Assembly (NCBI RefSeq): GCF_004010195.1
Contig: NC_057719.1
Coordinates: 48,205,071-48,269,070 of the forward strand
Direction: 5' to 3'
DNA from: Chiloscyllium plagiosum
Lineage: Eukaryota
Length of the DNA stretch: 64,000 bases
The notes beneath the pieces are model-generated. The model saw only the letters and a program-made list of their open reading frames with translations. It searched no databases and was not told the DNA's origin. The position numbers were made by a program, and so were the translations under genes. This document shows positions 1 through 64,000 of this stretch, one piece after another (within the stretch, counting starts at the first letter, position 1; every line of letters begins with the position of its first letter).

Positions 1-528
1 TGGTGGAACTGGTCCTCCTGGGAGCAGATACGGTGGAGGCGGAGGAATTGGGAATATGGAATGGCATTTTTACAAGAGGTAGGGTGGGAAGAGGTGTAAT
101 CCAGGTAGCTGTGGGAGTCGGTGGGTTTGTAAAAAATGTCAGTGTCAAGTCGGTCGTCATTAATGGAGATGGAGAGGTCCAGGAAGGGGAGGGAGGTGTC
201 AGAGGTGGTTCAGGTAAATTTAAGGTCAGGGTGAAATGTGTTGGTGAAGTTGATGAATTGCTCAACCTCCTCGCGGGAGCATGAGGTGGTGCCAATGCAG
301 TCATCAATGTAGCGGAGGAAGAGGTGGGGACTGGTGCCAGTGTAATTACAGAAGATGGACTGTTCTATGTAGCCAACAAAGAGACAGGCATAGCTAGGGC
401 CCATACGGGTATCCATGGCTATCCCTTTGGTCTGGAGGAAGTGGGAGAATTCGAAGGAGAAATTGTTAAGGGTGAGGACCAGTTCGGCCAAACGAATGAG
501 AGTGTCCGTGGAAGGGTACTGTTGGGGA
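1..528 (-). mobile_element. Penelope-like element reverse transcriptase fragment
   Basis: ORF 210..491(-) has LTLNNFSF, QTKGIAMDTRMGPSYACLF and FLRYIDDC motifs typical of PLE RT; nearly identical to the + copy at 11305..11730. Confidence 0.9.
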
Positions 529-697
529 TGTATTTTCTCCCCACCCCCACCTTCCTCTCATTTATCTCTCCACCCTTTAGGCACTCTGCCTGAATCCTGA
601 TGAATGGCTTTTGCCCGAAACTTTGATTTTCCTGCTCCTTGGATGCTGTCTGAACTGCTGTGCTTTTCCAGCACCACTCTAATCCAGAATTTGGTTT
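529..697 (+). mobile_element. PLE terminal repeat (pLTR) with degenerate hammerhead, inverted relative to the adjacent RT fragment
   Basis: CCTGATGAATGGCTTTTGCCCGAAAC...GGATGCTG...TTTTCCAGCACCACT matches the PLE 3' end at 12780-12958. Confidence 0.8.
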
Positions 698-869
698 GGT
701 TTTAGCAAGCAGCATATTGTGAAGCTGCAGGACCCAAGGAGCAGGTCCATGATGATTCTCCCTCTCTCTGACATCTCTCTTGTAAGAACTTGTGTTGGAT
801 TTCTCCTTTTTTTGCAAAGGGGTGTTTATGGGGATTGTTGCAAGTATTTGGAACAGCATAATTAAGTTG

Positions 870-1180
870 GGATAATCTCATTCACGTCTTGACAATGCAT
901 TGGCAATCACGTTTTCTCATCCTGCCACATGCACAGTTTTCAAATTTAAATGGCTGTAACAACAAATTCCATCTAAACAGTCTGGAATTTTTGTTCTTAA
1001 ATGTGTCCACAAACTTCAGTGGGCTATGATTAGTGTATGATTGTCTCAGATACATTACTGGTAACATAAACATTGAAATGTTGTAACGCCAACACCAAGC
1101 TCAAAGTTTCCTCAACAGTCAAATATTTCTGCTGATGAAGGTTCAATTTCCTGGAGAAATACTGATGGGTCTTTCTATTT
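870..1180 (-). mobile_element. Gypsy pol RNase H fragment
   Basis: Minus-strand translation YFSRKLNLHQQKY...LALQHF...YTNHSPLKF...RLFRWNLLLQPFKF. Confidence 0.75.
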
Positions 1181-1189
1181 TCACGTCGT

Positions 1190-1401
1190 CTTTTTGTAAG
1201 GGTTGGGTTTTCAGATAGTTTAAGTTATTCTGTATTCGGTAATCTTGCAAATAAATTCTGTGTTTGTTTAAACTAAGTGGTTGGGCTAGCTGCATCAATA
1301 TCCATGAATATCCACTTTACACCTGCTTAAAACAACTATCAAAGTTAGGGTCTGGTCTACTTTCTTGAAATGTTTTGAGGGGATCTGGCCTGGCCATAAC
1401 A
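1190..1401 (+). mobile_element. LTR 3' fragment
   Basis: AATAAA near 1249 and terminal ...CATAACA, next to Gypsy fragments. Confidence 0.45.
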
Positions 1402-1439
1402 TAAGACTCTTTTGCTGTCTTGAAAACTGCATATTGACA

Positions 1440-2650
1440 GTAACTATAATGGCTTGCTGGCCTTGATCCAGAAGAAAATTTTAACCATCTGACTGAGGCC
1501 TGGCTTCGTTTTGGAGTTTTGCACTGGGCCACCTAGAGTATCTCTCATCAGGATATGCCATGAGTGAAGCTATGCAGCTGCTTGCACTCAAGTGGTATTC
1601 CCCAATCTCAGTTGGACTGGAAAGGGTGTCCTTTTCTATCAGAATGTCCTGCTTCTTTTGCGACATTTTCCAAAGTTTAAGACAATGTACTTCCTGTTTG
1701 AAGTCCAGTTGAGCTTCAGCTAGTAGGCACTTTTGCATGGTTATATCATATACCAAATGGTCTCTAAGCATCTCATTAAGCGATATACCAAAGTCACATG
1801 TCTTTGCCAGTTCTCTTAACCTAGTCAAAACTCCTGACATGGACTTCCTTCATTCTTGAATTATCAAGTAAAAATGATAGCATCTCAGAATTAAAGGAGT
1901 CCCAGAGTCATAATATTCCTTAATTAAATCCATCAACTCTTGAAACATTTTAGTATCTGGTGCCTTAGGGAAAGTTAGATTCCTAATAACCAAAGACATT
2001 GCAGGTCCACAAGCTGTCAGGAAATTTACTCATTGCCTTTCATATGCCCCATTATTGTTTTCCTGGAAAACATAACACATTATTTCTGCATACTGGGCCC
2101 AGTCTACGATGGCAAGGTTGAACCAGTCACACTTTCCAAATAATGGCATGATGCAAGAAATGCTTACCCCAACTCAAAGATGACTGTTGCAAGCAAGTTT
2201 ATTCAGGAACATGCTTTGGTCTCATTGCCATTGAAATAACTCAACAAAGATCGATATCCTGTCACCAAGTCACTCTTTATTTAATTGTGGAAAGGCCTTC
2301 ACTTTGGCACAGCCTTGTTGGAGTCAGTACCCAGAGGGTCAGAGTCTCTACGCATCTCATTAAGAGATAAACCAAAGTCATATGCCTCTGCCAGTTGTCT
2401 TAACCTAGTCAAAATTCCTGACATGGACTTTCATTGGTCTCAAATTACCAAGTAAAAATTATAGCACCTCAGAATTAAACAAGTCTTGTAGTTGTAATAT
2501 TCCTTAACTAAATCTGTCAACTCTTGAAAAGTTTTAGTATCTGGTATCTAAGGGAAAGTGTCACAGTCTCAGACACTCCTCTTTTTACCTGTCAGCCAGG
2601 CATTCCTGATTGGATCAGATTAACAGTCCCAATCAGGAAACTCATTCTAC
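1440..2650 (-). mobile_element. Degenerate Gypsy element (K02A2.6-like gag, PBS region and 5' LTR)
   Basis: Minus strand reads PLFGK..., TACGP, LRELAKTCDFGISLNEMLRDHLV (gag). The LTR end ...TTATTTCA is followed by TGGCAATGAG (PBS-like) near 2221-2234. LTR sequence at about 2232-2650 is interrupted by a copied gag segment at 2352-2559. Confidence 0.75.
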
Positions 2651-3297
2651 CTTACAAAATAATTAGTTGTGAAATTTTAGTTTGTGATCAGACTGAAGTC
2701 TCTTTTATCGCTCTCTTCTCTCCTCCATTCTGAATGTTCACTACCATTTAATTTGTAACAAAAGGATCTGCTTAGTGTTGTCTGTTCACATTGCTTGTTA
2801 AGGCTGTTTCAGTTCCTGGAATGCTATATCACATGATGCTGTTTTTTATTCTGCAATTTATTAATATATTCATCTCAAAATTACTTTGGTTAGTGCAAAC
2901 CTTCTCTATAAATACACAACTGAAAATATTTTTGCTGCATTTCTGCAGCAAATATGATTGACCGGTAAACCTATGAACTGTTGCATAGCACCAACTTAAT
3001 TTGCATCTCAACTTCAAAATTTGAAACTTAGATTATTTTATACAGCAAAAGTCAGAATTCTGATAGAATGTATAACTCTTAAAACTGTAGTCATTACTAA
3101 CCCTGATTAGAATTTAACACTAGCACATAACAAATTTCAAATGCTGGAACATGGAAGAGTACAGTTAATGCCATTCAAAATACTCTAATTGACATTTTTA
3201 TGCTCAGAACCTTAATCTCCCACTGTGTTAAACTACATCAAAAAATATGGATGAGACATTATTCCCATAAAGGGTTAATGGGGTCATAAAATTATCA

Positions 3298-3511
3298 GGA
3301 GAAAGTGAGGACTGCAGATGCTGGAGATCAGAGCTGAAAATGTGTTGCTGGAAAAACGCAGCAGGTCAGGCAGCATCCAAGGAGCAGGAGAATCGACGTT
3401 TCGGGCATGAGCCTGAAGATTCCTGAAGAAGGGCTCATGCCCGAAACATCGATTCTCCTGCTCCTTGAATGCTGCCTGACCTGCTGCGCTTTTCCAGCAA
3501 CACATTTTCAG
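3298..3511. mobile_element. Palindromic PLE pLTR insertion
   Basis: Inverted arms 3333-3413 and 3432-3512; flanking direct repeat CATAAAATTATCA at 3285-3297 and 3512-3524. Confidence 0.85.
3418..3455 (+). ncRNA. Minimal type I hammerhead ribozyme motif (PLE-type)
   Basis: GATTC-CTGAAGA-A-GGGC TCAT GCCC-GAAAC-ATC-GATTC: core boxes, 4-bp stem II, short stem I. Confidence 0.6.
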
Positions 3512-4102
3512 CATAAAATTATCAACAAACAAAACATATCTCTAATGCTGTAGTTTGGGTTTATAAATTAATTATAGTACATTCATCTGAGATACCCTTT
3601 CTTCTCTTTGTATTCATGTACAGTGAAATCATAGAGTTTATTTTGACCACTTTTCAGGATAGAGAATGATGTCTCTCACATAATTTATTTGCATTCTGTC
3701 ATCATTTTGTCATGCCATTGTGATTACGGATCACTTATTTAAATTAAAGATTGTAAATTTGTGTATTCCAAATCATCTATTACAAGAGCATTAAACATTA
3801 ATGATAAACAAAACAAAGCAGCTAACAAACTGTTTAATAATGCACCATGGATTAAGCAACCCCAAAGGTGTAAAACTGCATGGAATTAATAATCTTTGAT
3901 AAAATACTTAAATAAGCAAATTCTTGGCAAAATGATTCTCCCTAAATCACATCTGGAAAAGTTAACCGAATATCTAAGTGACCATCAAACTATATTTGAC
4001 AAGAGACCATATGCAAAAATATCATGACTATTGAATAAAACATTGCACTGGAATTTTCTAGAATGTCACATCTGATTCCAAATAACAATTTGCATTTATA
4101 TA

Positions 4103-4424
4103 TATATTTTTGACACTCCTGTTTTTTTCTCCCTCTTTTTCTCCCTCCACACTACTGCCTAACTGCGGTAGTGCTTATTTTCCCCCAGCACCCATGTCAT
4201 GTGTGTGCAGGTGTAGGACACAGTGAAGAACAACAAGTGCGTAAATCTTTATTTCTATTCCACCACCAGGAAAGAAAGGAAACACCAGAGCAGCCAGTGA
4301 CAAGCGGTGCCCTTCTCAACAAAGGGCAATGCTGTGTGATCAAAAAAGTGAAGAGGAGGGCAGGAATTGGAGGGCAAAATAAAACACTCCACTCTACACG
4401 GTTCCCACCTCTCCCTGAACAGCT
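4103..4424 (-). mobile_element. Solo short Tx1-clade LINE 3'-end element
   Basis: Diverged copy of the 5888-7655 unit; 18-bp flanking duplication ACAATTTGCA(T/G)TTATATA at 4085-4102 and 4425-4442. Confidence 0.7.
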
Positions 4425-4878
4425 ACAATTTGCAGTTATATAATGTCCTTAATGTAATCTGGTATGTTAGAAGCTCACTGGACTTTTTCATTGTCTGGTT
4501 TTCATTGTGCATTTATTGAGCTGGCCGTAAAATGAATGCCTGAAGTGAGTGCAGCATGGTAAAGGGCACATGACTATGACAAATCAGGAGCTACATTGGT
4601 ACAGTATTGCACTTTTATCCCAAATATTCCTGTGTTCTTGCAAAAAAATGCATGCATTATCATCTACATTGTGAATTCCCCAATTTATCCATTCTGTACA
4701 CATTATCCTCTAGCTTTTGCAGTTTATTATTTTCAATAGTCTCTGCACACACATGGCACATGTATGGCTGACCCTCTTTTTTTTGGCTATGTTTTGCTGA
4801 GATTTTCTGGGTATTTCTCACCATGAATTTAGTGATTTTCTCACCATACCATACCAAACTTGACTCATTGAATATCTA

Positions 4879-5026
4879 CGAGGTAAAAACAATGACTGCA
4901 GATGCTGGAAACCAGATTTTGGATCAGTGGTGCCGGAAGAGCACAGCAATTCAGGCAGCATCCGACGAGCAGCAAAATCGGATGCTGCCTGAATTGCTGT
5001 GCTCTTCCAGCACCACTGATCCAGAA
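4879..5026. mobile_element. Palindromic PLE pLTR insertion
   Basis: Inverted arms about 4915-4965 and 4978-5028; flanking direct repeat TCATTGAATATCTA at 4865-4878 and 5027-5040. Confidence 0.85.
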
Positions 5027-5244
5027 TCATTGAATATCTATCCCATCCCAAAGAATCCCCTATTGCCCCATCTTACAACTTGCCATTCCCAGAACAACTC
5101 ACCACTTCTGTAATATCCTGGAATTGATTGACAAGTCTGCTGCCAAGTGGTACCATCTTAAAGGCTTTCTGCACCCAGACAAACGCTGTTAGTCTGGAGC
5201 TGCCATGCAGGGTTCCTGCTATTTGCCCGAGACACGACAGACAA

Positions 5245-5425
5245 GGGAAAATTGACACCCTGTTTTGTTGGCAGGGATCTGTAGGTCCCGCTGGATAGAC
5301 TGATGCAGGGGCAGAATGTCATTTTCTCTCAGGATTAGCAAAGGGGTTCTTGATACCAGACTATACCAGTTTGGTCTGAGGTTACTGCCTGAGTTAAAGC
5401 AGTCTCAACCATCTGGAGGTTGACC
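5245..5425 (+). mobile_element. Harbinger Myb/SANT-like ORF remnant
   Basis: Translates GKLTPCFVGRDL*VPLD...IPVWSEVTA*VKAVSTIWR; homologous to 23076-23270(-). Confidence 0.5.
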
Positions 5426-5807
5426 ACCTTCACTCTGCCAGCATAAGAACCACTATTTTCTCTGCGGTATCTCACACACTCTGGCTTTTCCACAGCATAG
5501 TCCTCCCACCAAGGCTCATGGTCAATCACTCTCACTATTTTCTGCAAAACCTTACTTACTGTCGCCCACTCCAACCCCAAACAGCATTAATGCTGTATAC
5601 TTTCTATGCCACTTACTCATTCACTTGGGAGGAGAGAAAAGAGGAATAAAAGGGACTCCAGTCTGATCACAAACTAAAATTTCACAACTAATTATTTTGT
5701 AAGGTAGAGTAATTCATTTTACAATGTTACAAACCAAAATATACACAGAATGGCAAGGATACAATGCTTATAAATTCAATTGAATAAAACATTTTCTATC
5801 TAGATTA

Positions 5808-5897
5808 GTTGTAATATTCCTTAACTAAATCTGTCAACTCTTGAAAAGTTTTAGTATCAGGTATCTAAGGGAAGTGTCAGAGTCTCAGACGCTCCTC
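5808..5897 (-). repeat. Duplicate of the gag/LTR junction at 2490-2581 (left part)
   Basis: GTTGTAATATTCCTTAACTAAATCTGTCAACTCTTGAAAAGTTTTAGTATC...GTCTCAGAC is nearly identical to 2490-2575; the match resumes at 7641-7720. Confidence 0.9.
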
Positions 5898-7655
5898 TTT
5901 TTTTTCAGTGCACAAATCTTTATTCAATTTCCACCACCAGGAAGATAGGAAAACACCCGAGTGGCCAGTGACAAGCAGTGCCCTTCACATCAAGGGGCAA
6001 TACAGTGCTCTTTATTTTTTTTTCTTTAGGTGTGAGACACAGTGAGAGACACAAGGTGCACGAATCTTTATTCAATTTCCACCACCAGGAAGATAGGAAA
6101 ACACCCGGGTGGCCAGTGACAAGCACTGCCCTTCACATCAAAGGGCAGTGCTGTGTGATCAAACAGTGAAGGGGAGGGTAGGGACTAAATCAAAATAGAG
6201 TTGGAGGGGGAAATAATGCACTCCACTCCCTGCGGCGCCCACCTCTCCCTGACACTCCTCTTTTTTTAAAAATAGAGTTGGAGGGGACACTCTTGTTTAT
6301 TATTATTATTTTTTAAATTTAACCCTCACACTACCACCTAAGTGCGGTATTGCTTATTTTATCCCCAGCACCCATGGTGTGTGTGTGCAGGTGTGAGACA
6401 CAGTGAAAGACACAAAGTGCACAAATCTTTATTCAATTTCCACCACCAGGAAGATAGGAAAACACCCGAGTTGCCAGTGACAAGCAGTGCCCTTCACATT
6501 GCTGATTTTGTTTGGACACCCGGGCTCTAATGTAACCGCGGACACTCCTGTTTATTTATTTTTTCTTTTTTTCCCCATAAATTTAACACCCACACTACCA
6601 CCTAACTGCGGTAGTGCTCCTCTCCTGATTATATGTATATTATTTTCTTTTTTTTGTTTTTTTAATTTTTTTTAAATTAACCCCCACACTACCACCTAAG
6701 TGCGGTAGTGCTTATTTTTTCCCCAGCACCCAAGGTGTGTGTGTGCAGGTGTGAGACACAGTGAAAGACACAAAGTGCACAAATCTTTATTCAATTTCCA
6801 CCACCAGGAAGATAGGAAAACATCCGAGTGGCCAGTGACAAACACTGCCCTTCACATCAAAGGACAATGCTGTGTGATCAAAACAGTGAAGGGGAGGGTA
6901 GGGACTAAATCAAAATAGAGTTGGAGGGGGAAATAATGCACTCCACTCCCTGCGGCGCCCACCTCTCCCTGACGCTCCTCTTTTTTTTTCCTTTTTTTTT
7001 ACTCCTGTTTATTTTTTTTTCTCTCTTTTTTTTCCCTAAGTGTGGTAGTGCTTATTTTTTTCCCCAGCACCCATGGTGTGTGTGTGTGCAGATGTGAGAC
7101 ACAGTGAGAGACACAGTGCACAAATCTTTATTCAATTTCCACCACCAGGAAGATAGGAAAACACCCGGGTGGCCAGTGACAAACACTGCCCTTCACATCA
7201 AAGGGCAGTGCTGTGTGATCAAAACAGTGAAGGGGAGGGTAGGGACTAAATCAAAATAGAGTTGGAGGGGGAAATAATGCACTCCACTCCCTGCGGCGCC
7301 CACCTCTCCCTGACGCTCCTCTTTTTATTTTTATTGTCTTTTTTCTTTTTTTTTTCTACTACCACCTAAGTGCGGTAGTGCTTATTTTATCCCCAGCACC
7401 CATGGTGTGTGTGTGCAGGTGTGAGACACAGTGAAAGACACAAAGTGCACCAATCTTTATTCAATTTCCACCACCAGGAAGATAGGAAAACAGCCGGGTG
7501 GCCAGTGACAAGCACTGCCCTTCACATCAAAGGGCAGTGCTGTGTGATCAAAACAGTGAAGGGGAGGGTAGGGACTAAATCAAAATAGAGTTGGAGGGGG
7601 AAATAATGCACTCCACTCCCTGCGGCGCCCACCTCTCCCTGACGCTCCTCTTTTT
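5888..7655 (-). repeat. Tandem array of Tx1-type LINE 3' ends (~300-350 bp unit)
   Basis: Full units at about 6674-6970, 7034-7311 and 7357-7640 plus partial units. Minus strand reads RERWAPQGVECIISPSNSILI* (Tx1-like ORF2 C-terminus), then a 3'UTR with AATAAA, stem-loops and an A-rich tail. Junction motif GAC(A/G)CTCCTCTTTTT at 5888, 6251, 6971, 7312 and 7641. Confidence 0.8.
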
Positions 7656-7750
7656 ACTTGTCAGCCAGGCATTCCTGATTGGATCAGATTAACAGTCCCA
7701 ATCAGGGAATTTATATTCTATTCTAGCTGCCTCACCTCATTCCAAACACG
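7641..7750 (-). mobile_element. LTR fragment (continuation of the 5808 duplicate)
   Basis: GTCAGCCAGGCATTCCTGATTGGATCAGATTAACAGTCCCAATCAGG is identical to 2591-2637; related LTR start at 51901. Confidence 0.8.
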
Positions 7751-8129
7751 ACAAGTCTTTCTCAAACTTCTCATATGATTCTCTCAGATTTCTTGCCATT
7801 GCCCTATAAGATTCCACCCATAGTATTTATTCTGTTTGTTATAAAAAACCTTGATTGTTTAATTTCTACATACATATACTGTCTATATATAAATAGTGGC
7901 CACCCACCTTCATCTCCCTTAATACCTGCTCTTTCATCATTCATGGAGGAAAACAGCCTTCAATTGAGCAGAGTCAAGGTGGGTAGTGGGCTGCCTGAAA
8001 TTTGACTCCTCACCCATTTGATCCTGACCCTGATTGTCCCGAACAGCTGACTTACCATCTCCAAACTCCTGGACTAATATTGAAGGCTGTCCTTGACTCA
8101 CTATGCCAGGATGTCCTATGTAAAGGTTA

Positions 8130-8375
8130 AAATAAAATAAAGAACTGTGGATATTGGGCATCTGGAACAAGAAAACAGAAATTGCTGGAGAAGCTCAGCA
8201 TGTCTGGTATCATCTATAGAGAGAAAGCAGAGTTAATATTTTGAGTCCAGTGACCCTTCTTCAGAAGAAGGGTCCATTCGAAGAAGGAACACTGGATTCA
8301 AAACATTAACTTTGCTTTCTCTCTACAGATGCTGCCAGACTTGCTGAGATTCTCCAGCAATTTATGTTTTCGTTG
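8130..8375. mobile_element. Palindromic PLE pLTR insertion (second family)
   Basis: Inverted arms about 8170-8266 and 8280-8374; degenerate hammerhead CTGAAGAAGGGTCACTGGACTC(A)AAA on the minus strand; related fragment at 9170-9290. Confidence 0.7.
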
Positions 8376-9399
8376 CTAATTAAAGGCTATCTCCCTTGAC
8401 TTGACTGAGGACTGCTGATAACAATGACAAGCCTTTTGGCTCTATTTCCGTACTAGACAGCATGGGAGTACAGCAGTACCATGAGTTTGGTATCTCTGGC
8501 TGAGAGGCAAGGTGCAAATAGGAAAGCTGAGGTAAGACAAGGCAAGGCAGAGATGTTACAAGCATCCAGATTGCTCAGAGTTAGTGAGCATTATGGGAAA
8601 AACTGAACATTCAGGTCTTGTTCTTGATTTGGGTGCATATCTCTGAGTACACAGAGTCCTTGCTGCAGCATTGAAGTACAGCAGCATCCTGTAAGTGAAT
8701 TAGAGATGTATTATGAGGATTCATAGGGGCTGGCACATGTTGGATGCCAATGTCTGTGGTCATGAAGGGCATGTGGCCAGTGACCATGGAGCTTGCCCTA
8801 CAATCTTGGTGCCCAATGTCCAAATTGGAGGCCGTTTGAAGCAGTCAGCAAGCTGAAGTTGCTAGGTACCCAGTCTTTCTACCAGGTTGAGAATTTTCAG
8901 CATCCAGTTTTCTTGTGGCAGATGGTAGAGTGGGAAGCTGCATATTAATGAGTTGAGGGGTGCAGTTAATAAGATCATTAACAAGGTTTGATGTAGTTAG
9001 AAGTTGCAGTGAGTTGTTCCCAATGTTGAGATTGGTCTCACTAGAATTCTTGCATGATTCTGCCACATTTCTCACATCTTCCACATCATTAAGAGCGCTG
9101 TAAGAGTCCTCCTATAGTCTTTAAATTGTGCTGGTATCTTAAAGATAAGCGTGCACATTAAAAGAGACTCATACTGGACTCGAAATGATAATTCTGTTTC
9201 TCTTTCCCCAGATACTACTCAACTTGCTGAGTTTCTGCAGCATTCTATATGATTGTTTTATATTTTTGGCATCCACAATATTTTGCTTCTATTGTATTTG
9301 GCAGCTTATCTGGGTGATGTAAATTCTTTGGGGACTGTTAATCCCAGGTCACTTGTTTTGCAGTACTTGTTGTTTCATTTCTGTTGTTCGGGTGCTGTG

Positions 9400-10040
9400 G
9401 ATCTCTGGGACTAATAGTTGATCTGTTGACTGCGAATAGTGAGTTCATATCCTTCTGATCATACACCTGCAGAGTAAGAACAGCTGCTTCATTTGTGCAT
9501 TTATGATGCCGCTGTGACAGTATGTTTGGTCATTCACTTCCACCATGTATGATTGAGATGACAATTGCTCTGTTTTGGTCTCAAGTTGCCATTTAGGCTG
9601 ACTCTTTTTGAGAATGCTTGGGTCTTCGATACTCAACTTTAGCATACAATTTTGATTTCTACGATGTCAATAGTTTGGGCGCAATTTGACATTAGTCTTT
9701 GCACTAGACTACCTTCTATCTCCTTAGTAGATGTGTCCTCCACTTGAGGATTGCTTTATATTAGTCTATTCTCATTTTATTCAAGATGTTGACGATTCCT
9801 TTCCAAGTTTTTATGGTTGACTCAGTCTTTTAATTGGGCTAAAATCACTGTGGATGTGATTATGGTATTGAGTTTTTCAATCCTTTGTAAAGCAGTTGAA
9901 TTCTTCACTTATAACTGCTGATTATTGTCACTCACCACAATATCTGGAATGATATGACCTGAAGTATTCTTTCAAGCATTCTGCCGTGTCTGTTATAGTT
10001 GTTGAAGTCAGCTGGTCTACCTCCCAGAATAATCATCTCA
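9400..10040 (-). mobile_element. Gypsy integrase fragment, heavily decayed
   Basis: Minus-strand pieces EVDQLTSTT..AECLK.YF, EEFNCF, LVQRLM and KWQ...SQSYMVEVNDQTY resemble K02A2.6-type integrase and C-terminus. Confidence 0.55.
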
Positions 10041-10299
10041 GTTGAAATCAGAATCTCACCACTAAGTGGCGAACAGTATTCCTCCAACTTCCTTTCTGGC
10101 TGGACAGATCTCTGAGGCTCATGTGGAGCAGCAACTTGCAGAATTGGAAATCAATGTCACAATCAGTGTGCCAACACTGATCACTGTGCACAGAACCTTG
10201 GAGAAGCAGCATGTGTGCATAGCTGCATGGCTTAGAGGGAACAATGGTGGCAACTACTTTATTTCTGGGCAGGTTGTTGGAGGGAATCCTGAGGCACAG

Positions 10300-13200
10300 G
10301 AGTTACATGTATTTAGAAAGGCAAGAACTGATTAGGGATAGTGAACATGGCTTTGTGCATTCTCACGAACTTGACTGAGCTTTTTGAAAAAGTAACAAAG
10401 AGATTTGTTATGGACTTCATGAAGGTGTTCAACAAAGTTCCTCATGATAGACTAGTTATCAAGGTCAGATCTCATGGAATACAGGTACTAGCCATTTGGA
10501 TATAGAGCTGGTTCGAAGGTAGAAGACAGAGGGTGGTGGTGGAGGGTTGCCTTTCAGACTGGAGGCCTGTGACCAGTGGTGTGCCATAAGGATCAGTGCT
10601 GAGTCCACTGCCTTTCTTCATTTATATAAGTCATTTGGATGTGAACATAGGAGGCATAGTTAGTAAGTTTGCAAATGACACCAAAATTGGAGGTGTAGTG
10701 GACAGTGAAGAAGGTTACCTCAGAGAACAAGGGATATTGATCAGATGTGTCAATGGATTGAGGAGTGGAAGATGAAGTTTAGTTCAGATAAATGTGAGGT
10801 GCTGCATTTTGGAAAGGCAAATTAGGGTAGGACTAATACTCTTAATGATAAGGTCCTGGGAAGTGTTGCTGAACAAAGAGACCTTGGAGTGCAGGTTCAT
10901 AGTTCCTTGAAAGTCAAGTCGCAGATAGGTAGGAAAGTGAGCTTTCAACCTCATAGTCTGGGAACCCCGCACCACCCGATTCTAACTCCTTCCCAAGATT
11001 CACAAGCCTGACCACCCCGGCCGACCCATTGTCTCAGCCTGCTCCTGCCCCACCAAAGTCATCTCCACCTACCTCGATACTGTCTATCCCCCCAGTCCAG
11101 GAACTCCCCACATATGTTCGAGACACCACCCACGCCCTCCACCTCCTCCAAGACTTGTGTTTCCCCGGCCCCCAATTCCTCAACTTCACCATGGACATCC
11201 AATCCTTCTACACCTCCATCCGCCATGACCAGGGCCTCCAAGCCCTCCATTTCTTCCTCTCCTGACGTCCCCAACAGTACCCTTCCACAGACAGTCTCAT
11301 TCGTTTGGCTGAACTGGTCTTCACCCTTAAAAATTTCTCCTTCGAATCCTCCCATTTCCTCCAGACCAAAGGGGTAGCCGTGGACACCTGTATGGGCCCC
11401 AGCTATGCCTGTCTCTTTGTCAGCTACGTAGAACAGTCCACCTTCCATAGTTACACCGGCACCACTCCCCACCTCTTCCTCCGCTACATTGATGACTGCA
11501 TTGGTGCCAACTCTTGCTACCGCGAGGAGGTTGAGCAGTTCATCAACTTCACCAACACATTCCACCTCGACCTTAAATTCAGCTGGACCATCTCTGACAC
11601 CTCCCTCCCCTTCCTGGACCTCTCCATCTCCATTAATGACGACCGACTTGCTCCCAGGAAGACCAGTTCCACCACAAAACAGACCAGACGGCCTCCTTCT
11701 TTAGAGATCGCAATTTCCCTTCTCACGTAGTTGAGGATGCCCTCCAACGCATCTCATCCACATCCCGCACCACCGCCCTCAAACCCCACGCCTCCAAACG
11801 TAACAAGGACAGAACCCCCCTGGTCCTCACTTTCCACCCTACCAACCTTCACATTAACCATATCATCCGACGACATTTCCGCCACCTCCAAACGGACCTC
11901 ACCACCTGGGATATATTTCCCTCCCCACCCCTTTCCGCTTTCCGCAACGACAGTTCCCTCCGTGACTACCTGGTCAGGTCCACGCCCCCCAACAAACCAC
12001 CTTCCCAACCTGGCATCCTCTCCTGCCACTGTAGGAATTGCAAAGCCTGCACCCACACCTCCTTCCTCACCACCATACAAGACCCCAAAGGAGCCTTCCA
12101 CATCCATCAAAGTTTCACCTGCTCATCCACCTATGTAATTTATTGTATCCGTTGCTCCCGATGCGGTCTCCTCTACTTTGATTGAGGTTTTTAAAATTGT
12201 GAAGAGTTTTCAAAGATTGGTTAGGAGATCAGTGATCAGGAGTCTTCAAATGGATTTATAAAAACACAGCTAAAGAACACTGCTTTGATGTATGAATTGT
12301 TTGGTTTGGCACTGGGAGTATCTGTTGCTCCCGATGCAGTCTCCTCTATATTGGAGAGACTGGACGCCTTCTTGCAGAGCGCTTCAGGGAACATCTCCAG
12401 GACACCCGCACCAATCAACCCCACTGCTCCGTGGCCTAACATTTCAACTTCCCCTCCCACTCTGCCGAGGACATGCAGGTCCTGGGCCTCCTCCACCGCC
12501 GGTCCCTCACCACCCGACGCCTGGAGGAAGAATGCCTCATCTTCCGCCTCGGAACACTTCAACCCCAGGGCATCAATGTGGACTTCACCAGTTTCCTCAT
12601 TTCCCCTCCCCTCACCTTACCTCAGTTCCAACCTTCCAGCTCAGCACTGTCCTCATGACCTGTCCTACCTGCCAATCTCCCTTCCCATCTATCTGCTCCA
12701 CCCTCCCCTCTGACCTATCACCTCCATCCCCACCCCCATTCACTTATCGTACTCTTTGCTATCTTCTCCCCAGCTCCCCCCACCCCACCCCCATTTATCT
12801 CTCCATCCTGGACGATCGCTGCCTCTATTCCTGATGTAGGGGTTTTGCCTGAAACATTGATTTTCCTGCTCCTCGGATGCTGCCTGACCTACTGTGCTTT
12901 CCCAGCACCACTCTGATCTAAACTCTGGTTTCCAGCATCTGCAGTCCTCACTTTTGCCTAGGAAAGTGAGCAAGGCATTTGGTATGCTTTCATTTATTGG
13001 TCAGAGCATTGAGTATAGGTTTTGGGAAGTCATGTTGTGGCGTACAGGACATTGGTTTTACCACTTTTGGAATATTGTGTGCAATTCTGGTCTCCCTCCT
13101 ATCAGAAGGATGTTGTGAAACTTGAAAGGATTCAGAAAAGATTTACAAGGGTGTTGCCAGGCTTGGAGGGTTTCAACAGGAGTTAGAAGTTGAACAGGCT

Positions 13201-13610
13201 GAGGCTATTTTTCCAGGAGCATCAGAGGCTGAGGGGTAACCTTACAGAGGTTTATAAAATCATGAGGGGCATGGATAGTGTAAATAGATAAGGTCTTTTC
13301 CCTGCAGTGGCGGAGTCCAGAACTGGAGGGCATAGGTTTAGGGTGAGAGGGGAAAAATGTAAAAAGGAATCTAATGGACAACTTTTTCATGCAGAGGGTG
13401 GTGCGTGTATGAAATGAACTGCCAGAGGAAGTGGTGGAGGGTACAATTACAACACTTAAAAGGCATCTGGATGGGTATATCCTCTAATAGGAAGGGTTTG
13501 GAGGGATATGGGCCATGCTGGCAAACAGGACTAGATTAATTTAGGATATCCGGTCAGCATGGATGCGTTTCTGTTGTGTACATCTCTAGAACTCTATGAC
13601 TCTATTTGTA
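10300..13610 (+). mobile_element. CR1 LINE (5'-truncated), interrupted by a PLE at 10943-12958
   Basis: RT motifs (MDF..VFNKVPH, SGVP*GSVL, KFANDTKIGG), QFWSP, FFMQRVV and a CTCTATGACTCTA tail. Confidence 0.9.
10943..12958 (+). mobile_element. Penelope-like element (RT + GIY-YIG endonuclease + pLTR), decayed
   Basis: LPKIHK, RYIDD RT motifs; VIYCIRC..C..LYIGETGR...RFREH...GINVDF endonuclease; pLTR with degenerate hammerhead at about 12827-12862; TSD TAGGAAAGTGAGC at 10930-10942 and 12959-12971. Confidence 0.92.
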
Positions 13611-14537
13611 TCTCATTGAAATCCCAACTTGCCTTTTAGACATGACACTTCCAATTCTGGTTTTCTAGACAGAGAAAATTTTTGACACGTGAGTCAGAGT
13701 GGTTACCTGGCAGCTTTAGCTTGCTCAATGCTCACCTTGGCTATCATTCAACTGCTTCTTCACAATAATGCCCTTGCTTGTTCAATGGCCATCATCCTCT
13801 TTGATCCTTCATCTATGTACTTTGGCATCAGCAAACTGCCAACCTCACTCTATCGTGACATCTGCTCTCAGACCAACTCTCAGTCACTTTTGACCTTCAA
13901 CTCTTCAAACTCAAATTGACTTATTAACTTGCATGCTTCTGCAAGGTCACTTTACTGACATAGACACACAAACATCTCATGCATCTGCACAGCACGCATT
14001 CATGGCTAGAAGCTTGCTTTCTTAGCACTCACTTTATTGAGGGTGCTAGCCTCAGCATACTTCATATTACTTACTGCATACACACAGACTTCAGCATTGT
14101 TCCAATAGCTCCCATTGCTTTTCATGCAGAGGGACAGGCAGGCAGCTTGTGAGGATGACAAGCACTGAACAGTTAATTTCTCAGATATGGGCTGGACATG
14201 TCAATGTACAGGATCATGCAACAACAATTTAATTTCATGCTGGAAATTTGCTAATGTCTCTTTTCTTTCTTGGATCCATTGCGATTCATTGTTCTTTGGA
14301 CAATGTATCCTCAGAATGTAACTGTCATTCTAGAGGACAGGCATTTCTCATTTAGTGCAAGTGTTAGGTTCTTTTCCCAAGGTTTCATATACAAGTTGCA
14401 ATTCGCACACACCAACATTTGCAAACAGTTAAAGATTAGTAAAGCCTGTACAAGCTAGGTGACCCCCTTTGACGTTCTTCGCAGGCTTGCGAAGTTGAGT
14501 CAAAAGTGGCCCCGAACAAAGGAAACACGTCCACTTT

Positions 14538-14800
14538 AGTTAAAAATCACACAACACCAGGTTATAGTCCAACAGGTTTATTTGGAAGCAATAGCTTTTG
14601 GAGCACTGCTCCTTCATCAGATGGTTGTGGAGAATAAGATTGTAAGACACAGAATTTATAGCAAAAGTTTACAGTGTGATGTAATTGAAATTATATATTA
14701 TATATTGGATTGTTTGTTAAGTCTCTCATCTTTTAGAATGACCATGTTGGTTTCAGTTCTTTCATTTATAATTTCATGTATTCTTTCATATATAATTTCA
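14538..14800 (-). mobile_element. PLE 3' end/pLTR (third family)
   Basis: Minus strand CTGATGAAGGAGCAGTGCTCC(A)AAAGC...CCTGTTGGACTATAACCTGGTGTTG; same family at 27152-27286 and 58826-58906. Confidence 0.65.
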
Positions 14801-15049
14801 GGTATATTGGTAATATGAAACAGCTTTCATTCATGCTATCTAAGTGATACTTTGCTTTATTCTTCAAAAGATTTTCCTGGGAGTGAATAAGTAGGTTTGT
14901 TTCTCATCTTCTCGCAGAGTAACAAGATATTCCAGATTCAGTTTATCTAAACCTAAATAACTTTGGAAATTCTTGCTAAAATTCTCTCCTACCTTTATTC
15001 TGAAGTTGTATTCACAGGGCTTCAGATGTGATCTGTACAGCTAGAACAA

Positions 15050-16070
15050 ACATATCCTACTTTTAAATTCCATTCCCCTTTCAATAAATACCAACATTCT
15101 ATTTGCCTTCCTCATCATTCTGCAAATTCTGCAATCTGTCTCCATTTAAATAGTAAATTGTTTTCATATTCTTCCAACCAAGATGGACAAGTTCAGATTT
15201 TCCCACATCTGCCAAATTTTCCCCGCCCATTTAATCTATCTACATGCCTTTTCAAACATTCTACCTACCTTTGATCAACTTACTTTCTGACCTTGCTTTC
15301 TTGGTGTCAACTGCAAATGTTGCCATCACATATTTGATCCCAACATTTAATTCATTGATATAGATTGCAAATTGCTCAAGCCATATCACTGATCCCTGTG
15401 AGATTCACCTAGTCCTTGCCAACTTGAAAAAAGAGCCATTTACCCTGTTATCAGTCTTTTATCCATACCAATATGTTCCCCCTTGCACCACGAGCACACA
15501 TTTTGCTTAGGACTATTTGTTGAGGCACCTTATCAAATATCTTTTGAAAATCCAAGTACATCACAATAACAGGTTCCCCTTTATCCACCTTTCCTGTTAC
15601 TTCCTCTAAAAACATGAATTTAATTAGCTATACATGATTTTCCTATCACAAAACTGTCACATTTGGATTTTGCAACCTGCTATAACAACCTCAATAATGG
15701 ATTCTAGCAATTTCCATATGACAGATGGAAGTACAAAATATGAACCTCAATGGCCACTGACTTCCTGTTTGCTGTCTCTTTCCTATGTTAATCAGCTATT
15801 TTCCAATATGCTGGAACCCTTCTTGAATGTAAGGAATTTTGGAAGATTACGACCAATGCCACTTCCATCTCTGCAGCCATTTCTTTTAAGATTCTAGATT
15901 CTTGATAGCCTTCAGGTCTAATATTTTTCTGAACACTTTATTCCTGGTGCACTAAAATCTTCCACTAATCATCTTTGCTGTCCTACCTCAGTTCACTTTA
16001 GCCAATCTACCTTCATATTGTTATAGTTAACTTTATTTAAATTTAAATCACTAATCTTAGTACCAACATT
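15050..16070 (-). mobile_element. Old CR1 RT fragments
   Basis: Reverse complement contains decayed DVMYLDFQKIFDKVP and GISQGSV motifs. Confidence 0.65.
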
Positions 16071-16184
16071 TTACTTTCAAATTGACAATGAAATTCTCTC
16101 GACATTTGCTGCCAGACCTGTGGACTTTCTCCAGCACTTCCTTTCAGTGTCTGCAATAATTTGTATTTGTGTTGATACAGAAGT

Positions 16185-16315
16185 TCCAGTTTACTTCGCA
16201 AAAATCATTCAGACTATTCATTGTCCAGTTCAAAAGCCACACAGTGATTCTGGAATACCCATCTGTCAGGTGAGTGGTAATTCTTTTGAGAATAAACCTT
16301 GCCAGAAATCTATGC
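16185..16315 (-). mobile_element. RTE-type RT fragment
   Basis: Minus strand FLARFILKRITTHL...PESLCGF*TG..MIFA resembles RTE ILARILLNRL...PESQCGFR..R.T.DMIF. Confidence 0.5.
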
Positions 16316-17087
16316 TGTGAAATATTTGAAATATTTCTTTTACTTGTAATAAACTTATACATGAAAGTGTTATTTGGTTTTCAAAAACCAAGTATAAGAG
16401 AAGAACAAGTTGCTACTATTGGGGATTTTGAAAACAACACTGAAATGATTAGACATGATCATGGTACACCATAGTACAACAGTTATTTGCTTATTCTACA
16501 CCTAATGACAATATTTCATGATGTTACTGCAGACTTATCTGATGGCAATGCTGACAGATGGACAATGCAGATGGATAACTGAGGGAGTATTCAGTGACAA
16601 GATCATATGGCCGTAAGGGACCTCTTTAATTCCATCAGCTATAATTACTTAATGTAAAGGGAATTCTGCAGCATCATTGCACACTTATCATCTTGTAAAA
16701 TCAAGACTGGTCACAGGCCAGAGAAAACAAATTCACATATAACACAGAAACTGCACTGAAAAATGACACCAATTATTAAAATCAAGGAAAAATCAGCTTT
16801 TTAAAAGAAATAAAAATTGATTCTGATCCATAACATGTTCTGTTTTCAAAGACTCAAGCAGCTGAATGATCTAGTCCTGTTTCTAATTTTCGCACTGCCC
16901 AGTTTCAACTGACAGTCCAATCAAACAAGAGTATAAAGGCACCATTCCTTATTAATCTGTGGGTCCATGCATGAAAAACAGGAGTGCTCCTCTGTGCTCC
17001 ACAATAATATGAACTGATACCATACACATTTCCCCAGTTTGACTAAAGGACCTTCGCCGCTACCTATAGCTCAAATCCTCCAACCCT

Positions 17088-17440
17088 AGAAACATCCTTA
17101 TAAATCTTCTCTGAACCCTTTCAAGTTTCACAATATCCTTCCGATAGGAAGGAGACCAGAATTGCACGCAACATTCCAAAAGTGGCTGAACCAACATCCT
17201 GTATAGCCGCAACATGGCCTCCTAGTTCCTGTATTCAATACTCTGACCAATTCAAGGAGCTATGAACCTGCATTCCAAGGTCTCTTTGTTCAGCAACACT
17301 CCCTAAGACCTTACCATTAAGTGTATAAGTCCTGCTAAGATTTGCTTTCCCAAAATGCAGCACCTGACATTTATCTAAATTTAACTCCATCTGCCACTCC
17401 TCAGCCCATTGTCCCATCTGATCAAGATCTCGCTATAATC
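17088..17440 (-). mobile_element. CR1 fragment
   Basis: ORF 17235..17417 WAEEWQMELNLDKCQVLHFG; QFWSP motif. Confidence 0.85.
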
Positions 17441-17726
17441 TATTAATAGCATTTATTCTGTATCTTTGAATTTTGAATCAGTAGTACTTAGGTTTTCTGC
17501 CTGTCTGAATGGATTTAATAATTAACCTGTACATATTTATCATCATGGTGACTTCTTTAAAAATACAAATTAGAGAGGGACATTCTGGAGAATAATGGGG
17601 TTTTGTTTACATTGGGAGGATTTATGAGTGAATAAAGTAAATAATGTTGTACACTAGGCTCTCAGGCATAAGATTTTGGAATTATTTATTTGGACATAGG
17701 GAAATTGCATACAGCTTGGTGCAGAG

Positions 17727-18075
17727 GGGCAGCATCGTGACTCAGTGGTTAGCACTGCTGCCTCACAGCACCAGGGACCCAGGTTCAGTTCCACTCTCGG
17801 GCAACTGTCTGTGTGGAGTTTGTACATTCTCCCTGTATCTGCGTGGGTTTCCTCCAAGTGCTCCAGATTCCTCTCATAGTCCAAATATGTGCAGGTTGGC
17901 CATGCTAAATTGCCCCTGGTGTCCAGGGATGTGCAGGTTAGGTGGATTAGCCATGGGATATGCAGTGATACAGGGATAGGGTGGGAGGTGGGAGGGGTCT
18001 GGGTGGGATACTCTTTGGAGGATTGTAATGGACTGAATGGCCTACTTAGACACTGTAGGGATTCTGTGATTTGGT
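17727..18075 (+). mobile_element. HE1-like tRNA-derived V-SINE
   Basis: A box GTGACTCAGTGG and B box GGTTCAGTTCC; V-domain GTCTGTGTGGAGTTTGTACATTCTCCCTGTATCTGCGTGGGTTTCCTCC; CR1-like tail. Confidence 0.85.
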
Positions 18076-18079
18076 AAAC

Positions 18080-18687
18080 AGTTTTTAGATTTCAGTTGGA
18101 TAATTTATAGTAGCTTTGGCTAAAGCTAGATATGTAAAACAGTTGCTCCTGAGATAAGGAGGTCATTTTGGACTGTTAAGATGGTGGTTACCTCAATGTA
18201 AAGAGTTTAGTTTATAAGTTCCCAGACCCAAGTAGTAAAACTTTAAAGGAGGAATGTGAAGCTGAGAAAATCTAAACTCAGTTTAAATGATGAATCATGG
18301 AAGAGGCCGGTAGACTCTTGTGTCCAGGAACTGAAGCCACAGCTAAGTCAAACAATTTATGGAATAGAGAAGGGAATTCTCTCTGGTCCTTGAGTACAGT
18401 AATGAAATGCTGTTGCGATTAGTGGGATTATTTTTTTATCACATTTTTAAAAAATTTATATTTGTATACAATATATAAGTAATTTGGCTTATCCTATTTT
18501 ATCTTCATTTATTTTGCGCAACAACTTATGTTCGATTGTTAAAACTGAATCTGCAGCATTGCTCAGTTGTGTTTCAGTGAAAAATCACCTCATTAAAACC
18601 AAAGAAATGAAAAATTATGATCTACCAAGCCAGGTTTTAGTCTGGAATCTTACTTGCCCAACAATAATATCAGCTGCAATCATAACA
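18080..18687 (+). mobile_element. Probable solo LTR (3' part)
   Basis: Ends in ...ATCATAACA like the LTR at 1401; 5' boundary not determined. Confidence 0.4.
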
Positions 18688-20662
18688 CTGCATATATACT
18701 GAGAATTCACCTTAGCAGTGATACTGTGGTGGATGAATTTCTGGAGTGTGTGTACAATTTTTTTATTTTAGATCAGTACATTGAGGATTTGATATTATGC
18801 AATGAAAAGGGGTTAATAATCTTGTTGTGAAGGGAAGCGTGATTATAGCATGTTAGAATTCTTCATTGGAATAGAAAGTGAAGAAGTCTAACCCAAATTT
18901 GGGTTCCCATTTGAAACAAAGAAAACTATGAAGCTATAAAGGTCAGTTAGCTATGAGAAATTGGGTAACTTACTTCAAAGGCGTGAAGGTGGATATTGCC
19001 GGATATTTAAGGCAGAGGTTTGCAACTGCTGTGCTGATGCCGCAAAATTCTCAGGAAGCAGCACCCCTTCGCGTAGACTTCTGATACCATGCATGCGTGG
19101 AGATTGAGCAAAGTACCTGTGCTGAAGATTAGGAATTCATTCATTATGCAACCTGCTTGTGCATGCACAGGCCCAACCTTTCGGTTTCAGCATGTACAAC
19201 GATCGACTGTTATATTCCAGGATAGAAGAAACTGTGCACGTGTAGTAAAGAGGTGCACAATTGTTGAACAACTGTTGAATTGGCCTACCTGTCTGGACAC
19301 ATTCCCTATTTGTATAGACTTTAAAGTGAATAGTTCGAGAAATTTTTTTTACTTACATCATTGATCCAAGTCTTAGAGAAAAATCTAAGAAGAAACAAAT
19401 ATGTTGTTATATGCTTTTTGTATCACTATGCTGCAAATCTTTCTCGTATGATCATAACCATTGTAAGTACAAGTAAATCTGACATTTATATGTAATCAAT
19501 TTAGCTGAAAAATATAGGTGCGTTGTAGAATTGTTTATCTCATTGAAGTATGCCTTCATACCAAGAAGATTGGAAACACTGATTTAAGGAACAAATAAAT
19601 GCATTACAACAGTTAAACATTCCTTTCAGGTGAAAGAATGCAAAAGGAAAAGCGCCATAACTATGGCTAACACAAGAAATTAAGGATTGTATCGGATCAA
19701 AAGAGGGGTCATATAAAGGTAGTAGAAAAATGAGCAAGCTGAGGATTGGAAGCAGTTTAAAATTCAGCAAATGAGGACAAAGAGATTTTTTAAGGGAAAA
19801 ATAGATTATGAGATAAACTTACCAGAACCATAAAAGCAGTTTGCAAAATTTTTTTAAAAGAATGTAAAAAGACAAAGATCACTGAAGACACATGTGTGTC
19901 TCATGCAATCAAAAGCAAGAGAATTAATGACAGAGAACAATGGCACAGCAATTAAGCAACTGTTTGGATCCTACCTTCACAGAAGTAGATACAAATAACT
20001 TCCCAGAAATGCTTGGGAAGAAAGAATTGAAGGAAATTAGAATTAGTTAAAAGAAAGGTAGAGAGTTGAATTGGATTGGAAGCCGATAATTTGCATCCCA
20101 AGGTACCAAAGTGGTTGGCTCAGTAATGGTTATCACCTTCCAAAATGTATGGATTCTGGAACAGTATCAGCAAATTGGAGGATAGCAAATGTAACCCCAC
20201 TACTTAACAAAAAAGAGGGAAAACAAAAGCAGGCAATAACAGACTACTAAGCCTAACATGACTATTTGGGAAAATGCTTAAGTCTATTATAAGGAATACC
20301 ATAACAAGGCATTTGGAAAGTATCAATGGAATTAGACAAAGCCAACATGGATTTTCAAAAGGGTAGTCAGGTTTGACAACCCTACTACAATTTTTGAGGA
20401 TGTAACTAGTAGAATAGATAAGGGGCAACAAATGACTGTTTATTGGATATTCAGAAAGTCTTCGTGAGAGGTTATTGTGCAAAATTAAAGCGCATGGGAT
20501 TGGGGGTATTATGGAAGTAACTGGCATTGAATGAGAATTGTTTAGCAGACAGGAAACATAGAGCGGGAATAAATGGATCTTTTTCAGAGTGGAATTGGTG
20601 ACAAGTGTGATTTCATAGGGATTAGTGCTTGGGCCTCAGCTTGGATAAGTGATAGTATTATA

Positions 20663-22071
20663 GAACATAGAACATAGAACATAGAAGAATACAGCGCAGT
20701 ACAGGCCCTTCGGCCCTCGATGTTGCGCCGATCCAAGCCCACCTAACCTACACTAGCCCATTATCCTCCACATGCCTATCCAATGCCCGCTTAAATGCCC
20801 ATAATGAGGGAGAGTCCACCACTGCTACTGGCAGGGCATTCCATGAACTCACGACACGCTGAGTAAAGAACCTACCCCTAACATCTGCCCTATACCTACC
20901 CCCCNNNNNNNNNNNNNNNNNNNNNNNNNNNNNNNNNNNNNNNNNNNNNNNNNNNNNNNNNNNNNNNNNNNNNNNNNNNNNNNNNNNNNNNNNNNNNNNN
21001 NNNNNNNNNNNNNNNNNNNNNNNNNNNNNNNNNNNNNNNNNNNNNNNNNNNNNNNNNNNNNNNNNNNNNNNNNNNNNNNNNNNNNNNNNNNNNNNNNNNN
21101 NNNNNNNNNNNNNNNNNNNNNNNNNNNNNNNNNNNNNNNNNNNNNNNNNNNNNNNNNNNNNNNNNNNNNNNNNNNNNNNNNNNNNNNNNNNNNNNNNNNN
21201 NNNNNNNNNNNNNNNNNNNNNNNNNNNNNNNNNNNNNNNNNNNNNNNNNNNNNNNNNNNNNNNNNNNNNNNNNNNNNNNNNNNNNNNNNNNNNNNNNNNN
21301 NNNNNNNNNNNNNNNNNNNNNNNNNNNNNNNNNNNNNNNNNNNNNNNNNNNNNNCCAAAGTGAGTCACCTCACACTTAGCTACATTGTATTCCATTTGCC
21401 ACCTTTCTGCCCAGCTCTGCAGCTTCTCTATATCCTGCTGTCACCTGCCACATCCTTCCTCACTGTCTACCACTCCTCTGACTTTCGTATCATCCGCAAA
21501 CTTGCTCACCCAACTTTCTAACCCCTCTTCCAGGTCATTTATAAAAATGACAAACAGCAATGGTCCCAAAACAGATCCTTGCGGAACACCGCTAGTGATG
21601 GCACTCCATGAAGAAACTTTGCCATCAACTACTACCCTCTGTCTTCTTCCAGGCAGCCAACTCCTAATCCAAACCTCCAACTCATCCTCAATGCCATACC
21701 TCCGTATTTTTTGCAGTGGTCTACCATGGGGAACCTTATCAAACGCCTTACTAAAATCCATATATACCACATCTACCGCTTTCCCCTCGTTCACCTCCTT
21801 AGTCACCTTCTCAAAGAATTCAATAAGGTTTGTGAGGCACGACCTGCCCTTCACAAAACCATGCTGACTATCCTTGATCACATTATTCCTATCCAGATGT
21901 TCATAAATCCTATGCCTTACAATTCTCTCTAAGATTTTGCCCACAACAGAAGTGAGGCTCACCGGCCTATAGTTACTAGGGTTATCCCTACTCCCCTTCT
22001 TGAACAAGGGAACCACATTTGCTAGCCTCCAATCTTCTGGCACTACTCCTGTAGACAACGAGGACATAAAA
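20663..22071 (-). mobile_element. Younger CR1 (5'-truncated), spans an assembly gap
   Basis: Intact RT ORF 21441..22067 ([27 protein letters not shown]); (ATAGAAC)n tail; TSD AGTATTATA at 20654-20662 and 22072-22080. Confidence 0.92.
20905..21354. other. Assembly gap
   Basis: Run of N. Confidence 1.
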
Positions 22072-23075
22072 AGTATTATAAAGTAATATTACCGAATCTG
22101 CTGATGACACAAAACTAGTTGAATTGTGAGTGGTGAGAGGATATAAAGAGGCTTCAAGGCAATTTAAACAAGTTTAATGAATGGGAAAATACTTTGCAGA
22201 TGCACTATAACATTTTTTAAAGCTAGTGGCCTTGGGTGTTACTGCCTTGGCCAGCTGTTGAGCTATCACAGTGAGGGGCTTACCAGCTTGTGCTCCCAAA
22301 CATTCTAAATATGATGTTTCCATCAAAATGTTGATGTCTGTGCTAGTTGGGGGGGAAGGCAGGAGAGAGTCTTGCTCTCATTTCCTCTGAGGCCTCAGTA
22401 TTCTCTACCTCAGAGGTCAAGGAGGTGACTTCTGGTGGGGTAGCCCATTTCTCCACAGGGGTTGTGGCTTGCTGGCACCTTCAAGACACAAGTGAGAGAA
22501 GGTGTCACAGCCAGTAATTGGAAGTGATGTGTGATGAATGACACTGGGGTTAATGGATTAATGTAAGAACTGCAGTGAAATATAGAATGGTACCTACTTG
22601 GAACAACATGGATATTTAGGTATCCCCACAGGAGCGGCCCTGACTTTCTTCTATGAGAGAAAGGATTCTCTTCTCATAGTAGATGAAGACTATGATGTTG
22701 GGAACCTACCTCCCCACACCCCCTCCCCATTTATCCGACCCTTTTCAGCCCTATTGTGAGCTGTCTACAACTGGAATGAGAGAAACAGAAGGACTAAGTT
22801 AGATGAAAGTGTGTGGCATACATGTTAGTGCTGGGGGTGCAGGAAGTCAAAAGGAGGTGAGGTTTCTTTGGTGAGTGAGTAGACTTAGAGGCATGCAGAG
22901 TTAGTGTTTTGGATGTGGGGGTTGATTTGGGGGCAAATGACACTGAATGAGGGAAAGGTTGAATGCAATTGTGAAAGTGGTAAAGCATGAGCTTTGGTGG
23001 GACATGGTGACAGTACCAGAGATAGAACAAGTGTAACGTATTGGAGAAGTAGTATTTACATTAGCACAGTGGAGA

Positions 23076-23270
23076 ATGTCACTGGCCTTCTTCCTCGATT
23101 GCTGTGCATTCCTCCAGATGTCTGAGATTGCACTTAGCTGGGTGGCAACCTCAGACCAGACTGGCTCCACTGCCTTCCTGGGGGTGATGGATTTCCCACC
23201 TCAACCCCACCCATCCAACAAGACCTCCAGGTTTCATGCACAAAACGGGGCACAAATTTTCCCTTCTCTA
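23076..23270 (-). mobile_element. Harbinger Myb/SANT-like DNA-binding ORF remnant
   Basis: KGKFVPRF...(frameshift)...PVWSEVATQLSAISDIWRNAQQSRKKASDIL fits the Myb_DNA-bind_5 pattern (PRF...W.EVA....R...QCRKK..DL). Confidence 0.6.
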
Positions 23271-23480
23271 TCCAGGGCAAAAAAAAAACACATGCAGGGC
23301 AGTCTGAAACTAACAGTGCTGGTCTGAGAACAAGCACTATTTAAAGATGCCAACAGCACTAGGCATGTGGGTTTATCCCAAGACATCCTGGCAATGGTGA
23401 GTTGTTCTGGGTATGCTGAATTGTACAATGGAATTACAATCAGGTGACATGGATGTCAAATGTATGTGGATAGTTAGTGA

Positions 23481-23580
23481 TGCTGGAAAAGCACAGCATG
23501 TCAGGCAGCATCCAAGGAACAGGAGAATCGACGTTTCGGGCATAAGCCCTTCTTCAGGAATGATTCCTTACTTTCTCCTC
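23481..23580 (-). mobile_element. Short PLE pLTR insertion
   Basis: TSD GTGGATAGTTAGTGA at 23466-23480 and 23581-23595. Confidence 0.85.
23526..23561 (-). ncRNA. Minimal type I hammerhead ribozyme motif
   Basis: Minus strand ATTC-CTGAAGA-A-GGGC TTAT GCCC-GAAAC-GTC-GATT; intact core with GUC site. Confidence 0.7.
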
Positions 23581-25284
23581 GTGGATAGTTAGTGAGGCAA
23601 GTTTGGTAAGATATAATGAGAAATCGTGCTGGGCCTCATTAAGAGATACCCACTATGAAACTGGATAAATTTGACACTTAACCAAAAAAACTTAAGGTTT
23701 AGCCAAAGGCATTCTGAAGGCCAATCTCACAGTTTATAAATTGGCTCCTTCTACTTGGGAGAAATCAACCCTGGATAGATCTGAATGATATAATCTCTGC
23801 CATCAAGAAATCTCAACAATTAGGTTACTATGTGATAAGTGAGCACACTAGTAAGGTGATGCCTTCACCCATCCCTCCAACTGTGACTTTATATGTAATA
23901 TGTGCAGCTGAATCTACAAATCAAAATGATTTAAAATCACATATAAAATGACATAAACCTTGAACAACAAAATGATGGAAACATCCATCATCAAATGCAC
24001 AACTTTAAATATAAACATTGCTGCTGATTTTGTTTTACTTCTATAGCACCAGTGGAAAAAAGGCTTGTGAAGTATGTTTTAAAAAAGAAGTGTAGCATCC
24101 CTGGCACCTAAGGTTTTGACAAATTGAGAACTTACACGGACAGCCTCACTTCACCCAGTTGCATATACATTCAACAAAATTGCTGATTTAAATCTTCCCT
24201 GGATTGGATTTATGCCTTATCTGGATTAAACTGATTTTGTTCCTTCATATTATGCCAAATGCAAGCGATATTTTGGAGATAACTCAAGATGTGTGCACAA
24301 TTAGACCCTGTTTTCTGAGTATTGAACTGGAAACTTAACATAGGTACTGGTTCGTCTGAAAGTGGTACAAGCCCATATTATATTGACAGCTTGCTATTGC
24401 AGTTAAACCAATTGTATGAAAATTTCAGCTCCAAAGTGATAGAACAACAACTGATGCAGGAAATCTAATAAAAAAGGAACAGTATGAGAACTGTAGGTTG
24501 ATCTTTGCCTATCGGCTATGCACCATTTAATTTTCCTTCTTTCAATCTCCTGCCAAGTTTCAAACCAGCAAGTATTAAAGAGCTGTGGATATTGCAAGAG
24601 AAACTGACAGATACTTCTGTAATAATATTCTTGTCATCATATACCACCTGCATGCTGACAAAATGGAATCTTTCTTTGATCTGTCAGATATATGGGATTC
24701 TCTACAGGTGTTAGAGGAGTTTGTTTGTACAGTGCATAGAGATAAAACAGTGGGGTATCACAATGACAATGTTTCCTTTATTTTCTATTGCTATTGCAAG
24801 GTTGATAAAAATTCTAATATTATGAAAAGCAGAGAATAACTATAATTTGTACTCTATATTAAACCTTACTCTGGGTTTAATATAAAGTACAAATTATTCC
24901 TTGTTGAGGAATAACTTCATTCAGACAAATGACAATAAATAATTTAGAACACAAGCTAACAAACTTTAAAGGTTAATAAAGATTGATGCTTTTCATGCAT
25001 TAATACATTGCATTCTACATGTTAAATACATATCAGTTATCTTTCCCATGGATGCTAGGAATCCTAGAGTCTTTTCTACATAGTTACTTGAACATGGTTT
25101 CTTAACTCACAACATCTTTTGAGAATTTAGCTTTGACAACTTGGTTCTGATGTAGAAATAAATTTCTTTGCAGCTAAGATTTAAGTCTAATGAATTCTTT
25201 TTCAACTCACAACTTCTCAATGTACCTTAACTATGATAGCTATACACTTATGCCCTGCTGAATATTCCCTCACTTCTTCACTCT

Positions 25285-26135
25285 CATAGAGTGAGAGATG
25301 TACAGCACAGAAACAGACCCATTGGTCCAACCTGTCCATGTTGACTAGATATCCCAAATTAATCTAGTCCAATTTTCCAGCAGTTGGTCCATATTCCTCT
25401 AAATCCTTCCTATTCATACACCAATTCAGTTGCCTTTTAAATATTGTAATTGTACCAGCCTCCACAATTTCCTCTGGCAGCCCATTCCATACACGCACCA
25501 CCCTCTGTGTGAAAAAGTTGCCCCTTAAGACCCTTCTAAATCTTTCCCTTCTCACTTTAAACCTATGCCATCTAGTTTGGACTCCCACACCCTAGGGATA
25601 AGACCTTGTCTGTTTACCTTATTCATGCCCCTCATGATTTTATAAACCTCTACAAGTTGTTGGTTGCATTGACACAGATGTGGACAGATCGGCTGGATTT
25701 GCAAAAACTTCCTGAAAAGTCTATTAAAAATAGACATTAACGGGGTATTTGAGTTTGCCCAGGATAACATTCAACACAGAACACATATTGGTGCATTTTT
25801 AGAAGAAAGTATCAGGAATAGACAGTTGCTAGAGAGAAAGATTTACAAGGGACCTTTCTACAAAGGTCACCCCTCAGCTTCCGACATTCTGGGGAAAATA
25901 GCCAAGCCTATTCAACCTTTCCCTATAGCTTAAACCCTCCAACCCTGGCAACATTCTTGTAAATCTTTTCTGAACACTTTCAAGTTTCACAACATCCTTC
26001 CGATAGTTGGGAGACCAGAATTGCATGCAATACTCCAAAAGTGGCTTAACCAATGTCCTGTACAGCCGCAACATGACCTCCCAATTCCTATAGTCAATGC
26101 TCTGACCAATAAAGGAAAGCAAACCAAATCCCTGT
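25285..26135 (-). mobile_element. CR1 3' fragment with an internal foreign insert at 25656-25856
   Basis: ORFs 25364..25588 and 25874..26122 (LEYCMQFWSP, FFTQRVV). Confidence 0.88.
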
Positions 26136-26816
26136 CACTTAAGATATCTACTTTAACCCTGATAATTAAGTTTACAACAGGTCCACTGATCCCTATTCTG
26201 GATTTTTATGGCAATTCTCAATTTGTGACAATTACTTAAGTCACTACTGGGTTCTTGTGGCAAGCACTCACCTTGTGACAAGTACCTATAATCTAGAAAT
26301 GTCCCTTGTAATTCTTTCTCCCTAGCAATTGTCCACTCCTGATACTTTCTTCGAAAAATACATCAGTGTGTTCTGTGTTGAATGTTATTCTGGGCAAGCT
26401 CAAAGGTCCCATTAATGTCTATTTTTATAGACTTTTCAGGAAGTTTTTGCAAACCCCCCCTAGCTGTCCACATCTGTGTCAATGCAATCAAAACTTCTAC
26501 CCAAATATTTATAAACAATTGACCAATGAGAAGAATGCACCTGGTTTCCTTACAATGCCCTATCTTTAACTTCTACCCTTTGAACCAGAGGCCTTGGTAT
26601 ATCAACCCTCAAGTTGTCATACCAGTTAATCAATATTGTAGACACAGATTCTGTTTACTGTAGAAAATAGACTCATGGAAGTGCAAAAGTGCCTGAGCTA
26701 AAACTATGCATTATTGCTTAAAGATACATTTCTCAGTATTTGACATTTAAAGAAATGCCAACATAAAATCTTTTTAAATGATATCCCATAAATAAAGAAA
26801 TTCATTTTTCATCACT

Positions 26817-27037
26817 AAGGAGAAAGTGAGGACTGCTGGAGATCAGAATTGAAAAATGTGGCGCTGGAAAAGCACAGCCAGTCAGGCAGCATCCAAGGAC
26901 ATTTCGAACAAAAGCTCTTCATCAGGAATGTGAATTATCCATTCCTGATGAATAGTTTATGTTTGAAACTTTGACTCTCCTGCTCTTCGGATGCTGCCTG
27001 ACCGGGCTGTGCTTTTCCAGCGCCACATTTTTTGATA
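26817..27037. mobile_element. Palindromic PLE pLTR insertion
   Basis: Inverted arms about 26852-26930 and 26940-27033, each with a decayed CTGATGA hammerhead core. Confidence 0.8.
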
Positions 27038-27151
27038 CTTTTTACTACTAAGGTTATGTACTGTACAATTTGTAACTTAAGCCTCAATAATTACATAAAT
27101 ATGTTAACAAAGTGAGGTCCAATAAGTGTTTAATTAAAAAATGATGCAACA

Positions 27152-27286
27152 CCAGGTTATAGTCCAACAGGTTTATTTGGAAGTACAAGTATTCGGAGTG
27201 CTGCTCCTTCATCAGGTGTATAACTTGGTGTTGTGTGATTTTTAACTTTGCCCACCCCAATCCAACACCGGCACCTCTGCATCAAG
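27152..27286. mobile_element. PLE pLTR insertion with inversion (third family)
   Basis: CAACACCAGGTTATA versus TATAACTTGGTGTTG inverted; flanking AAAT(G/T)ATGCAACA at 27139-27151 and 27287-27299. Confidence 0.7.
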
Positions 27287-30200
27287 AAATTATGCAACAT
27301 GGGAATCAAATCTGTAATTGGTCTACGAGTGGTCTGAAATATACCTACTGGATTGTGGGCCTTGTAAATGTTTTGACAGTCATCTTTGTGCCAATGTGAC
27401 ATTAAGATCCTTTTGAACACAGTGTTCACTGATTGGTTGACATCTCCAAACACCTTGAGTGAAGAATCCAGTGATAAGTCAAAGATGATGTTTTTAAATC
27501 CTGTGCAATGTTTTGCTTTTTGTCCTTTCTGTACGTTTTCCTACCAATAGTTAATGATTTTATTGAAATTAAGATGGAAAAAGTATCACAAAATGGAATC
27601 AATTCTGATCTGACCATTAGACTTATTTATAATCTGACTTGTGTAAAGTGCTCAATTTCAGTTTGAATCAATTTCAGTTTGAATCATGCTTGAAAATCAT
27701 TTCTCACTAACTTGATTGAGTGTTTTGAAGAGTTGACATAGAAGATTGATGAAGGCAGACTGGTAGATGTTGTTTATCTGGACTTCAGCAACTGTTCTGT
27801 ATGGTACAACGGTTAGTAAGATTAGAATACATGTAATCCGGGGTAGCGAGTCAATTGGATACAAAATTGGCTTGAAGGTATTAAGAAAATCTATAGCCTT
27901 AAAACTTGTTTTTAAACATTTAGACTAAAATGTAATGCTGAATTATAGAACACTTTTACTGGACTGGAAAACAGACAGGCAGGAAGGCTCAGAAAAAGGG
28001 GGGAATTCGAGGAATGCAGAAGATAGGGACATCTGGGCTCACCAAGTGATAACAGGATGCTGTAAGGCAATTAAGAACATTTGCCTGAGCATCGGTGAAT
28101 CTGTGTGAACAGGACACCAAGTGATAACATTCACAGCCGTTCCCTTCTGAAATTAATGACAGTGTTTAATTCTGACCCTGAAACGAAACTCGGTACTATC
28201 AAAAGCTTTGTAATTAACGGTCAGATGCTGCCAATTATAATGGATTCTTTTTAACCCTTGCAAGTGGGGCAGACACAGAGAGAAAAAAAATCTTTGCTGA
28301 CCTGAGTGTTCAAAAGGACACTAGTGAGAGAGACCATTTTACTGCTAAGGCTGTCGGAGCCAGCAGAAAATTAGCTCTTAGTGCTTATCTGCTATGGATT
28401 GAATTTAATTGCATTTTGGGACTTGATGATGATATTGAGTAGTCATTACTGGTTATTAAATACAAACTGTGTAAAAGGTAATATTGATGAAGCCTTAACT
28501 TACTTGCTGTTCTTGCTGACCATTCTACACAGTTTACAGACTGCCCCACCGTAAATTCTAACTAATCAGATCTTATGTCTTATTTGAATTTGAAGCACAA
28601 TCCTGAAAAGAAAGCATATTAATTCAAAGACAAATGAGTCAGTTTAAATGCAACCTTATGGTAACATCTTAGGTACAGTGCTTAAAAAGCAGGAGTCTGC
28701 TCCTAGCTTAAAAATTATTCTAAGCCTAACATTGAAGAGATTCTCCCACAACGTGTCAGGAAGCCATTTTATGGTCAAAAGTTTGCCCTCCTTGTTAAAA
28801 AGCCATTTTGTCATGGCACGTTATTATAGGGTGGGATTTTAATTGTCTTTTGGATCTGACAGTGGATAGGATGCCTTGTGGACCCCCAACTATTTCTTCG
28901 TAGGCCAAGCAGGTGGTTGACTTATGTGAGGAGTTGGGGATGGTGGATATTTGGAAATGTCTTCATCCTACCGGCAGGTACTTCACCTTTTCTTCAAACC
29001 TACATAAATGTCACACGAGGATTGACCTCTTTCTGGATCCATCAGCCCTTCTGGATTAGATTATGGGATGTAATATTGGGAATGTAGATATCTCTGATCA
29101 TGCAGCAGTGTGTTTGGAGGTTAAGGCCAAGAGTGAAGAGCTAGGTTTGCGGCACTGGCGTTTGGACCCCTTTCTCCTTAAGGATTCCAAATTTGTGGAA
29201 TACCTTTTGAAGGAGTTTCAGGAATTGTTGACTATCAACTCTGTCACGGCTAATAGTCCATCTATGGTATGGGAGACTGCGAAGGCCTTTGCTAGGGGAT
29301 TAGCTATTTCCTATTCAGCTGGCTGGAAACGACAGAAGGAGGAACAGCAGCGTCTACTTGAGATGCGGTTGAAAGCCGCACGAGGCGACACATTTTGCGC
29401 GGCCTTTGGTGACTAAGCCACAGCGGATCACGGCTCTCCAGGTTGACTTCAACACTGACACAAAACGCAAAAAAAGAACTTGCTTTTTCTAGACAAAGGC
29501 TGTTCGAATATGGGGGTAGGCCAGGGAAGTATTTAGCGTACCTGACTAGGAAAAAGCGTGCTCCCCAATCCATTACTGCAATCAGAGACAGCGCCGGGAT
29601 CCTTACACACGATGCTAAAAAGATTAATGAAGCTTTTCAGAGCTTTTACTCTGAATTGTATTGGTCTGAAGGCTGTGAGGACAGGAGGGCTAAAATGGAG
29701 ACCTTTTTTAAGAACCTGGACCTCCCAGGGGTAATCTTGGAACAGGACTCTCTCCTTAATGCCCCCTTGACAGTTCAGGAAATACAGGAGACAGCTAGGC
29801 AACTTCAGAATGGGAAAGCGCCTGGCCCTGATGGTCTTCCGGGCGAGTTTTATAAGGAGTTTATAGGGATTCTGTCAGAGCCAATGTTGGAGACGTACAA
29901 TCACTCCCTATGCGTGAATGCTTACCACTATCTTTGAGAGAAGCTAATATTTCCCTAATTCTTAAGAAGGGGAAGGTTCCTGAGGATTGTGCCTCAGACA
30001 GACTCATCTCACTATTAAATTCAGATTTCAAGATTCTATCAAAAATCCTGGCGCTGAGATTAGAAAGGGTGTTGCCCCATATTATTAAAAAGGACCAGAC
30101 AGGCTTTATATGGGGCAGTAGGTCCTCTAATAATATTAGAAGGTTGCTGAATGTGGTCCACGTTTGTCAGCAACGATCAATTCAGGGGTTGGCGATTTTC

Positions 30201-31210
30201 TTAGATGCAGAGAAAGCATTTGACAGGGTGGAATGGCCATATCTTTTTTATGTCTTAGAACAGTTTGGGTTGGGTAGAGTCTTTGCTAGGTGGGTAGAGG
30301 TTTTAAATCGCCACCCTTTGGCCATGGTTACCACCAATGGGGTGAAGTCTGGGAATTTGAGGATTGGTAGGGGTAGTCGGTAAGGCTGCCCCCTCTCACT
30401 GTTGTTGTTTACGTTGGTGATAGAGCCTCTGGCAGAAGCCATTCGTCAGAACGTCCACATAACTGCTCCGGAAGTGGGATTGAGGGCACACAAGATTACA
30501 CTGTATGCGGATGATGTCCTTCTGTTTTTATCGAACCCAATGACCTCCATACCCCAGTTGATACAATGTATCAATTCATTTGGGGCTATTTCAGGATATA
30601 AGATTAACTTTGCAAAATCGGAGGCTATGCTTTTGGGGAACCTTAAGGATATGCCAGAAGTTGAAGGTGGCCCTAAGTTCCCTTTTAAGTGGTCACGGAA
30701 CAGGGTTCCGAGACTTAGGCATTTTTATTACCCCCAAATTTGATCTGTTATTTCGGACTAACTTTGCTCACTTCCTCGACAATATTAGGCGAGATATCCA
30801 GAGATGGGAGGCTCTTCCAATTTCATGGCTGGACCGAATATCTCTCATTAAGATGAATGTTCTTCCTTGTTTATTTTATCCCATGCGTATGCTCCCTATA
30901 ATGTTTCCCAGGTCAAGACTGCGGAAGCTTCTGGGGTGGTTTGGTTCCTTTGTCTGGCATTGTGAGTGGCCCCTCATCAAGCTTACTAAATTGCAGTTGC
31001 CTCAAGGAAAGGGAGAAGTTGATTTCCCAGACATCAGGAGGTATCAATTGAGTTCCCTACTGTCCTTTGTCTGTGATTGGGTAGGTAATTATCCAAACTC
31101 AATATTGCTGGATATTGAGGCCTCCCAGGCAAAGTGCCCTCTTATTAACCTGTTGTTCATGGATAAGGTGAGGACAGTTATGGACCATTGCCGGAACCCC
31201 ATTGTCATTA

Positions 31211-31246
31211 GTTCCTGAAGAAGGGCCTGTGCCCGAAACGTCGAAT
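31211..31246 (+). ncRNA. Minimal type I hammerhead ribozyme motif
   Basis: GTTC-CTGAAGA-A-GGGC CTGT GCCC-GAAAC-GTC-GAAT; 4-bp stem I, palindromic ACGT in place of stem III. Confidence 0.72.
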
Positions 31247-31339
31247 CTCCTGTTCCCTGGATGCTGCCTGACCTGCTGTGCTGTTCCAGCAATAAAGTTT
31301 CAACTTTGATCTCCAGCATCTGCAGACCTCACTTTTTCC
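31213..31339 (+). mobile_element. PLE pLTR inserted in L1
   Basis: TSD TCATTAGT at 31205-31212 and 31340-31347; the sister L1 near 41970 has the empty site (NPIVISTVKAW). Confidence 0.9.
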
Positions 31340-34300
31340 TCATTAGTACAGTCAAGGCATGGAGGGCGATGCGTCAGAGTGAGGGTTGTTCATACAAGGC
31401 TTCGCCACTTACACTTATAATTGACATGCCAGGGTTCCGACCAGGGCTGATGGACTCAGGATTTAAACTATGGGCAGCAAGAGGAGTTTCTAGTTTGGGA
31501 GACTTGTTTGAGGGGGAGGTTATGATGTCTTTTGAGCAACTGAGCTGCAAATACGGGTTGCTCAGCTGAGATCTTTTCGGTTTTTTTCAGGTTAGGGATT
31601 TTATCCAGAAGAAGACTACGCTTCTCACTAAACCCTATAAGCCCAATACAGAGAGGTTGTTGCTATGTTCCACAAGCACCTTCTCGGTTAGTGCCCTCCA
31701 GCGCCTGCTGGGTAGCAGGGCTGGCAGGATATTAACCGGTTATGTGAGGTCTGGGAGCAAGAGCTGGGAGTGGAGATTTCTTCTGAAGCATGGGAGAATA
31801 TATGGGAGAATACGTGAAAGATCTCAATCTGTAATAGGACATGTGCTAAGCAGTTAAAAGTTCTGCAAAGGGCTCATCTGGCACCAGACTGTCTGGCGAA
31901 ATTTTAAAAAAGGGGCATCTTCAGTGTGCCCCAAATGTAAAATAAGACTAGGTACTCTTACCCATTGCTTCTGGACATGCCACAGGCTCCGTGTTTATTG
32001 GAGCGCTGTGTGGCGGAAGAGATAGGGAGGGTATTGAGGACTGAAGTCAAAGTAGACCCGATATCTCTCCTCTTAGGTCTACCGAATTTACCATCTTTAG
32101 ACAGGCATGGGAAGAAACTATTTAATATTCTTGCACATTGTGCACGGAAGACTATTTTGACGAATTGGGTGTCTGAGAACCTGCTGGGCTTGCTGGGATG
32201 GCAGAAATTAATTATGGAGCACATTCCCTTGGACTTTTTTTACAAACATGGTGCAGCACACAACAGACAATTTTTATAAGACATGGCAGCCCTACTTGAG
32301 TTATTTGGATATAGATTTGTCAGTTATCTTAACTAGGGCGTTTGTTTAACCAGGATGGTTAGATTTGTCAAGCCCTGGGCCCTGGAGGGGGTCTCCAGAG
32401 TTAATACGGGTATATATACAATGCTTCCGTTCCTTTGTTTGGGAGCTTTGTGCAGAGCATAGCTGTTCTGAATTTTGTGTTTTTCTTTGCTTTTCTTTTT
32501 TTTTGGTATTGCCTTGCACAGTGTTAGGGTTTGTTTTGTATTATAGGGTAGGTTAGTAGTTAGTAGACAGTAGTTTTATTGTAATTTGTGTTTTTTTTCT
32601 TTTTATTATACTGATATTTGTTATTGATTGTATTTTTCAATAATTTTATATGTTTGTAAAGTTTAAAAAAATTGCTAATAAATATATTTACCAAAAAAAA
32701 GCTATTTAGTAATATAATTGTACCAGACATGTGAGTTGTGCAAGATTACCTTATGAACTCTTCAATTAGCTCAGACTGATGCCTCTTTATGATAGAAGTT
32801 TATCTCGCTCGAGGCACCTAACTCGGCTGGGTATGTTTTTCTCACCTGATGAATGGCTTAGGGCATGTAGGAGTGATTAGTCTAGCATACACAGACCTGT
32901 CAATTAACTTTTCTTCCTTACCAATTATGGTCTTTCACTGTTGTCTGTCTAATTAAGAACATGCAATGTTTTTGTAAACTTTTGTATAAAGGAAGTCACT
33001 TTGTATCAGTACACCGGAGTAGCCTGCTGGGACACTTGAAGAGCTGGTACCCTATTGTCTTAGGTTATTAGAATCTAGTTAGTTTAGCTTATAGGTATCA
33101 GTGTTACATTGTAACAGTGATGCTATTAGTGAATGAAGGGGATGACTAAAATTAAACTATTCTGTCTGTAAGAGGTTTTTATTCCAGATTTCCAACGATT
33201 ACGATTTCTGGGACAAACCAAGAGAGAGGCTTACAGGTCTGAGTCCATAAGGGATTCCCTGGGCCGTCTCAAATCTCCACTTTAACAGTAGGAGACAGGA
33301 CCTGTTTCCATGCTGTACATCTCTATGACCCTAATGAACAAAAAGAGGGTGGTGGTAGAGGGTTGCTTTTAGAACTGGATGTCTGCGACCAGCAGTGTGC
33401 CATAAGGATTGGTACAGGTACCACTGCTTTTCATCATTCAAATGAATGACGTGGATGAGAATTTAGGAGGCATGATTAGTAAGTTTACAGATGACACCAA
33501 AATTGGTGGTGTAGAGCACAGTGAAGAAAAGTTTCTTAGAACACGATGGGACCTTGATCAGATGGGCTATCGGGCTGAGCAGTGGCAGATTGTGTTTAAT
33601 TTAGATAAATATAAAGTGTTGCATTTTGGTAAGGCAAACCAGGGCAGGACTTATATAATTAATGGTAGGGACCTGGAGAGCATTATAGATAGAGGTGCAT
33701 AGTTCCTTGAAAATGGAGTCACAGTAGACAGAGTGGTGAAGAAGGCATTTGACATGCCTTCACTAGTCAAACCATTGAGTACAGAGTTAGAAAGTTACAT
33801 TGCAGCTGTACAAAACATTGGTGAGGCCACTTTTAGAATACTGAGTACAATTCTGGTCATCCTTCTATTGGAAGAATGTTGTTAAACTAGAGAGAGTGTA
33901 GAAAAGATTTACAAGACTGTTACCAGGACTGGAGGGGTTGAGTTATAGGGAGAGGCTGAATAGGCTGGGGCTTTTTTCCATGGAGCGTTGGAGGCTGAGG
34001 GATAACCTGATAGAAGTTTATAAATTATGAGGGGCATGGACAGAGTGAATAGCTAAGGTCTTTTTCCTAGGATGGGTGGGTCTAAAACTAGAGGGCGCAG
34101 GTTTAAAGTGAGAAGGGAAAGATTTGGAAAGGACCTGTGGGATAGCTTTTTCATGCAAAGGGTGGTGCGTGTTTGGAATGAGCTGCCAGAGGAAGTGGTG
34201 GAGGTGGGTACAATTACAAAATTGAAAAGGCATCTGCATGGCTATATGAATAAGAAGGGTTTAGTGGGACTAGGCCAGATTTGGACGTCTGGTCGGCATG

Positions 34301-34454
34301 GGTGAGTTGGATCTGTTTCTGTGCTGTATGATTCTATGACTCTATGACACTATATACTGGACTTTTAGAATAATTAAAATTAGTTCAGACTGCCGCAACT
34401 TACTAAGTTGAGAGAGTACAGACATTTTATTCTTTCCACTTTGTTAAGTTAGTT

Positions 34455-35100
34455 TGTAGGATGTGGGTACTGATGAAGGCCAACATTTACTCTCTAACTC
34501 TAATTGCACTGCTGGAGGAGATGATGAGCTGTCTTCTTGAACTGTTGCAGTCCTTGAGGCTAAGCCCACTCTCAGTACTGTTAGGAAAGGTGTTAAAAGG
34601 TTTCAACTCAGTGGCAGTGAAGGAACAATAGTATATTTGCAATTCAGGGTTTTTTTTGAGTTGAAGGGGAACATGCGGGTGACGTATTCTACTGCCTTTG
34701 TCCTTCTAGCTGATACAGGTTGCATGTTTGGAAGGTGCTGTCAAAGAACAATTGGTAGCTTATGCAGTGCATTTTGCTGATGGTACACATTGCAGCAACG
34801 GTGCACAAGTAGTGGAGGAAATAAAGGTATAAGGCGCAGACAACATGCTATTCAAGTACTTTGTCATTTATGTTGTTGAATGTCTTCAATATTTTTTGGA
34901 CTACATTCAACCAAGCAAGTGTACAGAATTCCATCAGACTTCTGCCTTGTAGACAGGGATGCATTATTCATTGCAACTTCTGATCTGCTCTTATATTAGC
35001 AGTAATTATTGGGCTTGTCAAAATAAGTTTCTGGTCAATCACAATTTGAAGAATGTTGATTGAGTTTTCAAGTTTTATCAGCAAAAAGGGCATGAAGGTT
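34455..35100 (-). mobile_element. Old LINE (CR1-like) 3' fragment
   Basis: GGATGTGGG...GGCCAACATTTA...TAATTGC...TCTTCTTGAACTGTTGCAGTCC resembles the reverse of a CR1-type 3' end. Confidence 0.5.
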
Positions 35101-35539
35101 AGATATGAAGTTTTACAAAATGTCACTCTGAATTCCTTGCCATTTATACTGTTATATAATGTGGCAAATAATACTTCGAGTATTATTGTGAGATCTAATA
35201 ACACTAAACTCAGGTAATAAATGCAAAGGAGGAGCTGATAAAGTCCATGAGAGTACAAATAATTTTTGGTGGGTTGGGAATAACAGATGTGCTAATCCAC
35301 TGTGACTAGGTTTTTAATTGGGTGTGATGGCTCAGTAAGGGACAATTCTAACAAAGATAAATTAGAGTTCAGAAAAGGCATATAGCAGAGTTTAGTTCAC
35401 AAACAAGTAAATACTAAAGCTAAGTACTAATAGTAAGTAATTACACTAGAAATAGCAAAAAGGAAAATATTAATTTATAACATATGAAAAAGAAAGTCTC
35501 ATGGTAGAAGAACAGTTGATGTGCTTTGCTGCTTTAGCT

Positions 35540-36170
35540 GTGCAAGAAATGTTACTTCATTGTCTTTTCTTGAAACAACTGAATGTTCGGAAGCTTGCAC
35601 AATGTTGTGGTATTCTCCACTAAGGCATTGTCTCCCTCAGATGCTACAGTTGCTGTTGTGTGCTCAGCTATATTCAGGTTACTAGTTGGCACAGTAATTT
35701 GTGGGTCTTCAATTAACGTTGTCCTTGACACATTCATTTGGTTGTCAAGAGTTGTCTTCTATATTGTTACTTGTCTGCGCATTATAGGATCGTAGTCCAG
35801 TCTGAGGTGGTACCCACTTGTCATAAGCATTGTAACTCCTTACCAACTCATCTTGGCCTGTTTGGAAAATGTGGTGCTTGGCCTTGTTCTCTCATTGGAG
35901 TGTGCACAACCGACATTTTACCATGAGCAATGTCAGAGCAATTTCAGTTGTCAAGTCAGTTGTGTTCCAGTACGGCAATAAGAATTGGCCTAGATTTTTG
36001 GATATTGACTTTTGTTCTTGAATTGCCTGTAAGGAATGTTTCATTGTCTGAACAAACCTTTCTGCCAAACCATTTTGACTGGGTGGAAAGGAGTTGATCA
36101 GATATATTAAATTCCATTCTGCTCTAGATAGTTCATAAATTCTTTATGAACATTATCACAAACAATTTGC
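35540..36170 (-). mobile_element. Gypsy integrase fragment
   Basis: Minus strand IRSTPFHP...(L)AERFVQT, FLLPYWNT motifs, frameshifted. Confidence 0.6.
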
Positions 36171-36882
36171 AGATAAAGGGATGGCTGGAAAGGAGGAAAC
36201 CTTCAAAAATGAGATAACAAGAGTTCAGGGACAGTAGGTCCCTGTTAGTGTGAAGAGCAAGGTTGGTAGATGTGGGGAATGCTGAATGACTAAAAAAATT
36301 ACGGTCAAGAAAAAGAAGGAAGCATATGTCAGGTACAGATAGCAGGGATCAAGAGAATCCTTAAAGGTGTACCAAGACAGTAGGAGTATTTTTTTTTGTA
36401 AATATATTTATTAGCAATTTTTTTAACTTTACAAACATATAAAATTATTGAAAAATACAATCAATAACAAATATCAGTACAATAAAAAAAAACTCAAGTT
36501 ACAATAAAACTACTGTCTACTAACTACTAACCTACCCTATAATACAAAACAAACCCTAACACTGTGCAAAGCAACACCAAAAAAGGAAGAAAAGCAAAAA
36601 AACAAAAAAACCCCACAAAATACAGAACAGCGATGCTCTGCACAAAGCTCTCAAACAAAGGAACGGGAGCATTGTATATATACTCATATTAACTCGGGAG
36701 ACCTCCTCCAGGGCCCAGGGCTTGACAAATCTAACCATCCTGGTTAAACAAATGCCGCAGTTAAGATAACTGACAAATCTATATCCAAATAACTCAAGTA
36801 GGGCTGCCATGTCTTATAAAAATTATCTGTTGTCTGGTGCACCATGTTTGTTAAAAAGTCCATAGGAATGTGCTCCATAATT

Positions 36883-39800
36883 TTGCCAGAGTGGCGAGGA
36901 GAGGAGGAGTGGTGAAGCGAGGGCTGCCGGGAAGGGTGAGTTTTCCCACATTAAAAGGGACTTACCTCAGGAGTCAGGCCTCCATTTGCTGAGAGGTCCG
37001 AGGGAGGAGCGAAGGACTTCTGGGAAGTCATATATTTGTGCGGTTGCGTTACCCGAAACACTACTCGGTTAGTATCTCCCACCCATCCTCCTCCTCTAAC
37101 AAAACAAAAGGTTCTGTGCGCCAGATTGGTAAGGTAACGAGTTTATTTTTTATTCCTTATTTTTCAACAGTCTCTTTGGGAATTTAGAATAGTGGGAATG
37201 GAGGTTAGGGCAGTTGAATGTTCTTCCTGCAGATTGTGGGAGGTAAGGGTCACCACTAGTGTCCCTGCTGACTACATCTGTGGGAAGTGCACCCGACTCC
37301 AGCTCCTCGAAAACTGCGTTAGGGAACTGGAGCTAGAGCTGGATGAACTTTGGATCATTTGGGAGGCAGAGGGGGTTATTGAGAGGAGTTCCATGAGGTA
37401 GTCACTCCTCAGGTACAATAAAAGGCAGATGGGTTAGTCAGGGGATGGAAAGGGAACCGGCAGGCAATGCAGGGATCCCCTGTGGCCATTTCCCTCAACA
37501 ATAAGTATACCGTTTTGGATACTGTTGGGGTGGATGACTTACCAGGGGAAAGCACAGGGCTCTGGCACAGAGTCTGTCTCTGCTGCTCAGAAGGGAAGGG
37601 GGAATAAGACCAGAGCAGTAGTCATTGGGGACTCCATAGTTGGGGAGACAAGGAAGTTCTGTGGGGACGAGAGAGACTCACGATTGGTGTGTTGCCTCCA
37701 ATGTGCCAAGGCTCGTGATGTCTCTGATCATGTTTTTGGGATCCTTAAGGGGGAGGGGGAGGGGGAGCGGCCCCAAGTCGTGGTCCACATAGGCACCAAT
37801 GACATAGGTAGGAAGAGAGATGGGGATTTAAGGCAGAAATTCAGGGAGCTAGGATGGAAGCTTAGAGCTAGGACGAAAAGAGTTGTTGTCTCTGGTTTGT
37901 TGCCCATGCCACGTGCTAGTGAAGTGAGGAATAGGGAGAGAGAGGAGTTGAACACATGGCTACAGGGATGGTGCAGGAGGGAGGGTTTTGGATTATAGAA
38001 CATAGAGCATAGAACATTACAGTGCAGTACAGGCCCTTCGCCCCTCGATGTTGCGCTGACCTGTCATACCAATCTGAAGCCCATCTAACCTACACTATTC
38101 CATGTATGTCCATATGCCTGTCCATTCTTATAATGCGGTGACCAGAACTGTACACAATACTCCAAGTGCGGCCGCAGCAGAGTTTTGTACAGCTGTAGCA
38201 TAACCTCATGGTTCCGGAACTCGATCCCTCTGTTAATAAAAGCTAAAACACTGTATGCCTTCTTAACAACCCTGTCAACCTGGGTGGCAACTTTCAAGGC
38301 TTCCCAGAGGATCCTAGCATAAATCTCATTCGGCCCAGGGGACTTATCTATTTTCACACTCAGCAGGATTTCTAATACCTCCTCCTTGTGAACCTCAATC
38401 CCACCTAGTCTAGTAGCCTGTATCTCAGTATTCTCCTCAACAACATTGTCGTTTTCTAGAGTGAATACTGTCGAAAAATATTCATTTAGTGCTTCCCCTA
38501 TCTCGTCTGACTCCACACACAATTTCCCACTACTATCCTTGATTGGCCTTAATCTTACCCTCGTCATTCTTTTATTCCTTAAATACCTATAGAAAGCCTT
38601 AGGGTTTACCCTGATCCTATCCGCCAACAACCTCTCATGTCTCCTCCTGGCTCTTCTGAGCTCTCTCTTTAGGGCTTTCCTGGCTACCTTGTAACCGTCA
38701 AGCGCCCTAACTGAGCCTTCACATCTCATCCTAACATAAGCCTTCTTCTTCCTCTTGACCAGAGATTCCACTTCCTTCATAAACCATGGCTCCCGCACTC
38801 TACAGCTTCCTTGCTGCCTGACAGGTGCATACTTATCTAGGACACTCAGGAGCTTTTCCTTGAATAAGCTCCACATTTCTAATGCGCCCATCCCCTGCAG
38901 TTTCCTTCCCCATCCTATGCTTCCTAAATCTTGCCTAATCGCATCGCAATTGCCTTTCCCCCAGCTGTAACTCTTGCCCAGTGGTATACATCTATCCCTT
39001 TCTATCACTAAAGTAAACATAATAGAATTGTGATCGCTATCACCAAAGTGCTCACCTACTTCCAAGTCTAACACCAGTACCAAATCTAATGTGGCTTTAC
39101 CCCTTGTTGGCCTGTCTACATACTGTGTCAGGAAGCCCTCCTGCACACACTGGACAAAAACTGACCCATCTATAGTACTCATACTATAGTGTTCCCAGTC
39201 AATATTTGGAAAGTTGAAGTCCCCCATGACAACTACCCTGTCTCTCACACTCCTATCGAGAATCATCTTTGCTATCCTTCCCTCTACATCTCCAGAACTA
39301 TTCGAAGGCTCCCAACAATATAGAAAACTCCCAACAGGGTGACCTTTCCTTTCCTGTTTCTAACCTCAGCCCATACTACCTCAGTTGACGAGTCCCCAAA
39401 CATTCTTTCTGCAACTGTAATACTGACCTTGACCAACAATGCCACACCTTCCCCTCTTTTACCATCTTCTCTGTTCTTACTGAAACATCTAAATCCTGGA
39501 ACCTGCAACAACTATTCCTGTCCCTGCTCTATCCATGTCTCCGAAATGGCCACAATATCGAAGTCCCAGGTACCAACCCATGCTGCAAGTTCACCCACCT
39601 TATTCCAAATGCTCCTGGCGTTGAAGTAGACACTCTTCAAACCAACTTCTTGCTTGCCGGTGCCATCTTGCGTCCCTGAAACTTGATTTCGGACCTCCCT
39701 ACTCTCAACCTTTTCTATACTCGAACTACAATTTTGTTTCCCATCCCCCTGCTGGATTAGTTTAAACCCACCCCAATAGCCTTAGCGAATTCCCCCCCCC

Positions 39801-41118
39801 CAGGATATTGGTACCCCTCTGGTTCAGATGAAGACAATCGTGCTTGTAGAGGTCTAACCTACCCCAGAAAGAGCCCCAATTATCCAAGAATGTGTGAAAA
39901 TAGATAAGTCCCCTGGGCCAGATGGGATTATCCTAGGATCCTCTGGGAAGCCAAGGAGGAGATTGCCGAGCCTTCGGCATTGATCTTTAAATCATCATTG
40001 TCTACAGGAATAGTGCCAGAAGACTGGAGGATAGCAAATGTGGTTCCCCTGTTCAAGAAGGGGAGTAGAGACAATCCTGGTAATTATAGACCAGTGAGCC
40101 TTAATTCAGTTGTTGGTAAAGTGTTGGGAAAGGTTATAAGAGATAGGATTTATAATCATATAGAAAAGAATAACTTAATTAGGGATAGTCAGCACAGTTT
40201 TGTGAAGGGTAGGTCGTGCCTCCCAAACCTTACTGAGTTCTTTGAGAAGGTGACCAAACAGGTAGATGAGAGTATACCGGTTGATGTGGTGTATATGGAT
40301 TTCAGCAAGGTGTTCGATAAGGTTCCCCACAGTAGGCTATTGTACAAAATGCGGAAGGATGGGATTGTGGGAGATATAGCAGTTTGGATCAGTAATTGGC
40401 TTGCTGAAACAAGACAGAGGGTGGTGGTTGATGGGAAATGTTCATCCTGGAGTCCAGTTACTAGTGGTGTACCACAAAGGTCGGTGTTGGGTCCACTGCT
40501 GTTCGTCATTTTTATAAACGACCTGGATGAGGGCGTAGAAGGGTGGGTTAGTAAATTGGCGAATGACACTAAGGTTGGTGGAGTTGTGGATAGTGACGAA
40601 GGATGTTGTAAGTTACAGAGAGACATAGATAAGCTGCAGAGCTGTGCTGAGAGGTGGCAAATGGAGTTTAATGCGGCCAAGTGTGAGGTGATTCACTTTG
40701 GTCGGAGTAACCGGAATGNNNNNNNNNNNNNNNNNNNNNNNNNNNNNNNNNNNNNNNNNNNNNNNNNNNNNNNNNNNNNNNNNNNNNNNNNNNNNNNNNN
40801 NNNNNNNNNNNNNNNNNNNNNNNGTGACGGCGAGCATGAGGGGGCATAGCTTTAAATTGGGGGGTGATAGATATAGGACAGATGTCAAAGGTAGTTTCTT
40901 TACTCAGAGAGTAGTAAGGGTATGGAATGCTTTGCCTGCAACGGTAGTAGATTCACCAACTTTAAGTACATTTAAGTCGTCATTGGACAGGCATATGGAC
41001 GTACATGGAATAGTGTAGGTTAGATGGGCTTCAGATTGGTATGACAGGTCAGCGCAACATCGAGGGCTGAAGGGCCTGTACTGCACTGTAATGTTCTATG
41101 TTCTATGTTCTATGTCCT
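36883..41118 (+). mobile_element. Full-length CR1 with internal inversion and a second antisense CR1
   Basis: 5'UTR; ORF1 with zinc finger, leucine zipper and esterase (IGDS, HIGTND) at 37192-37993; inverted EN segment at 38300-39891; RT at 39980-40718; (ATGTTCT)n tail; TSD ATAATT at 36877-36882 and 41119-41124. Confidence 0.9.
40719..40823. other. Assembly gap
   Basis: Run of N. Confidence 1.
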
Positions 41119-44100
41119 ATAATTAATTTCTGCCATCCCAGCAAGCCCGGTGGGTTCTCAGACACCCAATTAATCAGAATATTCTTCTGTGCACAGTATG
41201 CAAGAATATTAAATAATTTCTTCCCATGCCCATCTAAAGATGGTAAATTTGGTAGACCTAAGAGGAGAGATATCGGGTCTACTTTGACTTCAGTCCTCAA
41301 TATCCTCCCTATCTCTCCCGCCACAGCGCTCCAATAAACACGGAGCCTGTGGCATACTCAGAAGCAATGGGTAAGAGTACCAACACTTATTTTACATTTG
41401 GGGCACACTGAAAATGCCCCTTTTATAAACTTTGCCAGACGGTTTGGTGCCAGATGAGCCCTTTGCAGAACTTTTAACTGCGTAGTGCATGTCCTATTAC
41501 AGATTGAGATCTCCCATATGTTCTCCAATGTTTCAGAAGAGATCTCCACTCCTAACTCTTGCTCCCAGACCTCACATAACCGTTAAGATCCAGCCAGGCC
41601 CTGCCACCCAGAAAGCGATCGAGGGCACTAACCGAAAGGGTGCTTGTGGAATGTAGTAACAACCTCTCTGTATTGGGCTTATAGGGCTTAGTGAGAAGTG
41701 TAGTCTTCTTCTGGATGAAATCCCTAACCTGAAAAAAACGGAAAATATCTCTGCTGGGCAACCCGTATTTGCAGCTCAGTTGCTCAAAAGACATCATAAC
41801 CTCCCCCTCAAACAAGTCTCCCAAACTAGAAACCCCTCTTGCTGCCCATTGTTTGAACCCTGAGTCCATCATCCCTGGTCGGAACCCTGGCATGCCAACT
41901 ATAGGCGTAAGTGGCGAACTCTTGTATGAACAACCCTCACTCTGACGCATCACCCTCCATGCCTTGACTGTACTAATGACAATGGGGTTCTGGCAATGGT
42001 CCATAACTGTCTTATCCATGAACAGGTTAATAAGAGGGCACTTTGCCTGGGAGGCCTCAATATCCAACCAGATGGAGTTTGGATCGTTACCAACCCAATC
42101 ACAAAGGACAGCAGGGAACTCAATTGATACCTCCTGGTATCTGGGAAATCAACTCCTCCCCTTCCTTGAGGCAACTGCAATTTAGTAAGTTTGATGAGGG
42201 GCCACTCACGATGCCAGACAAAGAAACCAAACCACTGCATAAGCTTCCGCAGTATTGACCTGGGAAACATTATAGGGAGCATACACATGGGATAAAGCAA
42301 ACGAGGAAGAACATTCATCTTAATGGCAGGTATTTGGCCCAGCCATGAAATTGGAAGAGCCTCTCATCTCTGGAGATCTTGCCTAATATTGTCGAGAAAG
42401 TGAGCAAAGTTAATCCGAAATAACAGATCAAACTTGGGGGTAATAAAAATGCCTAGGTCTTGGAACCCTGTCCGTGACCACTTAAAAGGGAACTTAGGGC
42501 CACCTTCAACTTCTGGCATATCCTTAAGGTTCCCCAAAAGCATAGCCTCCGATTTTGCAAAGTTAATTTTATATCCAGAAATAGCCCCAAATGAATTGAT
42601 ACATTGTATCAACTGGGGTACAGAGGTCATTGGGTCCAATAAAAACAGAAGGACATCATCCGCATACAATGTAATCTTGTGTGCCCTCGATCCCACCTCC
42701 GGAGCAGTTATGTGGACGTTCTGACGAATGGCCTCTGCCAGCGGCTCTATCATCAACGTAAACAAAAACAGTGAGAGGGGCAGCGCTAAAATTCCCAGAC
42801 TTCACCATGTTGGTGATGACCGCGGCCAGAAGGCTGGCAATATAAAACCTCTGCCCACCTAGCAAAGACTGCACCCAACCCAAACTGTTCTCAGACATAA
42901 AAGAGATATGGCCATTCCATCCTCTCAAATGTTTTCTCTGCATCCAAAGAAATCACCAACCCCTGAATCGACCATTGCTGACAAACTTGGACCACATTCA
43001 GCAACCTTCTAATATTATTAGAGGACCTACGGCCCCTTATTAAGCCTATCTGGTCCTCTTTAATAATATGGGACAACATCCTTTCCAATCTCAGCGCCAG
43101 GATCTTGGACAGAATCTTGAAATCTGAATTTAATAGAGAGATGGGCCTGTATGAGGCATAATCCTCAGGAACCTTCCCCTTCTTAAGAATTAGGGAAATA
43201 TTAGCTTCTCTCAAAGACGGTGGTATGCATTCATACATATAGGAGTGATTGTACATCTCCAACATTGGCCCTGACAGAATCCCTATAAACTCCTTATAAA
43301 ACTCACCCGGAAGACCATCAGGGCCAGGTGCTTTCCCATTCTGAAGTTGCCTAACTGCCTCCTGTATTTCCTGAACTGTCAAGGGTGCATTAAGGAGAGA
43401 GGCCTGTTCCAAGGTTACCCCTGGGAGGTCCAAGTTCTTAAAAAAAGGTCTCCACTTTAGCCCTCCTGTCCTCGCAACTTTCAGACCGATACAATTCAGT
43501 GTAAAAGCTGAAAAGCCTCATTAATCTTTTTAGCATGTCCCTGATTGCAGTAATGGATTGGGGAACACGCTTTTTCCTAGTCAGGTACACTAAATACTTC
43601 CCTGGCCTATCCCCATATTCGAACAGCCTTTGTCTAGCAAAAGCAAGTTCTTTTTTTGCATTTTGTGTCAGTGTTGAAGTCAAGGCAGCCCAGAGGTCCA
43701 TGATCCGCTGTGGCTTAGTCACCAAAGGTCGCACAAAATGTGCTGCCACGGCAGCTTTCAACCGCATCTCAAGTAGACGCTGCTGTTCCTCCTTCTGTCA
43801 TTTCCGGCTCACTGAATAGGAAATAGCTAATCCCCTAGCAAAGGCCATTGCAGTCTCCCATAGCATAGATGGATTATTAGCCGTGACAGAGTTGATAGTC
43901 AACAATTTCTGAAACTCCTTCAAAAGGTATTCCACAAATTTGGAATCCTTAAGGAGAAAGGGGTCCAAACGCCCTCTTGGCCTTAACCTCCAAATATACT
44001 GCTGCATGATCAGAGATAGCTATATTCCCAATTTTACATCCCATAATCTAATCCAGAAGGGCCAAGGGATCCAGAAAGAGGTCAATTCTCGTGTGACATT

Positions 44101-46682
44101 TATGTAGGTTTGAAAAAATGGTGAAGTCCTGCCAGTAGGGTGAAGACATTTCCAAATAACCACCAACCCCAACTCCTCACATAAGTCAACCACCTGCTTG
44201 GCCTACGAAGAAATAGTTGGGGGCCCACAAGGCATCCTATCCACTGTCAGATCCAAAAGACAATTAAAATCCCCCCCTATAATAATATGCTGTGTTCCAA
44301 AAGCACTCAACTTAAGAAAGCATTAATCAAAAATTTGAGGGGATGCCCTGGAGGACAGTAGACATTTAAAATGCCATATTCCTCCCAAGTATTACAAACT
44401 GTCCCTGATCATCTTTCACCTGCTCGAATAATGTGAACGGAAGATTTTTCTGGATATGTACCACCACTCCCCTACTTTTAGTAGTAAAGGATGAAAAGAA
44501 TACCTGGTCATAACACCCTTGTTGTAATTTAACGTGTTCCCCATCATCAAGATGGGTTTCCTGCAATAAAGCGATATCAACCCTTTCCCTCTTAAGGCTG
44601 GAAAGCACGTTTTTCCTTTTAACAGGCAAATGACTTCCCTTAATGTTCCAGGTGCACCATTTAATAAGACACTTAGCCATATTCCCTTTCAGAGGCCCTT
44701 GAACCCCTCAGAGGGAGAACCCTGCTTACAAAGCGCTGAGCATAAGTAAATAAAAACTCAGAGTCGAAGAGCTATATATACAAAAACTACTCTATCATAA
44801 CTATAAACAACTATTACTACCAAAAAACTACAAAGAAAACCAATCATTAAACCTTGATTGGAAGACTCTTCCCCCTGCCCATAGGGGGCACTCACCCTAC
44901 CCATCCCCTCCTTCACAGCTCCTTCAAACCTGGACTGTGTCCCAGCCTTAGGCCAGAAAATAAAACAAGGAGATGATCCTTAAGTCAACAGAAAAAAGAC
45001 AAAGTCAGGATAAGCACTCCACCCATCCCTGGCTTCATGTCACCCCTACTTGTGACTAAAAGAGAAACAGAACAAACAGAAAAAGGGGGAAAGACAACAA
45101 AGAACATCCACAAAATGTCCCATCAGAAAATCCAGTTATTCAAAAAATAGGAACAACTTATTCCAAGGTCTTTTCCCCCTGTCCAAAAAGAAAATTATTA
45201 GGGAGAAAGAAAGGAATAAATAAAAAGGAAGGGAAAACATGGGGAAAGATAGAAAAGAGAACAAACATTAACCATATTCTTCAGGCCAATCCGTCTATTT
45301 TAAAGTGTCTACAAAGTTCTTAGCTTTATTCACTGAGTCAATGCATAAACTGAGTCGTCGTGGCTGAAATGGAGCACTGTGGGGTATCTCATGGAGTACT
45401 GGATGTCCAGGTTCCTCAGCCTCTTTTTAACTTCATCGAAGGACTTCCTCTTTCGAATTACAGCTGCAGAGAAATCCTGGAAAAACATGATTTTTGACCC
45501 CCTGTACAGCAGTGCCTGCGGATCTTTTCCCAGGAAGCTTCTATGACTTTTTGCTTGTCCTTATATGAGTGGAAGTGCACTAGGACCGAGTGGGGCGCTG
45601 CAATGGGCCTGACCTCCGCTGTAACCCGATAAGCCCTTTCAATCTGCAACCTGATCGACTCAATTTGAAGGCCCAAAAACTTCGGTAGCCAGTTTTCACA
45701 GAAGTTGACTGGTTGATCACCTTCAGGGAGCCCGACAATTCGGAGATTTACCCTCCGACCTCGATTTTCGAGGTCGTTGATATGGTTTCGCAAGGTCCGC
45801 ACTTCTCACTCCAGCACCTGGATCCGACTGGATGAGGACTCCATTGCAGCTTCCGAGGCCTAAGTTCGACCCTCCACCTCCTCCAGCCTCTCCCTGAGGC
45901 CCTGGATCTCCTGCTCATGCTTTTGCAGCATGGATGCAATAGGTTGGACCTGGACACGAATCTCCCCACGGATCTCCTCAATCGCTGCCCCAACTTTCAA
46001 GGTAAGTCTCCATCGCTGCACCCAATTCCTGTGAGTCTGTCAGGTCCCCAGGGGGTTCAGGAGAGGCTGCTGCTGCTGCTGCAGTCTCTGGTGAGATAGT
46101 TGCTGCAGGGGAGTGTCCTCCCTGCTGCTGTTTGCTCACTCCTTTTCCCTTTGGCATCCTTCCCACTCCCAAATATTAACAAATATGTGTTCTGTAAGGT
46201 TTTAAACTAATAATTCCACCACATAAGTTGACCAGGGATGGCAAAAGACACCAGTATGCCTTGGCTGTTAGGCAGAGTGGTCCACAGCAGTTCTACGGAA
46301 TCACCGCCACTTTGCCGAGTCATAGGAGTAGGGTTAAGAGGTGAATCAGGAAGGAAAAAAGGGGACATGAGATAGCTTTGGCAAATTGGGATGAAGGAGA
46401 ATCCAAACATTTTCTATAAATACGTTAAGGACAAAAGACTAACTAGGGAGAGATTAGGACCCCTTAATGATCAACAAGGCCGCCTATGTGTGGAATGACG
46501 GGAGATCAGGGAGATACAAAATGAGTTTGCATCATGTTTACTGTGAAGAAGGATATGGAAGCTAGAGGACTTGGGGAAATAAATAGTGATATCTTAAAAA
46601 GTGCCTATATTACAGAGGAAGAGGTGCTGGATGTCTTAAAATGCATAAAGGTGAACAAATTCCCAGGACCAGATAAGATGTA

Positions 46683-46811
46683 GAAGCCCTTCATCAGGAC
46701 TTATGCCTTAAACGTCGATTCTCCTGTTCCTTGGATGCTGCCTGACCTGCTATGCTTTTTCAGCACCACACTCTCGACTCTGATCTCCATCATCTGCAGT
46801 TCTCACTTTCT
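46683..46811 (+). mobile_element. Short PLE pLTR insertion in CR1
   Basis: TSD ACCAGAT(A/C)AGATGTA at 46668-46682 and 46812-46826; small inverted piece GCCCTTCATCAGG at the 5' end. Confidence 0.85.
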
Positions 46812-48429
46812 ACCAGATCAGATGTACCCTAGAACTTTATGGGAAGCTAGGGAAGTGATTTCTGGGCCCCTTGTTGATGTATTTGTAACCTCAATAACCA
46901 CAGGTGAGGTGGCAGAAGACTGGAGGTTGGCTAATGTGATGCCATTATTGAAGAAAGGTGGTAGGGAACTATCGACCAGTGAGGGCATTCTGAGGAACAG
47001 GATTTACATGTATTTGGAAAAGCAAGGACTGATTAGAGATAGTCAACATGGCTTTGTACATGGGAAATTATGTCTCACTAACTTGATTGAATTTTTTGAA
47101 GAAGTGATAAAGAGGATTGATGAAGTAAGAGCAGTATATATTTTCTATATGGACTTCAGTAAAGTGTTCAATAAGGTTGACTGATTAATAAGGTTAGATC
47201 ACATGGAATAAGGGAGAACTAGCCATCTGGAATCAAAATTAGCTAGAAAGTAGAAGACAGAGGGCATTGGTGGAAGGTTGCTTTTTTGGACTGGAGGCCT
47301 GTCACCAGTGATGTGCCACAGGGATTGGTGCTAGGTCCACTGCTTTTTGTCATTTAATAAATTATTTGGATGTGAATATAGGCGGTATGATTAATAAATT
47401 TGCAGATGACACCAAAATTGGTGGTGTAGTGGACACAAAGAAGATTGCCTCAGAATACATGGGACCTTAATTAGATGGGCCAATTGGCCGAGGTGTGGCA
47501 GTGGAGTTTAATTTAAATAAATGTGAGGTGCTACATTTTGGTAGAGCAAAACTAATAAGCAGGACTTATACACTTTAAGGTAACGTCCTGGGAGTGTTGC
47601 CAAACAAAGAGACCTTGGATTTCAGATTCATAGTTCCTTGAATTTGGAGTCACAGGTAGACAGGGTAGTGAAGAAGGCATTTGATACACTTGCCTTTATT
47701 GGTAAGTGCATTGAGTACAGAAGTTGAGAGGTCATGTTGTGGCTGTATAGAACATTGGTTAGCCACTTTTGGAATACTACGTTCAATTCTGGTCTCCCTA
47801 CAATAGGAAGGTTGTTAAACCTGAAAGGGTTCATATAAGATTGAGGAGGATGTTGCTAAGGTTGGAAGGTTTGAGCTATAGGAGGATGCTAAATAGACTG
47901 GGGCTGTTTTCCCTGGAGCATCAGAGGCTGATGGGTGACCTTGTAGAGGTTTATGAAATCATGAGGGTAGGGTGAATAGTCAAGGTCTTTTCCCCAGGAT
48001 AGGGCAGTCCAGTTTAAGGTGAGAGGGAAAGATTTAAAAGGAACCTAAGAGGCAACATTTTCATATAGAGGGTTTTGCATGTAAGTAATGAGCTACCTGA
48101 GGAAGTGGTGGAGGCTGGTACAATTACAACATATAGAAGGCATCTGGATGGGTATATGAATAGGAATGGTTTACAGGGATATGGGCCAAATACTGGCAAA
48201 TGGGAGTAATCAATTAAGGTGTCTGGTCGGCATGGATGAGTTGGACCGAAGGGTCTCTTTCCATGAAACCCTCATAAAGTTCTCCCCTAGTCTTTCAATA
48301 GTTTTCTCTAAAATCTCTAAAGATGTTGGCTTCATGATGACAACTTCAGGTCATTTAGTATGTACATGTACAAGAAAAACACTTGCCCTTTATTAGAGTC
48401 CTCACTGATTTTTCATTATTTTTGATTGA

Positions 48430-51308
48430 TTCTTTTATCAATTGTCGTTTGGAGCTGTGAACTGGGAACTATGAGCTAAAGATAACTTTTGGACTGTGGG
48501 CAAAAACATACCAAGTAACTTTATGCTTATTTGTGAGGCCAGCTCTAGAGGTTAATTGCAGGATAGTTCCCGTTAAAGGGTTCTGGAGAAACTTCATGAC
48601 CAGAGAACAGCATTATGTTTGAACAGATAGCAAATGGCTATTGACAAGGTCAGGACATGGGTATTGGTTCCAGCAAGTCTGGAAAAGACTATGCTCAAGC
48701 AGATGGCAAATGCTGAATGGTAATTGGGACTGAGTGGAGGAGTCTGCCAGTCTCTCAGGGAGTGGTAAATGTTTGAATTGAGGTTTGGACTGTGTTTTCT
48801 ATGAAAAAGGAATCTGGCTGTTGATGCTACAACATAAAGATCTGAAGGCTCCCTGCCTTACCTCCCATGGCAGCTCTTGAAAGCTCTGAGAGGAGAGAAC
48901 CAAGTTTTATACCAACTAAGTATTATTGTTTTTATCTGAGTAAACTGAAAAGGTGACCCTGATTGACATTTTTTAAAAAAATCAGCCAAGAAACCATCAT
49001 CCAAACCTGTGGAACAAGGCATCATAAAAAAAATCACTAAAATAATCTGGTCAGTTTTATTATTTTCTTTTATGTATCACGTAAGTGTGTGTGTTTGTTA
49101 GTCTTTTGTGTGAATGGGACTGTAAACAAAGGTTTTTAGATTACTTTGTTACTTAATTTTGCTCTATTGAAGTTATTGTATAGTTAATAAATTGCTTAGT
49201 CTTTTGTTTAAGCTATAGACCCAGTGTTAAAAATTGATTATTCCCAGAGTTTAGAATTAGTTATTCAAAAAGTCTGGTTGGGAACATTTTGGGTAAGTTT
49301 TGAGCATCTTTGAAGGTTTTAATTTGACTGTGTTTTGATTACAGAGGTGGAAAGGCTGATTTGGTATGGCTGCCTGTCTCTGCATTGTAAAATAAGTGGG
49401 GGCTTGAGTCTGGGATCTGGAAATGCAGACAATAAGTCTAGAATTGGATTTTGGAGTAGGCAACCAGACACCAGATTTGTATTCAGACATAAAATGACAC
49501 TGGAAATTGTTAAAGAGCTTTTGAAAGTGTCAGAAGTTTCTCTGGTATGGTTGCAGAGTATGACTATAGCTAAACCAGCAGAGTTAGCCAGCAGACTAGA
49601 AGTAAAGTTGCCAGAGCAAGTTAAGAAGTCAGACATTATAGATTTAATAACAAAATAGTTGAGTTCAGTGGAAAGAGAGAGGCAAGGTAGTACAGGTAGT
49701 ATATCAGATGCATAAGTCAATCTTGAGCTGCAGTTTAGGCAAATGGAAATTAGAAAATTGGAAGTTTAACTAGACGTTAAACTAGGAAAACTTGGAAGAG
49801 GAAATTTCTAGTCATAAACCATCGTTCAGTCAGGACATGTTTCATGTTAAGCAGGCTTTGCCTAAATTGAAAAGGAGGTCAAAGCATTTTTCATATTGTT
49901 TTGAGAAGAAAGCAAGACAAATGAGGTGAGCAAAATCAGATTGGACCTTGTCCATCTAAATTAACTGGCGAAGTACAATAGATTTAAGAATTCCTGTCAA
50001 ATTCAAGGGATTATGATGAGGTGAAAAGGGCTATTCTAAGTGCATGTGATTTAGTCACAGAAACAGACAAGCAGAGGTTTTGGAATTTATGGAAACAGCC
50101 TGGACATATCTATACTGCGTTTGAGAGAGTTAAACAAAATAATATTAACAGGTGTTAAAAGCCTTATAGGCTGAGAATTCTTAAGGTGCTAAGAACCTTA
50201 TAGGCTAAGATGCTCCCAGAAAAGTTATTCTTTTTGAAGAATTAAAAATTTTCCTACCTTCTGTAATCAGAATTTATAGAAGACCAATAGATAGAAACAG
50301 CAAGACAAGCAGCTTTAATGGCTGATGATTATGAACTGATCCATGAACCTTTGATCCCTCATGCCTAGAAATTTGAGAAGAATAAAAAATGGAAGAGTGA
50401 AAGTAAGACAAGTAATCAGAGTAGAGAATGGACATAGTGAATGTTCCAAGAACTCCTTCTCAGATTAAGGAGTAATTTCCTGAGGACAGAGGTGAAGCTT
50501 AAATGTTTCTGTTGTAATAAATATTGGAATATTGGAATTTGTAAGATAGGCCCATGAGACTTATTTACGATAGTAAAAATAATCAGAGAAGGGAACAGAT
50601 GTTGTCACAGATTAGGTTTTGTTCTAACTACATTGATAAGGCCGGAAGTGAATTCTATCATTAGTAAAGAAATATGTGTGAGGTAGATGAGAAGTATGCA
50701 GAATTTTTGTTGAAAGGGAAAGTGCCTCCTTTTTCTTCAGGTGAGGTAGCTGAATCCACAACCATATTAAGAGAGAGGGGTAACACATTGATGTTTACTG
50801 GAGAAAGACTTGTTTTTCTCTCCAGCAAGTTTGATGGGAGGTAAGTTATTAATAAATGGCATTGGTGGAGATTATATACTGATTCAGGAGAAGTAATTGT
50901 TGGAGCAGTTAAAAAAGTCTATTGAGGGAGTATACTTACTTCTGGCTAATGATTTGCGAGGACTAAAGGTAGTAGCTTCATCCATAATTACAGAATGCCC
51001 AGAGAAAGTACAAGAAATGGAACAATTATAGGAACAAGTTCCTGATTTCTTTATTTCATGTTATTAACCTGGGCAGTGGTTAAACAAAATCCATCAAAAA
51101 GGGTTGATGTGACACCAAAAGCAAGTGAAAACGTAGCTGAAACTTTCCAAAAGGGTGAAGATAAACCAGGTGGAGTGTTTGCTATGATGTCCCTAATTAT
51201 AGCACAAGAAGCTGGTTCTGGATTAAGTAAATTAATATAGTTAGCTCACACTGAAGTACGGGTTGAAAGAGTTCCAGAGTGCTATTATCTTAAGAATGGA
51301 TTGCTAAT
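48430..51308 (+). mobile_element. Degenerate Gypsy element (LTR, SCAN-like gag, protease)
   Basis: gag MTLEIVKELL...; ALPK..., DYDEVKRAILSACDLVTE..KQRF, ADDYEL, CFCCNK knuckle, TILRE.G, LANDL; many stops. Confidence 0.75.
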
Positions 51309-51775
51309 GTATCAATGTAAATGTTCAGTTATAGGGTCAGTCTGGAGATTTATCCTTACGCAGTCAAAGAAAAATTTTCTGCTTTATTGAGAAGAACATG
51401 GTTGGAGAATATCAACCCCCTCACAAAACCTACATGTTTCTTTAGAATTTGTGATAGATCAGTCTCAGAATCTGATAAGTGATTTACTTCAGCCCGGTTG
51501 AGCTTAATATTCCCCAATTATGTTCTTCCCAATACAGCTTAAAACTTTTCTTTGACCACGTTTAAGGATAAATCTACAGACTGACCCTATAACTGAACAC
51601 TCACATCGATACAACTCTTCAAGGGACCACTTTGCCTGCTTACATTCTTAGTACAACTTTTGATGGTTGGAGCACAATGTGACTCAGCTGCTTCTGATAC
51701 ATACTTTCAGGTATCAACAAAACTGCCTCTCTCGTATCTGCCTCCCTTCAAGCTGGTTTGCCATTTGGCAAGTGT
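51309..51775 (-). mobile_element. Gypsy aspartic protease fragment with a fold-back duplicate
   Basis: Minus strand NGKP...DT..AV...LQPSKVVLR...VPL...VVKE...LGR; inverted copy at 51309-51416. Confidence 0.65.
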
Positions 51776-51900
51776 TATGAAGATATGGGTGAACTATAGC
51801 TTTTAAGAGAGTTAAAAGCTAGCAGTGAGTGCCCCAGTCGGAGCTACAAAAGAAAAGAACTGGCCTATGTCCTCGGACTCAGAGAGAGGGATATAGTAAT

Positions 51901-51985
51901 TGTAACAAGATCAGCCGGGTGGATCTCATGAAATATGAATTCCCTGAATGGGACTGTTAATCTAATCCAATCTGGAAACCCTACC
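51901..51985 (+). mobile_element. LTR 5' fragment
   Basis: Starts TGTAACA; reverse complement matches 7672-7720 and 2602-2645. Confidence 0.6.
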
Positions 51986-52049
51986 CAAAAATAAAAAATG
52001 ACCTCTGTGATTTTAAACTGATTCAAACAGATATGTAATTAAACAGTAC

Positions 52050-55000
52050 TAGGGAGCTAGGAGAGAAGTTAAAGGGGAGGACCTCAAAGGTAGTGATCTC
52101 TGGATTACTACCAGTGCCACGTGCTAGCCAGTATAGAAATGAAAAAATAGGCAGGATGAACACGTGGATTGAGAGATGGTGTATGAGGGAGGGGTTCAGA
52201 TTTATTGGACATTGGGACCGGTTCTGGGGAAGGTGGGACTATTACAAAAGGGACAGTCTACATCTGAACCAGACTGGGATCAATGTCCTTGGGGGAGCTT
52301 TTGCTACTCCTGTTGGGGAGGTTTTAAACTAATGTGGCAGGGGACTGCGAAGGCAGAAGAGAAAACAAGTAGGGAGCGAGGTGGAGACTGGAGACTGTAA
52401 GAATTATGAAGATAGCATTAATAAAGGGAAGTATAGGCAGACAGCAGGTAAGTGCAAAAGAACTGGTGGCCTGAAATGCATCTACTTTAATGCAAGGAGT
52501 ATAGTGTGTAAGGCAGATGAACTTAGGGCTTGCATTGGTGCCTGGGAGTAATGACATTATTGCCATCACAGAGACTTGGTTGAAGGAAGGGCATGATGAT
52601 TGGCAACTAAATGTTCCAGGATATAGATGCTTCAGATAGGACAGGGAGGGAGTAAAAGAGGGGATGGAGTTGCATTGCTGGTCAGGGATGATATCACGGC
52701 TGTGCTAAAGGAGGACACTATGGTGGTCTTGGGTAGTGAGGCATTATGGGTGGAGCTGAGAAATAAGAAGGGTGCAGTTACATTGTTGGGGCTGTATTAC
52801 AGACCTCCCAACAGTGAGCGTGAGGTAGAAGAACAAATAGGTAAACAGATTATGAATAGATGTAGAGGCAATAGGGTAGTGGTGATGGGGGATTTTAATT
52901 TTCCCAACATTGACTGGGATACACTTAGCGTCAGAGGTCTGGATGGAATAGAATTTGTACGAAGCGTCCAGGAAAGTTTTCTAGAGCATATGTCAATAGC
53001 CCGACGAGAGAAGGGGCCATAATTGGACCTGGTATTGGGGAACGAGCAAGGACAAGTGGTAGAAGTTGCGGTGGGGGATTTCTTTGGGAACAGTGACCAC
53101 AATTCTGTAAGTTTTAGAATACTCGTAGATAAAGAAGAGAGTGGTCCTCAGGGAAAAGTACTAAACTGGGCCAAAGCTAATTATATCAAAATTAGGCAGA
53201 AGCTGGGAAATGTGGATTGGACACAGCTATTTGAAGGAAAGTCCACATTTGAGATGTGGGAGGCTTTCAAAGATAGGTTAACGGTAGTGCAGGATAGGCA
53301 TGTCCCGTTGAAGGCAAAGGGTAGGATGGGCAAGATTCGTGAACCATGGATGACAGGAGAAATTGTACGACTAGCCAAGAGGAAAAGGGAAGCATACATA
53401 AGATCTAGGCAGCTAAGAACAGAACGTGCCCTTGAGGAATATCGGAAGAGGAGGACAAGTCTTAAACAAGGAATCAAGCGGGCTAAAAGGGGTCATGAAA
53501 TAGCTTTAGCAAGCAGAATTAAGGAAAATCCCAAAGCATTTTATTCTTATATAAGAGGCAAGCAGGTAACTAGAGAAAGGATTGGTCCACAAAAAGATAA
53601 CGAAGGAAGGCTGTGTGCCGAACCTGAGAGAATGGGTGAGATTCTGAATGATTACTTTACATCAGTGATCACTGAGGAGAGGAACATGATGAATCTTGAG
53701 ATTAGAGATAGAAGTTTGATTAGTCTGGATCACGTTGGCATAAATAGGGAAGATGTGTTGGGTATGCTAGAGGTTATTAAGGTGGACAAATCCCCAGGAC
53801 CGGATGGGCTCTATCTCAGGTTGCTGAGGGATGCGAGAGAGGAAATAACTGGGGCCCTGACAGATATCTTTGTGGCAACCTTAAATTCGGGTGAGGTGCC
53901 GGAGGATTGGAAGGTTGCTCATGTTGTCCCCCTGTACAAGAAGGGTAGTAGGGATATTCCGGGTAACTACAGACCAGTGAGCCTGACATCAGTGGTGGGG
54001 TAGTTGCTGGAGAGGGTACTGAGGGATAGGATCTATTTATATTTAGAAAAGAATGGGCCTATCAGTGATAGGCAATATGGTTTTGTGCAGGGGAGATCAT
54101 GCCTTACCAACTTAATAGAGTTTTCGAGGAAGTGACCAAGTTGGTAGATGAAGGAAGGAATGTTGATGTCATATACATGGACTTTAGTAAGGCGTTTGAT
54201 AAGGTTCCCCATTGTAGACTAATGGAGAAAGTGAAGTCACATGGTGTGCAGGGTGTTCTAGCTAGGTGGATAAAGAACTGGTTGAGCAACAGGAGACAGA
54301 GAATAGTAGTTGAAGAGAGTTTCTCAAAATGAAGAAAGGTTACCAGTGGTGTTCCACAGGGGTCAGTATTAGGGCCACTGTTGTTTGTAATATACATAAA
54401 TGATCTAGAAGAGGGCACTGTTGGCATGATCATCAAGTTTGCAGATGACACAAAGATTGGTGGAGTAGCAGAAAGCATAAGGGACTATCAGAGAATACAG
54501 GAGGATATAGATAGACTGGAGAGTTGGGCGGAAAAGTGGCAGATGGCTTTCAATCCAGACAAATGTGAGATGATGTATTTAGGCAAGTCTAATTCTAGAG
54601 CGAATTATACAATGAATGAAAGACCCTTGGGAAAAGTTGATGGGCATTGAGATCTGGGAGTGCAGGTCCATTGGTACCCTGAAGTTTGCTGCACAGGTGG
54701 ATAGAGTGGTCAAGAAGGCATATAGTATGCTTGTCTTCATTGGATGGGGTGTTGAGTATAAGAGCTGGCAAGTCATGTTAAAATTGTACAAGACATTGGT
54801 TCAGCCGCATTTAGAATATTGTGGACAGTTTTGGTCGCCACATTACCAAAAGGATGTGGACGCTTTGGAGAGGGTGCAGAGAAGGTTTACGAGGATGTTG
54901 CCTGGTATGGAAGGTGCTAGCTATGAAGAGAGGTTGAGTAGGTTAGGTTTATTTTCACTAGGAAAAAGGAGATTGAGGGGGGACCATTTTGAGGTTTACA

Positions 55001-55355
55001 AAATCATGAAGGCTGTAGACAGGGTGGATAGAGACAAGCTTTTTCCCAAGGTGAGGAATTCAATAACCAGAGGTCATGCTTTCAAGGTGAGAGGTGGAAA
55101 GTTTAAGGGGGATACATGCGACAAGTACTTCACACAGAGGGTGGTAGGCATTTGGAACGTGTTGCCAGCAGAGGTGGTAGAGACAGGCACGGTAGATTCA
55201 TTTAAGATGCATCTGGATGCATGAGTAGGTGGGGAGCAGAGGGATATAAATGCTTAGGAATTGACCGACAGGTTTAGACAGTACATTTGGATCGGTTCAG
55301 GCTTGTAGAGCCGAAGGGCCTGTTTCTGGGTTGTAAATTTTCTTTGTTCTTTGTA
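52050..55355 (+). mobile_element. CR1 LINE (ORF1 end, ORF2, 3'UTR), decayed
   Basis: ISGLLPVP...LHLN; EN (NARS, ITETW, YRPP, GDFN, SDH); RT (FADD); TTTCTTTG tail. Confidence 0.93.
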
Positions 55356-56842
55356 CATTATTAACTTTTATTTTGTAGTCAAGCCACTTAGCTCCAGCAA
55401 TTACTCAATATTAATAATTCGCATATGTCTGTCAATTATAGCAGTGCCATGTGCAAATATGTTTAAGCACAACTCATAATGTAAACTTTGTTGAAGCACA
55501 AAATATATTATTTAACTTGCAATGTATGTTATCTTTTTGCAAGATATATTTGCAGATGCTCATCTTGCAAGTCAGATCAAATATTTACTTGATAAATGAC
55601 ACTTCCATCCCCCTTTCAGCCAATTGATAAATATTAAGTCACATTTTGTCTTTTGCTGTTCTGCCTGTTCTCAGTGACCTTTCATTTTAGCCATTGTTTA
55701 TCATTTTGCAGTATTTGTATAATGAGGAATAAATAAATCTTTGTATGGTTTCTGTTACAAAATTGTTAGTGCATACATGGTCCGTGCTTTCAAGGTTAAC
55801 ATTTTCCATTTCCTTATCTGTAATCACTGAATAACCCATGAATCAAAATCATTGTAGTATTGTAGTTGAACTACCGTCTGATCCCAGACATTTAGCCCAA
55901 TGAGCAGCCAAACTGGAATGCAGCTTGGAAAATCATCTCAGCCAAAGTAAAGAAGGCAGTGAATGTGCACTTCTGGTCCAGTAGTGAGACTATGCACTCT
56001 TAAGCTTATACAAGATACAATCCCCCAAATTAGTCAAATAAATCAATTGGAAACTAATTCGACAGGTCTTCTCAGTAGACAATGCAATAAGCATGTTTGC
56101 TATTTCTAATGAGAGAGAGAGACAGACGTTCAGGGTAAAGAATTTGATAGTTAATCAAATATCTATTACAGTAACTCTCAGTCGCATTTCCGATTGGCTG
56201 AAAGTTTTAAAAGAGCTAAGATGTGTCTGAAAAAAAATCTCTAATTCTGTAACCTGCACACTATTGTAACAGCAGAATTTGACCTAGAATACGCCTGAAA
56301 AGTCAAAACTTCACCTTGTGTTTGAATATTTTAATCTAAATAATGCTACATATAGGTGACCTGTTGTAACCACTGTTGTAATGTTGAGCTTTGTAACATA
56401 ACTAATTATGTTCACAGGTGTATTGAAACAGCAGACACGTATGTACATTAATTTTATGTGCCAAGTCCAAAAGTTACTTTGCCTACAACGACCTATACAA
56501 TTAATGGACTTAATATTAGAATCACTATTGGATGATTTGGTATTTGGTACTAACTAATTCCCCATAATGATGCTTCCTTAATATAAGCATCCCGATAAGG
56601 TTATTTAATTATAACACATGCCATCCTATTCAGTGGCATATGGTGTATAGCTAAAAGCAATTTTAATATAACAAATTTATTTTTAATCTAAATTGTATGC
56701 TCCTGATATTTAAAATTTTACTGCTGTGGTGTATCATTTTTGTCCATCAGCTCCAAATCCTACCTGGTTAAGGCATACATAAAGGGGAAGCATTTAGAAC
56801 TGGATAGAGCAGGCTGAGCCTTGGTTTGCCATCTCCTCTAAA

Positions 56843-57061
56843 TACAGGTCGTTCTGTTGTCACAAGTGTGTTTCGTTAACACTAATTCGCTATAACATGA
56901 TTGATGAATTGGGGACAGTATTTCTGAAGCATGAAGTTTGTGTATTAGTTATAACACGATTCTGGCCCCATTCATTTAAACGGTGCTGATATTACATGAT
57001 TTTCTTATAACATGGGATTGCATGAGAATGGAACTACTGCATTATAACAGAACTGACTATG
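56843..57061. mobile_element. Tc1/mariner (Tigger-like) MITE, decayed
   Basis: TA-CAGGTCGTTCTGTT... and ...TTATAACAGAACTGACTA imperfect TIRs; internal TATAAC repeats. Confidence 0.6.
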
Positions 57062-58825
57062 ACAGTAACTCTTTCAGTACTGAACTAGATGTTAGCCTAC
57101 TGTTCAAATCTGTGGATTGGGGTTTGTAGCCAAGATCTGCTCACTTAAATGTGAGCATGCAGTCACTGAGGCAAGGCGTACATAAAGAAATAAAATGTAA
57201 GGTAAATTTAATACTTTAAGTTTTGTGTTTTTGGGCCTGTAATGTTAAAAACTTATTGTTTATTCTGATAGAACATTCTGTTTATTCAATAATTGTAAGT
57301 GAGAGTTTTGGGTCAGTTTTTTTCTTTGAAACGTGCTATAAACTATTAATTTTATTCAGGACATCATATTTTGTATCTCTAACATTGTAGCAATCCTAGA
57401 AGAAGTTGTAAGGCAGATTCTTTTAATGTCTGAGACTGTTAGTTTCTTGAGAAAATTCCTATTTTTCTTCCAACAGCATATTTATTCAATACTCGTAACA
57501 CAATCTGACATTGATCAATGTTCTTTTGAGGCAGGAAAAGTTGTTTATTTTCAAATGTTGCCGACTCTCTTGTCTAATTTGGATTGTGAGAAAGAGCCAT
57601 AATTTAATAAACAGATTTGGCAACAGAGCACCATAAAAGCCCACAATGTTTGTCACAACCATCTGTACACAGCAGATGGAATGCTGGTATACCTACAGCT
57701 TAAGTTATGACAAGCCTATATCCCACTGCATTTACAGTGTAATCAAATGTCTAAGGCCTATATATAGGGCTATTTTTGAACTGTTACATTTTTTTAAGTA
57801 TTGGTCAGCTATTGTTAACTGTGTTTATATGTACTGTTTATTCAGATACAGATGGGCAAATATCCTTTCCTTTCATTAAGCTGCTTTTTAATATTGAGGA
57901 ATTTATTGTCATAACAGCGCAATTATAACATTTTAGTGCTTCATCTGATAATTGTTTTGAGCCCAGATGAAAGGCCACTCTCATAAGCATACCTTTCCTC
58001 CCAAAGAATAGATTTGTCACTTTATCTCCACAATATTCATATTGTAGCTTTGCTCAAGACCAACCAGAAACCACATTACTGTAATTAGCTTATGGAACTT
58101 AAATATTCTCTTAGACTGTGGACTGCAAAAGAATAATTATACTATCAGGCCAAATAGTTCAGATTATAAATCACTAAATACGTTAACTGAAAGTAAAACA
58201 ATAGTTTAAAAACAAGTCTAACTTGATAGCAAAACATGAATATCTTTCTTGAATAAGAGAATAATGAGTCACAATATCTTGCTAACTCTCTTTACTTCAA
58301 AATATTTGAAATTAAAAATGTGAGGAATTATCCACCCCTTGTCTAGTCTCTATCCTAATATGTCTAGATGATGAACTGAAAGTAGGCTGCCACCCTGTTC
58401 CTCAGAATTGGAAACTTTTGGTTTCATCTAAACTGGAGAATAGACTTTAAATGTTCAGGGCAACTGTCCCTCTGAAACTTGTCTCCAATCTTTCATTGAC
58501 TTTTATTAAAAAAAATTGTTTGCAACAAAGGAAATTAAAAATGTGTTTCACACAATTTAACATAGCTGTCACTCATATAGGTTCAAAGATATAAGGCTGC
58601 TCTCCCAGAACATATTTCCAGCTAACATTGTGCCAAGCTGACATCCTGCCAGATTCAATGATTGTGAACTACAGAAATATTTATGAAGATAGGCTTTTGC
58701 TGAGATTGATGTTAACAGGTTTACAATTGAAAAATAACTAACATTATAAGGTCATCTGGTATTATGTCAATAATCTGTAGCTACTTCACCACTGGGGCTA
58801 GCTTTCCTCACAATGCAGTTTCTAG

Positions 58826-58906
58826 TCATGATTTGGAGATGCCGGTGTTGAACTGCGGTGTACAAAGTTAAAAATCACATAACACCAGGTTATAGTCCAA
58901 GACTAG
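58826..58906 (-). mobile_element. PLE pLTR fragment (third family)
   Basis: Matches 14538-14572 and the reverse of 27220-27277; flanking GTTTCTAG at 58818-58825 and 58907-58914. Confidence 0.6.
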
Positions 58907-59009
58907 GTTTCTAGCCTAAGTATATAATATTGCTTCTACCTAAGTCAGTGGCAGCAAGACTGAAGAAAAAAAATTACATATGACATTGGTATCATAGATG
59001 AGTATTACA

Positions 59010-59240
59010 AATCTTGTACTTGCCTTGCATAGTTATTATTAATGTAATAAAATGTTCACAAAGATGTAATCAGACAAAAAAGGCAATTGTCAATGAGATA
59101 TTAGAAAGGGCAACAAAAGGTTTCGATAAAGAAAGATCTAAAGAAGGACAGACAGGTGGAGATGCAGAAGGTTTAGGAAGAAAATTCCAGAGCTTAGGGC
59201 CTAACTGTCTGAAAGCCTTGATGGTAGGTCAAAGTGATGG
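59010..59240 (-). mobile_element. L2/SINE-like 3' fragment
   Basis: GGAAGAAAATTCCAGAGCTTAGGGCC is the reverse of the L2-type GPKLWNFLP motif. Confidence 0.5.
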
Positions 59241-59289
59241 TAGGTCAAAGGGAAAAAGGTATAGTTAAAAAAATAAACAGAGGGGATCT

Positions 59290-59300
59290 AAGATGGCGGC
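59290..59300 (+). promoter_or_regulatory. YY1 consensus site at the L1 5' end
   Basis: AAGATGGCGGC about 10 nt inside the element start. Confidence 0.6.
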
Positions 59301-62300
59301 AATCTGAGAAGATCACACTGCAGAGCTTTACATCACAGCAGGAGCAGGACAGTCCTTTAACCCACCCAACTCAGGTGTTGGAAAGATTGTGGAGCTCCAA
59401 GAAACAATTAAAAATTGACTTACCTGTATGTTCAACCGTCCAGAAATGCCTGAAAAGGGAGGAGGAGCATCTGAGGCCAGGCCTGCAGCTCAGCCTGCAG
59501 TAGCCTCAGAGCAGATTACTCTCCAGGACCTGGTGAACCAGCTCTCGAACTCTGGCGAGATGTTGGGGAAACAGATTGAATATAAGCTGGTTCCAGTCTC
59601 TCTCATGCTGTAGAAGCATGAGCAGCAGCTGGGAGACCTGGAGAAGAGGACGGATGAGGTGGAGCACAGGGTCACAGTGGTGGAAGCTGATGCCAGTTCA
59701 TTCAAGGAAGTGATCCAAGCCCTGAAGCTGCAGGTTCGTAATTTGCGTTACAAAGTGGATGATCTTGAAAACAAGGGCAGGAGAAAAAACATTCGGATTA
59801 TTGGTCTGCCTGAGGGTAAGGAAGGTGAGCGGCCTGCGGAATTTGTTGAAGATTGGTTTCCAAAATTCCTTGACTTGGAGACTGGCATGAGAGGATTGAA
59901 GATAGAGAGGGCTCACTGGGTCGCAGCACGGAGGTCCGGTCTGAGTCAACGCCCTCGTCCTTTCCTGGTGCGGTTCCATCATTACCGGGATAAGGAGAGA
60001 GTCATGGAGGCTTCCAGACTCCAGGTGAAGGATCCAAAGACCCTAATTTACGAGGGGTCTAAGATCATGTTTTTTCAGGACTTTTCAGCGGCGGTGATCC
60101 AGAAACGAAAATCTTATGATGGTGTCAAGAGAAGATTGAAGGAGCTTGGGATTCAGTACTCCCTGAAATATCCGGCTGTGCTTCGGATCATCTTAGATGG
60201 ATCCATGCATCTCTTCGACACATCAGAGAAGGCAAGAGACTTTGTGGACAAACTAACCTAAGTTAAACAATTGTAGTATGTATAAATATTGTTGCTTGGG
60301 TATGCGTTTATCATTCTGTAAAAGAAATGGAGGAAATCTGGTTGGAGCTTTGTTTTTCCCATTTTTTACCTCTATTGATAATAATTTGGTTCAAACTATG
60401 TCTGGCGATAGTTAAGATGTACATTTTAAATTTCTAAGTTAGAACATACCAAAGGATGGGTGGGGTATTTATTCCCCTTTTTTTAATAAAAGAATGTTTT
60501 TTTTTATTCATATTGATATTCTATGGAGTGTTTATTCTTTTTAGCTTGTGCTTGTGATGTGGCTCTAGCTGGGAGAAGTGAAGGTGGTTGAGTAGTTTTT
60601 ATATTTGGTGGATCATGCGACACTAAGGCTCAGCAATTTGTGGTTTGGGTTCCTCCTCTCTGGAATTTAAATGTAATTGCAGAAGATTATGGCTAATGAT
60701 TTGATTAAATGGTGTACCTGGAATATCAAGGGAAGTCACTCACCAATTAAGAGGAGGAAGGTACTCTTGAGTCTTAGAAAGGAGAAGGTGGATATTGCTT
60801 TGATACAGGTGACACATTTGGATGACAAGGAGCATCTGAAATTACAGCAGAATGGCTTTGACCGAGTTTATGTTTCATCATTTAATATTGGAAGTAGGGG
60901 AGTGGGTATATTGGTTAGGAAAAACCTCTCATTTAAATTGTTGGAATGTGTTAAAACTATTACGGGAGGTTTGTAATTCTTAAAGCCTTGATAAATGGGG
61001 AAGAATATGGCATTTTAAATGTTTATTGTCCCCCAGGTCATCCTCTTAAATTCTTGGTCGATACTTTTTCTAAACTGATAAGTCTCAAGACTCGGCACAT
61101 CATTATAGGGGGAGATTTTAACTGCCTCATAGACCCCACAGTAGACAGGTTGCCTAAAGGTCCCTCAATACCCTCTGTACAAACTAAACAGTTATTGGGT
61201 TTGTTTGTGGAATTAGGATTGGTGGACGTCTGGAGGTGTCTCCACCCTACAGGTAGGGATTTCACGTTTTTCTCCAATCCGCACAGATGTCACACGAGGA
61301 TTGATTTTTTTCTGACCCCTGCGGTAACCCTGGATCTGGTGGCATCCTGTACGATTGGGAATATTGCCATCTCTGATCATGCTCCAGTGTACCTCATGGT
61401 TAAAATTAAGGACGTTACAGTGGATTCAAGGCTCTGGCGAATGGTCCCCTTTATTCTCATGGACAGCAAGTTTGTGGAGTATTTCTCTAGGGAATTTCGG
61501 GCATTCCTAGACATCAACATAGGCTCGGTTGATAGCTCATCTGTTCTCTGGGAAACTACCAAAGCTTATGCCAGAGGGTTCGTTATTTCATATTCCACAA
61601 GTAGGAAGCGGCAGAAGGGTGAGCAGCAACGTCTCCTTGAAGCACGGTTGAAGGCCTATTTTGACAGACCCTCGTTGGTCAAACTACAAAGGATTACGGC
61701 ACTGCGGTCTGCACTAAATTCAGTGCTCACGCAGACGGCAAAGAAGGAGCTGGCTTTTGCAAAGCAAAGGTTATACGAGCATGGTGACAAGCCAGGAAAA
61801 TACTTAGCATACCTTGCCAGAAAGGGAAGTGCCCCACAAACCATTACAGCAACTAGGGAAGGGCCTGGGAACCTAACATGTGATTCTAAAAAGATTAATG
61901 TGGCGTTCCAGAGATTCTACTCTAAATTATATCAGTCTGAGAATTGTGAGGAGGGGCAGGCCAAAATGGAATCCTTTATTAGAGATCTGAAGCTCAAACA
62001 ACAGTCCTTTCTCAATGCCCCATTATCAGAGCAAGAAGTGCAGGAAGCTGTGAGGCAGCATCAGAGTGGAAAGGCGCCCGGTCCTGATGGACTTCCCAGT
62101 GAATTCTATAAGGAATTTATAAATATACTGTCAGGCCCGATGCTGAATATGTTTAATGATTCATACAGTCATGTTTGTCTCCCACCATCTCTGAGAGAGG
62201 CCAATATTTACTTATCCTTAAAAAAGGGAAGGATCCGGAAGACTGTGCTTCATACAGGCCCATCTCGCTCTTAAATGTGGACTTAAGATCCTTTCTAAGG

Positions 62301-62479
62301 CTCTTGCGTTAAGGCCGGAGACTGTGTCACCTTCTATTATTAAAGAGGATCAGACGGGCTTCATAAAGGATCGCAGATCCTCCAATAACGTTAGGAGGCT
62401 GTTTAACGTAATTCAAGCATGTCAACAGCAGTCAATACAGGGATTGGTGATTTCTTTAGATGCAGAGAAGGCATTTGAC

Positions 62480-62641
62480 NNNNNNNNNNNNNNNNNNNNN
62501 NNNNNNNNNNNNNNNNNNNNNNNNNNNNNNNNNNNNNNNNNNNNNNNNNNNNNNNNNNNNNNNNNNNNNNNNNNNNNNNNNNNNNNNNNNNNNNNNNNNN
62601 NNNNNNNNNNNNNNNNNNNNNNNNNNNNNNNNNNNNNNNNN
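62480..62641. other. Assembly gap
   Basis: Run of N. Confidence 1.
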
Positions 62642-64000
62642 GCTTTTTCAGGGTATAAGATTAATTTTGCTAAATCAGAGGCTATGCCTATGGGTGGTCT
62701 TATGAAAGAGTTGGCTCTTGAGAGTGGCTATAGATTCCCATTTAGGTGGTCACAGGGGGGTTTTGTGTATTTGGGCATATTCATTACTCCAGTTCTGGAT
62801 TGGCTGTTCAAAGCCAATTTTACTCAACTATTTGAAAAAATTAAACAAGATCTCCAAAGATGGGAGGCAGTTCCAGTCTCATGGTTGGGTCGGATAGCGC
62901 TTATTAAGATGAATATTCTCCCTCGTTTGCTATATCCTATACGGATGCTCTCCCTGATTTCAATAAACAAACACTCAGGAGACTGAACAGTTGGTTCAGC
63001 TCCTTTATCTGGCACCATAAACGGCCCCTCATTAAATTAGCCAAACTGCAGTTGCCTCACAGATCGGGGGGAGTAGACCTTCCGGACATCAAAAATGACC
63101 AATTAAGCTTGCTTTTGACCTATGTAAGTGATTGGGTTTGTAGGGACCCTCTTTCAATATGGCTAGATATCAAAGTCTCCCAGGCAAGGTGCCCCCTTAC
63201 CAGTTTGCTGTTTTTGGACAAGGTGAGGACAGTTAGGGAATATTGCCATAACCCAATAGTCATCAATACTGTTAAAGGGTAATTCGGCAGAGGGAAGGTA
63301 ATATTGGCAAAACATCTTTGTTTACACCTTTAGTGGGTATGCCGAGTTTTCAACCAGGTATGATAGATTCAGGATTTAAACGTTGGGCTGCTAGGGGTAT
63401 ATCTTGCATGGGTGATTTATTTGAGGGAGATGTAATGATGTCCTTCAATCAGTTAGTACGGAAGTATGAGTTACCTAAATGAGACCTCTTTCGTTTTTTT
63501 CAAGTTAGGGATTTCATTCAAAAAAGGACCACACTTTTGACTACAAATCTGACATAGAAAGAGGGGTACTAAGGGCTAAGAGCTAAGAGTACACTCTCTG
63601 TCAGTACTCTATATCACCAATTGGGGGGTGCCACCTCAGATGAGTCTGATTGACTCTGCAAGATGTGGGAAAGAGAGCTGGGTGTTGAAGTTTCTTCAGA
63701 GGCATTGTGGCTATTTGGGAGAATGCAAGGAAGATATCAATTTGCAATAGGACCCATGCTTTACAGTTGAAGATTCTCCACAGGGTCCACTTAGCCCCAG
63801 ACCATTTGTCAAAATTTAAACCAGGGGTATCTTCAGCATGCCCCAAGTGCAAGGTCTGTACGGGTACTCTTACCCATTGTCTTTGGTCTTGTGACAGCCT
63901 TCAAACATATTGGAACGCTGTGGTGGGTGCAATGGAGAGGAATTTAGGTGTAGGGGTGGAGAAGGACCCCATTTCGCTCCTTTTGGGCCTACCCATTGTA

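Follow-up and report, generated by a model that had tools for sequence, protein, structure and literature searches.

In a window of 64,000 nucleotides of Chiloscyllium plagiosum DNA, we found an array of seven poly(A)-tailed LINE 3′ pieces (5906-7640, minus strand) that is bracketed by two copies of a 15-bp target duplication (TSD) and comes directly after the TATA-like box in a broken LTR. Four of these pieces start at one and the same 5′ base, and their 3′ halves come from different donors. The array displays target duplications, separate tails, differing donors, a shared junction and foreign target motifs, which we consider to be probably the work of a LINE that nicks a short motif, reinserts serially at the site it has rebuilt, carries target sequence along from its donors and lets newcomers inherit the 5′ start of a resident copy.

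Layout of the array and its target duplications

Read along the minus strand, the LTR 5′ part is followed by the 15-bp target (T), U7, T, U6, T, U5 and a partial T; the second part of the array then consists of U4, a foreign motif, U3, a foreign motif, an 18-nt piece, T, U2, a foreign linker, U1 and T, and behind this outer 3′ T come 14 nt of LTR fused to gag-like sequence (Table 1). TRF called an array at 6028-7654 with a period of 341 and 4.7 copies. For the ragged part (5898-6660), the structure is taken from the assembled window sequence alone; read mapping covered 7300-8150.

Table 1 Features of the array and its surroundings, in minus-strand order (window positions; T, local target; U1 to U7, array units)
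Feature	Positions	Strand	Basis
LTR 5′ part: TG start at ~7753, CCAAT at 7682-7678, decayed TATA-like A-run into the target	7656..7753	-	sequence; read pile-up
Outer 5′ copy of the 15-bp target duplication, AAAAAGAGGAGCGTC	7641..7655	-	motif search, alignment
U7: last 21 LINE ORF codons, stop, 3′ UTR with two hairpins and AATAAA	7358..7640; A-tail 7327-7357	-	sequence, folding
Internal copy of the local target duplication	7312..7326	-	motif search
U6: 5′ base as U7; 3′ end shorter; donor-type target piece ATAAACAGGAGT (7012-7001) separates two A-tails	7034..7311	-	
Internal copy of the local target duplication	6971..6985	-	motif search
U5: 5′ base as U6/U7, longest 3′ end; A-tail to ~6640	6675..6970	-	
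Partial local target GAGGAGC (6622-6616), joined to U4 via 3-nt microhomology	6573..6622	-	
U4: last hairpin only; minor allele at reference position 7370	within 6573..6622	-	
Donor-type target motif ATAAACAGGAGTGTC; closer to the LTR family than the local site is	6541..6555	-	motif search, LTR loose ends
U3: 41-nt head, fused within the first hairpin's loop; A-tail 6301-6314	6315..6540	-	
Second donor-type motif (6300-6286, 14/15 like 6555-6541), 18-nt piece of a further unit, short A-tail	6268..6300	-	
Internal copy of the local target duplication, CpG to TpG	6251..6265	-	motif search
U2: 5′ base as U5-U7; cut ~39 nt past AATAAA at its 3′ end; A-tail followed by foreign 15-nt linker 6015-6001	6028..6250	-	
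U1: begins inside the first hairpin; 3′ end 13 nt behind AATAAA	5906..6000	-	
Outer 3′ copy of the target duplication	5888..5902	-	motif search, alignment
14 nt of leftover LTR fused to gag-like sequence	5806..5887	-	
Solo, older copy of the LINE end (~78% to units), not in an LTR	4085..4442; LINE part 4103-4424	-	
Empty duplicate of the site, target once (2572-2586), 149/156 to the filled copy minus insert	2489..2645	-	
Remains of an LTR retrotransposon gag-pol, decayed and in part duplicated, orientation as the LTR	1030..2559	-	Pfam, Atlas

Searching the window for the pattern GACRCTCCTSTTTT with at most one mismatch gave 8 matches against 0.15 expected, and none of 100 shuffles reached 8. 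The six positions at which the initial annotation had placed the motif (2572, 5888, 6251, 6971, 7312 and 7641) all matched, and 4112 and 6541, which it had missed, were added. Its statement that the site is duplicated and its second copy split by ~1.75 kb was borne out by aligning 2489-2645 with 5806-5902 plus 7656-7714, which agreed at 149 of 156 aligned positions with one gap and left an insert of 1,753 bp. The A-rich tails described behind the units were counted as nine separate A-tails, and four units (from 7640, 7311, 6970 and 6250 downward) code on the minus strand for the peptide RERWAPQGVECIISPSNSILI*, with identical DNA in 4/4.

The description of the 3′ UTR as structured held for two local hairpins (z -4.2 and -4.6; 0/200 shuffles each), but the whole unit folded no better than its shuffles (z -1.55, 7/100). 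The first hairpin (7502-7548 and equivalents) is broken inside in U1, U3 and 4 of 10 tandem joints (from the best 12 of 230; p 0.07) and may be prone to breakage. The 41-nt head of U3 lies in an open frame reading RGYIRARVS... and is presumably an upstream piece of the same LINE ORF.

An empty site had been proposed within the window, and the target does occur once at 2572-2586, but the block that holds it is a local duplicate and not an independent second LTR, because it shares the LTR-gag deletion joint with the filled copy. This duplicate can be taken as a fair stand-in for the pre-insertion state. Equating the duplicated block with LTR was likewise correct in part, as ~70 bp of it (2489-2556 / 5806-5873) are gag-like coding sequence and not LTR.

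The LTR retrotransposon at the locus is broken and rearranged. A 157-bp direct duplicate (2489-2645, and on the other side 5806-5902) flanks a 3.16-kb segment; the start of this segment (~2642-2736) recurs inverted at 5618-5712 (90%) and is followed there by 97 bp of other sequence, and 1760-1975 is repeated at 2344-2559 (84%). The rearrangement at 2489-2736 and 5618-5902 looks like template switching during replication or repair.

The LINE family in public reads

Four public runs (raw reads of X23; contigs of X1, X6 and X12) were mapped to 7300-8150 at 85% likeness; sequencing-run shares (part of the stretch was present in 18 of 24 rows) served only to choose the runs. From X23, 15,873 of 12,895,792 raw reads mapped, with a depth of ~5,970 on the unit versus ~1 in low flank bins, and by this depth ratio the LINE has roughly 6,000 copies, or 9,000-15,000 for an assumed genome of 3-5 Gb. 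The flank was present in three organisms, with 2 differences in 459 nt, 8 in 378 and 18 in ~458, respectively. Joints with letters between the two sides were counted on the best 12 of 230, of which 10 are head-to-tail tandems and 2, forward skips, were excluded; substitution positions were taken from the best 40 of 171 rows, and all such counts therefore reflect the rows with most support. Target-like linkers were seen in tandem joints of three organisms, and nine different 5′ ends occurred among the 10 tandem joints. The family is abundant and has probably been active recently.

Most copies extend beyond the 5′ end of the unit (7642), where 2,886 X23 reads go on into one upstream sequence, as do 160 contig ends in X1, 119 in X6 and 182 in X12, and this loose end is among the best-supported ones listed in the three contig runs. 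Its 30-letter upstream consensus keeps the frame open by hand translation. Because the reads continue upstream in an open frame, the units are truncated LINE copies and not a SINE; this refutes the short 'derivative' family of the initial annotation, and the initial reading of a fixed-length non-autonomous element was dropped. A SINE-like derivative of fixed length with its own defined 5′ end would fit four units with one start and a solo copy starting 8 nt away, but it is hardly credible beside a loose end that enters the open upstream frame in four runs and a region (1-12000) in which no Rfam family reached its gathering score (16 weak matches). We found no family-wide fixed 5′ end or RNA-gene head such as a SINE with a fixed head would have. 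Instead, the units carry the hallmarks of LINE 3′ ends, namely a poly(A) tail, variable 5′ truncation and a 15-bp TSD equal to the empty site, a target duplication of 10-20 bp being the criterion used.

The window contains only the last 21 codons of the parent ORF2, and the Tx1 label of the LINE is putative, given for an apparent resemblance of this ORF2 end to Tx1 proteins. Target sequence preference, a trait of several Tx1-clade LINEs, is seen in one 15-bp site used repeatedly and in a core shared by 8 of 10 tandem linkers (from the best 12 of 230). The parent protein was not found in Pfam, ESM Atlas or protein-representative searches: Pfam gave no match to the LINE ORF end, the Atlas no usable match (top score 0.80), and a 40-codon frame ending in the peptide drew 11 protein candidates with 0 scored. 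Two matches of a 30-codon frame among 1.84 billion representatives (a plant AT-hook protein and a repeat protein) were rejected as chance. At the DNA level, the unit pattern had 0 matches in metagenome contigs and the patterns searched in prokaryote genomes also had 0; nine viral matches to an 18-mer were rejected, as none extends beyond 19 bases.

No parent was present among the other LINE frames of the window either, where the unit matches the array and the solo copy only. The window is repeat-rich, vertebrate-type DNA in which 11 of 68 long open frames have Pfam RVT_1 or endonuclease matches. It holds broken L1-like LINE copies with such matches (29413-31566, 41552-44707 and 59614-63279) and several CR1-like copies (e.g. 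37438-40849 and 52327-55224), none of them the parent of the array. Near-perfect inverted repeats at 3333-3512, 4915-5028 and 8171-8371 (51-92 bp arms, 12-18 nt apart) are the source of weak miRNA-like Rfam matches; they are made from the end of a common repeat, also present at 592-688, which we take to be Penelope-like. A retroelement coding segment lies in opposite orientations at 146-531 and 11265-11650 (386 nt at 91%); it had no Pfam match and is presumably Penelope-like as well.

One 5′ junction, different donors

U2, U5, U6 and U7 share their 5′ base and show no difference in any of the six pairs over 7552-7640 (89 nt), whereas over 7417-7551 (135 nt) they differ at 5-9 positions per pair, giving 11 variable positions versus 0 (Fisher p 0.003). 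Six of these 11 fall among the nine family-polymorphic positions listed for 7417-7551 in X23 (best 40 of 171 rows), where alleles stand at 20-55% of reads and none is at a CpG (hypergeometric p 5e-6, or 0.015 under the looser assumption that 30 positions were polymorphic). The four units also have different poly(A) sites and tails. Since family alleles, poly(A) sites and tails all differ, the 3′ halves come from different donors; alleles common to the four units could derive from one young sub-family.

The 89-nt identity does not reflect family conservation, because the family varies at no fewer than four positions inside this stretch (30-56% other allele; best 40 of 171 rows), and the chance of such identity for three more donors is 0.001-0.085. 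The identity could be an assembly collapse; six unlisted differences in the 3′ halves predict ~4 in the 5′ parts, where 0 are seen (p 0.02). With a 5′ loss rate in the family of ~0.001 per base, three more copies would end on the same 5′ base with a chance of ~1e-9. As family 5′ ends are spread and equal starts this improbable, the 5′ junction of the four units must be inherited. The switch from resident to donor sequence is bounded from above only, at 90-128 nt from the junction.

Serial reinsertion at a TSD-rebuilt site, which had been proposed from the outset, agrees with the identity of the 15-bp TSD to the empty site, the nine A-tails, the differing family alleles and the tandem joints in three organisms. 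Plain serial insertion fails to explain four units sharing one 5′ base, and an extra step is needed. Alternatively, unequal exchange could have amplified one target and unit at the DNA level, with gene conversion or crossover involving other alleles or dispersed copies replacing the 3′ halves and tails afterwards. A shared 5′ junction would follow from this automatically; arrays grown from TE dimers by unequal exchange (bioRxiv 10.1101/158386) and amplified identical R1 junctions (PMC2718515) are known, and other DNA-level duplications are present at the locus. We consider this unlikely. All four copies would have required a replacement of their own that extended into tails with different poly(A) sites, and all of this before a single mutation had arisen in 4 x 89 nt; U1, U3 and U4 with their own 5′ ends, as well as the foreign motifs, would be left unaccounted for.

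A single reverse-transcription event in which RNA-to-RNA jumps stitched the pieces together could account for the U3 head and the U2-U1 joint, and the breaks in the first hairpin in U1, U3 and the tandem joints would suit it. Such jumps would neither restore the local form of the 15-bp target at three internal joints and a partial one, nor begin four pieces at one base, and we regard this origin as very unlikely.

We also considered that the array might be partly an assembly product, in which short reads of a many-copy family inflated a shorter real insertion or mis-paired its halves. Three N runs in the window, each inside a LINE copy (20905-21354, 40719-40823 and 62480-62641), make a short-read or scaffolded assembly likely, and the very high family depth and perfect 5′ identity point the same way; among the reads and contigs listed for the mapped 7300-8150, none spans the array. 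Against this, a stretch of ~65 nt at each of 7312 and 6971 takes in a distinct 3′ end with its tail, the local target and the start of a unit, and since these joints fit within one read, several such junctions must exist. The G-type junction is moreover over-represented in X23 raw reads, as 5 of 30 reads at 7644 lack the common A variant (p 0.0002-0.004 for one copy at depth 0.5-1; p 0.02-0.18 for three copies), and in X1 it stands at ~39 versus 17 for the flank, a weak point, since depth does not measure copy number. The family also has many tandem joints, and on balance an assembly origin appears quite unlikely.

Target motif and LTR

On the LTR side, family reads accumulate at 7677-7705. 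Their loose ends lead into an LTR-like repeat, in whose consensus a TATA box directly precedes the target motif in all three contig runs and three organisms. The target LTR, whose 5′ part is taken to lie at 7656-7753, is found as a multicopy repeat with TG start, CCAAT and TATA boxes. Downstream of it, Pfam RT_RNaseH (PF17917) matched 1030-1221 at 25.3 bits, just over the cut-off of 24.8, and is probably of Ty3/Gypsy type. The gag-like frame had ESM Atlas rows at 0.91-0.92, which are a lead only, and its protein search returned 3 candidates with 0 scored; the LTR DNA pattern had 0 matches in metagenome contigs. A second, diverged LTR 5′ part lies on the plus strand at ~51890-51995 and stops in the A-run where the target would begin, with no LINE unit after it.

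Eight of the 10 tandem linkers (from the best 12 of 230) have a TG(T/C)(T/A)T core before a T-run, one joins a local-type motif and one is without the core, and examples of the core before a T-run occur in all three contig runs. Three of the same 10 continue as the LTR of the array, two fit an LTR variant and the others do neither; in one X12 contig, a short unit piece is joined to the LTR (7413 to 7652). LINE depth is ~12 times LTR depth, the latter being under-counted. The initial annotation had named a Gypsy LTR motif as the target, and the array does sit at the TATA-like box of an LTR adjoining RNase H remains that are probably of Ty3/Gypsy type, but exclusive targeting is not supported, with only 3-5 of the 10 linkers LTR-like and the solo copy outside an LTR. 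Taken together, this supports a LINE that prefers a short motif, for which the LTR TATA box is a favoured multicopy site and not a demonstrably exclusive one.

Foreign target motifs and a solo copy

The motifs at 7012-7001, 6555-6541, 6300-6286 and 4112-4124 match the LTR loose-end consensus and differ from both local sites. They are therefore not local duplications, because the empty and the filled site both carry the local variant. In U6 and in the solo copy, the foreign motif is placed between two tails. An AATAAA arises where tail and motif meet, both in U6, 7 nt ahead of the second tail, and behind U3, 28 nt ahead of it.

The solo copy has its own 18-bp duplication (4085-4102 / 4425-4442, 17/18), and the piece between its two A-rich tails is of LTR target type, CAGGAGTGTC (4112-4124). 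Its own target begins with a TATA-like run, and a 16-nt deletion crosses its stop codon. Its 5′ end lies 8 nt from the shared start of the array (chance ~0.02), and this near-equal start could mark a local stop site; among places where many molecules begin or end, none was listed in the read mapping of 7300-8150.

Discussion

The mechanism that we favour would begin with a LINE that nicks DNA at a short motif, with a sense strand of roughly (AT)AAA(C/G)AGGAG, of which the TATA box of the LTR family would be a multicopy example. Target-primed reverse transcription would leave a 15-bp duplication, and the site would survive on both sides and be hit again. Donors in standard LTR sites or in donor arrays would be read through, and where the donor tail plus ATAAAC forms an AATAAA signal, the RNA would end by read-through polyadenylation in the target piece or in the next unit. 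Whole blocks (U4-U3-18-nt piece and U2-U1) would thus arrive from donor arrays with foreign target motifs inside, and with block arrival the array would be the record of about six insertion events.

For the inherited start, the enzyme would nick the upstream T and copy a new RNA, and the cDNA would pair with the resident 5′ end and make no truncation joint of its own. The duplicated stretch would then be T plus the start of the resident, and the newcomer would combine the resident 5′ junction with a new donor 3′ half. Annealing of the cDNA to a resident copy is the likeliest cause of a shared start with differing 3′ halves, and for this step by itself we judge the case evenly balanced. Somewhat more doubtful, and offered tentatively, is the wider proposal that a resident copy templates later 5′ junctions (target, inherited start and new donor tail) while read-through transcripts carry the motif and array blocks and seed landing sites outside the LTR.

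Both LTR-preferring Tx1 families and tandems separated by a TSD have been described before, and what is unusual here is the shared start with different donors. Crocodilian Tx1-8_Crp and Tx1-4_AMi prefer LTR retrotransposons, a family being counted as LTR-specific when >20% of flanks are of one type, and tandem SINEU-3 copies sandwich a TSD in connection with Tx1-Mar (Kojima 2015, PMC4494074). SINEU-3 are snRNA-headed SINEs, whereas the units here are LINE ends, and a shared 5′ junction with switching donors, as present here, is not described in the consulted parts of PMC4494074. Drosophila R1 forms arrays separated by the TSD, carries downstream target elsewhere and anneals its cDNA at 5′ joints (Stage and Eickbush 2009, PMC2718515), and by analogy the present array may work like R1 and crocodilian Tx1 arrays. 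R1, in contrast, targets 28S rDNA and not an LTR TATA-box motif, and its annealing uses upstream target sequence in the RNA; the partner that we propose here is the body of a truncated copy already in place. Tx1L of Xenopus laevis, found in transposon Tx1D, is likewise an endonuclease-guided LINE entering a mobile element (PMC1950540, PMC4494074); it is stringent (PMC1950540), whereas the array LINE has thousands of copies and varied target linkers, and the likeness drawn here is one of targeting. In TE tandem dimers, insertion-site preference leads to double insertion with a TSD in the joint (McGurk and Barbash, bioRxiv 10.1101/158386). Distinct 5′ truncations mark independent events in those dimers, whereas here independent donors have one truncation.

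Chimeric L1s form with a resident L1. In human L1, cDNA pairs with nearby homologous DNA (bioRxiv 10.1101/2024.08.27.596794), and long TSDs are known, for example 126 bp in R9 (PMC6895275). In such cases the cDNA leaves its RNA, anneals near the site and duplicates more than the usual short target, as proposed here. Those cases are single events, whereas in the present array one site would have undergone the step three times, perhaps because targeting puts a homologue right behind the nick.

In the literature searched, in which subscription journals were thinly covered, we found no account of a cartilaginous-fish Tx1 family at an LTR TATA box or of arrays with an inherited 5′ junction. Targeting at this locus adds one more example to a known list. 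The locus is also a natural test of second-strand priming in LINE insertion, a step called unclear in PMC6895275, and with thousands of copies and many arrays, the frequency of inherited 5′ junctions and of haplotype-switch points can be counted. If resident-templated starts are common, shared truncation points no longer prove DNA-level duplication. Arrays with identical truncation points are usually read as DNA-level duplications, and if our explanation is true, they would be records of repeated retrotransposition. Target-motif transduction, if common, would be a route to new sites for site-preferring LINEs.
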